Source: an uncultured delta proteobacterium
GTDB lineage: Bacteria > Myxococcota_A > Polyangia > Polyangiales > B10-G4
Length of the DNA stretch: 64,000 bases
NCBI GenBank assembly: GCA_963727445.1
Contig: CAVSGI010000002.1
Coordinates: forward strand, 64,001 to 128,000
Direction of reading: 5' to 3'
Below, in pieces: positions 1-64,000 of the stretch. Made by a program: the position numbers and the translations under genes. Numbering within the stretch: position 1 is the stretch's first letter; each line of letters opens with the position of its first letter. Below the pieces are notes generated by a model, which worked only from the letters and a program-made list of their open reading frames with translations, did not search any database and was not told the DNA's origin.

Positions 1-63
1 AGCGTCACCACGATCGAAAGGCGGCCATGTCATGTCACCCGCGGCACACGGGCGAGCTGCGGC

Positions 64-801
64 TCAACGACGACCGTCGAGACCGGAGTGGCAGATGGCG
101 CACTTGGCGATGAGCTGGGCGTAGACACGCGCCTTGTCAGCGGGCTGACCCGCGTCGTGCGCCTCCTGGCCGAGCGCTCGGAGCTCCTCGAGGTGCGGGG
201 TGAGGGCCTCGGCATCCTCCTCCTCGCGGAGGGCCTCCGCCTGCTCCGGCGTCATGGGGTCCTCCATGATCGCTTCGGCACCGCGCTCCCACGCCTCGTG
301 CGAGGGGGCGGTGAGGCCGAGCCAGAGCTGATCGACGCCCCAGGCGTGGCGGTCCATCTCACCGCGGACGTTGTGCTCGTGAGGCGGCTGCTGCTCCGGA
401 GGAATGGCCGGGCCGCCCAGCGTGGTGCGGTGGCAGTCCGCGCAGCTCTCGGTGAGCGCGGCGACGGCGTTGGCAGCCGCCTGGATGTCCGCGACCTCGG
501 CGTAGCTCCCGGCCGAGTTCTGCATCTCGCCGACCCACTGCCGCCAGTCCCACGGCATGTCGTCACCATATTCGGTGGCGGCGATGCGCGCGAGCGGTGC
601 TCGGACGCCCTCGAGGTCACCGTTGATCACGGCGTCACGGGCCGCGGCGACGTCGGCGAAATGCTCCCGCATGTGCTCCGGCGCGGTTTCGGTGTCCGCC
701 GCTTGCTCGTCTTCAGCCGGCGGCGGCTCACTCGACTCGGTCTCCGTCGGAGTCTGCGTCCCGCCGCAACCGAGGAAAACGAGCAGGGCTGTCCATGTCA
801 T
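64..801 (-). CDS. Diheme cytochrome c lipoprotein (tandem cytochrome c'/class II-like helical domains)
   Basis: C-terminal part of ORF 64..2079. Begins MTWTALLVFLG-C (lipobox-like); alternative GTG start at 810. Two helical halves, each ending in CxxCH (CADCH, CAICH). Confidence 0.75.
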   Translation of the reverse strand: MTWTALLVFLGCGGTQTPTETESSEPPPAEDEQAADTETAPEHMREHFADVAAARDAVINGDLEGVRAPLARIAATEYGDDMPWDWRQWVGEMQNSAGSYAEVADIQAAANAVAALTESCADCHRTTLGGPAIPPEQQPPHEHNVRGEMDRHAWGVDQLWLGLTAPSHEAWERGAEAIMEDPMTPEQAEALREEEDAEALTPHLEELRALGQEAHDAGQPADKARVYAQLIAKCAICHSGLDGRR

Positions 802-863
802 GAATCGCACGGCACCTAGGTACACGCTGCACCGACAGACGCAACCCCGAAAATCCGTGGCCT

Positions 864-2819
864 TCAGCGGGCGAAGGGGTGGCAGCTCTGGCAGGTGCTC
901 GCGTCGGGGAAATGGCCCGTCGCCTTGTCCCGATGGCAGCTCACGCAAACGGAGCGTCGGGGTGGAGCGACCGAGTGACCGCGGTGACAGTCGGGGCAGC
1001 GCTGGTGCTGGGGCACCTGATGCTGAAGCGTCTCGGTGATGTGTTGATGACAGCTGGTGCAGGCGGGCGGGCTCTGGCCCACCGGCTGATGGCAGTTCTC
1101 GCAGGACGCGTGCGCGCCGGGCGCACCGGCGCCCGCGCGCGCTTGCTCCGCATGACACGACGCACAGGTGCCCCACCAGCCGCCCGCGGGGAAGGCGTGG
1201 TGAACCTGATGACACCCGGTGCAATCCCGATGGCGGCCGGTGTGCTCTCGCGACGTCTCTGCCTGATGACATCCGCGGCACGCGGGAACGTGACCCACGT
1301 CGTGCGCCGCGTGGCATCCGGAGCACGGTCCCGCGTGGATGCTGCCGGAAGGCCACGTCGCGTTGGCGTGCGCCACCTCGCCGTGGCAGCTGGCGCAGGC
1401 CGGCGTCTCGTCGAAATGGTGCGGCGTGTGGCAGGACGCGCAGACGCGGTGGGGCGGGGGGCTCTGACGGCTGGTCACCGTCCGCGCTTCCGTGCCGTGG
1501 CACCCGGCGCAGGCGGTGGTGCTCCGGCGCGTCGGATCGCCATGAGGATCGTGGCATGTCTCGCAGTCCTGATGCGGCGCCGGCTGATCCTCGAGCTCGG
1601 TATGGACGCCGGCGTGGCAGCCGTTGCACGCCGTTCGCGGGTTGGGGGCGCCGGCGTGCGCGTCGTGGCAGGCCAGGCACGAGCGATGCGCGTTGGGCGC
1701 GCCAGCGTGATGGATGTTCGAGTGGCACTCGACGCAGACCTCGGGGCCCGGAGGCAGCGAGTGTGGCTCGTGACACTGAAGGCACGCGTCGTGTCCGTTC
1801 ACCCGGGCGATGCCTGCCTCCTGATCCGTGTGGCAGGCGGCACATCCATTGGGATCGGCCCGGAAGACGTGCGGCGTGTGGCAGGTGCCGCAGCGTCCGT
1901 CGTGGGTGAGGCTCTGCGCGTCCACCGCGAGGCCAGCGTCGGAAGGTGACGTGGTGGCCGACGCCCAGAGGCTCTCGCCGCTGCGCCGCCGCTCTCCCGG
2001 CCTGGGCGGACGGTGACACCGGAGACAGCTCACCGCCGGCGCGTCGCGCGGGGGGTGGGCGGTATGACAGGAGGGGCACCCGCGATGTCCCTCGGTGCCG
2101 GCGGCGATGTCAGCGGACAGCACCCCACGGTGGCAATGAACGCAATCCGCCTGCCCCACTGCGCTCTCATGGGGGTTGTGGCAGGTGCGGCAGTCGCCCG
2201 AGTCGTGAACGCTGTCGGCCGGGAGCTCGGCGGTCCAGGGCGCGATCTCGAGGAGCGCACCCGACGGGTGCACCGGCTGCTCGGGGTGCTCCTCGGCGCG
2301 GAACCCGTGGCAGGTCACGCAGTCACCATCGCCGAGCTCGACGTGGGTGGTGAGGTCGCGGTGGCAATTCTGGCAGGCTGGGGTGATGGGGCCGCCGTGA
2401 ATCGCGTTGGCGTGGCAGGAGGTACAGGGGACGTTCGCGTCGACGTGCGCTCGGTGGCCGCGGGTCTGCATCTGCCGGCGCCATCCACGCGCGTCGCCCT
2501 CGTGACACTGGCGACAGGTGTCCGGGTCGACGTCACCGTGTTCCGGCGGGCTCTCGTCGCCGCGCAGCGCCGCAAATGCGAGGGAAAAGCGCTGATTTTT
2601 CGGAACGGGATGACAGCTCTGGCAGGCGAGCTCCTCGTGGTCTCCGAGATGGGCGCCGCCGTCGGCGTGACACCCGGTGCACGCGGCGCGATCGGAGGCC
2701 ATGCGCTCCTCGGCGCCGGGCGCCCAGCCGAAGGCGAGGATCGCCGCCGCGCCCAGGGCGACGATCGCCGTGCCCACGACGACGCGCCGCCGCGTCGACC
2801 AGTTGCCCTTCGCGCTCAT
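864..2819 (-). CDS. 29-heme multiheme cytochrome c with N-terminal membrane anchor/signal
   Basis: 651 aa with 29 CxxCH motifs counted by eye, many as H..CxxCHxxH..CxxCH pairs. N-terminal basic plus hydrophobic segment. ATGA overlap with the upstream gene at 2816-2819. Confidence 0.93.
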   Translation of the reverse strand: MSAKGNWSTRRRVVVGTAIVALGAAAILAFGWAPGAEERMASDRAACTGCHADGGAHLGDHEELACQSCHPVPKNQRFSLAFAALRGDESPPEHGDVDPDTCRQCHEGDARGWRRQMQTRGHRAHVDANVPCTSCHANAIHGGPITPACQNCHRDLTTHVELGDGDCVTCHGFRAEEHPEQPVHPSGALLEIAPWTAELPADSVHDSGDCRTCHNPHESAVGQADCVHCHRGVLSADIAAGTEGHRGCPSCHTAHPPRDAPAVSCLRCHRPPRPGERRRSGESLWASATTSPSDAGLAVDAQSLTHDGRCGTCHTPHVFRADPNGCAACHTDQEAGIARVNGHDACLQCHEPHSLPPGPEVCVECHSNIHHAGAPNAHRSCLACHDAHAGAPNPRTACNGCHAGVHTELEDQPAPHQDCETCHDPHGDPTRRSTTACAGCHGTEARTVTSRQSPPPHRVCASCHTPHHFDETPACASCHGEVAHANATWPSGSIHAGPCSGCHAAHDVGHVPACRGCHQAETSREHTGRHRDCTGCHQVHHAFPAGGWWGTCASCHAEQARAGAGAPGAHASCENCHQPVGQSPPACTSCHQHITETLQHQVPQHQRCPDCHRGHSVAPPRRSVCVSCHRDKATGHFPDASTCQSCHPFAR

Positions 2820-4119
2820 CGCTTCCTCCGTCGGGTCCGGAGGGTGAAGGCAACGCCGATCGCCAGCGCCACGATCGACAGCACGAGGTAGCGCGGTGGG
2901 ATCCCCTCCGCCGCGGGCGGTGCCTCGGCCGCCGGCGGTGCCTCGGGCGCCTGAGCCGCGAGGGCCGAGAGCGCGTCGGCCTTCTGCTTCACCTCGTCCA
3001 CGTCGAGGCGATGCACCGCGTCGCCGAGGGCGGCGCTGAGCGCGGAGGCCCGCTGGCGGAGAGCATCGTCGCCGCGGGCGATGCGCTCGCGCGCAGCATC
3101 GGCCTGCTCGAGGGCCTCACCGAGCGCGCCGATGCGCCCGTACACGTCGTCCGCCGGGCCGTGGCAGCGACGGCAGGCGGCCTCGCGCCCCGCGGTCACC
3201 AGGCTCGCATCGGCGCGGAGGATCTGGTGATTGCCGTGACACTCGACGCAATCGAGAAAACCGCGCGCGGCGAAGGCTTCGCGATGGGGTCCGGCATCGA
3301 AGGCCGCCGCCACTTCCTCGTGACAGCGCCCGCACGCGATCACCGCTTCTTCGGCCGAGACCCCACCATGCGGATCGTGACAGTCGGCACACGCCGGGCC
3401 GCCCCCCTCCCCGTCCGTGCGCTCGGCCCAGGCGGAGGCGTGCACGCTCCGGGACCAGTGCCCGAGCGGATCGGACGCGCTGCCGCTGCCATGACATCGC
3501 CCGCAGGTCGTCGGCACCCGCGTCCAGTGCACCGAAGAATCCGGATCGTCCGCCGCCGCCGGCCCATGCGGGTGGTGGCAGTCCCCGCAGATCGCCCCCG
3601 CGCCGCCCGACAGATACGACGCCGCGTGCGCCGACTCGGGAAAGTCGGCGAGCGTCTCCGGAGCGGCTCCCGTTCCCGCGTCCGTGCCCGTTCCCGTTCC
3701 CGCGTCCGTCGTCCCGTTCCCGTTCCCGCGTCCGTTCCCGTTCCCGTTCCCGCGTCCGTTCCCGTTCCCGTTCCCGTTCCCGTTCCCGTTCCCGCATCCG
3801 CCCCCAGTGCCGCCACCAACCCCTCCCACCTCTGAGCCACCCCCTCGTTCACGTGACAGGCGAGGCACGGCGCGACGGGGCGGGCGTGGAAGGGCGCGGC
3901 GTGGGCCGCGACGGTCGAGACGGGGGTGCCCGCGTGACAGCCGGTGCAATCCACGCCCTGTCCCCGATGGGGATCGGCGTCGAGGTCGAGCGCAGGAGCG
4001 CGCAGCGCCACTTTGCGGCGAACGCGGTGACAGTCGATGCAGGCGTCCTCAGCCTGCGCGACCGGCACGACGAGGAGGAGGCCCACGAGAGCCAGACACG
4101 CTTTGCTCGCGACGCTCAC
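2816..4119 (-). CDS. Nonaheme cytochrome c, signal peptide plus C-terminal TM anchor (apparent frameshift near 3711)
   Basis: GTG 4119 (GTGA overlap). Signal VSVASKACLALVGLLLVVPVAQA and 3 CxxCH lie in frame 3340..4956. After a G-T linker, 6 CxxCH, a helical region and TM+RRRKR lie in frame 2816..3949. Confidence 0.85.
3668..3800. repeat. Hexanucleotide (CCCGTT)n / CCCGCGTCCGTT low-complexity repeat encoding a (GT)n-DAG linker
   Basis: Tandem CCCGTT units are directly visible; the minus-strand translation is GTGTGTGTDAGTGTG. Confidence 0.9.
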
Positions 4120-5174
4120 GGGACGTGACACACCCGGCAAACCGCGTGGCGTTGGGGATCCATCGTCGCGCCGAAGCCCGGGGGATGCGGGTTCGAGGCG
4201 ACGCCGCCGACGCGGTGACAGGGGACGCAGGTCTGCGCGGCGTCCGCTTCGTGACAAGAGGCGCAGGCCATGATGTTGCGCCGCGCTTCGGCCGCGTGCC
4301 CGCGGGGGGAGAGCGGGTCGAGCCAGCCGGGCGGATGAGGGCTCGCCCCGGAGACGCTGCCGCCGATGCCGGCGGCGCTGTGACAGTCGTCGCAGAACGG
4401 CACACCGTGGCAGCGGAGACAGGTGCCCTGCTCCATGCGCGCCTCGAGCGCGTGGCGGGCGCGGAAGTCGCCGCGGTGGACGAAGTGGCGCGTGACGTTG
4501 GTCGGCTCGACGAGCTCGAGGGCGATGGGCGCCACCGAGGTCATGTGGCAATCCTCGCAGAAGGAGGGCTCGTGACACGAGGTGCAGAGCGCCTGTTCGG
4601 CGCGCGCCGCCGCCGCGTGGCCGCGAAGAAAGTCCGGCGGGTGTTGGTAGATCGCGATCTCCGCGATCGAGTACTCGTGGAGATCCACGTGACAGGGAAC
4701 GCAGCGGAGCTCGCGCAGCTCGGCCGAGTGACAGGAGTCGGTGCAGTCGGCCATCTCGGGCAGGTGCACGTCGAAGTCGGCGAGGCTCTGCTCGTCTCCC
4801 CGGCGGCCGTGACACGCCACGCACTCTCCGCGCATCGGCTCCGCGTGCTCCGCGTGATCGAAGCGCACCCGCCGATGGCGCCGCGGATAGGTCGCGGGCT
4901 CGCGTGGAACGGTGTGGCAGAACCTGCAGCGATCTTCGCCGCGCTCGCGATGACAATCCCGGCAGAGCTCCTCTGGCGGCACCAACGCGGCCAGCGGCCC
5001 GGCGTCCTCGGTGGCGCCGGGATGACAGGTCACGCAGGAGAGGTCGTCGCCGAGATGCGCGGCATGCGAAAAAATGATCCGGTCGCGCTCCGGCCGACTG
5101 TTGCGCGTGCAGCCGCTCGACAGAGCGAACAGCCCCAGGAGCACGAACGCCGCGCCGCTTCGAAGCGAGCTCAT
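4116..5174 (-). CDS. 13-heme cytochrome c lipoprotein (c3/c7-like, ExtA-type porin partner)
   Basis: MSSLRSGAAFVLLGLFALSSG-C lipobox; 12 CxxCH plus 1 CxxxCH (CTDSCH); FSHAAH/FDHAEH motifs; ATGA overlap at 5171-5174. Confidence 0.9.
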   Translation of the reverse strand: MSSLRSGAAFVLLGLFALSSGCTRNSRPERDRIIFSHAAHLGDDLSCVTCHPGATEDAGPLAALVPPEELCRDCHRERGEDRCRFCHTVPREPATYPRRHRRVRFDHAEHAEPMRGECVACHGRRGDEQSLADFDVHLPEMADCTDSCHSAELRELRCVPCHVDLHEYSIAEIAIYQHPPDFLRGHAAAARAEQALCTSCHEPSFCEDCHMTSVAPIALELVEPTNVTRHFVHRGDFRARHALEARMEQGTCLRCHGVPFCDDCHSAAGIGGSVSGASPHPPGWLDPLSPRGHAAEARRNIMACASCHEADAAQTCVPCHRVGGVASNPHPPGFGATMDPQRHAVCRVCHVP

Positions 5175-6548
5175 CGGACGTCCTTTGGCCGATAGGAGAA
5201 GCTGAGCTGACCGCGGAGCTCCGAGGCCACGATGGGCGATCGCGCCCAGTCGATGGACGCCCCCACGTTGAATCCGCCCTCGACCGGCCAATCGGCGCTG
5301 AAGCGAGTGAGTATCGACTCGCGTTCCACCGCGTCGTCGAGCCCCACCGCGGCCTGGAAGGCCACGATCACCCGCTCCCAGAGCGGCGGCAACGCCACCG
5401 ATCCCTGCAAGACGTTGAGCCCGACCACACTGTCGTCGCGGCGGGACAGACTGATGAAAGCGCGCAAGCCTGTGAGCACGTCGGCGTATCGCGCCACCGT
5501 TTCGAGGCGGTAGCCGACGTAGGCGCCGTTCATCGAATAGACGCGGAGCCCGGCGAGGCCGCGGAGCGACCAGTGGTCGGAGACGCGCAGGGTGGCCCCG
5601 CCGGCGACCTCGTCGAAGATGCTCGAGGCGAAGGCCGCGAGGATCGACCACGTCGGCAGAAGGCGCGTCGGATCGACGTGCTGCCATCCAGAGATCCGTC
5701 GTGAGCGACTGGCTGACCAGGAAGGTGGCGAGGAGGCTCGCCTGCTCGATCCCCAGCGAGCCCAGATCGAAGGCGACGTTGCCGCTGAGGTCGACCTCCG
5801 GGACGATGCGCCAGAGCGCGTCGGCCGCGAGGGTGCGGTCGGCGCTGATCCCCTCGGCGAAGCGATCGAGGTAGGACAGAGACGCGTTGAGGTGACCGGG
5901 GCTCGAGTAGCCCAGGCGGGCGCCGTAAGCGAACGTGGGCATCGAGTAATCGGGATGCTGGCCGAGGAGCCCACTGCGGCGCGGGGTGACGGGCCGGCCG
6001 ACGGCGGCCTCCGCGACCCATCCATCCGCGAGGCGCACCGCGGCGCCGCCGCCATCGAGGTGCACACCGCCCGGGATGCCCCAGGCGAGAAAGCGTCGCC
6101 CCGCCCACGCGCTCCCGACCCCGTAGCGACCCTCGACGTAGCCGATGGCGAAGTCCCCCGCCACGATCCCATCGTCCGAGGGGAAGGTGAGATCGAGCGA
6201 CCCCCAACCGGAGAAGTGCACGTCCACCGCGCCGTTCGCCAGATCGCGGGCGTCGAGGCTGACGCGCTCGTAGAGAGGCAGCTGGGCAATCCGTTGCCAA
6301 TAGCGCGTATTCGCATCGACCGAAAATGATTCGTCGACGGTGAAGACGTAGGCCGACTGGAAGCGCATCACGGTGTCCGAGCGAACGCGGATCCGCGCGG
6401 GGATCGCGTCGCTCTCCGCTGGCGGCGGCTGCTCCGGTCGCGTCGGTCCGTCCTCGCTCTCCCGGTCGGCCGTGTCCTGCGCACGCGAGAGCGTGGGGAC
6501 GAGCGCCGAAAGGACGGCGAAGCACGCGAGCAAGAGGCGCCCCCTCAC
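5171..6548 (-). CDS. Outer-membrane beta-barrel (porin of porin-cytochrome conduit); 1-nt insertion near 5690
   Basis: GTG 6548 with signal peptide (..LVPTLSRA-QD). Alternating beta-strand patterns (AYGARLGY, LNASLSY, FNVGASIDW, GQLSFSY). N-part in frame 4116..6665, C-part in frame 5171..6316; ~458 aa when joined. Flanked by multiheme genes. Confidence 0.8.
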
Positions 6549-8062
6549 GTGCCGTCTCCCGCGTCGATCACGCCGTCGACGTGCATCGCCCGGCCCGAGG
6601 CGCTGATGCGCGGCCCCGCGGGTGTTTCGCTGATCTCGCCCCCGTGGCAGAGCACCGAGGCGCACAGCCCGGGCACCGGATGGGTGTCCGCTGGAGGCAG
6701 ACCGTGGCAGGCATCACAGCGATCTGCGACCGCCTCGGGCTGCGCCCATCGCGGAGAGGGCACAGCACCTCCTTCGATACCCGCGCCATGGCAGGCGACG
6801 AAGCAGCTGGTGTCTACGGCTTCGAAGGTCGGCTCGGTGCCGCGCGCCATGGCGAGGCCGGAGAGCTCCACCTCCACCACGCCATTCAGATGTCCCGGCG
6901 CGTCGAGGCTCGACGGTACGCGGTGACACGAGCCGCAGGCGACCGGCAGCGCGATGGTGGGGTCTCGGTGCCCATCGTGGGCATCCCCGCGCGGCCACGC
7001 GTCGTCACCGCCTGCACCATGGCAGGCGCCGCAGCCGCCGCTTCCGTCGCCGACGTCGACCACGCCGTTGGCGTGAAGAGGCCCGGGCAAGAGCGCCGTG
7101 CCGTCGGCGTTCGCCTCGGCGTGACAGCAATCGCAGGTGCCCGGATAGTGGTCCGGAGGCGGGCTCGCATGACAGCTCTGGCAGTCGAGCGCCTCGGTGT
7201 CGGACCAGGCCGGCATGGGCCGGGTGCCGCCCTGGCCGTGGCAGTAGACGGCGCAGGTGCCGGTCTCCGGGTCGTAGCGCGCGTCCTCGCCGCCTGCGAG
7301 CGCGCTGAACGCGATCTCCACCACGCCGTCGCCGTGCAGCCCTCCCTGGCCGACGGTCGTGTCCCGCTCACCGTGACAGTCGGCACAATCGATCCCGGCC
7401 TCCGCGTGGGGCGCGTGGGCGCCAGCTACGCCCGCGGCGTCGCCGAAGAAGCAGGGATCGCGCGGTGGATAGGCCGCGTCGCCGTGACCGTGGCAGGTCG
7501 CACAGTCGAGGACGCCTTCCGGCGAGTCGTGGCAGCGTGTGCAGGGTGGTGCACCCGGCGCGACGCCGACGCCTTCGGGCCGAAAAGGAGCTCCGTCGTG
7601 ACATCGCCCGCACGCCCCCGGGCTCTCGGCGTCGTACATCGGATCCCAAGAGGCCGCGCGGAGCGCCGCACCGTGAAATGCGTCGGAGCGCGGGTCGGTG
7701 AAGCCCGGCGGGTGGGCAGCGCCGTAGCGATCGATGGCGCCCGCCTCGACCCACCTGCGCACATAGTCCGCGCTCAGGTCGCCGAGGAGGTCCGCGTGAT
7801 CGGGCTGGGAGAGCACGGCGATGATCGGAGCCGTCGCGTCCGCCGGTCGAACCGCGACGCGCCCGTCGGGCACGCAGTAGATGGTGTCGAGGTAGGTCTC
7901 GACCGAGTACCCGGCCGCCGGAGCGTCGCCGCCGTGACATTCGGCGCACGCTTCACGAAGCAGCTCACCCGCACTCGCCGCATAGGTCGGCGGCGGGTCC
8001 ATCGGGTCTTTCGTCTCGCAGCCGCCGACGACGATGATGGCGGCGAAGACGAGGGGCCTCAC
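6545..8062 (-). CDS. 13-heme cytochrome c lipoprotein with Geobacter-type CxxxxCH...CxxCH repeats
   Basis: GTG 8062, lipobox IIVVGG-C; 10 CxxCH, 2 CxxxCH (CAVYCH, CFVACH) and 1 CxxxxCH (CASVLCH); repeated HxNG/HxDG-VVxV and P.W motifs typical of this repeat. Confidence 0.88.
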   Translation of the reverse strand: MRPLVFAAIIVVGGCETKDPMDPPPTYAASAGELLREACAECHGGDAPAAGYSVETYLDTIYCVPDGRVAVRPADATAPIIAVLSQPDHADLLGDLSADYVRRWVEAGAIDRYGAAHPPGFTDPRSDAFHGAALRAASWDPMYDAESPGACGRCHDGAPFRPEGVGVAPGAPPCTRCHDSPEGVLDCATCHGHGDAAYPPRDPCFFGDAAGVAGAHAPHAEAGIDCADCHGERDTTVGQGGLHGDGVVEIAFSALAGGEDARYDPETGTCAVYCHGQGGTRPMPAWSDTEALDCQSCHASPPPDHYPGTCDCCHAEANADGTALLPGPLHANGVVDVGDGSGGCGACHGAGGDDAWPRGDAHDGHRDPTIALPVACGSCHRVPSSLDAPGHLNGVVEVELSGLAMARGTEPTFEAVDTSCFVACHGAGIEGGAVPSPRWAQPEAVADRCDACHGLPPADTHPVPGLCASVLCHGGEISETPAGPRISASGRAMHVDGVIDAGDGT

Positions 8063-8655
8063 GGCGCGACCTCCTCCGCCGTGGGCGGATCGGCCACGCC
8101 GGTGCCCTCGCGCGGCAGGTAACCGTCGAGGCGACTCTCGCAACGCCGCGCGGAGAAGCGACCGGCGACGCAGCTGTCCCGACCGTCGTCGAAGCACGCC
8201 CGGATCCGCCCCTGCGCACCCGAGGCTTCGACCTCGTCGAGGGCGAGCCGCAGGACGCCTTCACCCACGCCCACCCACCGGCCCTCCACGGGCTGCTCGT
8301 AATGGATCGAGACCGGCGACGCGTCGCCGTGGTCGACGGTGGTCTCCCCCGACGCAAGCGCCTCTGCGCCACTGAAGCGCACGAAGACCCGCCGCCCCTG
8401 ACGCACCACGGGCAATCCGCAGTCGTCGACGGTCTCTTCGGCGAAGAAGAGGTCGACGCGCGGGGCGCCGTTCATCCGAAAGATCCGGTAATAGACGTCC
8501 TTCGCTTCGAAGGGCGCGCCTGCGATGTTCCCTTCCACTCCGTCGCCGAGATCATCGAGGGAGAGGTCGGCGAGATTCTGGTCAGACCGTCCACTGCCAG
8601 CCGTGGGCTGCTCGCACGCCGAGAGGAGGAGCGCCGCGATCACGAAGCGCCTCAC
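8059..8655 (-). CDS. Hypothetical heme-free lipoprotein within cytochrome operon
   Basis: GTG 8655 (GTGA overlap), VRRFVIAALLLSA-C lipobox, beta-rich, 4 additional Cys, no CxxCH. Confidence 0.75.
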   Translation of the reverse strand: MRRFVIAALLLSACEQPTAGSGRSDQNLADLSLDDLGDGVEGNIAGAPFEAKDVYYRIFRMNGAPRVDLFFAEETVDDCGLPVVRQGRRVFVRFSGAEALASGETTVDHGDASPVSIHYEQPVEGRWVGVGEGVLRLALDEVEASGAQGRIRACFDDGRDSCVAGRFSARRCESRLDGYLPREGTGVADPPTAEEVAP

Positions 8656-9893
8656 GACGACGCCTCCCTCACCTGGCGAGAGACGAGTTGGCCCTCGGCC
8701 AGAGGAACGCCGACCTTGATCAGCACGGTGTAGAACGCGAGGCCCGTAGCCCAGACACCGGCGCAGACGGCGATCTCCGTGAGCGAGGGTGTGTACTCGT
8801 AGATCTGGCCGAGCGGCCCCGGGATGAAACCCGGGATCACCATTCCCATCCCTTTTTCGATCCACACGCCGACCACCGCCATCGCACAAGCGATGAGCAA
8901 GAGGGGCATCCGCCGACCGAGACCGGGAACGATGAAGATGGTGCACGCAGTGAGGTTGAGCGCGAGCGCCGTCCACACGTAAGGCACCAACTTGTGATGC
9001 CCTTCGAGCCCGAAGAAGAGGTAGCGCATCGACAGGCCGTGGATCGACGTGGAGAAGAGCTCGGTGAAGACCTCGGCGGCGAGGAGGAAGAGGTCCACCA
9101 CCATCGCGAGGGCGAGGATGCGCCTCAGCGTCTCGATCGCCTCCTGCCTGACCTCGACGCCGGCGTAGCGACGGATCGCCCACAGAGACAAGACGAAGAA
9201 GCTCGGCCCGGCGACGAAGGCCGACGAGAGGAAACGCGGCGCGTGCGCCGCGGAGTGCCAGAAGGGTCGCGCGCTCAGCCAGACGTAGAGGAAGGCGGTG
9301 ACGATGTGGAGCGCCACCGCCCAGACCGTTGCGCTGAGGAGCACGTTGCGCCAGCGAAGGCGGTCGATCTCCTTTCCACGGAAGCGCACCCAGAAGAACG
9401 TCGCGATCAGGGTCAGGTTGATCACGCCCCAACCGGAGAGCGCGACCACGTCCCAGGCCAGCATGGAGTGGGGGATGGACAGCCACCCACCGAGGAAAGA
9501 CGGCAACATGTGCCAGGCGCGCTCGGGATGGCCGATGTCCACCATCACGAAGAGCAGCGCCATGACCACCGCGGTGAGGGCGAGGTACATGCCCAGATAG
9601 ATCAATCGTGTGAGCTCCACGCGATCGAAGAGCAGCGCCGGGACGACGAGGATCACCGCCGCGTCGATGAGCCCGACGATGTAGGTGAAGTTCGCGATGT
9701 ACGCGCCCCAGGGCACGTGATCGCTCATGTTGGTGACGCCGAAGCCCTCGGTGATCTGATGGGAGTATGCCCAGCCGCCGATGGCCATCACCACGAAGAG
9801 CGCCGACAGCCACGCGTAGTAGAGCGGCGGCCCTTTGACCGCGCACTTCGCGAGAGCGGCGATCAGCTCGCCGGCTGTCTTCAGGCTCTTCAT
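8652..9893 (-). CDS. nrfD: NrfD/PsrC-family integral membrane quinol-interacting subunit
   Basis: ATG 9893; ~10 TM helices; motifs VPWGAYIANFTYIVG, DIGHPERAWH, RPFWHS, VWIEK, YTPSLTEI. Family-level call. Confidence 0.9.
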   Translation of the reverse strand: MKSLKTAGELIAALAKCAVKGPPLYYAWLSALFVVMAIGGWAYSHQITEGFGVTNMSDHVPWGAYIANFTYIVGLIDAAVILVVPALLFDRVELTRLIYLGMYLALTAVVMALLFVMVDIGHPERAWHMLPSFLGGWLSIPHSMLAWDVVALSGWGVINLTLIATFFWVRFRGKEIDRLRWRNVLLSATVWAVALHIVTAFLYVWLSARPFWHSAAHAPRFLSSAFVAGPSFFVLSLWAIRRYAGVEVRQEAIETLRRILALAMVVDLFLLAAEVFTELFSTSIHGLSMRYLFFGLEGHHKLVPYVWTALALNLTACTIFIVPGLGRRMPLLLIACAMAVVGVWIEKGMGMVIPGFIPGPLGQIYEYTPSLTEIAVCAGVWATGLAFYTVLIKVGVPLAEGQLVSRQVREASS

Positions 9894-10873
9894 TCTTCGA
9901 AGTAGTAGAAGAAGCGGGGCAGCGTCCCCTGCTCCTCTTTGAAGACGTAGATGCGCTTCTCTTCGAGGATCGAGCGGATCTCCGACTCGGGATCGAGGAG
10001 GTTGCCGAACTTGCGCGCACCCACCGGGCACGCTTCGAGGCACGCGGGGTTCAGCCCCTCACGCACGCGGTGAAGGCAGAAGTGGCACTTCTCCACCACG
10101 CCGGCCATGCGAAGTCGATTCGAGAGGTAGCCCTGATTCGGATTGATGTCGGCGGGTGGGACGTTCGGCTCGCGGAAGTTGAAATGCCTGGCGTCGTAGG
10201 GGCAGGCGGTCTCGCAGTACCGACAGCCGATGCACCAGTCGTAGTCGACGACCACGATCCCGTCCCGCTCGCGCCAGGTGGCGTTCACCGGGCAGGCCTT
10301 GACGCAGGGAGGGTTCTCGCACTGATGACACTGCACCGGCATGTAGAACCGGCCCGGCCGCGGCACCTCGCCCCGATAGTCGTGCACCGCGTTTTCGACG
10401 TCGAAGGTGCGGTCGAGCTCCATGACCCGGATGTAGTGGATCTCCTGATCGCGCGAGGTGTTGTTCTCCTGCGCACAGGCGTACTCGCATTGCCGGCAGC
10501 CGGTGCAGACCGACACGTTCAGCGCGTATCCGAACTCGACACCCTCGAGCGGCTGCGGGTCCGAGATCTTGGCATCGACGCCGTATCGCTCCTTCACCCC
10601 CCTTTCGAGACGCGCGAAGAGCGCCTCTTTGTCCTCGTCGCTGAGGCGTTTGTAGTGCTGCTGGAAGAACTCCTCCCACACGCCGCCGCCACAGCCTGTC
10701 GCCGTCGCCGCCGCGGTCGCGCTGGCGGTGGTGCCCACCCGGGAGAGGAAGGATCGGCGCGTCAACTGAACGCGCTCGAGCGCCTCGGCGAGGCCGGGAT
10801 CTTCCGGCTCCGCCGGCTCTTCGGGCGCGCTCTGGCCCCATACCTTCAGGCGCCGCTTCATCGCGTCGAGCAT
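9890..10873 (-). CDS. NrfC/DmsB-like 4x[4Fe-4S] protein with twin-arginine signal
   Basis: LTRRSFL Tat motif; CTGCRQCEYAC, CHQCENPPCVKACP, CIGCRYCETACP, KCHFC..PACLEACP; GGAGG upstream of ATG 10873. Confidence 0.93.
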   Translation of the reverse strand: MLDAMKRRLKVWGQSAPEEPAEPEDPGLAEALERVQLTRRSFLSRVGTTASATAAATATGCGGGVWEEFFQQHYKRLSDEDKEALFARLERGVKERYGVDAKISDPQPLEGVEFGYALNVSVCTGCRQCEYACAQENNTSRDQEIHYIRVMELDRTFDVENAVHDYRGEVPRPGRFYMPVQCHQCENPPCVKACPVNATWRERDGIVVVDYDWCIGCRYCETACPYDARHFNFREPNVPPADINPNQGYLSNRLRMAGVVEKCHFCLHRVREGLNPACLEACPVGARKFGNLLDPESEIRSILEEKRIYVFKEEQGTLPRFFYYFEE

Positions 10874-10874
10874 C

Positions 10875-11426
10875 TCAGGGTTCCTCCAGTGCATCCCGAG
10901 GCACCGGAAGCGCCGTCAGATGGATCCCCTGCACGGGGGCGTGGGGGTCGTGACACGCAGTACACGTGCGCCGGTCGGCGACGCGCTGCCACGAGCCGGT
11001 CTGGATCCCGTGCATGCCACGCGACCAGTCTTCGTGCTTCACGCCGTGACACTGGCCGCAGAGCCGCGCCGATTCGTCGAAGCTCACCGCGGTCCCGTCG
11101 ATGAGACGAAACTGATCCAGGTCGTCGAGGTCGTGGCAGCGGTCGCAGAAGTGCATCACCGCGGCGTGCTCGATGTGGATGTCGGTGTGAAACTCTCGGA
11201 GCCTTCGCGGCGTGGGGTCGGGCGTGCGGTCCCGGTGGCACTGCTCCATGCACGGATAGGTGGGGATCTGATCGGTGCGTGAGACCACCACCACGTCGTG
11301 CTCCTGAGGCGTCAACACCTGTGGGCGATCCTCGGGGAACAGAGGGTTGTTCAGATGCTCGCAACCCACCGCGCCGAGGGTCAGCAGCGACAGGAACAAC
11401 ACCGCGTGTGGAGGAGCGTGGGCCAC
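10875..11426 (-). CDS. Tetraheme cytochrome c lipoprotein (CbcS-like partner of NrfC/NrfD)
   Basis: Lipobox LGAVG-C; CMEQCH, CDRCH, CGQCH, CTACH. Confidence 0.88.
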   Translation of the reverse strand: MAHAPPHAVLFLSLLTLGAVGCEHLNNPLFPEDRPQVLTPQEHDVVVVSRTDQIPTYPCMEQCHRDRTPDPTPRRLREFHTDIHIEHAAVMHFCDRCHDLDDLDQFRLIDGTAVSFDESARLCGQCHGVKHEDWSRGMHGIQTGSWQRVADRRTCTACHDPHAPVQGIHLTALPVPRDALEEP

Positions 11427-11431
11427 GGTCT

Positions 11432-13483
11432 TCAGATCGGCGGATTGGGCAGGACGAGGCGATGACAGATGCCGCAGCTCTGGGTCACGGTGGCGGGCTG
11501 CTCGCTGGCGTACTCGAAGCCGCTGGTGCGATAGCGATGCGTGGCGAGATCGCCCTGGTAGTACTGGACGGGGGCGGCGGTGGCCGGGTCGGCGTCCAAG
11601 AGGCCCTCGACGTGTGAGCCACCGGTCGCCGTCCGCGTCATGTGGCAGAGCGTGCAGAGGAGCATGTCGTCCTCGAGGCCGGCGTGGTCGTCGCCGGTCC
11701 TCATGGCGATGTGCATGCGGATCTCGTCCGCGTAGCGGCGGTCGGAGTGACAGCTGGTGCAGCCCGCGTCGTCGCGAATGCCGAAGTAGAGATCGTGAGG
11801 CTCGGCGTCGCGGCCGTGCGGGTCGTGACAGTCGTCGCAGGTGACGATCACGCTCTCGTTTCGATACTTCGCGCTCCGGATGTGGTCCGTGTACTGCTGC
11901 CGGTGGACCCGCGCATCACCCGAGGGGAAGATGTTCGCAGGGTCGACCTCGCTCCCCGCGAAGTGGCTCTCGAGGAGCTCGCTCCGCCGGATCCCCGCCC
12001 GGGGCATGTGACCGTCGGCGTCGAGAGGCAGGGGGGTGTTCGCGGGCGCCGAGTGGCAGCCGCCGCAGATGGCGAGCGCCCGGCCGGGGGTCAAGAGCTG
12101 CGGAGAGACGATCGCCGTCCCGCGCACGTCCGCCTCGAGGTGCTCGGAGCCAGGCCCGTGGCAGCTCTCGCACCCCACGTTGATCTGCTCGCGCCGCCCG
12201 TCCCCGTCGTAGTCGTACGCCCCCTCCGGGCTGGCCACCGCAGAAGCAAACGCGCCCGCCCCACCCCCATCGTGGGCGGAGTAGCCCGTGAAGTGGCAGC
12301 CAGCGCAGTTGGCGTCGAAGGAAGCGTCTGGCGCAGGTGTGCGAAGCGTCCCCGCCGCGTGATCGTAGAAGACGCTCGAGCCCGTATCACGCCAGGTCCA
12401 GTCCGCCGGGTCAGGCCGACCGTCGTCCCCCTGGTTCTGGAACTGGAACGGCAGCGGGAAACGCATGGGCCTCCCGCTAGGCCCCGACATCCGCGCGAGC
12501 AACTGACTTCGCTGAAGCACGCCGCCGTAGACTAGGTCGACGTCGTAGCTGGCCGTTTCGGCCGCGCGCTGGTTACGAAAGACCACCCGATATCGCCCCT
12601 GCCCGCCTGGCGGCACTGAGGGGTCGAGGCGCAGATCGGCGATGAAGCTCACGACCGCGGGCGCGGCGGGCGCCGTCTCGCTCACCTTGCAGAGCCCAGC
12701 TCCCGGCGACGCGCCGTCGCAGTCGTAGAAGTAGAGCGAGGTGTCGAAGCGCGCGAGGATGGCATCGAAGTCGGGGTAGCGGGACGTGTCCTGGTGGGCG
12801 CCGCGCTGGCCGGGGACGGTGAGCCCGACCGAGTGGGCGGTATCGAAGGAGCGGTGGCGCCCATGACAGAAGAGGCACGCCGTCGAGCCGATGAAGCGTG
12901 CCTCCGCGCTCGGCACGCAGCTCACCTCGAGGTCGAGTCGTGTTCCGAGAAGGGACGCCGGATCCTGGGCGGTGCGCGCGTAGGTGCCGCCCGGCAAGCG
13001 CGCGGCATCGGTCGCGGCCGGGACGAAGACCACGAAGACGGATTGCTCGGGCAGGGTGGTGAAGCGATAGACGCCATCGGCGTCGGTCACGGCCTCCGCG
13101 TACCCGCGCTCCGCGTCGAGAAGGTCTTCGATGGGCTCGTCGATGGTCGAGAGCGCCGCTTCGGCGGGCGCCAACGAGACGTCGATCGGCGTCTCCGCGA
13201 GAGCCATCACGTCGGCGGCGAGCACCAGCACGACCCGACCCCCGGCCACGACGCGGTCCGCCGTGTCCGTGACGCGGCCCACGAGACCATTTGCTTCGAG
13301 GGGGATGTCCGAAGCGTCGGCGCTGACGCTGTCGATGGCGGCGTCCATGGCGACGCCGGTGTCGGGCGTCGGCCCGGGCGGGCCTGCCTCGCCGGGGTCG
13401 CCCTTGGGGCCCACCGGACCCTCACAGGCGACCACGAAGAGCAGCAGGACGACGGCCGCGAGAGTGCGGCGCGCCGCGCTCAC
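11432..13483 (-). CDS. Octaheme cytochrome c lipoprotein (c554-like core) with collagen-like N-terminus
   Basis: Lipobox FVVA-C followed by GPVGPKGDPGEAGPPGP; 8 CxxCH including FIGSTACLFCH and NVGCESCHGPGSEH. Confidence 0.88.
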   Translation of the reverse strand: MSAARRTLAAVVLLLFVVACEGPVGPKGDPGEAGPPGPTPDTGVAMDAAIDSVSADASDIPLEANGLVGRVTDTADRVVAGGRVVLVLAADVMALAETPIDVSLAPAEAALSTIDEPIEDLLDAERGYAEAVTDADGVYRFTTLPEQSVFVVFVPAATDAARLPGGTYARTAQDPASLLGTRLDLEVSCVPSAEARFIGSTACLFCHGRHRSFDTAHSVGLTVPGQRGAHQDTSRYPDFDAILARFDTSLYFYDCDGASPGAGLCKVSETAPAAPAVVSFIADLRLDPSVPPGGQGRYRVVFRNQRAAETASYDVDLVYGGVLQRSQLLARMSGPSGRPMRFPLPFQFQNQGDDGRPDPADWTWRDTGSSVFYDHAAGTLRTPAPDASFDANCAGCHFTGYSAHDGGGAGAFASAVASPEGAYDYDGDGRREQINVGCESCHGPGSEHLEADVRGTAIVSPQLLTPGRALAICGGCHSAPANTPLPLDADGHMPRAGIRRSELLESHFAGSEVDPANIFPSGDARVHRQQYTDHIRSAKYRNESVIVTCDDCHDPHGRDAEPHDLYFGIRDDAGCTSCHSDRRYADEIRMHIAMRTGDDHAGLEDDMLLCTLCHMTRTATGGSHVEGLLDADPATAAPVQYYQGDLATHRYRTSGFEYASEQPATVTQSCGICHRLVLPNPPI

Positions 13484-15696
13484 CGGAACTGATACTCCGG
13501 TCGGGCGTGCACCGCGTCGACGGCGAACTCGTCCTCGTCACCGTGGCAGGTGCCGCAGGCTTCGCCCCCGCTCGGGGTGGTGTTGGTCGCGAAGTGCGCC
13601 GCTGCCTCCGCGGAGCTGTGGCAGCCGCCGCAGGCCGCAGCCGCCGAGCCGATGGTCATCGTCGTCACCGTCCCCGCGGAGTCGACCTCGGCGATGGCGA
13701 CAGGCGCATTCGAGCCGGCCAGGGGCAGGGTCCAGGTGCCGTCGAGGTGGCACTGCGAGCACACCCGGAGATCCGCCGGATAGGCGAGGTCCGGGCTCGA
13801 GTGGACGCGATGGATCAGCGCCGCGAGATCGAGAGAGGGTGCGATCTCCGTCCCCGAGGTGGGCGGCGTGATGGGCTCGACGAAGGTCGGGTTGTGGCAG
13901 AACGCGCAGTAGTCCGGATTCTTGCGGTTGCCGCCGTGGAACTCGAGGGGCAGGTGGCAGGTGTTGCAGTTCGCGGTGCTCACGATCGCCCGCCGCGGAA
14001 CGGCGGTGGGGTCCGTGATCGCGACGACCGCGACGGGGTTGTCGCTCGGGAAGCGCGTCCCCATCGAATCCACGTCGCGGGACTCCACGCTGACCGACCA
14101 GGTGCCCTCCGCCGGAACCGAGTTCGCGGTGGCGATGGCGTCCACCGTGTCCGGAACGAGGTAGCGGAACTGACCCATCGAGGCGTCGATGGCGGTGAGG
14201 GTGCCTTCCGAGGGGGCGTTGTAGTCCTCTTGGAAGCGGTAGTCGGTGGTGGGCCCGGCCACGCGGAAGCGCAGGCGGTCGAGCGGCGTCGTGAGGACGT
14301 CGTAGGGCGTGCCGCCGACCGTGATCGTGAAGTCCACCTGGATCCGTCGCCCGCTGGTCAGGGTGACGGCGTCGAAGGTGACCTCGGGATAAGCGCTCGC
14401 CGGGTTGGTGAAGGGGTAGTAGTGGCGATCGATGATCGGCGAGACCCCCACGCCCGTGGGGATGTGACAGTCGGTGCAGCGGTCGTCGTCGGGACGGTCG
14501 CCGCCCGGGTGAAGCCGCTGCCAGGCCGCCGGCGGGTCGCCCATTTCGAACCAGATGTCGTCGTGACAGGAGCCGCAGGCCGCGCGGCTCGGGACCGTGT
14601 TCCAGCGGTCGCCGTCCGGTCCGGCGTGGCAGGTGGTGCAGTTGCGGATGTCCTGGGGAAACTCGACGTCCGAGTAGTCGTGCACGCTGCCGCGATAGCC
14701 GACGATCTCATAGGGGTTGCCAGCGACGACGCTCGGCAGATGCGCGCCCCGGTGGATCTTGTGAACCATCGTCTCGAAGTTGATGGTGTTGCCAGTGTCG
14801 GGATCGGCGTATCCCGCCGCGTGACAGGTCGCGCAGAGACGCACGTTCTCGCGCGAGCCGCCGTGCGCCTCGAGCGGCGTGTGACAGTTGTTGCACGCGT
14901 CGTTGGTGACGATGTCGCGGGTCTCGGTCACCGGCATGCCGTCGGGCCGGAAGTTGGGCGCGTCGTTCGCGACGTAGCGGACGCCGTCGTAGGTGCGCGT
15001 GGCGTAGTAGCCGATGGTGTGCGTGCGCGTCGCGTCGTAGTCCGTGGGCAGGACCACGCCGAAGTCGTAGCGGTAGATGCCGTCCGCGTCGTCGACCACG
15101 GTCCACGTGCCGCCGGAGTCGGTCGCGGGTTGGGTGGCGGAGCTCATCCCGTCCTCGCTCATCACCGTGCGTGTGACGTAGTTGACGTAGGGCAGGACGA
15201 CCGGGCCATCGAGCCGCATCTCGGTGGGCAGATAGGCGACCGTGAAGCTCACCGCTACTTCGCCTTCGGTCTGGATCCCCTCTCGGTCGAGGGGCGTTCC
15301 CTCCGCGTCGGTGAATCGGAGCACGGCGTAGGGGATGCGCGTGGTCGCGTCGATCCCGTACTCCATGGTCTCGACTTCGAGCCCCGGACCGGTGACGTAG
15401 GCGTTGGTGCCGTTCGACCCGTCGACGCCATCGACGCCGTTGGTGCCGTCGGTGACCGTGACCATGGTGCCGTCGTCACAGGCGATGGTCTTGGTCCCCA
15501 TCCCATCATCGGTGACGGTGCAGCTGGTCCCATCCATGCCGTCGCGCACGATGGCTTCGGTGCCGTCGCTGCACGAGATGGTGGCGGAGCCGTCCGGGTT
15601 GTTGACCACGGTGCACTCGGTGCCCCCACAGCCGGCGGTGGTGCCGACAGCCATGGCTGCAGCGAAAAGCATCGTGATTCGTGTCGGTGCTCGCAT
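13480..15696 (-). CDS. mtrC: OmcA/MtrC-family decaheme outer-surface cytochrome c lipoprotein
   Basis: ATG 15696 after GAGAGG; lipobox TTAG-C. Architecture is beta domain, 5 CxxCH, beta domain, 5 CxxCH. Family motifs CNxCH..HGGxR..CxxCH, MVHKIH, FPQDIRNCTTCH. Family-level call. Confidence 0.9.
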   Translation of the reverse strand: MRAPTRITMLFAAAMAVGTTAGCGGTECTVVNNPDGSATISCSDGTEAIVRDGMDGTSCTVTDDGMGTKTIACDDGTMVTVTDGTNGVDGVDGSNGTNAYVTGPGLEVETMEYGIDATTRIPYAVLRFTDAEGTPLDREGIQTEGEVAVSFTVAYLPTEMRLDGPVVLPYVNYVTRTVMSEDGMSSATQPATDSGGTWTVVDDADGIYRYDFGVVLPTDYDATRTHTIGYYATRTYDGVRYVANDAPNFRPDGMPVTETRDIVTNDACNNCHTPLEAHGGSRENVRLCATCHAAGYADPDTGNTINFETMVHKIHRGAHLPSVVAGNPYEIVGYRGSVHDYSDVEFPQDIRNCTTCHAGPDGDRWNTVPSRAACGSCHDDIWFEMGDPPAAWQRLHPGGDRPDDDRCTDCHIPTGVGVSPIIDRHYYPFTNPASAYPEVTFDAVTLTSGRRIQVDFTITVGGTPYDVLTTPLDRLRFRVAGPTTDYRFQEDYNAPSEGTLTAIDASMGQFRYLVPDTVDAIATANSVPAEGTWSVSVESRDVDSMGTRFPSDNPVAVVAITDPTAVPRRAIVSTANCNTCHLPLEFHGGNRKNPDYCAFCHNPTFVEPITPPTSGTEIAPSLDLAALIHRVHSSPDLAYPADLRVCSQCHLDGTWTLPLAGSNAPVAIAEVDSAGTVTTMTIGSAAAACGGCHSSAEAAAHFATNTTPSGGEACGTCHGDEDEFAVDAVHARPEYQFR

Positions 15697-15749
15697 TCCT
15701 CTCCCCTCGGGCAAACGCCCGGCGACAGAGAAAAGCACCGATCCGTGTT

Positions 15750-15781
15750 CGTCAATGGGCTACGTGCGACCCATCACGTAG
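15750..15781 (-). promoter_or_regulatory. 22-bp palindrome (Crp/Fnr-like box) next to a TTGACG -35 element upstream of the cytochrome operon
   Basis: CTACGTG-N8-CACGTAG at 15760-15781; the minus strand reads cGTGA-N6-gCACg. TTGACG at 15755-15750; the -10 is weak. Confidence 0.45.
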
Positions 15782-15789
15782 TTTCGTCC

Positions 15790-17196
15790 TCAATACCCCA
15801 TGTCGCTCATGGCCTCGTCGTTCGCCTCGAGCGAAAGAGAGCGGGCGGCAGGAGCGCTCATCGGCTGGCGCGCGGCGCCGGAATGCCCGCGCAATTGTTG
15901 CACTCGCTGCTGCATGCGCTGCCGTTCCGCCCGTGGCGCCCGCTCCATCGCGCCTTCCACGACGTCGGCGGCGAAGTCGAATTGGCGCGCTGCCTCTTCG
16001 GCCCGTCCCTGGTCCAGGGCCACCGCCGCGGCGAGCTGGGCCTCGGCGGCGCGCTGATTGGCGACGAGGGAGGCCACGCGCGGCGCCTCGCTGCCGGCCG
16101 CCGTTCGCGCGTCCGCCACGATCTGATAGTCGAGGTGCGCGGTCTGGACCTGGCGGCCCCGCCCTGGCGCATCGAAGGTCAGGCGCGCGGTGCCGGCGCT
16201 GTGCCGCCCGAGACGCTCGGTGTCGATCTCGGCCCGGAGCAGCACCTCGCGGCGCTGGCCCGCGTGGAGCGCCCCCACGTTGACCCGCACCCGACCGTTT
16301 TCGACGCTGGCGCCGCTCGACTCGACCCCGAGGATGCGCACGCCGGCAGCGGGGACGACCTCGATGATGGTGTTGGTGGCCACGGTGTGGCTCAGGAGCT
16401 CCAGCTCCTGTTCGAGGATGGTCGCCATCTGCGCCGGATGCTCGAGGTGGTACATGCGGCCGGCGCTCCGGACCGCGAGGGCGGCCAGGGTGCGTTCGTC
16501 GTAGTCGAGCCCGACGCCGATCGCCGACACCTGCGCGCCGCTCTCCGTGCCCGCTGCCGCGATGGCGCCGAGGCTCTGGGGATCCGCGGGACCGATGTTC
16601 GCGCGGCCGTCGGAGACGATCACGAGGCGGCGGATCGGATGCGTCGCGGGCGCGGCGGCCAGCCTGTCTTCACCCACGCGCAGACCGTCGAACATGTTGG
16701 TGCCGCCCATGGCGCCCAGCGTCTGCACCTGTTGGATCAGCATGCCGCGGTTCTGCTCGCTCACGGTCGTGGGGGGGCTGATCTCGGACACGCCGTTGTT
16801 GAACGCGTAGATGGAGACGATGTCGCCGGAGCGCAGGCTCTCCACCAGGCTCGCCGCCGCCATCCGGGCGTTCGCGATCTTCTGGCCCTCCATCGAGCCC
16901 GAGGTGTCGATCACGAGCGAGAGGTCCATCGGGGCCCGCCGGGATTCGGTGACGACCTCCGGGGCGTCCACCCAGACGCCGATGTAGGTCTGACCGTCCG
17001 CCCCGATCACGATACGGGTGTTCGCCGGAGCCCCGCCGATCCACGTCCCGTCGGCGCCCACGACCTGCGCGGTCGATCCGTCCTCCACCACCACCCGCAT
17101 CTGCCCCTGATTCGGCTGTGCCTGCGCCGCACCACCCCCACAGCCGGCGATCGCCGCCGCAAAAAGAGCCGAAACCCCAACGAATCGTGCGCGCAT
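15790..17196 (-). CDS. VWA (MIDAS) domain lipoprotein, YfbK-like
   Basis: Lipobox [36 protein letters not shown]. Confidence 0.88.
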
Positions 17197-17311
17197 GGCC
17201 TTCTCCCTCTCGGTCATGGAGGGGCTAGACGGCTCAGATGCAGAAGGGATCTGCGCGACGTGTCTCGATTCGGTCGCGGCGAGTGGGTCCGGGCGCTATG
17301 CTCCGGGCGCC

Positions 17312-17968
17312 ATGGCCGAAAACGACCGCATCCAGGGCGCCATCCCCTTCCCCCACGTCGTGGAGTCCACCCACCGCGGGGAGCGCAGCTGGGACATCTA
17401 CAGCCGCTTGCTCAAGGACCGCATCGTCTTTTTGGGCACGCCGATCGACGACGACGTCGCCAACATCATCATCGCCCAGCTCCTCTATCTGGAGAGCGAA
17501 GACCCGGACAAAGAGGTCACCCTCTACATCAACAGCCCCGGCGGCGTAGTCACCGCGGCCCTCGGCATCTACGACACCATGCAGTACATCCGCTGCCCGG
17601 TGGCGACGGTGTGCCTCGGTCAGGCGGCTTCGATGGGCGCCATCCTCCTCGCGGCCGGCAACCAGGGCATGCGCAAGGCGCTGCCGCACAGCCGCGTCAT
17701 GGTCCACCAGCCCCTCGGCGGCTTTCGCGGACAGGCGTCGGACATCGAGATCCACGCCAACGAGATCCTCTTCCTGCGCAAGCGGCTCAACTCGATCCTC
17801 AGCTATCACACCGGTCAGCCCGAAGAGCGAATCCAGGAAGACACCGAACGCGACCGCTTCATGAGCGCGACCGAGGCCAAAGAGTACGGGATCATCGACG
17901 ACGTGATCGCCCCTCGGAAAGACGTGGCATCGGTGCCTCCCGATCAGGAAAAGAAGAAGAAGAAGTAG
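17312..17968 (+). CDS. clpP: ATP-dependent Clp protease proteolytic subunit
   Basis: [46 protein letters not shown]. Confidence 0.97.
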
Positions 17969-17995
17969 CCTCCCAGCGCGGGCGGCCTTTTCACC

Positions 17996-19075
17996 ATGCG
18001 CATCACCTTCGTCCGTCACGGCGAGTCGGAATCCAACGTCACCGGGCGGTGGCAGGGTCAGGGCGACTCGCCCCTCTCCCAGGTCGGCAAAAAGCAGGCC
18101 GAGACGCTCGCCCAGCGACTTCGCGACACCTCCATCGATCTGGTCTTCAGCTCGGACCTCTCGCGCGCCGCGGACACCGCGCGCGCTCTCGGTCGCGACG
18201 TCACCTTCGAGCCCGCGTTTCGCGAGGTCGACGTGGGGGACTGGGAAGGCCTCGACCGTCGCGAGGTCGCGCTGAAGTTTCCCGAGCAGGTGCACGCCCT
18301 CGCCAGCGGCGCTCACGACGTGAAGATCGGTGGCGGCGAGAGTTGGGACGATCTCTACCAGCGCGTCGACGCAGCCTTCACCGGCCTCGTGAATCGCGCG
18401 TCGTGGGCAGAGCACATCGTCGTCTTCACCCACGGCGGAGTGATCGCATCGCTCTTCGCGGGGCTCCTCGGCATCCGCAACCGCCACCCCCGACCTCTCG
18501 GAAGGATGGTGAACACCGGCATCAGCACCGTTTCGATCGAGCGGGGAGGCTCGACCCTCGAGCGCTGGAACGACGCGACCCACCTCGGCCCGCTGGGCGC
18601 GTGGGGCTCCGAGCGGCTGGAGCGCGGAGACGCGGTCATCGGACTCGTGAGCCACGTGCCTCCGGCAGAGGACGAGCCGGCGGCCGAGGGTGGACGACTC
18701 CGCGGCGGTCCGTCCCTGTTGGCCGTGGAGCATCTGGCGGAGTGGTACCGCGGCGTGTCGCACGTCTACGCACCACGGGCTGCGCACGCCCGCAATGCGG
18801 CCGCCATGCTCGCCGAGCGGAGTCAGGCGCGGGTCTCCGACGAGCCGATCGACGAGAGCGCGCTCGCGGACTCGGTGATCACCGTGGGCGAGCGACATTC
18901 GGGAGAGCGCGTGGGGGCGCTCGCCTCCGGCGTGGGGATCGCCGAATGGGCGCAGGCGGTGGTGGCGCCAAAAGGCGCGCTCTTCCGGCCACCCCCCCAC
19001 GCCACGGTCAGCCACGCGGTCCTCACCGAGCATGGCGTGACCCTGGCGGACTACGCGGTTTCTCCGCGGTATTGA
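17996..19075 (+). CDS. Histidine phosphatase family protein with extra C-terminal domain
   Basis: VRHGES..N, SSDLSRAADTA, REVDVGDWEG, VFTHGG. Confidence 0.9.
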   Translation: MRITFVRHGESESNVTGRWQGQGDSPLSQVGKKQAETLAQRLRDTSIDLVFSSDLSRAADTARALGRDVTFEPAFREVDVGDWEGLDRREVALKFPEQVHALASGAHDVKIGGGESWDDLYQRVDAAFTGLVNRASWAEHIVVFTHGGVIASLFAGLLGIRNRHPRPLGRMVNTGISTVSIERGGSTLERWNDATHLGPLGAWGSERLERGDAVIGLVSHVPPAEDEPAAEGGRLRGGPSLLAVEHLAEWYRGVSHVYAPRAAHARNAAAMLAERSQARVSDEPIDESALADSVITVGERHSGERVGALASGVGIAEWAQAVVAPKGALFRPPPHATVSHAVLTEHGVTLADYAVSPRY

Positions 19076-19105
19076 GCCTGCCCGAACCCGGAGGCGCATT
19101 TCTGC

Positions 19106-19141
19106 TTGACATGTAAACGAATTGGTCGAACCATTCGACCA
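19106..19141 (+). promoter_or_regulatory. sigma70-type promoter with overlapping FadR/GntR-type operator
   Basis: TTGACA at 19106. AATTGGTCGAACCATT (TGGT-N3-ACCA) and overlapping inverted repeat TGGTCGAA-CCA-TTCGACCA (19123-19141) lie just upstream of the GntR gene. Confidence 0.7.
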
Positions 19142-19144
19142 GTC

Positions 19145-19894
19145 ATGTTTCAGGCCGTCCCTCAAAAAGAGTCCGCGGTGGACGCCTGCGTCGCCCAAAT
19201 CCGAGGGGCCATCCTTCGCGGTGATCTCTATCCCTCGGAGCGGCTGCCCTCCGAACGCAAGCTCGCCGAGACCTTCGGGGTGAACCGCATGACGATCCGC
19301 GCGGCGCTCACTCAGCTCGCTGCCGCGGGGCTGTTGTCGGTGCGCCAGGGGAGCGGGTACCGGGTCGAGGACTTTCGGCGGGCTGGCGGGCCGGATCTGC
19401 TGCCGGGTCTGGCCGGTCTCGCGCGCGAGAGCGGCGACCTCGCGAGCGTCGCGGCGGACCTCTTGTTGATGCGCCGGCACATGGCGCGTGCGGTCTTCGA
19501 GCGCATCGCCGGACGGCGCGGCACCCACCTGCTCCCGCGCATCCGCGAGGCGGTCGCCGACTTCAAGGCCGCGGTGGCGGAGGGCGCCCCCCTCGAGGTC
19601 ATCGCCGATCGCGATCTCGCGGTGCTCGCGGCCATCCTCGACGCGACCGGAAGTCCCGTGCTCGGTCTCTGTCTCAACCCGGTGCTCTCGGTGCTCGCCG
19701 AGCTGCCGGAGCTCCGCCACGCGATCTATGCAAGGCCCGAGACCAACGCCCTCGCCTACGACCTGCTTCTGTCGTGGCTCGACGACCCGCGACCCGACGT
19801 TCTCGCGCCGCTCTTCGCTGAGCTCGAGGCGCGCGACCGCGCGACCGTCGCGCGCATCCGCGACGAAGCGCCGAGCGAAAGGAGCCCCTCATGA
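19145..19894 (+). CDS. GntR/FadR-family transcriptional regulator
   Basis: ERLPSERKLAETFGVNRMTIRAAL..GLLSVRQGSG winged HTH plus helical FCD-like domain. Confidence 0.93.
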   Translation: MFQAVPQKESAVDACVAQIRGAILRGDLYPSERLPSERKLAETFGVNRMTIRAALTQLAAAGLLSVRQGSGYRVEDFRRAGGPDLLPGLAGLARESGDLASVAADLLLMRRHMARAVFERIAGRRGTHLLPRIREAVADFKAAVAEGAPLEVIADRDLAVLAAILDATGSPVLGLCLNPVLSVLAELPELRHAIYARPETNALAYDLLLSWLDDPRPDVLAPLFAELEARDRATVARIRDEAPSERSPS

Positions 19895-20562
19895 AGCTGG
19901 CCCATCTCCTTGTCCCCCGCGCCCGCGCCGTGGAGGAGGGCCTCGCGCGCCTGCGGGCAGCGGGCGTCGAGCCCGTGCCCAACCTGTGGCAGATCACCCT
20001 CGGCGTCTATCGCATGTGGTGGCGTCTGCTGACGCGGAGCGAGACCATCGGCACGAGCAGCGATCCCGTGCGCCCCACCCTTCGCGCACGCGTGCTGCAT
20101 TTCCGGCCCTTCCGCTTCCCCTTCCTCTTGCGCGAACAGGCCGTGAACCCGGCGGATTTCTCCGGTCTCGCCAGCCCGCCCGAGCGCATCGTGCGCCATC
20201 TCCTCGGCGCGCATCACGATCAGAATCAGTTCGTCTACGACCTGCAGCTGCTGTCGTGCTTTCCGGGCGTGCTCGAGGATCTGCAGGCGCGCACCGAACG
20301 CGTCCTCAGCGGTGAAGACCCCCGCGGTGAGTGGCTGCGCGACCTGGTGGTGCACGAGGGCTATCACGAACGGCTCGCCGACACCGTGGCGCGCTTCCTC
20401 GAAGGCGAAGACGGGCTGTCGCCCGCCGAAGCCGAAGATCCGGACATCTCCTTCTCCGCCTATCTGCGTTGGTGCAAAGAACAGCCCGAGACGCCGCTTC
20501 AGACCTGGAGCGCGATCCGCGAAGGCCGCATCTCCTTCTCCGCACACGAGGCCTCCGCATGA
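19891..20562 (+). CDS. Hypothetical protein
   Basis: 223-aa ORF, ATGA overlap with GntR, protein-like composition. Confidence 0.7.
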   Translation: MKLAHLLVPRARAVEEGLARLRAAGVEPVPNLWQITLGVYRMWWRLLTRSETIGTSSDPVRPTLRARVLHFRPFRFPFLLREQAVNPADFSGLASPPERIVRHLLGAHHDQNQFVYDLQLLSCFPGVLEDLQARTERVLSGEDPRGEWLRDLVVHEGYHERLADTVARFLEGEDGLSPAEAEDPDISFSAYLRWCKEQPETPLQTWSAIREGRISFSAHEASA

Positions 20563-21101
20563 CGACGATCGACGCACTCATGCAGATGGACGGGACCGAC
20601 TTGATGCGCGCCCTCGAGTCCGGCCACCCCATCGACCCCAGCGCCCTCGACGACATGGAGTATCGCGGCGTGAGCCTGGGCCTGCCGTCGTTCGTCGAGC
20701 GGCTCAGCTGGAAGACCTTCAAGAAGGTGTTCCATCGCGACCCCCAGACCAGCGCGCTTCGCGGCTGGAACGTCCGCATCGAGCAGACCGGAGACGTCCA
20801 CGGCGACTACGTGCCCATGGAGCGTCGGGGTGTGCCGCACACCTTCGGCCACTTCGAGGTCGTCGACGCCCGCGGCCACCAGATGCCCTGCGCCATCGAC
20901 GGCCTCTTGATCCATTACGGCCTCGGGCGAAACGGCGCGCTCAATCCGATCCGCCGGCTCCGCGACCCGCTGGTCGCCCTCGAGCCCGGCAGCGCCGATC
21001 TGCTCCTCGGCTGGAGCTACGTCGACCTCGGCATGAAGCGCGTGGGGACGCCGAGCTTCTTCGTGCTCAGCCGCGACCGCACCCTCACACACGTCGCCTG
21101 A
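20559..21101 (+). CDS. Hypothetical protein
   Basis: ATG 20559 overlapping the upstream stop (ATGA); MTTIDALMQMDG...; C-terminal part of ORF 20331..21101. Confidence 0.7.
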   Translation: MTTIDALMQMDGTDLMRALESGHPIDPSALDDMEYRGVSLGLPSFVERLSWKTFKKVFHRDPQTSALRGWNVRIEQTGDVHGDYVPMERRGVPHTFGHFEVVDARGHQMPCAIDGLLIHYGLGRNGALNPIRRLRDPLVALEPGSADLLLGWSYVDLGMKRVGTPSFFVLSRDRTLTHVA

Positions 21102-21183
21102 AGGTGGCGGGACCGGGGGAATTGTCCTCCAACCCCTTCGGACGATGGCCCTATCCGCCCATCTGGGCTAAGAGCGGGGCGAC

Positions 21184-22246
21184 ATGGCCGCGCTCACGCT
21201 CGAGGGGATCCGGAAGAAGCTGGGAGAAAACCAGATTCTTGAAGGGCATCGACCTCGCGGTTGCCGACGGTCAACTGGTCGTGCTCGTGGGTCCCAGCGG
21301 CTGCGGCAAGAGCACGCTGCTGCGCACCATCGCTGGCCTCGAGCTCCCCGACGATGGGCAGGTGCGGATCGGCGAGCGCGACGTCACCCGCCTCGCGCCG
21401 CGGGAGCGCGACATCGCCATGGTGTTCCAGAGCTACGCGCTCTACCCACACCTCACGGTGCGCGACAACCTCGCCTTCGGGTTGAAGCTCCGCGGCGAAA
21501 AGCCGGAGGTGATCTCCGCGCGCATCAAAGAGGTCAGCGCGATGCTCGGCCTGGGGGAGCTTCTGCAGCGCCTGCCGCGCGAGCTCAGCGGCGGACAGCG
21601 CCAGCGCGTGGCGATGGGGCGCGCCGTCGCCCGCCGCGCCGACCTCTATCTCCTCGACGAGCCGCTGTCGAACCTGGACGCGGCGCTGCGGGCGGAGGTG
21701 CGCGTCGAGATCAAGAAGCTCCACGCGGAGCTCGGCGCGACCATGGTCTACGTGACCCACGATCAGGTGGAGGCGATGACCCTCGCCGACGTGCTGGTCG
21801 TGCTGAATGCGGGGCAGGTGGAGCAATCCGGGCCGCCGCTCGAAGTCTACGAGCAGCCGGCGTCGCGCTTCGTCGCTTCCTTCATGGGCAGCCCGTCGAT
21901 GAACTTTTTGGGCGCGCGAATCGAGGCAGGCAAAGTGACGGCCGAGGGCGTCGAGCTGGCCCTCGAGCGCGAGACCGACGACGGCGAGGTGCTCCTGGGG
22001 GTGCGCCCGCACGACGTGATCCACGCGGGCGACGCGGAGTCGGCGGCGCTGCACTTCGACGTCGAAGTGGTGGAGGCGATGGGCTTCGAAGCCTACGCCC
22101 ACGGCAAGGTCGGGCCGGCGCCCTTCATCGCGCGGATCGAAGGAGACGTCGCCCGGAAGACCTCGCCCGGCGATCGCCTCCCGCTCTCGGTCGCCCCCGA
22201 CCGAGTCCATCTCTTCGACCCGAAGAGCGAACGCGCAATCCGATGA
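21184..22246 (+). CDS. malK: Sugar ABC transporter ATP-binding subunit (MalK/UgpC); 1-nt insertion near 21240
   Basis: GPSGCGKST, MVFQSYALYPHL, LSGGQRQRVAMGRA, LLDEPLSNLDA, YVTHDQVEAM. The N-terminus MAALTLEGIRKK is in the adjacent frame. Confidence 0.92.
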
Positions 22247-24423
22247 GGCGCGCGCTCCACGCACTGCTCGTCGGCTGGTCTCTGCTCGCCTTCGCGGGCG
22301 GCGCTTCTGCGCAAGAACACCTCGTCCTGTGGCACGCGTACGGCGAGGCGGAGAGCCGCGGCCTCGACGCAGCGATCGAGGACTTCGTGGCCGAGAGCGG
22401 GATCGACGTCGAGGTCGTGGTGAACGCCTTCGGGGCCTACGAGTCCAAGCTCGAAAACGCGATCCCCACCGGACACGGCCCGGACCTCTTCATCGATGCC
22501 CACGAGCGATTGCGCGATTACGCGGAGGGGGGCCTGGTTCGGCCGATGGGAGAGCCCGGGCTGGTCGCCCGCCTCGACCTCGACCCGCGCCACGTCGGCG
22601 CGCTCTCCCTCGACGGTGACCTCTACGGGTTGCCTCTCGCGCTCAAGTGCGCCGCGCTCTACGCCAACACCCGCCTGGTGGATGTCGTCCCGACGGACAT
22701 GGTCGACATCGCCGCCATGCGGACCACGCTTCCCGAAGGCGTCTTCCCCCTCGCGGTCGAAGCCGACAACCCCTACTACGCCGCCGCCTTCCTCCACGCC
22801 TACGGTGGTCGACTCCTCGACGACGAAGGGAACTACGCCTTCGAGGGGGACGCGGCCATCCAGACCCTCGATGTCCTTTCGGAGCTGACCCACCAGGGCG
22901 TCATCCCCGAGGAGCCCAACGGCGATCTCGTCCGCCAGCTCTTCACCTCGGGCCGCGCGGCTTTCGCCATCGACGGGCCGTGGCTCGCGCCCGGTCTCGA
23001 CGAAGCCGACGTGGAGTACACGGTGACGCCCCTGCCCTACCTCGGCGATCCGGGCCGCCCGATGGTGCCCTTCGTGACGGTGGAAGGGATCTTCCTCTCC
23101 GCCGAGAGCCGCGTGCCCCAGCTCGCCGCTCGACTCGCCCGCTACTTGGCGAGCAAGGAAGGATCACTGCCGCGAGCGACCCTCGGCGGACAGATCGTGG
23201 CGTCGCGGACCGCCTGGCAGGACCCGGCGCTCGAGTCCGACGAGACCCTCCTCGCCTTCCGCACCGCAGCGGCGCACGGCATGGTCATGCCCACCCATCC
23301 TGACCAGCAGCTGGTGTGGGAGCCCGCGCGCCGCGCCATTCGCAAGGTGATCCGCGGCGACATGAGCCCAGAGGAGGCGCTCGAAGAGGCGCGGCATCGC
23401 TTCGAAGACGTGACGCGGCCGCAGCCCGAAGCGCGCGATCCCACCTTCGTCCTGGCGGGCATCGGCTTCGCCCTCTTCCTTCTTTGCATCTACGCCATAC
23501 GGCGCGCTCGGGATGACGCCTTCCGCGCCTCGATCCGCAGCTCCATACCCGCCTATCGATGGGTCGCCCACGCGGCCATCGCCGTCGGGCTCCTGGTCAT
23601 CGCACCGCTCGCCGTCGGCGCCATCGCCTCGTTCTTCGCCGGGCGCGGAACCGACATGCACTACGTCGGCCTGGCGAACTACGTCGACATCCTCACCGCG
23701 CGCGGGGGCGACCTCCTGGGACACGGCTCCTTCTGGCTGGTGCTCCTCGTCACGGTCCTTTGGACCGGGCTGAACATCGGCCTGCACGTCGCCATCGGCG
23801 TCGCCCTGGCGCTGCTGCTCAACCGCCCGACGCTCAAGCTGCGCGCGCCTTACCGCGTCCTTCTGATCCTCCCCTGGGCGGTCCCCAACTACGTGACGGC
23901 CCTGTCCTGGAAGGGGATGTTCCACCGCCAGTTCGGCGCCATCAACGCCATCCTCGAAGCGCTCGGCGCCGAGCCCGTGAGCTTCTTCGGCAGCTTCGCC
24001 ACCGCCTTCGGCGCCAACGTCGCGACGAACGTCTGGCTGGGCTTTCCATTCATGATGGTGGTCACCCTCGGCGCCCTCGCCGCCATCCCCAAGGACCTCT
24101 ACGAGGCGGCCGAGGTCGACGGCGCCAGCCGCTGGCAGCGCTTCAAGCTGATCACGCTGCCGATGCTCACACCCATGCTCGCTCCCGCGGTGGCGATGGG
24201 TGCGGTGTGGACCTTCAACATGTTCAACGTCGTCTTCCTGGTGAGCGGCGGCGAGCCCGACGGCTCCACCGAGATCCTGGTCTCGGAGGCGTACCGCTGG
24301 GCCTTCACCCGCGGTCGCCTCTACGGCTACGCCGCCGCCTACGCGGTGCTGATCTTCGGCGTGCTCTTCCTCGGCACCCGAACCATCTCGTCACGCCTCG
24401 ACGGCGCGGGGAGCACGCGATGA
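22243..24423 (+). CDS. Fused sugar-binding protein plus permease (MalE-MalF-like)
   Basis: Signal peptide and SBP motifs (LVLWHAY, GPDLFI, IDGPW) in one frame with permease motifs (LLILPWAVP, NVWLGFPFMM, LYEAAEVDGA). Confidence 0.9.
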   Translation: MRRALHALLVGWSLLAFAGGASAQEHLVLWHAYGEAESRGLDAAIEDFVAESGIDVEVVVNAFGAYESKLENAIPTGHGPDLFIDAHERLRDYAEGGLVRPMGEPGLVARLDLDPRHVGALSLDGDLYGLPLALKCAALYANTRLVDVVPTDMVDIAAMRTTLPEGVFPLAVEADNPYYAAAFLHAYGGRLLDDEGNYAFEGDAAIQTLDVLSELTHQGVIPEEPNGDLVRQLFTSGRAAFAIDGPWLAPGLDEADVEYTVTPLPYLGDPGRPMVPFVTVEGIFLSAESRVPQLAARLARYLASKEGSLPRATLGGQIVASRTAWQDPALESDETLLAFRTAAAHGMVMPTHPDQQLVWEPARRAIRKVIRGDMSPEEALEEARHRFEDVTRPQPEARDPTFVLAGIGFALFLLCIYAIRRARDDAFRASIRSSIPAYRWVAHAAIAVGLLVIAPLAVGAIASFFAGRGTDMHYVGLANYVDILTARGGDLLGHGSFWLVLLVTVLWTGLNIGLHVAIGVALALLLNRPTLKLRAPYRVLLILPWAVPNYVTALSWKGMFHRQFGAINAILEALGAEPVSFFGSFATAFGANVATNVWLGFPFMMVVTLGALAAIPKDLYEAAEVDGASRWQRFKLITLPMLTPMLAPAVAMGAVWTFNMFNVVFLVSGGEPDGSTEILVSEAYRWAFTRGRLYGYAAAYAVLIFGVLFLGTRTISSRLDGAGSTR

Positions 24424-25271
24424 CCGAGCGGCGCCCTTCTCTGCTCGTGGAGGTGCTGACCCACGCGGCGCTGCTGGCCGCGGTGGTCTTCGCCATCTAT
24501 CCCGTGCTCTGGGTCATCTCCCTCGCGCTCACCGCCGGCGACGCCCCCGAGCCTTCGGTCATCCCCTTCCCGAGCCACCCCAGCCTCGACAACTTCCGCG
24601 AGGTGGTGACGCGCGGCGACGAGGACACCTGGTTCTTCGGCCGCCAGCTCGCGAACTCCCTCTTCGTCTCCCTGGTGACGGCCCTCACCGCCATCGCCAT
24701 CGCCACCCCCGCGGCCTACGGTCTGAGCCGCTTCTCCTTCGTCGGAAAGCAAGCGGGCACGCGCGCGCTCCTCGCCACCCAGATGTTCCCCGGCGTCGCC
24801 GCCGCCATCCCCCTCTACCTGATGCTCGACGCCCTCGGGCTCATCGACACGCTCACCGGCCTGATCCTGGTCTACGCCACCAGCGCCGTGCCCTTCGCCA
24901 TCTTCCAGCTGCGCGGCGCCTTCGACGGCATCCCCAAGGACCTCGAGGAAGCCGCGATGGTGGACGGCGCCACCCGCTTCGGCGCCTTCGTCCGCGTCGT
25001 CCTCCCGGCGGCGCGGCCGGCCCTCGCCATCACCATGCTCTTCGCCTTCATGACCGCGTGGAACGAGTTCATCCTCGCCGCCACCTTCATGACGCGCGAG
25101 GAGACCTACACGCTCCCCGTCGTGCTCCAACGTTACGTGGGCGAATACGAAGCGCGCTGGGGGCTCTTCGCCGCTGGCGCGATCATCGTCTCGATCCCGG
25201 TGATGGCGCTCTTCTACGTCCTTCAGCGCCACCTGGTCGGCGGGCTGACCGCGGGGGGCGTGAAGGGCTGA
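24420..25271 (+). CDS. malG: Sugar ABC transporter permease (MalG-like)
   Basis: ATG 24420; TQMFP, IPKDLEEAAMVDGA, AWNEFILA, GLTAGGVKG. Confidence 0.92.
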   Translation: MTERRPSLLVEVLTHAALLAAVVFAIYPVLWVISLALTAGDAPEPSVIPFPSHPSLDNFREVVTRGDEDTWFFGRQLANSLFVSLVTALTAIAIATPAAYGLSRFSFVGKQAGTRALLATQMFPGVAAAIPLYLMLDALGLIDTLTGLILVYATSAVPFAIFQLRGAFDGIPKDLEEAAMVDGATRFGAFVRVVLPAARPALAITMLFAFMTAWNEFILAATFMTREETYTLPVVLQRYVGEYEARWGLFAAGAIIVSIPVMALFYVLQRHLVGGLTAGGVKG

Positions 25272-25272
25272 C

Positions 25273-25996
25273 TCAGCCCTTGCTCGACCCCTTCTTCGAT
25301 CCGAAGGCGATCGCTTCGAGGCGGTCCACGTCCACAACTTCGATGAGGTCGGGGCTCACTTTCAGCGCGCCCTCGCGCTCGAGATAGGCCAGGCCGCGCG
25401 AGATCTCCTCGCGGACGGTGCCGAGCCTTCCGGCCACCGTCTCGGTCGTGAGGTCGCGCACCAGGTTGCGGGCGTCCTCGCCGCGCGCCGTGCGCCGCGC
25501 CACCAGCGTGCTGATGAACGAGGCCAGACGGGCGGGGACGGTACGGAGGCTGAGGTCGCTCACCAGCGCCAGGTTTCGGTCGGCGCGGCGCGCGCGCAGG
25601 TCCAGGAGCGACTTGAGCACCACCGGGCGCTTGTCGCCGAGCGAGCCCAGCACCTCGTTCGAAACGAGGATGGCGCTGGCGCTGCGCATGGCGATGGCGC
25701 TGGCGGGGTAGCCGCGGCCATCGAATCGAACCCCCTCGACGATGGGGCGACCGGGTCGCGCCAGGTAGAGGATTCTGTTCCCGGCCGTCCTTGCCGCTCT
25801 TGGTGAGCTTCACTTCACCGGTACGAACGATGAAAAGGCCCTCGGCCGGCTGGCCTTCGCTGAAAAGGGGTGAGCCGCGCGCAGCCTTCCGGACCTCCGA
25901 GGCGTCCGCGAGCTGTTTCAGATCGGCCGCCGGGAGTTCATTGATCACCGAGACGTCTTTGAGTAGCTCCTCGGCCGAGCGTGGCGTGATGGCCAT
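25273..25996 (-). CDS. Crp/Fnr-family regulator; 1-nt insertion near 25774
   Basis: cNMP domain LFSEGQPAEGLFIVRTGEVKL..DGREQ/ILY (frame 25223..27568) joined to HTH VPARLA..LTTETVAGRLGTVREEISRGL (25273..25689). Confidence 0.88.
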
Positions 25997-26062
25997 CGCT
26001 CGGCAGACTACCACGATCGGGATGGAGATCGACGGCCGAGCTGGGGCATACTCCATCCACCG

Positions 26063-27661
26063 ATGGGGAGCGATGGAGACAACGACTCCGGCCCCCGCGC
26101 CTTCGTTGCAGTAAAGCTGGGGGAGCGGAGCTGGGTGGTGGACCTGCCCAGGGGCAAACACTCCGTGGGCAGCTCCGAAGACGCCGACATGACGCTCCCC
26201 GCGGGCGACGTCGCCGGACGGCATTTCGAGCTCCAGTGGGACGGTCAGATCCTGATGCTGCGGCCGGACAAGTCGCGCCATCCCCTCTTTCTGAACGGCA
26301 AGCGCTTCGAGGACGCCTCGGAGCTGAAGCCCGGCGACGAGATCGCGGTCGGCAGCGCGCAGCTCGTGGTGGGCGTGGCTGTCCCCCCGTCGGCGGGCGG
26401 GCGGCGTGCGCTCACCCATCACGAGTTTCGCGAGCGCCTCTACGAAGAAGTTGCGCGGGCGTCCCGCGGCGGACGGCCCACCACGCTGGTGATGCTCGGC
26501 ACGCCGCCCGGCGAAGGCAAGCGCGTCGCCACCCACGCGCTCAAGCGATTCCGTGCGGGCGACGTCCTCGGGACGTACGCGCACGACGAGCTCGAGATCC
26601 TCCTGCCCGACACGCCCGCCGACACCGCGCAGATGGTGATCGAACGGCTGCTGGGCGAGGTGGGCTCTCTGGGATCGCGCGCCGGTCTGGCGGTCGCTCC
26701 CGAGCATGGGGAGCATCCCGAGCGACTGCTCCGCGCCGCCCGGCGCGCGCTGGCGGCAGCGCAGGCGGGCGAAGCGACGAGCGCGATGCCTCCGCCCCGC
26801 GTGCACAAAGAAGCCGAGCCCGAGGCCCGGGATGGCGCGAGCCAGGCGGTGATCGAGGACCTCGCGAAGATCGCGGATGACGCTGGCTCGGTGCTCCTCA
26901 CCGGCGAGGTCTCGAGCGGCAAAGCGCTCTTCGCGCGTCAGATGCACGACCTCAGCGGCCGCAAGGACGGGCCCTTCGTCGTGATCGCCTGCGCCTCCCT
27001 CCAGGACGACGAGCAGAGCGACGCCTTCGCCCATGCGGTGAAGGAGGCTTCGGGTGGAACCCTTCTCCTCGACGAGGTGGGCGACCTCTCCGAAACGACC
27101 CAGACACAGCTCACGCGGCTGCTCGCGGAAGCTCAGGACGTCCGCATCGTGGCCACCACCCATCGTGCCCTCGCGGGGCTCGTCGAGCGCGAGGCCTTCG
27201 ACCACAGCCTCTACGCGCGCCTCACGGATCACGTCGTCGAGTTGCCGCCGCTGCGCAACCGACCCGAGGACATCATCCCCCTCGCCGAGCACTTCGCCCT
27301 CGAGAGCGGAGCCAAGGCGCCAGTGCGCATGGCCCCCGGCGCCCTCGCTCGCCTCCGCAGCCACCCCTGGCCCGGCAACGTCCTCGAGCTGCGCAACGCG
27401 ATGGAGCGCGCCGTCCACCTCGCGGGGGACGGCGAGATCCTCGCCGAGCACCTCCCCAGTGACGCTCTGCCCGCCGCAGGCGAAGGACGCCTCAGAGAGC
27501 ACGTGGACTCGGTCGAGCGGGACGCCATCGTCAAAGCGCTCGCCGACGCCAACCACAACCAGACCCACGCCGCCAAACGCCTCGGCATCAGCCGCCGCGC
27601 CCTCATCTACAAGATGGAGAAGTACGGGCTGAAGGCGCCACCGGGGCAGGCGAGAAGGTAG
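26063..27661 (+). CDS. FHA + GGDEF-like + sigma54-activator-like AAA+ + Fis HTH regulator, lacking GAFTGA
   Basis: Degenerate FHA (VGS..VAGRH..LFLNG); TGEVSSGK; GGTLLLDEVG; LPPLRNR; WPGNVLELRN; HTH AAKRLGISRRALIYKM. Confidence 0.9.
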   Translation: MGSDGDNDSGPRAFVAVKLGERSWVVDLPRGKHSVGSSEDADMTLPAGDVAGRHFELQWDGQILMLRPDKSRHPLFLNGKRFEDASELKPGDEIAVGSAQLVVGVAVPPSAGGRRALTHHEFRERLYEEVARASRGGRPTTLVMLGTPPGEGKRVATHALKRFRAGDVLGTYAHDELEILLPDTPADTAQMVIERLLGEVGSLGSRAGLAVAPEHGEHPERLLRAARRALAAAQAGEATSAMPPPRVHKEAEPEARDGASQAVIEDLAKIADDAGSVLLTGEVSSGKALFARQMHDLSGRKDGPFVVIACASLQDDEQSDAFAHAVKEASGGTLLLDEVGDLSETTQTQLTRLLAEAQDVRIVATTHRALAGLVEREAFDHSLYARLTDHVVELPPLRNRPEDIIPLAEHFALESGAKAPVRMAPGALARLRSHPWPGNVLELRNAMERAVHLAGDGEILAEHLPSDALPAAGEGRLREHVDSVERDAIVKALADANHNQTHAAKRLGISRRALIYKMEKYGLKAPPGQARR

Positions 27662-27663
27662 GC

Positions 27664-28412
27664 AGGGGCCGCTCCAACGGAGCGGCCCCCCACGAAAAGG
27701 CTCGGCATCGCGAAGCGTAGGGCCCGCAAAAGGCCGCGCAGCGGCCTGACGCGGGACCGCAGCGTAGCGAGGCCGAGCCGGGATTGCGCCCCCCCCACGA
27801 AAAGGCTCGGCATCGCGAAGCGTAGGGCCCGCAAAAGGCCGCGCAGCGGCCTGACGCGGGACCGCAGCGTAGCGAGGCCGAGCCGGGATTGCGCCCCCCC
27901 CACGAAAAGGCTCGGCATCGCGAAGCGTAGGGCCCGCAAAAGGCCGCGCAGCGGCCTGACGCGGGACCGCAGCGTAGCGAGGCCGAGCCGGGATTGCGCC
28001 CCCCCCACGAAAAGGCTCGGCATCGCGAAGCGTAGGGCCCGCAAAAGGCCGCGCAGCGGCCTGACGCGGGACCGCAGCGTAGCGAGGCCGAGCCGGGATT
28101 GCGCCCCCCCACGAAAAGGCTCGGCATCGCGAAGCGTAGGGCCCGCAAAAGGCCGCGCAGCGGCCTGACGCGGGACCGCAGCGTAGCGAGGCCGAGCCGG
28201 GATTGCGCCCCCCCCACGAAAAGGCTCGGCATCGCGAAGCGTAGGGCCCGCAAAAGGCCGCGCAGCGGCCTGACGCGGGACCGCAGCGTAGCGAGGCCGA
28301 GCCGGGATTGCGCCCCCCCCACGAAAAGGCTCGGCATCGCGAAGCGTAGGGCCCGCAAGAGGCCGCGCAGCGGTTGAGCCTTCTCGTGGGGCCGCTCCGT
28401 TGGAGCGGCCCT
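27664..28412. repeat. Tandem array of 105-bp palindromic (REP/BIME-like) units with ~38-bp terminal inverted repeats
   Basis: Units start at 27691, 27796, 27901, 28006, 28110, 28215 and 28320 (partial). Ends 27664-27703 and 28376-28412 are near reverse complements. Confidence 0.92.
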
Positions 28413-28452
28413 TAAAAGCCGCGACCCGCAGCGAAAACTCGCTACGGGTCGC
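28413..28452 (-). terminator. Putative intrinsic terminator of candidate sRNA
   Basis: GCGACCCGUAGCGA-GUUU-UCGCUGCGGGUCGC then GGCUUUUAA (short U tract). Confidence 0.5.
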
Positions 28453-28517
28453 TCGAACTCGCGAGAGAAGACAGAGGGCGAAGGGGGGGGTACGCCAAGC
28501 TCCGTCTCTCTCGCGCT
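28413..28517 (-). ncRNA. Candidate sigma54-dependent small RNA (~105 nt), two stem-loops, C8 loop
   Basis: Predicted TSS ~28517 from the -24/-12 box. Stem-loop 28515-28460 has loop UACCCCCCCCUU; stem-loop 28452-28421 is followed by GGCUUUU. Both stems contain G-U wobbles only on the minus strand. Confidence 0.6.
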
Positions 28518-28526
28518 TCGATGCCT

Positions 28527-28543
28527 AAGCGAGGTTCGTGCCA
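28527..28543 (-). promoter_or_regulatory. sigma54 (-24/-12) promoter
   Basis: Minus strand TGGCACGAACCTCGCTT: GG-N10-GC with a perfect TGGCACG -24 element. Confidence 0.7.
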
Positions 28544-28640
28544 ATCAATTAGCGCTGCAATTTCCGTTGGGGCCGGCCGCGGATCCCCCACATCTGAAAG
28601 AGGCTGCCTTTCCTTACGTGAGGATCGTAGACAGGTGTCA

Positions 28641-28674
28641 TTCAGATCTGAAACACCGAAATTTCAGATCTGAA
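28641..28674. promoter_or_regulatory. Two perfect palindromes TTCAGATCTGAA 22 bp apart (candidate enhancer/UAS)
   Basis: Copies at 28641-28652 and 28663-28674, centred about -130 and -152 from the predicted TSS. Confidence 0.55.
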
Positions 28675-28685
28675 ACGGCCGAATT

Positions 28686-29198
28686 CTACTTGATGACGCG
28701 CAGATACGGCGGCAGAGGCGTTGATCCTCGGCGTTTCTTGTCGCCGGAGCCGGGTCCGGAAGTTTTCCTTCGTTTGCCGGGATCGAGGGGCGTCAGGGGC
28801 GTCACCTCGGCCAGCTCCTCGGTGGGAGGCTGTGGCGCGCGCCGTCCCGCCTCTCGATCGACCTCCGCGGCGATCTCCGCGGGCAGGTCTTCGGGCCACA
28901 CCATCCCCCGGCCATCCTCACCCACCAGGGCGAAGACCGCCTTCCAGGGCACGACGCACGCATAAGGGGTGCGCGAAAAGCTCAGGGTCGCGAAGACCCC
29001 CTCCTCGTCGACCCGCAGATCCGGGATGGGGATCGGCAGATCCAGCCCGATCTGCAGCACGAGCTGGGGCTGTCGCGAGAGCCAGGCCGGCACCTGCACG
29101 CCCTCGAGACGCGGATCGAGGTGGACGAAAACGCTGCCACGAAGGAGCAGCCCTCGGGCTACGTCACGTTTGTCCGGAAGCTCCTCGAGATCCGCCAC
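28686..29198 (-). CDS. sspB: SspB-like ClpXP adaptor (stringent starvation protein B family)
   Basis: VHLDPR..GVQVP..LVLQIG...DLRVDEEGVFATLSFSR..CVVPWKAVFA; C-terminal PPYLRVIK resembling the ClpX-binding tail. Confidence 0.85.
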   Translation of the reverse strand: MADLEELPDKRDVARGLLLRGSVFVHLDPRLEGVQVPAWLSRQPQLVLQIGLDLPIPIPDLRVDEEGVFATLSFSRTPYACVVPWKAVFALVGEDGRGMVWPEDLPAEIAAEVDREAGRRAPQPPTEELAEVTPLTPLDPGKRRKTSGPGSGDKKRRGSTPLPPYLRVIK

Positions 29199-29314
29199 TG
29201 CCAGGTGTTAGCCCATCGGCGGGGGCCTCGCCAATTGCGCTGGGCGCACGCCGCCTCCCCGAGCAACTCACCCTGAACAAGCGTTTTCCCCGTGCGACGG
29301 GTAAGATCTGCCGA

Positions 29315-31252
29315 ATGCGCTGGCTCGCCGCTCTGATGGGGCTGCTCTTCGGCCTCTCCATCGCGGAGCCGGGCGAGGCCCAGTTCACGGACGTCTCGAG
29401 TGCCTCGCGCGTCGACATCAACGCGGCCAAAGATGGCGGCGCCACCTTCGGCGACCTGAATCACGACGGCTGGCTCGACCTCCTGGTGCACACCGACGGC
29501 CGGAGCTACTTGCTCATCAACGACGGTGGAAGCCCGCCGATCTTCACCGATCGCACCCCCGCCCTCGCGCCGCGACTCACGATGGTCCGCGCCGAGCGCT
29601 CGGCGATCATCGCGGACTTGACCAACGACGGCTACAACGACATCGCGCGCGACGATTACGACACCATCGAGATCTACGTGAACAGCGGCCCGCCGGACTT
29701 CACCTTCGGCGATCCCGCCTACCTCGCCGACGACACCACCGACCCGGACATCAACGGAGAGGGCATCGCGGTCATCGACTACGACCGCGATGGGTGGCTC
29801 GACCTCTTCGTCGAGGACAACGGACCGCAGATCTTCGACAACCCGAGGGACGGTACGGTGGAGATCACCCGCCTGGACCCGACGATGCTCGGACTCCCCG
29901 ACGGGCGCGCGCTCGGGACGAACGGAGACTACGTCGCGGCGGTCGATTTCGACGTCGATGGCTGGGTCGATCTCGCCTATCGCGACGTCGACCTGCCCAC
30001 CCTCTTCACGAACGGCGGCGATGGGACCTTCGCCGCCGTCGAGAGCCCCGTCCTCAGCGCCGATCGAAAAGGCGGCATCATCCTCTGCGACTTCGATCAG
30101 AACGGCCTCTTCGATCTCTTCTTCACGGGCGGCGCCGGCGAGGGCCGCAATCGCATTTTCCTGCAGACCACCGCCCGAACGTTCGTCGCGAGCACCGACC
30201 CGGCCCCCGACGGCGATGTGCGGAGCGCGGCCTGCGGTGACGTCGACAACGACGGCGACCTCGACCTCTACCTCGCCGTCGACGGCGACAACCCCCTCTA
30301 CATCAACCAACTGGTGGAGACCGGCAGCTTCTCCTTCTCGGAGCAGGACCTCGGCGCAGGCGCCGGCAACAACAGCGAGTGTCCCCTCTTCGCCGACTAC
30401 GACAACGACGGCGACCTCGACCTCTACGTCAACCAGACGGGCGACGTCTATCAAGACACCTCGGTGACCCCGTCTCGCACCATTCGCGACCCCGCGCCGA
30501 ACGTGCTGTTGCGCAACGACACCGACGGGCAGAGCTATTTGATGGTGGAGGTGCTGACGGCGCTCGAGGGGACGTGCCCGCCGGCGCTCCGGAGTGACAT
30601 CGGCGCGGTCGCCCACCTGGCCGGCCCGATGGGATACGAGAGCGGCGTGCGCGACGTCAACGGCGGCCAGAGCCATGGGAGCCAGGGCTCGCCGCGCATG
30701 CACTTCGGTCTCGCAAGCGTGGGCCCCGACAACGACTACGACCTCACGGTGCGCTTCACCGACGACGCCTACCCGGAGGTCACCCTCTCCGTACACCCGT
30801 CGGAGCTCGGCCCCTACCAGCTCCTCCGCGTCGACGCGACCGACATCGACGGAGACGGCATCCTCACGACCACCGAGATCGCCCAAGCGGGCGCGACGCC
30901 CGATCTGGACGGCGACGGCGTCCCCAACTGGAACGACACCGATGCCGACGGCGACGGGATCCTGGATGCCGACGAGGCGGGCGACGCGGACCTGTGCACC
31001 GATCCCGTCGATGCCGACGGCTCCGGCACGCCGGATTACCTCGAAGCTTCGGTGGCGCCGGGCGATGCGGGCGTGGATGGCGGCGACGCCGCTGTGGGCG
31101 CCGACGCCGCTGTGGGCAACGCGTTTCAGGCACACGGCAGCGGCTGCCTGCGATGCGCCGCCGGCGGCGACGGCGACGACGACGCCCGCTCGCTGGTGTT
31201 CGTCGCCGTGCTCCTGACCTCGCTCGCCGCCCGCCGCCGACGCGCGCGATGA
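29315..31252 (+). CDS. Secreted FG-GAP/VCBS repeat (CRTAC1/ASPIC-like) protein with MYXO-CTERM-like tail
   Basis: Signal peptide; multiple DxDxDGxxDL repeats; GSQ..RMHFGL; GSGCLRC..TM..RRRR C-terminus. Confidence 0.85.
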   Translation: MRWLAALMGLLFGLSIAEPGEAQFTDVSSASRVDINAAKDGGATFGDLNHDGWLDLLVHTDGRSYLLINDGGSPPIFTDRTPALAPRLTMVRAERSAIIADLTNDGYNDIARDDYDTIEIYVNSGPPDFTFGDPAYLADDTTDPDINGEGIAVIDYDRDGWLDLFVEDNGPQIFDNPRDGTVEITRLDPTMLGLPDGRALGTNGDYVAAVDFDVDGWVDLAYRDVDLPTLFTNGGDGTFAAVESPVLSADRKGGIILCDFDQNGLFDLFFTGGAGEGRNRIFLQTTARTFVASTDPAPDGDVRSAACGDVDNDGDLDLYLAVDGDNPLYINQLVETGSFSFSEQDLGAGAGNNSECPLFADYDNDGDLDLYVNQTGDVYQDTSVTPSRTIRDPAPNVLLRNDTDGQSYLMVEVLTALEGTCPPALRSDIGAVAHLAGPMGYESGVRDVNGGQSHGSQGSPRMHFGLASVGPDNDYDLTVRFTDDAYPEVTLSVHPSELGPYQLLRVDATDIDGDGILTTTEIAQAGATPDLDGDGVPNWNDTDADGDGILDADEAGDADLCTDPVDADGSGTPDYLEASVAPGDAGVDGGDAAVGADAAVGNAFQAHGSGCLRCAAGGDGDDDARSLVFVAVLLTSLAARRRRAR

Positions 31253-31267
31253 TAGCCTGACGCTCCG

Positions 31268-32650
31268 ATGGCCAAGCGAGAGCGGCGCGCCCTACCGATC
31301 CTGGTGGTCGGAGCCGTGGTCCTGATCATCGGCCTTCTGTCGCTATCGCCCTGCCAGACGCCGTCCACACGGCCGTCCGACGCGATCGGCAGGGCCCCGT
31401 CGCCGTCAACCCCTCGGACCTTCACCGGGGCTTCGCCGCACGAAGGCCTCGCCGTCGAGACGATGCTCGAAGACCCGACGGGTCACGCCCTCGATCGTTT
31501 CCACCAGGCGCTGCGCCGCGCCGAGCGGGGTGAAGGCAAGGCGCGGGTGCTCTTCTACGGTGCGTCCCACACGGCGGCGGATCATCTGCCTGGGCACGTG
31601 CGCGAGAGGCTTCAAGCGCGCTTCGGTGACGGCGGGCGCGGGTTCACCCTGCCGGCGCCGCCGAGCGCCGAGTACGATTACTGGCAGTGGGGCGCGACCA
31701 TCGACGACGGCGAAGGCTGGACGCGGGTGCGCCTCGGCCTCGAACGAGGGGAGCCCGACTACTACGGCATCGCCGGGATCTACTTCGACTCCGAAGGTCG
31801 CGACGCCGTCGCCCACGTGTCCACCGCGGAGTCAGGCGTCGGTTCGGTGGCGGACGTGATCGAGGTTCTCTACATGGGCTTTGCCGGCGGCGGCGAGTTG
31901 GTGATCTCCATCGACGGAGTTGAGAGGGCACGGATCGACACCGACGCACCCGAGGTCGTCGCCGGTCGTTCCATCTTCCACGTCGAAGAGGGCGGCCACA
32001 CCGTCGAGCTCCACGCCATCGCGGGCGCGCCGGTGCGCATCTACGGGGTCGTCCTCGAGCGCTCGGGTCCAGGTGTGGTGGTGGACGACGTCGCGCTCAC
32101 GGGCTCACGGGCTCGCTACCACGAGAAGTGGCTCGAGCCGATCTACGGAGAGCACCTGCGCATGCGGGCGCCCGACCTCCTGGTCCTCTGGTACGGCGGC
32201 AACGAAGGCAACGACCTGCCGTACCCCGCGGATCAGACCTCGCGCGAGATCCGCCACGCCCTGGGCAAGCTGCTCGCGGCCTCCGGGCCCCGCGAAGCAG
32301 GGCTCGACAAGCCCTCCTGTATCCTGCTCGGGGCCGGCGACAAGCCGCTGAACCGCGATGGCGTCTGGGTGCATCGCGAGCGCACCGAAGCCATCAACCG
32401 CGCCATGCGCACCATCGCCTTCGCTCATGGCTGCGCCTTCTTCGACACCGTCCACTTCATGGGCGGCCCCCTGTCGATGCTCCGTTGGGTGACGGCCGAT
32501 CCCACCCTGGCGCGCGACGACTACATCCACTTCTCGGCGCTCGGATACGAGCTCCTCGCCGACGACCTGCTCTTCGAGCTCCTCGTCGGCTACGAGCTCA
32601 GCGCTCCAGACGGCGCTGCAGAAGCCGCGCGTGCCGAACCGCTTCCGTGA
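31268..32650 (+). CDS. SGNH/GDSL hydrolase-fold periplasmic protein (PatB-like O-acetyltransferase/esterase)
   Basis: N-terminal TM; YGASH, LQARFGDGGRGF, YGGNE, DYIHFS. Confidence 0.8.
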   Translation: MAKRERRALPILVVGAVVLIIGLLSLSPCQTPSTRPSDAIGRAPSPSTPRTFTGASPHEGLAVETMLEDPTGHALDRFHQALRRAERGEGKARVLFYGASHTAADHLPGHVRERLQARFGDGGRGFTLPAPPSAEYDYWQWGATIDDGEGWTRVRLGLERGEPDYYGIAGIYFDSEGRDAVAHVSTAESGVGSVADVIEVLYMGFAGGGELVISIDGVERARIDTDAPEVVAGRSIFHVEEGGHTVELHAIAGAPVRIYGVVLERSGPGVVVDDVALTGSRARYHEKWLEPIYGEHLRMRAPDLLVLWYGGNEGNDLPYPADQTSREIRHALGKLLAASGPREAGLDKPSCILLGAGDKPLNRDGVWVHRERTEAINRAMRTIAFAHGCAFFDTVHFMGGPLSMLRWVTADPTLARDDYIHFSALGYELLADDLLFELLVGYELSAPDGAAEAARAEPLP

Positions 32651-32894
32651 GCCCCGAGCCGGCGTCCCTTGGCGAACTCCTGCTCGGCCTCGAGCCGCGC
32701 GCGCTTCTCACTCACCGGCGGCGGGATGGAGCGCCCCACCGCCCGAGCGATCTTCATCGCGAGTGCCGACGATCTCCAAGATGCCCGTCACGCGCGTTCG
32801 CCACAGCTCGAGGAAGAGCGCAGCGACGTCCCCCACCGTTTCCATCATCGATGAGGATACACGCGACGCAGCCGCCCGCGGACCCCCAGAGCGG

Positions 32895-33452
32895 CTACTC
32901 GTTCGAGACGGACGCGAGCGAGTCGAGCACGGCGATGACCTCCTGCGCGTGCACTGCGGGATCGACCTCGGTGAACGTGCGGCGGATGACACCGCTGCCG
33001 TCGATGATGAATGTCATGCGGGACAGCAAACCGAAGGTCGACGGCACGCCGTAGCTCTCGGCGATCTTCCCGTCGGTGTCCGCGAGCAGCGGAAAGGTGA
33101 GCTCGTGATCTTCGGCGAAGGCGGCGTGGCTCTCGACGTCGTCGGTGGAGACACCGATCACCTGGCCGCCCGCTTCCTCGATGCGATCCCAGGCGTCGCG
33201 GAAGGCGCAGGCCTCGGCGGTGCAACCCGGCGTCGCGTCCCGCGGGTAGAAGTAGAGCACCACCGCTTTTCCTCGAAAGTCGGCGAGGCTGCGCGTCTGC
33301 CCGGTCTGATCCGGGGCCGAGAACTGCGGCGCTCGGACGCCGGCGCTCAGAGGCCCGTCGGGCTCGGCGCTGCGTTCCGGCCCCTCGTCGGCGGCCCCAC
33401 ACGCGGAGATGGGCAGGAGGAGGCCGAGGAGCAAGACGAAGAGACGGATCAT
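32895..33452 (-). CDS. bcp: BCP/PrxQ peroxiredoxin with lipoprotein signal
   Basis: VVLYFYPRDATPGCTAEACAFRD; N-terminal MIRLFVLLLGLLLPISA-C. Confidence 0.92.
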   Translation of the reverse strand: MIRLFVLLLGLLLPISACGAADEGPERSAEPDGPLSAGVRAPQFSAPDQTGQTRSLADFRGKAVVLYFYPRDATPGCTAEACAFRDAWDRIEEAGGQVIGVSTDDVESHAAFAEDHELTFPLLADTDGKIAESYGVPSTFGLLSRMTFIIDGSGVIRRTFTEVDPAVHAQEVIAVLDSLASVSNE

Positions 33453-33613
33453 CGTGGAGGGTAGATGGGGACGCCGCCCAGGCGTGTAAAGCCGGAATCG
33501 GAACACCCCATGCGCCAGATCGGCGCAGAGAGTGCTCCGTGGAACACGCAGTGCTCCGCGGAGGCCTCTGAGATTGCACGACTTTTCAGGCATCATCACA
33601 CCCGTGTGGCGGA

Positions 33614-35317
33614 ATGGATCGTGCTCCACCTCTCCACATGGCCCTCGCCCCCACCCGCGGCCTCCTCCCGCTGCTCCCGATCCTCGCCCTGACGGCGGGA
33701 TGCAACGGCGTCATCGGGGACGCCGGTGAGCCACCCGGAGGCGGACCGCACATCACCGACCCCACCGACCCCGCCTACTGCGAACAGGCGACGATCGCCC
33801 CCGGACACGTGACGCTGCGGCGACTGAACCGGGTCGAGTACAACAACACCGTCCGAGACCTCCTCGGCACGACCAGCCAGCCCGCCGACGACTTCCCCGA
33901 GGACGACGAGTCCGGCGACGGCTTCGACAACAATGGAAGCATCCTGAGCATCGGCAGCCTGCTGATGGAGAAGTACGACGCCGCCGCGCAGGCGCTGAGC
34001 GCCGAGGCCTTCACCGCCGGCTCTGCGGCCGAGAGCCGCTATCTCGATTGCGACACCGCGGCGCTCGGCGAGACGGAATGCGCGCGCGACTTCGCACAGC
34101 GCTTCGGCCTCAGGGCCTTTCGCCGGCCGCCGACCACCGAAGAAGTGGATCGAATGGTGGCCGTCTACGAGGGCGCGAAGGCCGAGGGGGAGAGTCACGA
34201 CCAGGCCCTCGCGCTCACCATGCGCGCCATCCTCCTGTCGCCCAGCTTCGTCTTCCGCGTCGAGGTCGGCGGCGAGTCGGCGGAGGTGAACCGCCTGAGC
34301 GACTACGAGCTCGCCTCGCGCCTCAGCTACTTCCTCTGGAGCAGCATGCCGGACGACGAGCTCTTCACCCTGGCCGATCAAGGCCTGTTGCAGGACGAAG
34401 AGGAGATCCGGGTCCAGGTCGACCGCATGCTCTCCGATCCCAAGGCGGACGCCTTCTACGAGAACTTCGCGGGCCAGTGGCTTCAGCTCCGCCGCTTCGA
34501 GTATGCGACGCCGAACGCCGAGCTCTTCCCGGAGTTCGACTCCCAGCTTCGCGACGCGATGCGGCAGGAGACGCTGCTCTTCGTGCGCCACGTGGTGGAG
34601 AGCAACGCGCCCGTCTCGACGCTGCTCCAGGCAGACTTCACCTACCTGAACGAGCGATTGGCGAACCACTACGGCATCGATGGCATCAGCGGCGACGAGT
34701 TCCAGTTCGTGCCCCTCACCACCGAGCAGCGCGGCGGCATCCTGACCCAGGGCGCCATCCTCACCACCACCTCCCACCCCGACCGCACCTCTCCGGTGCG
34801 TCGCGGCGAGTGGGTGCTCGACAACCTGCTCTGCGCGCCGCCCCCCGATCCGCCGGCGGACGTCGACACCTTCATCGAGGCCGACTCGTCCGAGGGCCAG
34901 AGCCTTCGCGACAAGCTCGAGCAACACCGCGCCGATCCGGTCTGCGCCTCCTGCCACGACCTGATGGATCCCATCGGCTTCGGCATGGAGAACTTCGACC
35001 CCATCGGGCGCTTCCGCAGCGAGGACAGCGCCGGCAACCCCATCGACGCGACCGGGACGCTCCCGGACGGCACGGACTTCGACGGCGTCGCCGAGCTCAG
35101 CGGCATCCTCCACGAGGACGAGCGCTACGTGACCTGCGTGACCGAGAAGGTCCTGACCTTCGCCCTCGGCCGCAGCCTCGGGACCGCCGACCGGTGCTTC
35201 GTCGAGCAGATCGTCGAGGCGGCGAACGAGGTCGACACGCCGCTCAGGGAGATCGTCCTACAGGTCGCCATCAACGAAGTCTTCCGCTCGGCCGGCGGAC
35301 GCACGGAGGCGCCATGA
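33614..35317 (+). CDS. DUF1587/1595/1592/1588/1585 domain protein
   Basis: LRRLNRVEYNNTVRDLLG, AFRRP, YELASRLSYFLWSSMPD, TSPVRRG, HRADPVCASCH..MDPIGFGMENFD. Confidence 0.9.
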   Translation: MDRAPPLHMALAPTRGLLPLLPILALTAGCNGVIGDAGEPPGGGPHITDPTDPAYCEQATIAPGHVTLRRLNRVEYNNTVRDLLGTTSQPADDFPEDDESGDGFDNNGSILSIGSLLMEKYDAAAQALSAEAFTAGSAAESRYLDCDTAALGETECARDFAQRFGLRAFRRPPTTEEVDRMVAVYEGAKAEGESHDQALALTMRAILLSPSFVFRVEVGGESAEVNRLSDYELASRLSYFLWSSMPDDELFTLADQGLLQDEEEIRVQVDRMLSDPKADAFYENFAGQWLQLRRFEYATPNAELFPEFDSQLRDAMRQETLLFVRHVVESNAPVSTLLQADFTYLNERLANHYGIDGISGDEFQFVPLTTEQRGGILTQGAILTTTSHPDRTSPVRRGEWVLDNLLCAPPPDPPADVDTFIEADSSEGQSLRDKLEQHRADPVCASCHDLMDPIGFGMENFDPIGRFRSEDSAGNPIDATGTLPDGTDFDGVAELSGILHEDERYVTCVTEKVLTFALGRSLGTADRCFVEQIVEAANEVDTPLREIVLQVAINEVFRSAGGRTEAP

Positions 35318-36732
35318 GCAAGAAGAGCTGGCATCTCTCGCGGCGCATGTTCCTCGGCGGAGCCGGGGCCACCATCGCCCTCCCCTTCTTCGAATCCATG
35401 ATCCCGTGGCGCGAGCGACAGCGGGCCCGGGCCGCGACCGACACCGGCGTGCGCCTGGCGTTCATCTACGTGCCCAACGGCATGATCCGCACGCAGCTCA
35501 AGCCGGCGGAGATCGGTGCGGGCTACACGCTCCCACCCGGGCTGTCGTCTCTGGCCGACCTTCAGAACGACTTCTGCATCCTCTCCGGCCTCTCCAACAA
35601 GGTCGGCGGCGGCTCCTACACCTATCCGGACGGCACCGTCTCGAGCGACGGTCCCGGAGATCACGCGCGCGACACCGGCACCTACCTGACCTGCGCTCGG
35701 CTGAAGAAGACCGACGGCGACGACATCCAGAACGGCATCAGCGTCGACCAGGTCGCGGCGAACGCGCTGCGAGAGTTCACGCCCGAGATCCCGTCCCTGG
35801 AGCTCGCGACGAAGGAAGGGAGCTACGGCGGCGACTCGGGCTACGCGCCGATCTACAAGAGCAACATCTCCTGGGCCAACGAGACCACGCCCATGCCGAA
35901 GGAGACCAGCCCTTCGGCGGTCTTCGACCGCCTCTTCGCCGGGGTCGACCCGGAAGCCAGCGCCGCCGAGATCGAGAGGCGCAAGCGCCTCGATCAGAGC
36001 GTCATCGACTACTGTCTCGACGACGTGAACCGCCTCGAGCGTCTCCTCGGCGCGAACGACCAGCGCAAGCTCGACGAATACCTCACCGGCGTCCGGCAGC
36101 TCGAGGTCCGTATCGACAACGCCGGCGGCGGCCTCGCCTGCACCCCCGGGACCCGCCCCGGTGACCCCGACGACTTCCGCCAGAAGGTCGACCTCTTCTA
36201 CGACCTCATCACCCTCGCCTTCCAGTGCGACCGGACGCGCGTGGTCAGCTTGATCCTTCAGAAGAGCAACAGCGTCTACGACTTCGTGACCGTCGACGGC
36301 ACGCCCATCTCCAACAACCACCACCAGATCTCGCATCTCGACAACGGCATGGCCGACGCCCGCAAGATCATGGCCATCAACGAGTGGCAGATGCAGTCCT
36401 TCGGCAACCTCCTGCGGCGCCTCCAGAGCGTGACCGAAGCCGACGGCGCGACCCTGCTCGACAACTCGCTGATCCTCTTCGGCGGCGGCCTCGACGCCAC
36501 CGGGGACCGTGACGGTGACTTCCAGCCGGACGCCTCCGGCCCGGTCCACCGTCACACCAACCTCCCGCTCTTCCTCGGCGGCAAGGGCGGCGGGATGGTC
36601 GAGTCGGGTCGCCACATCCAGTGGAACGACGACGAGCCCGTCGCCGATCTCTACATCTCGATGTTGGAGGCCGCGGGCGTCACCGTGCCGAGCTTCGGGC
36701 TCGAGGGAACCGGGCCCATCTCGCAGCTCTGA
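35314..36732 (+). CDS. DUF1552 (HxxSH) Tat-exported protein
   Basis: ATG 35314; SRRMFLGGAG..LPFFESM; ISVDQVAA; HHQISH; TLLDNSL. Confidence 0.9.
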   Translation: MSKKSWHLSRRMFLGGAGATIALPFFESMIPWRERQRARAATDTGVRLAFIYVPNGMIRTQLKPAEIGAGYTLPPGLSSLADLQNDFCILSGLSNKVGGGSYTYPDGTVSSDGPGDHARDTGTYLTCARLKKTDGDDIQNGISVDQVAANALREFTPEIPSLELATKEGSYGGDSGYAPIYKSNISWANETTPMPKETSPSAVFDRLFAGVDPEASAAEIERRKRLDQSVIDYCLDDVNRLERLLGANDQRKLDEYLTGVRQLEVRIDNAGGGLACTPGTRPGDPDDFRQKVDLFYDLITLAFQCDRTRVVSLILQKSNSVYDFVTVDGTPISNNHHQISHLDNGMADARKIMAINEWQMQSFGNLLRRLQSVTEADGATLLDNSLILFGGGLDATGDRDGDFQPDASGPVHRHTNLPLFLGGKGGGMVESGRHIQWNDDEPVADLYISMLEAAGVTVPSFGLEGTGPISQL

Positions 36733-36744
36733 GGCGGCCGGGCG

Positions 36745-37380
36745 TCAGCCCTCTTCGCGGGCCAACGCCTCGAAGATGGCGTCCACCAGCCAGTGAAGAT
36801 GCGCCGCACGCTCTTCGAGAGCCTCGTCGCTCATCAGCGAAGGATGCCCCTCGCGCGAAAGCACCCGCGCGTGGCTGAAGTAGTGATTGATGGCGCCCGT
36901 CACCGAGGCGTAGCAGTGGAGCACCGAACGATGTCCCGTCAGGGGCACGACGCTCTTCAGCTCCGCCTCCAGCCACTCGATGAGTGGATTCACGCTCTTC
37001 CGAATGTTCTCCGCGTGTGGCGAGTCGCTCGCGATGACGCTCATCACCAGCGTGAGGTAGCCACGATTCTCGATGAGGGAGCGGTGGTAGACGTCCACTA
37101 CGCGATGCATCCGTTCGCGTGGATCGGCCTCTCCTGCGACCGCCTTGGCGAAGAGCACCCGCTGGCGCTCGTAGTAATTGTCGAGCACCGCGTCGAAGAG
37201 GCGCTCCTTGCTGCCGAAGTGATAGAAGACGGCCGCCTTGGTGACTCCGGCCCTGGCGGCGATGCTCGCTACGCTCGTGCCCTCGAACCCGGTCGTGCAG
37301 AAGAGCGCCTCGGCGGCGTCGAGTATCGCCTGGCGCGGCGGCGGGGGTGCGGGCTCCGAAGGGGGAGTGGTCTCGATCAT
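36745..37380 (-). CDS. TetR/AcrR-family regulator
   Basis: ILDAAEALF..GFEGTSVASIAARAGVTKAAVFYHFGSKE. Confidence 0.93.
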   Translation of the reverse strand: MIETTPPSEPAPPPPRQAILDAAEALFCTTGFEGTSVASIAARAGVTKAAVFYHFGSKERLFDAVLDNYYERQRVLFAKAVAGEADPRERMHRVVDVYHRSLIENRGYLTLVMSVIASDSPHAENIRKSVNPLIEWLEAELKSVVPLTGHRSVLHCYASVTGAINHYFSHARVLSREGHPSLMSDEALEERAAHLHWLVDAIFEALAREEG

Positions 37381-37393
37381 GACCTCTGAGCCA

Positions 37394-39112
37394 TTATAAC
37401 GCGGCCTCCGCCTGCCGTATCGCCCCTTCCGCAGCTCGGTCGCGCGTGGCGTGCACTTCGGGCTCGTAGGCAGAGTGGAAGAAGCGCCAGCTCCAACTCA
37501 TCGGCACCGGCCCGGTGCGATACACCTCGAGATCCTCGTCGCCGTGGCGATAGTCGACCATGTAGTACTCGTCCCATTGGCGAAACCCGTGGCCCTGCGC
37601 GAGGCGGGCGACGTCCTGGGGCGTCAGCGAATCCAACAGGCCGATGAGCACCGCGCCGTCGTGTCCCGGGGGCGCGTGTGGCTGGCTCATCGCCCGCCAA
37701 TTCGCGGGGATCTGGGTACGATCGAGGGTGGCGTCGAAGCGCGGCTCGGTCTGCCGCGACGCCAGGCTCCGGTCCACGTAGACCGCGGTCGTGCGGTTGG
37801 TCCAGGAGCGGACCTTCTTCGCGAAGCGGATCTCGCCGCGACCGGAGTCGAAAGTCGACGGTCGGTTCTGGCGCACGTCGCTCACGAACCACATCGAGCC
37901 CCCTACCCAGCGTGCCGACGGCGCCATGGTGGCGGTGCGTTCGCCCAGGACGCCCAGGGCGATCACCGCGACCCCCAACGCCAGGGTGCCGACCGCTGAA
38001 GCGCGGAGGCGGGAGCGCTCTCGCACCGCGCGGTGGAAGAGCCCGACGATCACGTCCGCGCAAGCGATGGCGACGAAAGGCAGGGTCGTCCAGAGCCAAT
38101 AGCTGTGAACCACCGCGCTCGAGCGAAAGACCCAGTAGTGGGTGAGCCCGCCGATGCAGAAGACCATCGGGATCAGGTCGCGAGCCAGCGTGCGCCGGCG
38201 CACGAGACGAACGAAGAAGCGGATCAGCCACAGCGCGGTGAGCGCGAGGATGGGCCAGGTGAACATCATCGGCGGAACGTGGGTGACGTTGCGAAGGAAG
38301 CGTCCGGCGTCGGCGCCCTGCCGCTCGGCGAACGTCGCCAGCAGATCGTCGATGCCGCCGGTGGCCCAGACGCAGACCGCGATGAACCACGCGAGCTGGA
38401 AGAGCACCCAGAAGGAGAAGATGGTGAGCTTGCCCAGATCTCGATACCAGGGCAGCCCCGTCGCGGCGCCGTTCTTCAGGGACGTGTACGCCCAGTGGAG
38501 CGCCATCAGGAAGGCGAGGTAATACGCAGGCCAATCCCAGGCGGCGGCCATCGCGAAGGTGCCGAGCACCGCGGCGAATCGCCAGCGTGTGGGCTCCTCT
38601 CTGAGCCGGATGTAGTGGTAGAGGCACAAGAGGCCCCACCCGATGAAGCCGGAAGAGTGGTTCGCCATGTTGAGGTAGATGGCGTTGATCGGTAAGAGCA
38701 CGTAGATCGCCCCGGCGACCACGCCATGCGCTCGCGACCAGAGCCGGCCGACGACGAAGATCAGAGCCGCGGCCGCGAAGAGCGCGTGCACCGCCGCGAC
38801 GCCGCGGATCGAGCCGGGTCGATCGCCGAAGAGCCAAACGAACGCGACGTTGTGCCAGTGCATCGCCAGCGGATGGTGCGTGTAGGCCTCACGGCGAGGC
38901 GGCGGCGTGGGCGCGGTGTGGTACTGGTGCGGCAAGAGCCGGTGGAAGCGGATGGAGTTTCGCGCGGCGAGAAGGTACGCGCCGGAGTTGAACCCGTTGT
39001 GGCCACGGGTCAGGTCGTCCATCGAGCCCGCGCTCCCGAGCAGCGCCTGGAGCATGAGCACGAAGGCGATCCCGACGGCCGCCGCCATGCTCCTCACGTC
39101 GTCGTGGCTCAC
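37394..39112 (-). CDS. Polytopic GT-C fold glycosyltransferase (ArnT/PMT family 39-like)
   Basis: Many TM helices; periplasmic loop YTHHPL resembling ArnT-type Y.xHPPL. Confidence 0.65.
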   Translation of the reverse strand: MSHDDVRSMAAAVGIAFVLMLQALLGSAGSMDDLTRGHNGFNSGAYLLAARNSIRFHRLLPHQYHTAPTPPPRREAYTHHPLAMHWHNVAFVWLFGDRPGSIRGVAAVHALFAAAALIFVVGRLWSRAHGVVAGAIYVLLPINAIYLNMANHSSGFIGWGLLCLYHYIRLREEPTRWRFAAVLGTFAMAAAWDWPAYYLAFLMALHWAYTSLKNGAATGLPWYRDLGKLTIFSFWVLFQLAWFIAVCVWATGGIDDLLATFAERQGADAGRFLRNVTHVPPMMFTWPILALTALWLIRFFVRLVRRRTLARDLIPMVFCIGGLTHYWVFRSSAVVHSYWLWTTLPFVAIACADVIVGLFHRAVRERSRLRASAVGTLALGVAVIALGVLGERTATMAPSARWVGGSMWFVSDVRQNRPSTFDSGRGEIRFAKKVRSWTNRTTAVYVDRSLASRQTEPRFDATLDRTQIPANWRAMSQPHAPPGHDGAVLIGLLDSLTPQDVARLAQGHGFRQWDEYYMVDYRHGDEDLEVYRTGPVPMSWSWRFFHSAYEPEVHATRDRAAEGAIRQAEAAL

Positions 39113-40043
39113 AGGTCGTCATCCTCGGCGCAGATCGCGCCAACCGAATCGATCGCTGCGCCCGCGTTGCCGCGCAGACCGGAGACGGCCCCGTCCGAGC
39201 ATCGGCTCCGGAAATAGGTCCCGCCGCTGCCGCCGACGCCGCCGAGCTCGAAGGTCTCGCGCTCCGGTTCCTCGTAGGGACCACAGAGCAAGAGAGACGG
39301 TCCACGCGCGCTCCAGCGCGGCCGGCGATGCCCACCACGACCCGGCCCGGGTCACACCGGAGCTCGTGCGCGTTCTGGGAGCGGCGGCCAATCAAGCGAA
39401 TGGGGGTGGGCGTGGCGTCTGCGCTCGCGGAGGGCGGAAGACAGCGCGGGAGGATGCCGCCGATCATGGTTCCGTCGAGATAGACGTCGGCCCCGACCAT
39501 GCGCGAGCCCGCGGGGCAGGTGATGGCGTAGGGACGCCCGCCCGGGCCCCCGAAGGTCCGATCCTCGGGGCGGTCCACGCGCGCCAGGATGGTCATCACG
39601 ATGGCGATGGCGAGACCGACGCCGGTCAGCGCGCCCAGGGCCCACGAGAGGTGGCGGCGCCTCCGCGCGCGCGGGTCGAGGAGCCGAACCCCGAACGCAA
39701 CGCGCCTGAGCGCGCCGAGCGTCGCTCCGAAGACCTTCGGATCCAGGAGCTCCGCACCTTCGTAGGAGGCGCGGAGAACGCCGAGGGTGCGCTCTCGCCG
39801 CCGCTTCGAACGCAGAGCCCGTGACAGACGCTCCGCCGGCCCACCCTCGCCCGGCAGCGTCTCCGCCAGCTCGCGCGCGACGTCCAGCGCCTGCTCGAGC
39901 AGGAGCGCGGCCGCCGTTCGGCGCTCCGCTGCCCAGCAGAGGCCCGCCGAGTCGACGAGCTCCTCGAGGCGACGGCGAACCTCGTCCGGCGCGGACGCGT
40001 CGGCCGGGGGCGAGCCCTCGGCGATACCTGCAGCGGCTTCCAT
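39109..40043 (-). CDS. Membrane protein with C-terminal jacalin-like/beta-prism domain; frameshift near 39295
   Basis: TM followed by FGGPGG..CP.G, GIAGRAGARVDRL; continues in frame 39109..39291 (GGSGG, GLRGNAGAAIDSVGAIC). Confidence 0.65.
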
Positions 40044-40074
40044 GAGCAGAAGCGAAGGCGCGCTCGCGGTCTCC

Positions 40075-40395
40075 TCAGCCGGTTCGCTTGATGATGTGGT
40101 AGCCGAAGTCCGTCTCGACGACCGCGCTGACGTCGCCGACGTTCATCCCGAAGGCGGCGGTCTCGAAGGGACCGACCATCTGCCCGCGTCCGAAGGTCCC
40201 GAGGTCGCCCCCCTTCTGCGCGCTCGGGCAATCGGAATGTTCGCGCGCGAGGGCGGCGAAGTCGGCGCCTCCGTCGATCTGTGACTTGAGCTCGGCGATC
40301 TGGGTCTGGGCCTCGCCCTGGCTGCGCGTGGCCGTCGAGCGTGCGGAGCCCGCGTACATGAGGAGGATGTGGCTTGCACGAACCTGTTCGGACAT
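40075..40395 (-). CDS. ppiC: Parvulin-type peptidyl-prolyl isomerase
   Basis: [46 protein letters not shown]. Confidence 0.95.
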
Positions 40396-40424
40396 TGACG
40401 TTTCCTTCGGTCTTCGAGTTGGAA

Positions 40425-42248
40425 TCAGGTGCCCGAGGGCAACTGCGGCCGCGGCAGATAGAGCACTTCGGCCGTGGTCTGCAGGGTGAGGTTCATGGCG
40501 TCCATGGAGAGATTGATCCCACCCACACTGAGGATGCCGGCGTCGGGAAGTGGCGCGGAGGCGTGCAGGACGCGCGCCGCGCGCATCACGAAGCGCGTCG
40601 GGGAGAGCGTCGCGACGCCTCCGCTCACCTCGCCGGTGAACACCTCGATGCTCGGCTGACGCGTCCAGAGCAGGTTCGCGATGCCGCCGGTGACAGCCAC
40701 GCTTCCGTCGTCGAGGGCTGCGATCCCCGCGAAGCCGTGAGGCGAGTCGGTGTCGAAGCCCACCGTTTCACCCGTGTCGCCGGCGACGGTCTGGCTCCGC
40801 GGGGCGCCGCCCATGGAGGGGCAGAGGTCGGCGCCGCCGAAGAGGGGCATGCGGGCGCCGGACATGCACCGCGGCCCGATCCACCCGACGACCAACGCGT
40901 GGCTCGCTCCATCGCCGACAGCCGCGACCGAAGGCGCCGTCAGCGCGTACTCGGGATGATCGCCAGCGCCCGGATAAGACGTCGCCGCGCTCGCCGGCTC
41001 GATGCCGCCGTTGACGTTGGTGGGATCCGGCGTCCACACCTCGGCCAGATCGGCGTTGGTCGACGCGGCGGAGCCACCGAAGATCCAGACCTGCCCCGAG
41101 CCGAGCTCGACCGCGCTGGCGGCGGCCCGCGGCGCGGAGAGCGCCGCGCTCTCGTTGTCGTAGCAGCCGTATCCGCCGGCCTTGCGGTCGTCGTAGACCT
41201 CGTAGCTTCCGTCGGCGCCGCTCGCGCCGATGCCGCCGACCAGGAGCACGCGATTTTCGTCGGTGACGGTGGTCGCGGCGGCCGTGTGGAGGAAACGCTG
41301 GCGGTTGAGCCGGCCCGGCACGCGCGGATCGTCTGCGGACCCCAAGAACCCGCCGCGGCCCGGATCGCCGTCACCGGCCGTGTCGTCCACCTCGCGATTC
41401 ATGTCGGCGACGAAGATCTCGAAACTCTGATGAGCGCCTTGGTCACCGGCTGCGAGGAGCGGCACGAGCCGCGGCTCGTAGCCCGTGGGGTCCGCGCCTC
41501 CGCCGATGGGGATGAGAGCGAAGACCGCCTTGGGTGCTCCGCCAGCCACCAACACCCGCCCGCCCGGAAGGAGCGTCGCGGTGTGACCTGCGCGCGCCGC
41601 GAGCATCCCCCCGGTCACGGGGTAGAAGCGCGCGCTCGTGGGATCGAAGACCCAGGCGTTCTTGGTGGCGGTGACCGCAAAGCAATGCGCGCCCGCGGGC
41701 AGGCTCGTCGGACACTCGGCCATGTTCTCGACGGTGTCGAAGCCGCCCGCGACAAGGACGCGCCCGTCGGGGAGCGCGGTGGCCGTGGTCATGAAGACCG
41801 AGGGCGTCCCCTCGATGACCGCCGGCGCGCTCGCGCCGAGCTCGTACATCTGGAGGTCCGCGTAGAAGCGCTGGCCGGCGGAGAGCACGACCGGACCCAC
41901 GTGGCCCAGATAGGCGAAGGCATCACCGGCCTTGAGCCCCTCGACCGTGATCTCGATGGGCGTGTCGGTCGGGAGCCCAGTGAGGAGGGGCGGCGCGACG
42001 TAGGGCGTGCCGTCGGGCGCCATCTCGAAGCGGTCGCGGCTCACCACCACGTCCAGGGACTCGCCGTCGATGGTCCGAATGATCCGAATGCGCTCGACGT
42101 CGTCGGGCAAGCTCGCGGAGGGCGTGGCGGTCAGCCACTCGACCCGCATGTGCAGCTCGGGATCCGCGCCTGCCAGCTCGGTGTCCGCTGCGCAGGCAGA
42201 CAGGGCGTAGAGCCCGGCCAGAAGGGAAAGAGAAGCCGATCGAGGCAC
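40425..42248 (-). CDS. Kelch-repeat lipoprotein
   Basis: Lipobox [24 protein letters not shown] and related repeats. Confidence 0.85.
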
Positions 42249-42316
42249 GCCGGAAGGCTACCGAAACCCCGTGGGGCTGGCCAGCCTCGGAGCGAGGGTG
42301 ATGCGGCAAAAAGGCT

Positions 42317-43176
42317 TCATGAGCTGGCCTCGGCCGCGGCCAGGACGAGGGCGTAGGCCTCCTTCTTCGAGAGCGTCGTGAGGGTGGCCAGACGTCGGGA
42401 GGCATCGCGAGGGCTCAGCCCCTCGTCGAGAAGCTCGCGCGCGAGCGCGCTGGCCTCTTCGGGGTCCACCGCGACCGAAGCGCCCGGGGCGAGGCCGGTG
42501 CCTCCGATCACCAACGTCACCTCGCCTTTGAGGCCCTCGGCGGCGCGCGCGCGGAGCGCGCCGAGGGGGCCTCTGAGCACCTCTTCGTGCACCTTCGTGA
42601 GCTCGCGACAGAGGGCCGCCTCGCGGTCCTCCCCCAGCGCCGCCGCGAGGTCCGCGAGGGTGGCGGCGACGCGGTTCGCCGCCTCGAAGAGGATGGTCGC
42701 GCCGTCGCTCCTGCGCGATCTCCTCGATCACCCGGCGGCGCCGGCCGCCGCTCCGCGGCAGAAAGCCCACGAAGCGAAAGGTGTCGGCGCGGATGCCGGC
42801 GACGGCGATGGCGGCGGTCACCGCGCTCGGGCCGGGGATGGTCTCGACGGCGACGCCCGCGTCGCGGGCGGCGGCCACCAGGCGGATGCCGGGATCGCTC
42901 ACCACCGGCGTCCCGGCGTCGGTGACCAGCGCCAGATGCGCCCCCCCTTCGAGCTCGCGCACCAGGGCCTCGACCTCGCCCTCCTTCGAGTGCGCGTGGA
43001 AGCTCTTGAGCTTCGTGCCGACGCCGTGATGCGCGAGCAGGCGCTTGGTCCGCCGCGTGTCCTCGGCGAGAACGAGGTCCGCCTCCCGCAGGGTCGCGAG
43101 GGCGCGCAGCGTCACGTCGTCGAGGTTGCCGATGGGCGTGGCGACGACCGAGAGGCGCCCCAGCTCACCCGCACCC

Positions 43177-43205
<29 letters not shown>
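42317..43205 (-). CDS. rsmI: 16S rRNA C1402 2'-O-methyltransferase; 1-nt insertion near 42710
   Basis: [40 protein letters not shown]-part ([18 protein letters not shown]) in frame 42317..42592. Confidence 0.93.
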
Positions 43206-44238
<1,033 letters not shown>

Positions 44239-44342
44239 GGTCCACTAACGCTCGCTGAGAGAAACGTCCAGTGCAAGCTCGTAATTCCGCACGAATTGCG
44301 TGTGCTTGGGAACGGACGAGACCGCCCCGCTATTTCAACGGC

Positions 44343-45752
44343 TCAGAACTGCCCGATCGCGGCCGCGAAGAGGTCGACCTGGAACTGGTCGTCGATGCGG
44401 AAGCGGCGGCCCGGCAGGTCGATGTTGGCGCGGTGGTGCGGGTTGATGATGCCGCCGCGGCAGTTGCCGATGCGCGGATCGCCCGCCGAGGCGCTGAAGT
44501 TCGGATTGCACGCGTCCGAGTAGGTGATCATGTGCGGGGTCTCCCAGCCGAGGCGGGCTCCCACGCGGAAGCGGATGTACTCGGCGGCCTGGAGCTCGAT
44601 CGCCGGCTGGATGGACAGCCGCCCGTGGGGCTCGATGTCGGTCAGTCCCTGGAACATGACCTGGCGGCCGACGGGGTTGCCCATCATGTCGACGCCCTCG
44701 TAGTTGGGCGACGTGAGGTACGCGCTCTGGCTGGTGCCGAGGGCGTCGAAGAGGGGCGAGTAGTAGTGACCTTCAGAGATGTAGCGCCCCATCAGGCGGA
44801 TGTCGATCGTGAGGCGCTGGGCGCGGGGGCGAACCTCCCAGGGCACGATCGCCAGGCCGGCGGTGAGCTCGCCCTGGATGGGCGGCCTCACGTTGGTGAA
44901 GCCGTCGAGGTCGCCGCCGGGCTTGAACTGGTCCGAGGCCTGGGCCGGGAAGCCCGCCATGAAGTGCAGACCCGCGTAGGGCTCGACGTAGCGGAGGCGG
45001 TAGCTCGAGCGGGTCTCGAAGTGGAGCCAGTGAACGCCGTCGGAGATCCCGGGCTGGTTGCTGCCGTTGCATTTGCTGGTGGCGCTGTAGGGGAGGTTGT
45101 TGCCGCTCGCGTCGGCGGCGCAGGGTCGCATGGTGTTGCCGACGGCGAACTGACCAGAGAGCCTGACCACCCAGTTGGGGACCGAGTCGTCGCGGAACTG
45201 GTTGAAGATGCCCCAGGCGATGCCGACCTCGACGTTCGGGATCCCCGAACGGGTCATGGAGTTGAAGGGGACGTTGAAGATGGGGATCGTCGAGCCGTCG
45301 GGCTGCTCTTCCTGCCGGATCTGCTCGGAGAGCCGCTGGTCGGCCACATTGCCCGGCTGATTGATGGTGCGCGTGTCGCTGAGCACGATCGGCAGGTTCA
45401 TGAAGAGCGCGAGGTCGTGGAAGACCCCGAGCTGAAGGCCCACGTCGAGGATGTTCCGCTGGTGCTCGTATCCCCCCACCGGGATGTAGTTCGCGGAGTT
45501 GCGTCCGGTGGCGGTGGCGGGGTTGTTCACCTCGCGCTGAATGTTCCCCGTCGCGTACTCGCGCCGGAAGCCGAGCTGCACGTTGACGTCGAAGGGATCG
45601 TCCCCGTCGAGGGCGTCGATGACGTTGGTATAGCTCGAGGGCTCGCTGTAGAGCTTGAGCTCCTCGTCGGCGTCGCTCTGCGCCAGGGCGCTCGGGACGG
45701 GCGCCGCGATGACGAGCGCTAGTGCCAAGAATATCGGGGGCTTCCGCCTCAC
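44343..45752 (-). CDS. Putative outer-membrane beta-barrel protein
   Basis: GTG 45752, signal peptide (..PSALA-Q), amphipathic strands, C-terminal Phe (AIGQF). Confidence 0.7.
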   Translation of the reverse strand: MRRKPPIFLALALVIAAPVPSALAQSDADEELKLYSEPSSYTNVIDALDGDDPFDVNVQLGFRREYATGNIQREVNNPATATGRNSANYIPVGGYEHQRNILDVGLQLGVFHDLALFMNLPIVLSDTRTINQPGNVADQRLSEQIRQEEQPDGSTIPIFNVPFNSMTRSGIPNVEVGIAWGIFNQFRDDSVPNWVVRLSGQFAVGNTMRPCAADASGNNLPYSATSKCNGSNQPGISDGVHWLHFETRSSYRLRYVEPYAGLHFMAGFPAQASDQFKPGGDLDGFTNVRPPIQGELTAGLAIVPWEVRPRAQRLTIDIRLMGRYISEGHYYSPLFDALGTSQSAYLTSPNYEGVDMMGNPVGRQVMFQGLTDIEPHGRLSIQPAIELQAAEYIRFRVGARLGWETPHMITYSDACNPNFSASAGDPRIGNCRGGIINPHHRANIDLPGRRFRIDDQFQVDLFAAAIGQF

Positions 45753-45810
45753 GCCGCGAGCATACGTACCCCCTCGCGACAACGTCAAGCTTGGGGACAT
45801 CGTCCCCGAA

Positions 45811-46860
45811 TTACTCCCCCAGCAGCTCTTCTGCCCGGCTCTTGCGCTCGGCCGACACCTCGGCCCCTGCGAAGCCCTCCGCCGCCACGAGCTGCTGGAA
45901 TCGCGCGAGGGCGATCTGCCGGAGCCGCGAGCGACGCTGGGAATGCACCACGATCTCGCGTGTCAGCGCGCGCGCCCGCGTCGGATCGCTCTGGGCCACT
46001 TCGCGCTGCTCGTTGGCGAGGGCCTCGCCCCGCGCCAGCTCGGTCGCGAGCCAGTCGGCGGCTTCGTCGAAGTGTGCCCGGGCCGCCTCGGCGAGCGCCT
46101 GGGCCCCGCGCGGCGCGATGGCCGGCGTCGCCTCCACGAGCTGCGCAGCGGCCGCCCAACCCCCTTCGACTCGCGCAGGGGCCCGGGTGGCCTCCGCGAT
46201 GGCGCTGCGCCCGAGGACCCGCGCCTCCCCCTCGAGGAGCGCGAGCTTCGTGAGACGGCGCTCTTCCCCCTCGTCCGTGGCCAGCCCTCGGCTCAGCTCC
46301 GCCGCTCCGGAGAAGGTCACGACCCAGGTGTCCCCGCTCGGCAGCGCCGACACCAGGACGTCGGCGGCTCCACCCAGGTTCACCGTGCCCGCCGGGGTCC
46401 CGATCGTGAGCGGCGGCCGCGCCGAGCCGCCCACCGGGGGCAGCGTCGCGCGCAGGGTGCCGCGGAGGAGGTAGAGCTCGCCTTCGCGGAGCGTGCCTCG
46501 CACGACCTCCGTCCCGGCGCCGATCTCGGCGCGCATCTCCTGCAGCAGGTCCACCACCACTTTGCCGTCCTCGCCGGTGCGGATGACGCGACCCGCGTCG
46601 AACGCGTCCGACTCGCGCATCGGCTCGCCGTCGATCGTCACGGTGCCTGTCACCTCGCGCACGCGTCCCGTCAGACGGGACAGCTCCGCCAGCTCGTGCG
46701 GCGGGATCTGCTCCGCCTGGTGATGGCGGATGGGATCGATGGTCCCGGTCTCCGCTTCGGGCTCGTGGGTCTCGGCCTCGCCGCCGTCGTCGTCTCCGCA
46801 TCCGATGGCGAATGCACCGACGACGCAGAGCAGCGAGACAAAGGCTCGCCCCACCCTCAT
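45811..46860 (-). CDS. Lipoprotein with FecR-like beta domain and helical C-terminus
   Basis: MRVGRAFVSLLCVVGAFAIG-C; VTGTV..IRTGEDGKV..LYLLRGTL..TIGTPAG pattern. Confidence 0.65.
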   Translation of the reverse strand: MRVGRAFVSLLCVVGAFAIGCGDDDGGEAETHEPEAETGTIDPIRHHQAEQIPPHELAELSRLTGRVREVTGTVTIDGEPMRESDAFDAGRVIRTGEDGKVVVDLLQEMRAEIGAGTEVVRGTLREGELYLLRGTLRATLPPVGGSARPPLTIGTPAGTVNLGGAADVLVSALPSGDTWVVTFSGAAELSRGLATDEGEERRLTKLALLEGEARVLGRSAIAEATRAPARVEGGWAAAAQLVEATPAIAPRGAQALAEAARAHFDEAADWLATELARGEALANEQREVAQSDPTRARALTREIVVHSQRRSRLRQIALARFQQLVAAEGFAGAEVSAERKSRAEELLGE

Positions 46861-48300
46861 TCTTCCGGCTTCGGGGACAGCCGCGGGTCCACCCGCGTCA
46901 CCGCGTCCTCGTCGATGTCGCCGAAATCGGCCGGCAGGTCGGACGCGGTCTCCTCCGGATCCGATTCGGGGGACGTGTCCGGATCGGGGCTCTCCGTGAG
47001 CTCCGTGATGTCGCCGGGGCTCAGCAGCTCGTCCGTGAGATCGAGAGAGAGCTGCTCGCGCGCCTCGCCGAGCTCGCGGCTGGTGGAGCGCAGGCGCTCC
47101 GTGAGGACGCCGAGGAAGCTCCACAAGAGCTTCACCGCCACGTCGTGATCCTTGCGGATGATGTCGAAGAAGTCGCGCCGGCGGATGGCGAGGAGCTTGC
47201 TCTCGTCGCTGGCGCTGACGCTCGCGCTGCGCGGGGCCTTGTCGACCAGCGCCATCTCGCCGAAGTGCTCGCCAGCGGCCGAGCTCGGTGAGCGGCGTCT
47301 CCCGCGAGTGCACCCGCACTTGCCGGTCAGGACGATGAAGAGCTCGTCGCCCTCCTCGCCTTCCTGGACCACGCTCTGCCCCGGCGTCGTAGCTGCGCAC
47401 GTCGGTGATGTTCAGCACGCGCACCAGCTCCTGGTAGGTCAGGTGCCGGAACAGCGGCATCCTGTGAAGGATGTCGAGCTTGAGGTTGACCTCGCGGGCG
47501 AGCTTGTCGACGCCGGCCTCGGCGTCGGGGACCCGCACCACGACCGCGGTGATGTTGTCCTTGCCGCCGCGCTCGTTCGCGAGGTCGATGAGGCGCTGCG
47601 TGAGCTGCTCCTCGGGCACGCTCTCGAAGAGCTTCGGGATCTCCGCCTCTTCGAGGTAGCCGCGAGAGCCCGTCGGAGCAGAGCAGGAAGCGGTCGCCCG
47701 CGAGCACGTCGAAGTCGATGGTGTCGACCTCCACGCTCTCGTAGACGCCGACCGCGCGGGTGACGGCGTTCTTGTACTGAACCTTGTCGATCTGCTCGCG
47801 CGCTGAGGCGCCCGCGCTTGAGCAGCTCGTTGATCAGCGAGTGGTCCTCGGTGAGCTGGTGGACCGAGCCCTGCCGATAGAGGTAGATGCGCGAGTCGCC
47901 GACGTGGGCGATGAAGCCGCGCGTTGCCGACGATCACCAGAGCGTCGACCGTCGTTCCCATGCCGCGCTTGGTCTCGTCCTTCTGCCCCTCGGCGTAGAC
48001 GGCGCTGCAGGCCTGCTGAACGCTCGACTCGAGGAGCCGGAGGATGTCCTGGCGCGACGTGCCGCCATGGCCCGTCTCGAACTCCATGCAGCATCTCGCT
48101 TCTCGGCGAGCGAGGGCGTCGCGAACGGTGCGGACGGCGAGGTTCGAGGCGACCTCCCCCGCCGCGTGACCACCCATCCCGTCGGCGACGACGTAGAGGT
48201 GGAGCTTCTTGTCGACGAGGAAAGCGTCCTCGTTGTGATCGCGGACCCGGCCGACGTCGGTGCCGGGCCAGAAGCGGATGGCGCTTTCGGTGGAGCTCAT
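46857..48300 (-). CDS. PP2C (Stp1-type) Ser/Thr phosphatase fused to cNMP-binding domain; several frameshifts
   Basis: TDVGRVRDHNED, VVADGMGGHAAGEVAS, GMGTT, LLCSDGL, GGKDNIT; then EGEEGDELFIV..HFGEMALVDKAPRSASV. Pieces lie across three frames. Confidence 0.85.
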
Positions 48301-48538
48301 CTGGAGGGTCGTAGGAGGGTCGTTCCGCCGGCCGGCGGACGGGGGACCAGGGGGACGCCCCCCCAGAACCGAAGCGAAAAGTGTAGGTACTACGGGTCTC
48401 GACGGGCCGTCAACGGTCCGGGCGGACCCCCCCTGGGGCGCTTTGGGACGCCTTCGACGCCCACCTCCACATACCCCCAACGTTTAGGGAGTATTTTTCC
48501 ACCCTGTCCCCTCCCGAGGGGGAAAGACCACGCTCACC

Positions 48539-50138
48539 ATGTCGCTTCGCTCGTCTGCGGCTGCTCTCTTGCTTCTCACCACTGCCCTCGTCGCGTGCGG
48601 CGAGTCCCACGGTGACGAGGACACCGGTATCTCCTTCGACGCCATGATGCCGGACGGCGGCACCACGGATGGCGGGGGCGACGTGGTGGTGCCCCCCGCT
48701 GGCGACGTGGGCAACGCCTGCGACAGCGCCGCCATGTGCGACGAGCTCTGCATCGAGGCCGACATGGGGTTCCCCGACGGCTACTGCACCGTCGATTGCT
48801 CGCTCAGCGAGACCTGCCCCGACGGCTCGGTGTGCACTCAGGTGGCTGGAGGTGTCTTTCTCTGCCTCGCAGGCTGTGACCCCTCCGGGACGGAGCGCAG
48901 CTGCCGCAGCGGCTACGGATGCGCCTCGAGCCTGATGCTCGACGGTGCGGTCTGCATCCCGGGCTGCTACGACGACACCGATTGCCCGTCGGGCTCGACG
49001 TGCAACCCCGACGGCGGCTTCGCGGGCGAAGGGTCTTGCTACGATGCCTCCGCGAGCCTGGGCGATCCGTGCACCGACGATTCTGATGTGCCCGGCGGAT
49101 GCCTTCTGTCTCGGCGAGCGCTTCTCGGGCTGGCCTGGCGGGGCGTGCATTCGCGGCGGCTGCGATCCGGACTCCGGCTCCGGCTGCGACACGGGTGAGG
49201 TGTGCCTGCCCGCGGGCCGCGACGGCGCGTGCTTCGCCGGTTGCGCCACCGACGCTGACTGTCGCGACGACTACAGCTGCGCCGACTTCGCAGGCGACGG
49301 CACCCGCCGCTTCTGCGCGCCGGGCTGCACCTCCGACTCCGAGTGCAGCGGAGGCCGCGTCTGCAATCCTGCGCTCGGCACCTGCGACGTGCCCTTCACT
49401 GCCGGCGACATCGGCCGGGAGTGCTCCCGCAGCGACGACGTCTGCAACGGCGGCACCTGCCTCACCGAGTTCGAGAGCGGCTTCCCCTACTCGTACTGCG
49501 TGTACGTCGGCTGCGACGCGACGGCGGCCCCGTCGGCGTCGGGCTGTCCCACCGGCAGCGTGTGTGCGCCGACCGAAGGCGGCCTCGGCATCTGCCTCGA
49601 CGCGTGCAGCGGCGGCAGCGACTGCACGCGTGACGGGTACGACTGCCTGCCCAGCGATCGCGCCGATGTGACGAGCCCCACCGCGTGCATGCCTGCCTGC
49701 ACCAGCGACACCTCCTGCGGCAACATGGGCTTTCAGTGCAACGACGGCACCGGCCTGTGCCGCATGGCCTTCGATCCGACGAGCCTCGGCGAGCCCTGCG
49801 CGTCCGCGGACGACTGCGTCGGGGGCGCGTGCATCCGCGAGGCGGACGACGGCTGGCCCGGAGGCACCTGCGGCTATCCCGGCTGTCGTCTGAGCGGTTC
49901 GGGTCCCGCCGAGACCTGCCCCAGTGGCAGCGTCTGCGTCGACGACGAAGACGGCAGCCCGGAGATCGGCATCTGTCTGCCGGCGTGCTCCACGAGCGCC
50001 TCGAGCTGCCGGCCCGGCTACGCCTGCGTCACCGAGGGCAGCGCCACCGACGGCCACTGCGGACCGGCCTGCACCACCGACGTCCAGTGCACGGGCAGCC
50101 GCACCTGCGACACGGCCTCCGGACTCTGCACGCGCTGA
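48539..50138 (+). CDS. Cys-rich repeat surface lipoprotein; frameshift near 49088
   Basis: Lipobox ALVA-C; repeated G.PC..DC..G.C..G(F/W)P.G.C modules in ORFs 48539..49198 and 48945..50138. Confidence 0.8.
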
Positions 50139-50153
50139 AGCCGCTAGCCATGG

Positions 50154-52016
50154 CTAGAGCAGCGCGTTGCCGCGCTTGAGCTGCTCGTCGATCGTCACCG
50201 CGGCGTTGATCAGGCCGAGGTGACTGAAGGCCTGCGGGAAGTTGCCGAGGCAAGCGAGCGTGCGGGGTTCGACCTCCTCGCCGAGCAGACCGAGGTGGTT
50301 GCTCGCGTCCTCCGCGTGTGCGGAGAAGACCCGCTCCGCTTCCTCCACTCGGCCCGCGAGCGCGAGCGCCTGCGCCAACCAGAATCCGCAGAGGATGAAG
50401 GCCCCCTCTTCGCCTCCGACACCATCGTCCATCTTGTACCGGTAGAGGAAGTCGCCGTCGCCGAGCTCGGCGCGGAGCCAGTCGATGGTCGCGACGGAGC
50501 GGGGGTCGGGCGCCGGCAAGAGCCCGTGAATCGGCGCGAGGAGCAGCGCCGCGTCGGCCTCTTCGATGCCGTAGGCGGTCACGAAGTGACGTCCCTTCGC
50601 GTCGAGCCCATTCGCCAGCACGTCCTGTCGCACGCGCTCGGACTCGACGGCGTAGCGCGCGGCGCGCGCCTTGTCGCCGAAGAGATGCGCGAGCCCCACC
50701 CCGTCCGAGAGCGCGAGCCAGCTCATGAGCTTGCTGTGCACGTTGTGTCGGGTGGGCCCGCGCGGCTCCCAGATGCCGTGATCCGGCGCCTGCCAACGCG
50801 CCTCGACCGCGTCGATGACCCGCCGGAGCGGTCGATACACACGCGCGCTGAGGCTCCCGTCGTAGCGCTCGTACATCGAGGCGCAGTCCACGAGCGCGCC
50901 CACGGTGTCGAGCTGGAGTTGATGCTGCGCGCCGTTGCCGATGCGCACCGGAGAGGAGCCGCCATAACCGGCGAGGTGCGTCAGCTCCACCTCTTCGGGC
51001 ACCGCCTCGCCATCGATGGCGTACATGATCTGCAGCTCGTCGATGCTGGTGAGGGTGTCGTGGACGAAGTGGAAGAAGTCGCGCGCCTCGGCCCGACAGC
51101 CGATGCGGTTCGCGGCGCGGATGGCCATCGCGGTGTCACGCGTCCAGGTGTAGCGATAGTCCCAGTTGCGCACGCCGCCGATCCACTCCGGCAACGACGT
51201 GGTGGGCGCCGCCACCATCGCGCCGCTGGGTGCGTAGATCAGCGCCTTGAGAAGGAGCGCCGATCGCAGCACGTGGTGACGCGCCGGACCATCGTAGCGA
51301 AGTCCCTGCGCCCAGCGCCGCCAGCTGTCGCGTGTGGTCCGAAGCTTGTCCCACGGCCGATGTGAGGCGGGGGACTCGACCGCGGGGATGCCCCAACCGA
51401 GGATCACCCACTGGCGCTGTCCGCGCTTCATGTGCAGGCGACCGACGAGACCACCCGAAGGACGCTCCTGAAGGTCGAGCGGACCGGTGGTGACGGCGAG
51501 ACGCTGGCCCGCACCGCTGACACACATCACGCCTTGTTCGGCTCGCTCGAAGCGGGTGGTGTCGCGGCCGTAGTCGAAACGCGGATCGATCACCAGATCG
51601 AGATCGACCGCGCCTTCGAGACACTCGACGCGCCTCAGCACCTCGTGATCCGCCCCGCGCGGATCGTTGGCGAAGGGCATGAAGTCCACGATGCGCACCA
51701 CGCCCTGCCCTTCGACGCGGAAGAGCGTCTCGAGGACGTTGGTGTCGTCGTCGTAGCGCTGCAGGCTCTCGAAGGGACGGGAGGAGGGCGTGATCGCCAT
51801 CTGGCCGCCGCGGTCGCGATCGAGGATCCCCCCGAAGATGCTCGGGCTGTCGAAGCGCGGCAGGCACAGCCAATCGATGGCGCCGTCGACGCGCACCAGG
51901 GCGGCGGTCCGGCCGTCTCCGATCAGGCCCCGGGCGCCGATGGGGAGCTCCCCCGTGTCTTCGGTTTCGAAGCGGAAGGGCTTCGCGATGCGCCGCGCGG
52001 TGCTGTACAGGTCCAT
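50154..52016 (-). CDS. Glycoside hydrolase family 15 (trehalase/glucoamylase-like)
   Basis: IDWLCLPRFDSPS, AAPTTSLPE..GG.RNWDYRYTW.RD, GIWE, LGNFPQAFSH. Confidence 0.93.
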   Translation of the reverse strand: MDLYSTARRIAKPFRFETEDTGELPIGARGLIGDGRTAALVRVDGAIDWLCLPRFDSPSIFGGILDRDRGGQMAITPSSRPFESLQRYDDDTNVLETLFRVEGQGVVRIVDFMPFANDPRGADHEVLRRVECLEGAVDLDLVIDPRFDYGRDTTRFERAEQGVMCVSGAGQRLAVTTGPLDLQERPSGGLVGRLHMKRGQRQWVILGWGIPAVESPASHRPWDKLRTTRDSWRRWAQGLRYDGPARHHVLRSALLLKALIYAPSGAMVAAPTTSLPEWIGGVRNWDYRYTWTRDTAMAIRAANRIGCRAEARDFFHFVHDTLTSIDELQIMYAIDGEAVPEEVELTHLAGYGGSSPVRIGNGAQHQLQLDTVGALVDCASMYERYDGSLSARVYRPLRRVIDAVEARWQAPDHGIWEPRGPTRHNVHSKLMSWLALSDGVGLAHLFGDKARAARYAVESERVRQDVLANGLDAKGRHFVTAYGIEEADAALLLAPIHGLLPAPDPRSVATIDWLRAELGDGDFLYRYKMDDGVGGEEGAFILCGFWLAQALALAGRVEEAERVFSAHAEDASNHLGLLGEEVEPRTLACLGNFPQAFSHLGLINAAVTIDEQLKRGNALL

Positions 52017-52097
52017 GCTCTTGGGATGAAGCCCGCGGTTGGACGGGCGCGAAAAGGTTCGCCCCCAGATGGGGGCTGGCGCAAGGAGGACGTACTT

Positions 52098-52967
52098 TCA
52101 GCGTCGAGGGCGGACGCGCCGGCGGAGCACGAGCGCCAGGAGCGCCAGCGCCCAGACGGGCTGCGGAAGGTCGCCCGTCCGGCCCGGCGACGCGGAGCAG
52201 AGCGGCTCGAAGAAGCTCCCCTGGATCGGATCGTCACAGAGCGGTGTGGCGCTGTCGTCCACGTTGCCCACTCCGTCCACCGCCACCACGCTCACACAGA
52301 CCGGAGACGCGATCTCGGAAGGCTCCGCGATGAAGGCCATGATCTGATTGCCGGCGCTTTGATTACGGAGCCTGGCACGGAGCTGAGGGGCGTCGACCTC
52401 CGGCCCGCGGCTCAGGTAGAGGAGATATTCGATGTCACCCGGGGGGCCGTCGTCCGTCGCTCCTTCGAACGAGACGTCGATGCGATACGAGCCGGCGGTG
52501 GCGTCGCAGGAGTCCTCCTCGATCTTGGTGGCGGTCATCTCGAGGACGCTGCCCGCGACCGGCGGCATGAGATCGAAGCTCGAGCCCGTGCGGAAGTTGA
52601 AGGGGAAGTCCGCGTCGAGGCCGAACGCCGTGCCCACGTAGATCGTGCCGGGAGCGAAAGGCTCGTCGGGGGTGAAGACCAGGATGTCCCCGACGGCGCG
52701 GGAGCGACCGGTGACCATCGGGCCGCTCTCACTGCCCTCGAAGACGACGATGGAGGTCGTGGGATCGGCGCCGATGACCGGATCGTCGAAGTACCCGGGC
52801 GGGTAGCGCACCTCGATGGGCGCGCCGAGGGTCACGTTGGGAGCGCCCACCGCCGGCGTGATCTCGAGGGGCGCGCGCAGGTCGGACCCGACGCACGTTC
52901 CTGCATCCTGCGCAGCGGCCACCGCAGAGACGGCGACGAGGGGAATCGCGAGGACGAGGGCGCGCAC
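52098..52967 (-). CDS. Secreted Ig-like (Big_5-type) protein with MYXO-CTERM-like tail
   Basis: GTG 52967 signal peptide; TPAVGAPNV..LVFTPDEPF..FRTG; LCSASPG..WALALLALVLRRRVR. Confidence 0.7.
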   Translation of the reverse strand: MRALVLAIPLVAVSAVAAAQDAGTCVGSDLRAPLEITPAVGAPNVTLGAPIEVRYPPGYFDDPVIGADPTTSIVVFEGSESGPMVTGRSRAVGDILVFTPDEPFAPGTIYVGTAFGLDADFPFNFRTGSSFDLMPPVAGSVLEMTATKIEEDSCDATAGSYRIDVSFEGATDDGPPGDIEYLLYLSRGPEVDAPQLRARLRNQSAGNQIMAFIAEPSEIASPVCVSVVAVDGVGNVDDSATPLCDDPIQGSFFEPLCSASPGRTGDLPQPVWALALLALVLRRRVRPRR

Positions 52968-53027
52968 GCCGAGAGTATAGCGCCGGGGCAGTGGGTGACC
53001 ACCGGCGACTCGTGGTATGAAGCGACG

Positions 53028-53726
53028 ATGAGCTGGCCCGAGGGGATGCGACGCGGCGCGCTCCTGGCCGCGATGCTCGCCGGCGATTCGAGCCTCGAGC
53101 GCGCGGGGCCCGCGCTCGGTGAACGAGGGGATGTGCTCGCGCTCGGGCCGCGCCTCGCGCCCGACGGCGACAAGCGGGCGCTGATCCGAGCGCTGGCCGG
53201 CTCGGTCGAAGCGAAGGTGAGCGCCACCGCGCCCGCCCCGGCGCGCGCGCGCGCGCTCCTCGCGCGCCGCGTCTCGCGCGAGGTGGGTGAGCGGTGGCTC
53301 GAAAGCGCCCCGAAGGTGCGCCGCGGCTTCCGCCCGCCGCGCGGCCTCTTGCGCAGCGTGGCGCACGCCCTCAGCGACGAGCGGGCGCCCGAGATCGATG
53401 ACGGCGCCGCGCTTCGAAGCGGCCGAATGCACCTCGCCGCCGCGATACGGCGCGCCGACGATTCGCGACGTGGGGAGCTACTTCACGGCATCTCCGCAGG
53501 CGAGGCGGCGTCGCTCCTCGCGCTCTCCGCACACGACGAAGGATGCACGCCGCCCACGTCGGCGATGCTCCTCGCGGCGTCTCTCGCGGAGGGAGACGCG
53601 CGGGTCGCCGCCCTCGGGCGCGTGGAGCGTGGAACGAAAGCCACCAAGACGCCGAAGGACGCGATGGCGCGCGCCGGACGGGAGCTCGCCGAGCTCGGGC
53701 TCGCCGGCGCCGAGGGGAGCGGTTGA
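53028..53726 (+). CDS. Hypothetical protein (positionally SctK-like)
   Basis: ATG 53028, Ala/Arg-rich helical ORF whose stop overlaps the sctL/fliH start (TGATG). Confidence 0.5.
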   Translation: MSWPEGMRRGALLAAMLAGDSSLERAGPALGERGDVLALGPRLAPDGDKRALIRALAGSVEAKVSATAPAPARARALLARRVSREVGERWLESAPKVRRGFRPPRGLLRSVAHALSDERAPEIDDGAALRSGRMHLAAAIRRADDSRRGELLHGISAGEAASLLALSAHDEGCTPPTSAMLLAASLAEGDARVAALGRVERGTKATKTPKDAMARAGRELAELGLAGAEGSG

Positions 53727-54280
53727 TGGCGCGGGTGATCCGCGGCGGCGGCCACGTCGTCCCCGGTGAGGTGGTGGACGCCCACGCCGAAGCCGAAAAG
53801 ATCCTCGCGGAAGCGAAAGCCCAGGCAGCAGCCGTCCTGTCAAAAGCGCGCGCCGAAGCCGAGGCCGTCGAGGCGGAGTCGGCCCGCCTCGGCCGCGAAG
53901 AAGCGGAGTCCGAAGCCGCCGCCCTGTTGGTGAGCGCTGCTGCTCTCCGCGATCGTGCCCTCGCCGAGGCCGAGGGCACGGTGAAGGAGCTGGCCATCGC
54001 GGCGGCGAAGCACATCGTCACCGCGGAGCTCTCGCTGAGCCCCGAGCGCATCGCTGACATCGTTCGCGACGTGCTCGGCCGGGCGCGTCGGGCCCGGCGG
54101 GTGGAGGTCCGAGTACATCCCGACGACGCCGCGCACCTGGGGGAGGCCTTTTCGGGGGCCCAGGTGGTCGAGGACGCCGGCATCGAGCGCGGCGGGTGCA
54201 TCGTGCGCACCGAGCTCGGCCAGCTCGACGCCCGCCTCGAGGTCCGCCTCGACGCCCTGGCGCGCCGCCTTTCGGGGTAG
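53726..54280 (+). CDS. sctL: FliH/SctL (YscL/HrpE) T3SS ATPase stator
   Basis: MARVIR; Ala-rich coil; VRVHPDD; IERGGCIVRTELGQLDARLE. Confidence 0.85.
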   Translation: MARVIRGGGHVVPGEVVDAHAEAEKILAEAKAQAAAVLSKARAEAEAVEAESARLGREEAESEAAALLVSAAALRDRALAEAEGTVKELAIAAAKHIVTAELSLSPERIADIVRDVLGRARRARRVEVRVHPDDAAHLGEAFSGAQVVEDAGIERGGCIVRTELGQLDARLEVRLDALARRLSG

Positions 54281-54331
54281 GGCAAGCGGCGGAAATTTCG
54301 GCGCGATCCGCCCATTTGTTAGCTTCCGAGC

Positions 54332-55960
54332 ATGCGCGCTCTGGGCGCCCTCATCTGTCTTGCCGTCGCGCTCCTCACGCCTGGGTCCGCCCGTGCATGG
54401 ACCGAAGCGAACGTTTCGAGCGTGAGCGCCGACGTCGACGTCGACGCGAGCGGCCACGCGCAGGTGACATTGCTGCTGACGGTGCGCATCGGCGGCGGCT
54501 GGCTCTCGGGTCTCGACCTCGACGGTCTGGATCCCGATCTGGTCCTCGACGAGGCCAAGCCACCGTGGGCGATGTCGGCCGACGATCCGACTCAGACGTG
54601 GACGCCGACCGTTCGCGTTCGCGAAGAGGGCGGCGTGCGACTGGGCTTCGGCGGCCGCGGCTCGCCGCGGCGCGGCACGCTCCTCGTCGGCCTCAGCTAC
54701 GCGACCGAGCTCGCCGGTCGCGGCACGACGCCCATCGACGACGGGCAGGTGCGGGTGAGCTGGACGCTCCCGGGTTGGCGTGCGGGGCTCGACAACGTCG
54801 AGGTGAAGATTGCGACCCCCGAAGGAGCCGAGGTCGCGCCGTCGATGGAAGACGGGAGCGAAGCGGCCGATGACATCTCCGAGGAAGAGCGGCCCGGTCA
54901 CTCCGTGCACGTCTTTCGGCGGATCCATCTGCCGCGCACCATGCCGTGGACGGTCTCCGTCGATCTTCCGGCGGAGGCCCTCGACCCCGCGCTCCGCGGC
55001 CCGACGGTCGCGCTCCCGCACACCCCCGAGGCCCGGAGCGAGCCCGTCGAGGGCCCCGTCGCCGGCCTGGCGATGATCCTCCTGGTCGCCTTCCTCTCCC
55101 TCGCGTCCCGCGCCTCCTTCGCCTCCGCCTGTCGTGCCCGTGACCTTCGGCCGCGACCCCTGGTCGCGGGCCCCTTCTGGCTCATCCTGCCCGCCATCGC
55201 TGCGCTCGTCGCACTCGGCCAGCGTTTCGTCCTCGCCGAGCCCGCCGTCACCGTCGCCACCCTCGTCGCCATCGCGGCCGCCGCCATCCAGCGCGCGCCC
55301 CGAGCTCGGGCGGCCCTGCCCGCCCTTGGCGGCGGCCCGCTCGGACGCGAAGCGCTCGCGATCGCCAAACGTGAACGCTTCGCAGCGCATCTCATCGGCA
55401 CCCCGCTCCTCGATCTCACGACGCTCGGAGGCGCGGCGCTCTTCTTCGCAGCCGTGGCCGCGGCCCTCACCCTCGGCGACGAGCTGGGGCACACCCCCTC
55501 GGCGCTGTCGCTGGCCGCGGTGGGCCTGTCCACGATCCCTTTCCTCACGGCGACGCGCTTTCACCTGACCCGAGGCCGCGCCGAACGTCTCCTCCTGCTT
55601 CGCCGGCTGGCCGAGGAGTGGCGCGAGGCGGGGCCGATCGCGCTCCGCCTCTCGGAAGGACCCACGCTCTCGTTGATCCCCGCGGAAGAGGTCGATGGCC
55701 TGCTCCGCTTCGAGGTGGTGATCACCGAGCGGGCCGTGCTCGGCGGCTTCGACGCGGAGCCGGTGGTCCTGCTCTCGACCGCGGCCGAGAGCGAAGCCGA
55801 AGCGCGCCTGCTGCGAGGACAGATCCCTTCCCCCATTCCCGACGGCGAGGGCCGGCTCGTGCGCATCGTGCCGGCGCACCCCGCGCGCATCGCCGAGCTC
55901 GCGGAGCTCTTGAGCGCGCCCGCGCAAGAGTCCCCCGCGTCGCTACTCGCCGCCGCGTGA
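54332..55960 (+). CDS. Hypothetical membrane protein (secreted beta domain plus TM bundle)
   Basis: Signal peptide, beta-rich N-domain, ~5 TM segments. Confidence 0.7.
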   Translation: MRALGALICLAVALLTPGSARAWTEANVSSVSADVDVDASGHAQVTLLLTVRIGGGWLSGLDLDGLDPDLVLDEAKPPWAMSADDPTQTWTPTVRVREEGGVRLGFGGRGSPRRGTLLVGLSYATELAGRGTTPIDDGQVRVSWTLPGWRAGLDNVEVKIATPEGAEVAPSMEDGSEAADDISEEERPGHSVHVFRRIHLPRTMPWTVSVDLPAEALDPALRGPTVALPHTPEARSEPVEGPVAGLAMILLVAFLSLASRASFASACRARDLRPRPLVAGPFWLILPAIAALVALGQRFVLAEPAVTVATLVAIAAAAIQRAPRARAALPALGGGPLGREALAIAKRERFAAHLIGTPLLDLTTLGGAALFFAAVAAALTLGDELGHTPSALSLAAVGLSTIPFLTATRFHLTRGRAERLLLLRRLAEEWREAGPIALRLSEGPTLSLIPAEEVDGLLRFEVVITERAVLGGFDAEPVVLLSTAAESEAEARLLRGQIPSPIPDGEGRLVRIVPAHPARIAELAELLSAPAQESPASLLAAA

Positions 55961-57763
55961 GCTCGGAAGCCGACTCCGAAGCTGGGTGAGCATGCCGACC
56001 CGCACCGGATTGCTCTGCTCCGCCATCGCCTCTTCCACCGGGCCGATCGCTTCCGGACCGTAGATGCGCACGATCAAGTCGCCGGCCGCGTCCGCCACCG
56101 CCGGGCTCTGCGCCATGCGGATGAGGTCGGGGAGCATGCGCCTGTCGCCGCGCGCCGACGGGTCGATCTCCATCGCCTGGCCATAGCGCTCGAGCGCGTC
56201 GGTGAAGTAGACGATGTCGACGAAATGGTGCGCGAGCACCAACGACGGCCGCGGGTCGTCGGGGAGCGCCCGCTGGATTTGGTAGATGCTGCGCCGATTG
56301 CGATTGGTGAGCCGCCGGCCTCGCCGCACCTTGCGGTGGTAACGGAGCAACGCGCGGGGCAGCGGGCGCCGGAAGGGGTCACGCGCCCTCGGCCACTCGG
56401 CGCCGAAGTCGAGACCAGAGACCGGCTCCTCCTCTTCCCCTTCGAGGGCGGTCTCCTCGGGATTGACCTCGAGAGCCAGATCCTCGGGCGCGAGCTCGTC
56501 GAGGTCCGACAGGTCCTCTTCCTCGCCCGGAACGATGACCTCTTCCTCCTCTTCCTCCTCGACGTCCTCGCCCTCCGCGGTGGGGGCCTCGGGGGTCTGG
56601 TCCGTGCCGCCGCCGGCATCCTCGTCGCCCTCCGGCGGCCAAAAGACGAGCACCGCGGCGATGAGCAGGAGGACGATCCCGATCCCGATGGCTCCGAAGC
56701 GGATCAGCCGTCGCACGTCGACCTCGTCGTTTGCCACCGTCTCGCTCTGCGAGACCTCCTCGGTCGGCACCATGGTGGGCGCGTCGGAGTTGACGTTCAT
56801 GCGACCCTGGACCTCTCCCGAAGCCGCGAGGGGATTGAAGGTCGCCGGCGGAGAGGGCAGCGCGTCGAGCGCTTCGAGCATCACGCCGGCGTTGTCGAAG
56901 CGATCCTGCCGCTCCTTCTGCATCGACTTTTCGAGGAAGGCGCGGAGCTCGGGCGTGAGGATCAAGCCGGCGCGGGCCGCTTCGGCGTCGGGCATGGGCT
57001 CGAGCAGGTGCGCGCGAAGCATCTCGGCCCGCGTCGGCGCCTCGTAGGGGTAGCGACCGGTGAGGATCTCGTAGAAGAGAACCCCCGCCGAATAGACGTC
57101 GGCGCGTACGTCCACCGACGACCCCGTCGCCTGCTCTGGCGACATGTACGCGGGCGTGCCGAGAATGGTGCCGCTCTTGGTGAGCGTGGGGTCGGCCTCG
57201 CCCTGCTCGGTCGTGAAGATCTTCGCCAGACCGAAGTCGAGGATCTTCACGTGGTGCGGCGCGTCGGGGAGCGCCTGCAGGAACACGTTGGCCGCCTTGA
57301 GGTCGCGGTGGACGATCCCCTTTTCGTGGGCGAAGGCCAGCCCGCGCAGGATCTGCCGCTGGATCTCCATCGCCAACTCGATCTCGGGCGGGCCGTCGTC
57401 GTCGATCAGATCGGCGAGGGTTCGCCCGGTGAGCAGCTCCATCACCAGGTAGGGCATCCCATCGCTGATGCCGTAGTCGTTGACGCTGACCACGTTGGGA
57501 TGACTCAGCGCCGAGAGCGCCTGCCCTTCGCGCTCGAAGCGCCGCCTCAGCTCGTCGATGTTGCCGAGCTTCTCGTGCAGCACCTTGATCGCCACGCGGC
57601 GCTGAAGCTTCAGGTGCTCCGCGCGGTACACCACCCCCACACCGCCAGTCCCCAGCACGTCTTCGATGCGGTATCGACCGTCGATGACCTTGCCGATGAG
57701 GGGATCGGCTGACCAGGAGGGCACCTCCTTTTCGGCGGCCCCCCCGGTGGAGCTGCGCGACAT
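55943..57763 (-). CDS. Membrane Ser/Thr protein kinase (Hanks type)
   Basis: LGTGGVGVVY, VAIKVL, VHRDLKAANV, DFGLAK, GTPAYMSPEQ; TM; acidic linker and helical-repeat C-terminus. Confidence 0.95.
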   Translation of the reverse strand: MSRSSTGGAAEKEVPSWSADPLIGKVIDGRYRIEDVLGTGGVGVVYRAEHLKLQRRVAIKVLHEKLGNIDELRRRFEREGQALSALSHPNVVSVNDYGISDGMPYLVMELLTGRTLADLIDDDGPPEIELAMEIQRQILRGLAFAHEKGIVHRDLKAANVFLQALPDAPHHVKILDFGLAKIFTTEQGEADPTLTKSGTILGTPAYMSPEQATGSSVDVRADVYSAGVLFYEILTGRYPYEAPTRAEMLRAHLLEPMPDAEAARAGLILTPELRAFLEKSMQKERQDRFDNAGVMLEALDALPSPPATFNPLAASGEVQGRMNVNSDAPTMVPTEEVSQSETVANDEVDVRRLIRFGAIGIGIVLLLIAAVLVFWPPEGDEDAGGGTDQTPEAPTAEGEDVEEEEEEEVIVPGEEEDLSDLDELAPEDLALEVNPEETALEGEEEEPVSGLDFGAEWPRARDPFRRPLPRALLRYHRKVRRGRRLTNRNRRSIYQIQRALPDDPRPSLVLAHHFVDIVYFTDALERYGQAMEIDPSARGDRRMLPDLIRMAQSPAVADAAGDLIVRIYGPEAIGPVEEAMAEQSNPVRVGMLTQLRSRLPSSRGGE

Positions 57764-57820
57764 GCGCGAATGATACCGTGCCCAGGCCCCAGGCTGAATG
57801 CCTGGTGATAGGTTGCCCCC

Positions 57821-58147
57821 ATGATCGCCTACACCGTGCGCTGCGCCTTCGAGGACCCCGAAGTGGCCCGACAGTGGACCGAATGGCTGGTCTCGGAGCA
57901 TCTGAGCGACGTGATGGCCGCCGGCGCCTCCGCCGCCGAGCTGGTCCGCCTGGACGGCGACCCCGGGGCCGTGGTGCTCGAGGCCCGCTACCGCTTCGAC
58001 AGCCGAGAAGCATTCGAACGCTACGAGCGCGAGGAGGCTCCGCGCCTTCGCGACGAGGGGCTCCGGCTCTTCCCCCTCTCGCTGGGCCTTTCCTACACCC
58101 GCTCGGTGGGGGAGATCCTCAGCCCCGCTCCCCGAGCACGGCCATGA
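57821..58147 (+). CDS. DUF4286-like small protein
   Basis: YTV..W.EWL..EHLSDV..Y.F.S.E.FERY..EEAPRLR.EG..F pattern. Confidence 0.7.
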   Translation: MIAYTVRCAFEDPEVARQWTEWLVSEHLSDVMAAGASAAELVRLDGDPGAVVLEARYRFDSREAFERYEREEAPRLRDEGLRLFPLSLGLSYTRSVGEILSPAPRARP

Positions 58148-58910
58148 GCAGGTCCGGCCGGTCGCTCATGAGGGCGTCCACGTCGAGCAACAAGAGGCGC
58201 CGCATCTCGCGTTCGTCGTCGATGGTCCAGACGTGTACCTGGACGCCGTGGCGGTGGGCGGCGGAGACGAAACGGCGATCGACGACCTCGAGGCCGGACC
58301 AACGGGGCGGCACCTGAAGCGCCTCGAAGTCCCAGGCCCGCAGACGGTCGAGCCCCGCCCTGCTCGCGAGCCAGAAGTCGAGCACACCGGCGAAGCCCGG
58401 GCTGGTGGGCACCCGGCCGCGCGAGAGCGTGCGGAAGGCGTCTCCCCACTTCTGATTCGCCGCCGCCACCAGCACCCGGTCGTGGATGCCCCGCGCCTCG
58501 ATGAAGTCCCAGAGCTCGAGCGCCATCGGATGCTTCATCTCGAGGTTGAAGAAGAGGTCCTCGAAGCGCTCGAGCGCTTCCGAGAACGTCGGGATCCGCA
58601 CGCCCTTACCGCGAAAGGGATGGCCTCCCTCGATCGCTTCGAAGCGGTAGCCCGCGTCGAGGCGCGAGAGCTCGGTGAGCGTCATGTCGCGGATGGCCCC
58701 GCTCCCGTCGGTGGTTCGATCGACGCGCGCGTCGTGATGGATCACCAGGTGGCCGTCGCGGGTGCGATGGAGATCGGTCTCGATGTGCGTGAACCCCAGC
58801 TCCGCGGCGCCGGCGAAGGCCTCGAGGGTGTTCTCGGGAAAGAGGAGGCTCCCGCCCCGATGGGCGAAGCCGAAGGGTCGTGGCCCCGACAGGTACGGAT
58901 AACGCCCCAC
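58119..58910 (-). CDS. Glycerophosphodiester phosphodiesterase
   Basis: AHRGGS..PENTLEAF, ETDLH.TRDG.LVIHHD..VDRTT, VHVWTID, MSDRPD. Confidence 0.93.
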   Translation of the reverse strand: MGRYPYLSGPRPFGFAHRGGSLLFPENTLEAFAGAAELGFTHIETDLHRTRDGHLVIHHDARVDRTTDGSGAIRDMTLTELSRLDAGYRFEAIEGGHPFRGKGVRIPTFSEALERFEDLFFNLEMKHPMALELWDFIEARGIHDRVLVAAANQKWGDAFRTLSRGRVPTSPGFAGVLDFWLASRAGLDRLRAWDFEALQVPPRWSGLEVVDRRFVSAAHRHGVQVHVWTIDDEREMRRLLLLDVDALMSDRPDLLMAVLGERG

Positions 58911-58925
58911 GATTCTCGATGCCGG

Positions 58926-59393
58926 CTACATGCAGGTGATGTCGGTCGTGTCGATCATCGCGACGTCGAATTCGCCCATGCTGCTCGGCATGGAGGCGTC
59001 GCGATGCTCCCACTGGACCACCACCGTCGCGCTCGCCGCGCTGCACAGGGTCGCGTCGGCGTCGGGGTTGGCCGTGGTGCCGACGAGGACCACGTCCTGG
59101 CTCTCCCCCGGTGAGAGCGTTCCATCGAAGCCGGCTGGTCGGTCGAGGTTCACGCTGGCGGCCGGCGCATCGGCGACGCGGATGTCGGCCCGCGGCACGA
59201 TGAACGTACGTGGGCCGAGCGCGTGAGCGCCCACCCGAAAGCTCACGTCCATCATCACCGACGCCACCGCATCGGCCCCGGTCCCCGTCACCATCACCGA
59301 CGCACTCTGTATCTCCGCCGCCACCCCGAGCTCGGTGTCGACCGAGCAGGAGGACGCGAGGAGCAGAACGGCGAGGACAGTCGCGCCCCGCAT
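58926..59393 (-). CDS. Hypothetical lipoprotein
   Basis: ATG 59393, MRGATVLAVLLLASS-C. Confidence 0.7.
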   Translation of the reverse strand: MRGATVLAVLLLASSCSVDTELGVAAEIQSASVMVTGTGADAVASVMMDVSFRVGAHALGPRTFIVPRADIRVADAPAASVNLDRPAGFDGTLSPGESQDVVLVGTTANPDADATLCSAASATVVVQWEHRDASMPSSMGEFDVAMIDTTDITCM

Positions 59394-59962
59394 CACGCCT
59401 TCATCGCGGCGACGCGGCTTTCCAAATGCGGCAGGATGCGGTCGATGTTCTTCACCTCGCGGTGAACCTCGTCCTCGTCCAGCTCCATGTCGAGCACCGC
59501 TTCCTGGACCGTGTCGTAGAGCCAGTTCGCGCCGTCCTCTTCGAGGCACTCGGGCGCCGAGTGACCCAGATGCGTCAGCTTGGGGCAGCCGTCCACCGCC
59601 TGGTCGAGGACGGTCACGAGCTCGTCGCCGAGAAACTCGCGCGTCGCCCGGAGCTGCTCGTCGAGGGGCTCGAAGAGCTCGGGCATCGCCTCGCGGTGTC
59701 GCGCCATCGCCTCGGCGTTGGTCTTCTCGACGCGCTCGAGCGAGAGGCGCAGGACCAACACGTCGTCGACGTGGGCGAGGATCCCGATCTGCCCCGGGAT
59801 GGCGTTGTGACCCGAGAGGACGTGGATCAACGCCCCCGCGAGCAGGACCCTCCCCTCCTCGGTGATCTCGGGATCCTCCACGATGCGGAGAACCGCCTTC
59901 ATGTCCTGGGGGAGCGAGAGAATCCCCTCGCTCATCACTTCACGGAACCGTGCCTCAGCCAT
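59393..59962 (-). CDS. DUF1232/YkvA-like protein
   Basis: LLAGALIHVLS..NAIPGQIGILAHVDDVLVL. Confidence 0.7.
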   Translation of the reverse strand: MAEARFREVMSEGILSLPQDMKAVLRIVEDPEITEEGRVLLAGALIHVLSGHNAIPGQIGILAHVDDVLVLRLSLERVEKTNAEAMARHREAMPELFEPLDEQLRATREFLGDELVTVLDQAVDGCPKLTHLGHSAPECLEEDGANWLYDTVQEAVLDMELDEDEVHREVKNIDRILPHLESRVAAMKA

Positions 59963-59971
59963 CGTTTCTCG

Positions 59972-62029
<2,058 letters not shown>

Positions 62030-62151
62030 GGAAAGTGCGCGGCTTTTCGCTGCCCGCGACGTACCACGGACCCGCTCATGCGGTCAATCTTCGGCGAATT
62101 CGCCGCGCTGGCTGCCCCGGGTCTCGGTGAGGCCCCCCACGGTACGCGTCT

Positions 62152-63843
62152 TCAGTTACAGTTGCGCTGGACGAACTGATTGAAGCGCCGCGCGGCGGGG
62201 CTGGTGGGATAGCGGCTGATCACCTGCCGCATCAGATCGCAGGCGCGGTTCCGCTGCCCGGTCTCCCGATAGGCGTTGATGAGCGCCTCATACTCCCGGG
62301 GGCTGCCCGGATGGCGGAGATTCCGCACGATGCAGGCGTTGTAATTCGCCTCCGAGGTGCAATCGATCAGCGGGTTGCCCATCGTGGTCGGGGCGGTCAT
62401 GGTCGGCGGCGGGTTGGTCTCCTGCTGCTGCGTCATGCGGACCATGCTGTTGGTGTTCATGCGGGGATGGTGCTGCTCGGGCGGGGGCGTGACCGGATCG
62501 CGCACCATGGCCACCTCGGTCCCGCCCGCGTCGGCCCGCTCGATGATCGACTGGGCCTCCTCGAGGCTCGACTCGCTCACACCGACGCGGTTCTGGACCA
62601 TCTCCGCGTGGGTCCTGGCCTCTTCGACGTCGCCGGCGTCGAGCGCCTCCTCGGCCAGGCGGAGCCAGGCGCGCACCACGGCGTTGTTGGCGCGCTCCAC
62701 CTCCGGGTGCTGCCGGTAGCGGCTCTCCGCCGGCAGGTTGTCGAACTCCATCGCCGCATCCTCGAATTCGTTCTGAGCGAGGAAGGCCTGTCCGCGCTCG
62801 AAGGTGGGCTCTTCGGCGCGCATGCGCTCCGCCACGTCCTTGCAGGCGGCCGCTTCGGCGTGTCCGGGAGCCACCTCGAGCGCCGTCTGCGCCGCGGCGA
62901 CCGCCTCGGCCGGGGCCCAGCGATCGAGCGCGGAGCGACACTCGCTGATCAGCCCGTCGACGTTCGCCTCGCCCACGGCGGAGGTCTCGTTGATCGGTGT
63001 CGCGGTCGGACCGTCATCGTCGCCCCCGGTTCCGATGGCGAGGACGCCGGCCACGACCACGGCGACGCCGATGATCGCCACGGCCGCCACGATGGGCGCT
63101 TTGGACATGCCGGTCGAGAGATTGACCGGCTCCATCTGCACGGTGGCGTCGGAGTCGAAGACGTAGCTCTCGCCTTCGCCGACGTAGCGGAAGCGGACCT
63201 GTCCCAGCTCGAGCACGTCGCCCGGCGTGAGCGATGCTTCCTCGATCTCCCGGCCGTTGACGCGGACCCCGTTGGCGCTGCCCAGATCGATCACGCGGAA
63301 GTCACCACCCTCGCGCGCGATCTCGGCGTGCTCGCGCGAGATCGATCGGTGGTTCACCCATATCGGAAGATCTTCGGCGCGCCCGATGCGCTGCCGCTCG
63401 CGGGAGAGCGCGAACTCCGCGCCGGGGGCGGGCGGCGTCAGCATCACCAAACGCGCGGGCGGGCGCGGCTCCGCGGGCGACTCGATCATCGCGGTCGCGG
63501 CGTCGCTCACCTCACCCGCGCCGGCGACGGCGGCGGTGGGCGCGTCGGCGACCGCATCGGATTGCAGCGCGAGCACGTAGTCCCCGATGCCGAGCTGGTC
63601 ACCCGACTTCAGGTTGACGCGACCGTCGATGCGCCGACCGTTGACCTTCACTCCGTTGTACGAGTTCAGATCCTCGACGACGAATGCACCGTTCGCTTTG
63701 AGCAGCTTCGCGTGCTTGCGGGAGACGTTCCGCTCCGTCAGGCGGATCGTGTTCCCCTCTTTCCGGCCGATGGATATCTCATCGCGGACCAGGGGAACTA
63801 CGGTCGTCTTCCCTTCGTCGTCCGATATGACGAGCTTATACAT
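62152..63843 (-). CDS. Double-FHA domain membrane protein with periplasmic TPR-like region
   Basis: IGRKEGN..NVSRKHA..DLNSYNGVKVNG; second FHA IGR..SISREHA..DLGSANG; TM; helical repeats. Confidence 0.9.
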   Translation of the reverse strand: MYKLVISDDEGKTTVVPLVRDEISIGRKEGNTIRLTERNVSRKHAKLLKANGAFVVEDLNSYNGVKVNGRRIDGRVNLKSGDQLGIGDYVLALQSDAVADAPTAAVAGAGEVSDAATAMIESPAEPRPPARLVMLTPPAPGAEFALSRERQRIGRAEDLPIWVNHRSISREHAEIAREGGDFRVIDLGSANGVRVNGREIEEASLTPGDVLELGQVRFRYVGEGESYVFDSDATVQMEPVNLSTGMSKAPIVAAVAIIGVAVVVAGVLAIGTGGDDDGPTATPINETSAVGEANVDGLISECRSALDRWAPAEAVAAAQTALEVAPGHAEAAACKDVAERMRAEEPTFERGQAFLAQNEFEDAAMEFDNLPAESRYRQHPEVERANNAVVRAWLRLAEEALDAGDVEEARTHAEMVQNRVGVSESSLEEAQSIIERADAGGTEVAMVRDPVTPPPEQHHPRMNTNSMVRMTQQQETNPPPTMTAPTTMGNPLIDCTSEANYNACIVRNLRHPGSPREYEALINAYRETGQRNRACDLMRQVISRYPTSPAARRFNQFVQRNCN

Positions 63844-64000
63844 CCCGTCTATGGCCCCAATTCCGCACGGTTTTCCGCCGCTTGGAGAGCATGTTATCGA
63901 CGCCCCAAGCAGTGTCAACGCCCACGTGATTTCATCGTACCACGCACGCTCCTGATAGACCCACCTACCGGGGCGGGCCTTGGAGTGCCACGCTGGAGAT

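Follow-up and report, generated by a model that had tools for sequence, protein, structure and literature searches.

This study addressed the question of whether twelve neighboring genes, lying in a window of 64,000 nucleotides (the whole stretch of DNA analysed) and rich in heme motifs, encode a route by which a member of the Myxococcota could pass electrons between its quinone pool and the cell surface. The sequence-only reading of this DNA had proposed such a span, and the parts that it calls for are present: an OmcA/MtrC-type protein (g1), a barrel (g8), a 4Fe-4S protein (g4) and an NrfD-family subunit (g5), together with Ccm and MenB in the host genome. We consider it probable that the cluster is a modular quinol-to-surface trans-envelope porin–cytochrome conduit, most likely working outward when oxygen is short.

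Gene content and layout of the cluster

As had been claimed beforehand, the twelve genes are co-oriented on the minus strand and run from 15696 to 64.

13480..15696, minus strand: g1, OmcA/MtrC-family decaheme lipoprotein of 738 aa with 10 CxxCH motifs (TIGR03507, PF22113)
11432..13483, minus strand: g2, 8-heme lipoprotein of 683 aa (profile search against PDB, Foldseek, structure comparison)
10875..11426, minus strand: g3, tetraheme lipoprotein (3 CxxCH + 1 CX3CH), the cytochrome accompanying the NrfC/NrfD pair
9890..10873, minus strand: g4, NrfC/DsrO-like 4Fe-4S protein with the twin-arginine motif RRSFL (Fer4_11); alternative start at 10894
8652..9893, minus strand: g5, NrfD-family integral membrane quinone-interacting subunit (PF03916, hydrophobic segments)
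8059..8655, minus strand: g6, lipoprotein without hemes that belongs to no known family (no Pfam or NCBIfam match; atlas neighbours unnamed)
6545..8062, minus strand: g7, CxxxxCH/CxxCH-type cytochrome lipoprotein with 13 motifs (10+2+1) (TIGR01904)
5171..6548, minus strand: g8, beta-barrel of the outer membrane with about 22 strands and no match to a library family (model of the homolog at the related locus L035)
4116..5174, minus strand: g9, lipoprotein of 352 aa with 13 hemes (12+1), built of cytochrome c7-type repeats (PF14522)
2816..4119, minus strand: g10, cytochrome with 9 hemes, a signal peptide and a membrane anchor at the C-terminus (3+6 motifs, hydrophobic ends)
864..2819, minus strand: g11, cytochrome with 29 hemes and a hydrophobic anchor at the N-terminus (29 CxxCH; hydrophobic segment 11-36; no lipobox)
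64..801, minus strand: g12, diheme lipoprotein, weakly cytochrome c'-like (PF01322 below cut-off)

The heme motifs from g1 to g12 number 10, 8, 3+1, 0, 0, 0, 10+2+1, 0, 12+1, 3+6, 29 and 2, which reproduces the earlier tally of 10+8+4+13+13+9+29+2; the sum of 88 is made up of 83 CxxCH and 5 atypical CX3-4CH motifs. The tight spacing reported before also holds, since 8 junctions are 4-nt overlaps (GTGA at 13480, 8652, 8059, 6545 and 4116; ATGA at 9890, 5171 and 2816) and two more are gaps of 5 and 1 nt, the eleventh (864/801) being a 62-nt gap before g12. As eight of the 36 stop-to-stop frames with at least three CxxCH motifs in the whole 9.47-Mb genome fall inside the cluster, the clustering of heme genes is not due to chance.

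The twelve genes had been taken for one operon. They do stand in line, and co-transcription of g1–g12 is predicted from their layout; the weak point is g12, which is set off by the 62-nt gap and whose membership is doubtful because no homolog of it was found in any related locus examined, so it is probably a neighbour rather than a core member. A scan of the cluster for promoters and terminators gave chance-level results, no upstream motif was shared among relatives in the region before g1, and a public-read search listed no RNA dataset matching the host. A candidate CRP-like palindrome ahead of g1, agreeing at 7 of 10 positions, was discarded, as random 104-nt stretches score equally well 11% of the time.

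Frameshifts in g8 and g10

Two of the genes, g8 and g10, contain frameshifts that the earlier gene list missed. Relative to the intact L035 porin, g8 has one extra base near 5690, and this +1 shift ruins the C-terminal third of the barrel. In g10, the frame changes in a Gly-Thr tandem repeat near 3710, so that its nine hemes are split over two frames (3+6); the homologs at L035, L028, L032, L130 and L134 are each a single 9-heme ORF. Since both genes are intact in relatives and the assembly is rich in frameshifts (5 of 44 other genes tested, as well as a secretin locus and a COX1 locus), the two frame changes are probably assembly errors. Contigs from one public DNA run, sharing 7% of words, bridged neither of them at high identity.

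If the frameshifts were real, the conduit would be as in relatives but decaying in the host strain, which we regard as very unlikely. The loss of a third of the barrel, and the fact that the second barrel copy of the genome (C27) is likewise split across frames, would agree with decay, but the other ten cluster genes are intact, the same kind of fault recurs in other genes of the assembly, and the g10 shift sits in a tandem repeat.

The barrel and its likely 13-heme partner

The core of the cluster is a 22-strand barrel without a family and a 13-heme lipoprotein of c7 repeats. The AlphaFold model of the intact L035 homolog of g8 has 22 strands (pLDDT 71). In fold searches it matched outer-membrane barrels, both porins and receptors of 22 strands, with Z reaching 17.8; MtrB was absent among the matches listed. 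No Pfam or NCBIfam model matched the barrel family, and the MtrB/PioB porin model PF11854 matched none of 79 barrel homologs; as the barrel has no library model, homology screens miss it. Concerning g9, its best PDB match in a profile search was 3ov0, the dodecaheme cytochrome GSU1996 (E 1.5e-28), and its lipobox cysteine is conserved.

The likely partner of the barrel is g9. Comparisons in this study cover 401 genomes of the phylum and 34 related loci, with one duplicate locus left out of all counts. Of 85 g9 copies, 82, spread over 79 of the 82 genomes, are immediately preceded by a barrel gene, and two of the remaining three sit at most 330 nt from a contig start. Complex prediction with the L035 proteins lends the pairing weak support: the score was 0.55, while the best of 3 controls reached 0.00, and passes in this range (up to 0.60) are often wrong; the runs shared at least 47% of contacts, with a partner pLDDT of at least 59. 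The mark used was reached by 116 of 157 solved pairs and 2 of 215 mismatched pairs.

Surface-type cytochromes and candidate periplasmic wires

The g1 protein scored 379 bits against TIGR03507 (OmcA/MtrC; cut-off 209), matched MtrF (3pmq) in PDB at E 2.6e-26, and has a lipobox pattern at Cys23. Past residue 73 its cysteines lie within heme motifs only, hence no CX8C pair. Because a cysteine between hemes 5 and 6 is absent from g1 and 16 of 17 relatives, these proteins lack the CX8C switch described in PMC9973256.

In g2, a collagen-like linker is followed by a beta-sandwich domain and an OcwA/OmhA-like heme domain. Profile searches matched 6i5b (E 7e-20) and 6qvm (E 1.6e-10), Foldseek returned 6i5b (E 4.8e-8), and comparison of the heme domain with the OcwA/OmhA fold (VIA) gave Z 12.4, rmsd 4.7 and 309 aligned residues, the next unrelated row standing at Z 5.5. 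As modelled, this domain folds like OcwA, a surface reductase of Gram-positive bacteria. The third protein of this kind, g7, passed TIGR01904 with 89 bits (cut-off 27) and has a homolog in 33 of the 34 related loci; neither g7 nor g10 has a PDB sequence relative. The two surface folds, of OmcA/MtrC and OcwA type, are those of known Fe(III) reductases. Lipobox patterns were found in g1, g2, g3, g7 and g9, and as the membrane face to which a lipoprotein is sorted is not readable from sequence, g1, g2 and g7 could face the periplasm.

The cluster might instead be a membrane-bound electron capacitor, or a reductase of soluble oxidants (N or S oxyanions, chelated metals) to which the barrel admits substrate, with no wiring to solids. 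A capacitor role has been proposed for the large Anaeromyxobacter cytochromes (PMC2330069) and for GSU1996, the closest solved relative of g9; OcwA resembles octaheme N/S reductases (PMC7829351), and g2 retains 38–68% identity across 8 homologs, a conservation frequent in enzymes. We nevertheless find this quite unlikely, because a capacitor needs neither an outer-membrane barrel tied to g9 nor an MtrC-family protein.

For the conduit preferred here, g11 is a candidate periplasm-spanning wire, with homologs in 23 of 34 related loci, mostly of 23–34 hemes. A NapC-like N-terminus proposed for g11 was discarded, as all three sequences tested fell below the PF03264 cut-off.

Two alternating quinol modules

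A homolog of g3 stands beside an NrfD homolog in most loci compared. The g5 protein scored 98 bits against PF03916 (cut-off 25.8), and the best scores of g4 and g5 were with the DsrO and DsrP models, just below the respective cut-offs (186 against 200; 322 against 350). The NrfD trio is frequent in other phyla, where no other cluster gene was seen nearby. Homologs of g6 (L035, L028, L031, L034, L130, L147 and L151) are restricted to NrfD-type clusters. Among the 34 related loci, a NapC/NirT module occurs in 12, the NrfD type in 6 and both together in none, and all seven NapC/NirT candidates tested passed PF03264. Two unrelated quinol modules alternate among related clusters, NapC/NirT replacing the NrfD trio. 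The NapC/NirT family is mostly quinol-oxidising.

Distribution across the phylum

The cluster is not peculiar to the host genome: g9 is present in 82 of the 401 sampled genomes (85 copies), and the core thus in about 20% of them. Carriers of g9 include several families of the host's order and the cultured Labilithrix luteola, whose 13-heme row is marked not detected by FeGenie; as this is a type strain, a direct test is possible. No Anaeromyxobacter name appeared among the best 120 of 278 g9 homologs, most of which are unnamed, and weak barrel-profile matches at E 1e-10 extend to 127 of the 401 genomes.

Of the 82 g9 genomes, 55 have an OmcA/MtrC protein where 17 would be expected, an excess that is overstated because kin are not independent; the protein is encoded within 20 kb of g9 in 20 genomes, with no match in that range in 62. 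MtrB was matched in none of the 82 g9 genomes and in 1 of 84 MtrC genomes (83 without a match). Ten loci chosen for MtrC without g9 had no barrel homolog within the stretches examined, so some MtrC genes stand apart from the g8/g9 conduit.

Proposed electron path, direction and host physiology

From sequence, we infer where the proteins sit, in which order electrons hop, which way they flow and what the substrate is. At the inner membrane, g5 (NrfD), g4 (FeS) and g3 (tetraheme) would oxidise menaquinol, and electrons would cross the periplasm via the membrane-anchored 9-heme g10 and 29-heme g11. The 13-heme g9, held in or against the barrel g8, would carry them through the outer membrane to three lipoproteins at the surface, the OmcA/MtrC-type g1, the OcwA-type g2 and the CxxxxCH-type g7. 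From there, the electrons may be passed on to Fe(III)/Mn(IV) minerals, to humics or to other cells.

Cytochrome c maturation, which the sequence-only reading treated as indispensable, is not lacking, since CcmF and CcmC are present in the host genome (86% complete), as is MenB. ResB and the futalosine-pathway MqnA/D were not found in this 86%-complete genome, and their roles are covered because Ccm and MenB are present. No T2SS secretin passed the GspD cut-off (best 178 against 351), one locus being in pieces. The host looks aerobic from its gene content, with three heme-copper oxidase loci, while none of 20 proteins tested passed the cut-off for NarG, NapA or NrfA.

This physiology bears on direction, as the same conduit could run inward, from extracellular Fe(II), reduced humics, sulfide minerals or other cells to menaquinone and oxygen respiration. 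The aerobic chain and the lack of a recognised anaerobic terminal reductase among the 20 proteins favor this, as does the aerobic habit described for cultured Myxococcota besides Anaeromyxobacter (10.1101/2021.07.06.451402). Further, the NrfD trio is of DsrOP/Qrc type, Qrc being a menaquinone reductase according to NCBIfam names. However, the alternative NapC/NirT module points to quinol oxidation, and the cluster has MtrC-type and OcwA-type proteins, both known from reducers. In addition, mtr clusters of Fe(II) oxidisers tend to lack mtrC (PMC4245776). We therefore judge inward flow to be unlikely.

If the conduit works, about one fifth of the sampled genomes of the phylum would exchange electrons with solids and join Fe, Mn and humic cycling.

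Comparison with known systems

The general features of porin–cytochrome conduits are found here: an outer-membrane beta protein, an adjacent multiheme gene and redox lipoproteins. PMC6148476 names a periplasmic multiheme protein, an outer-membrane beta protein and redox lipoproteins as elements of conduit clusters, and the cluster has candidates for all three. As in Geobacter OmbB-OmaB-OmcB, ExtABCD and ExtEFG (PMC6148476, PMC4245776), a beta protein adjoins a 12–13-heme cytochrome and redox lipoproteins; g9 also has c7 repeats as in GSU1996, and g7 a Geobacter-type CxxxxCH domain. In contrast, the barrel matches no Pfam/NCBIfam model, ExtA is described as periplasmic whereas g9 has a lipobox cysteine, and the quinol module, periplasmic wires and MtrC-type protein are all within g1–g12.

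The Anaeromyxobacter pcc pair of group IV (Adeh_3392 and a porin; PMC4245776) belongs to the same phylum, and there too the porin gene adjoins a 12-heme cytochrome, of 338–344 aa against 352 aa and 12+1 hemes in g9, a comparison by size and heme count only. According to that paper, Adeh_3392 is upregulated under Mn(IV) reduction. Unlike the present cluster, the pair is reported to comprise just two genes, with no outer-membrane cytochromes among them (PMC4245776), and the Anaeromyxobacter rows in part 12 of supplement 1 of PMC11475568 contain no 13-heme/26-heme/decaheme run.

Shewanella MtrCAB/OmcA with CymA is resembled by g1, which passes TIGR03507, and by the variant clusters with a NapC/NirT (CymA-family) quinol oxidase. 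The differences are that the 86%-complete host genome has no MtrA above cut-off (TIGR03508, best 53.6 against 192) and no match to MtrB/PioB (PF11854), that g9 has 13 c7-type hemes, and that g1 and 16 of 17 relatives lack the CX8C switch. Thermincola OcwA and Carboxydothermus OmhA share the heme-domain fold of g2, but have 9 and 11 hemes against 8, and g2 has an extra beta-sandwich, a collagen-like stalk and a lipid anchor, in a Gram-negative host with a porin cluster.

Geobacter Cbc4/CbcSTU and the DsrJOP/Qrc trios resemble g3–g5; CbcSTU likewise consists of a tetraheme cytochrome, a 4Fe-4S protein and NrfD. PMC13591261 names CbcSTU as a predicted quinol:cytochrome c oxidoreductase whose role is unknown. 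DsrMKJOP differs in that g4 and g5 stay below the DsrO/DsrP cut-offs, DsrM and DsrK are absent among the cluster genes, and the trio is embedded in a porin–cytochrome operon.

The earlier description of a hybrid of Shewanella and Geobacter parts is right for g1 (OmcA/MtrC model) and g7 (CxxxxCH) but incomplete, as g2 is OcwA/OmhA-like and the porin matches no library family. Its companion claim, that no canonical system matches, stands for the cluster itself: the g1–g12 gene set was not found described in the literature searched, which included few subscription papers. It does not extend to the phylum, since MtrC, ExtABC-like proteins and novel multiheme proteins have been noted in Myxococcota before (10.1101/2022.03.26.485925, whose supplements may list these proteins) and the Anaeromyxobacter porin and 12-heme pair has been described (PMC4245776).

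The best reading is that the conduit works like Geobacter Pcc/Ext and Shewanella Mtr; it is not MtrCAB, and may or may not belong to Pcc/Ext. More tentatively, it may represent a distinct conduit family, in which the unclassified 22-strand barrel and 13-heme lipoprotein replace MtrAB as feeder of an "orphan" MtrC in about one fifth of Myxococcota, bring surface cytochromes of Shewanella (MtrC), Thermincola (OcwA) and Geobacter type onto one conduit, and plug into either of two unrelated quinol oxidases. On this reading, nominally aerobic myxobacteria, the cultured Labilithrix luteola among them, could respire extracellularly or exchange electrons with minerals or other cells. It would also suggest how MtrC-family proteins are fed in genomes without MtrAB.

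Results

The gene run is placed in the window as follows:

15696 to 64, minus strand, twelve genes (g1–g12)

This run carries 88 heme motifs in total (83 CxxCH and 5 CX3-4CH), and 8 of the 36 frames with at least three CxxCH in the whole genome (9.47 Mb, 69% GC, 86% complete, 27 contigs) fall within it. Our recount confirmed the motif number of each gene, the (A/G)TGA overlaps at eight junctions and the gaps of 5 and 1 nt given by the sequence-only reading, which left two frame changes (in g8 and g10) unreported; the final junction is a 62-nt gap. Upstream of g1, 15790-19894 holds what we take to be genes for a VWA-type lipoprotein, ClpP, a histidine phosphatase and a GntR-type regulator, apparently unrelated to the cluster as judged from sequence.

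The porin g8 has one surplus base near 5690 relative to the intact, 70%-identical porin of the related locus L035, and the 9-heme g10, a single ORF in its relatives, switches frame within a Gly-Thr repeat. In g10, the tandem repeat at 3660-3800 encodes a Gly-Thr/Asp-Ala linker, in whose place L035 has a Gly/Ala/Asp-rich linker that differs in sequence. When the genome was probed with coding-like ORFs taken from related loci (214 in all), a frame change was found in 6 of 45 matched genes (the porin and one repeat-like case included), and one secretin locus and one COX1 locus were likewise broken into pieces. Assembly error is the likelier origin of the changes in g8 and g10, and decay of the cluster in this strain is improbable.

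Among the surface-type cytochromes, g1 scored above the cut-off of the OmcA/MtrC model. Its interval between hemes 5 and 6 contains no cysteine, as in 16 of 17 relatives, and therefore g1 lacks the CX8C oxygen switch that is present in Shewanella MtrC according to the available part of PMC9973256. Pfam left g2 unexplained; its family profile, Foldseek and VIA-align all ranked OcwA first and OmhA second among known structures; these are Fe(III)-reducing cell-surface cytochromes of Gram-positive thermophiles, as described in the accessible text of PMC7829351. The third, g7, has a CxxxxCH domain, and in five loci of family f38 (L115, L116, L117, L118 and L153) its homolog is enlarged to 24–34 CxxCH directly upstream of the barrel. 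In another related cluster, a CxxxCxxC gene, presumably radical-SAM-like (L028:5717-6889), is flanked by OmcA and 8-heme genes.

The putative quinone module comprises a tetraheme (g3), a 4Fe-4S protein (g4) and NrfD (g5); the closest models of g4 and g5 were DsrO/DsrP, with scores under their cut-offs. The heme-free lipoprotein g6 belongs to no family and accompanies NrfD-type clusters. Homologs of g12 were absent from every fetched locus. The hydrophobic anchor is C-terminal in g10 and N-terminal in g11. This trio of tetraheme, 4Fe-4S protein and NrfD is also common across Planctomycetota, Verrucomicrobiota, Elusimicrobiota and Gemmatimonadota (loci L036-L114), mostly with the other genes of this cluster absent, and occurs twice in tandem within a related cluster (L151:7287-12857). 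Two more NrfD loci of the genome, beside molybdopterin-fold/FeS genes (contigs C20:223354-225953 and C27:235728-240673), resemble alternative complex III.

An intact g8 homolog was predicted to fold into 22 beta-strands and matched outer-membrane barrels, while none of the 79 family members had a convincing Pfam/NCBIfam match and no atlas neighbour was named. The nearest nameless atlas clusters of the barrel (P0001) and g6 include some in which Gemmatimonadota is the commonest phylum, and therefore the family may reach beyond Myxococcota. In the 13-heme lipoprotein g9, the lipobox cysteine is conserved and numerous histidines are invariant, its best solved relative being the c7-repeat dodecaheme 3ov0. 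Complex prediction for barrel and g9 gave 0.55 versus 0.00 for the best control, with contact agreement of at least 47% and partner pLDDT of at least 59, a mark that 116 of 157 solved pairs attained, compared with 2 of 215 mismatched ones; this weakly supports a predicted binding of g9 by the barrel. A second, divergent pair of barrel and 13-heme genes in this genome (C27:200872-203775, minus strand; 29% identity to g9) lacks neighbouring multiheme genes, and its barrel is likewise broken over two frames.

Among 401 genomes (400 evenly drawn from the phylum plus the window's own), g9 matched in 82 (E 1e-30). A barrel gene lay directly upstream on the same strand for 82 of 85 g9 copies, a partly circular count since about 23 of these barrels built the profile. 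OmcA/MtrC, scored for two candidates per genome only, matched in 84 genomes and MtrB in 22. MtrC was found in 55 of the 82 g9 genomes versus 17 expected (kin are not independent), and within 20 kb of g9 in 20 of them, many assemblies being fragmented. MtrB occurred in none of the 82, and as a weak match in only one of the 84 MtrC genomes.

The 34 g9 loci studied closely, which came from 33 genomes and a single metagenome contig and were selected partly for MtrC presence, contained a g7 homolog in 33 cases and a g11 homolog in 23. Of the quinone modules, NapC/NirT was present in 12 loci and NrfD in 6, no locus combined the two, 3 had the FeS and tetraheme pair with NrfD undetected, and the other 13 lacked either module; all seven NapC candidates tested of the 12 passed PF03264. 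The closest named locus, L035, labelled Myxococcota, has the identical order from g2 to g11, with g1 not in front and NrfD at 77% identity. Named homologs came from Polyangiales, Labilithrix and Kofleriaceae. An assignment of the genome to Myxococcota is well supported, and it presumably belongs to Polyangiales. In other genomes order and strand were rearranged with the genes still clustered. In the g9 tree (26 rows), five NrfD-type rows spanning four families formed one branch (100/98), and families f3 and f9 each showed both module types, a pattern that fits module exchange or transfer, in either direction.

Discussion

The cluster probably serves outward electron transfer. Electrons from menaquinol would enter through NrfD/FeS/tetraheme (g5/g4/g3), pass to the anchored 9- and 29-heme proteins (g10, g11) and the g9-barrel pair, and end at three kinds of surface cytochrome. 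The strongest argument lies in the two ends of this path: one takes either of two unrelated quinone-interacting modules, and the other carries two unrelated mineral-reductase folds. MenB was found in the genome, as were CcmF and CcmC, which cover heme attachment, a point raised by the sequence-only reading. The type II secretion that it also raised fared worse: no secretin passed the GspD cut-off, one secretin locus being in pieces. This counts against outward transfer, as do three heme-copper oxidase loci and the lack of a recognised anaerobic terminal reductase among 20 multiheme or molybdopterin proteins tested. Electron uptake, which would use the same conduit, is unlikely, and a role as a capacitor or in the use of soluble substrates is quite unlikely. 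Other large multiheme genes lie on contig C10 (1381338-1388282 and 601753-605373; 10, 23, 11 and 26 CxxCH); a possible outer-membrane protein follows the 10-heme gene, and the 26-heme gene did not match any NCBIfam model at E 1e-15.

Concerning the literature, the accessible part of 10.1101/2022.03.26.485925 ranks Myxococcota first in its wealth of novel putative EET cytochromes and also reports MtrC, ExtABC and CbcL matches there. The main text of PMC11475568 leaves the group unmentioned; in the consulted part of its supplement 1, Labilithrix luteola has four genes in succession with 13, 26, 11 and 6 hemes, and such a run is absent from the Anaeromyxobacter rows in part 12 of 148. From its equal length (349 aa), we infer that the first L. 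luteola gene is P0134/AKV00464, 39% identical to g9 across 337 aa; this cultured strain would thus have at least the 13-heme gene of the cluster. The available portions of PMC8805035 and PMC12133095 contain no 'Myxococc' passages, and those of PMC6295460 and PMC10367259 contributed no further points.

The cluster, held to be singular from sequence, is real and conserved. It is less singular than thought, because its architecture is known and EET genes had been flagged in the phylum, and broader, because the barrel-cytochrome pair recurs in about a fifth of the sampled phylum and a cultured strain has at least the 13-heme gene. The Anaeromyxobacter pair, as far as described in PMC4245776, consists of two genes with a cytochrome of 338–344 aa, close in size to g9, so homology is plausible. 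The cluster is not MtrCAB, and the unclassified barrel-cytochrome pair appears to replace MtrAB in a fifth of the sampled phylum. With a gene set not found described in the literature searched, it is a variant of a known architecture, which would work like the Geobacter porin-cytochrome conduit as defined in the accessible sections of PMC6148476.
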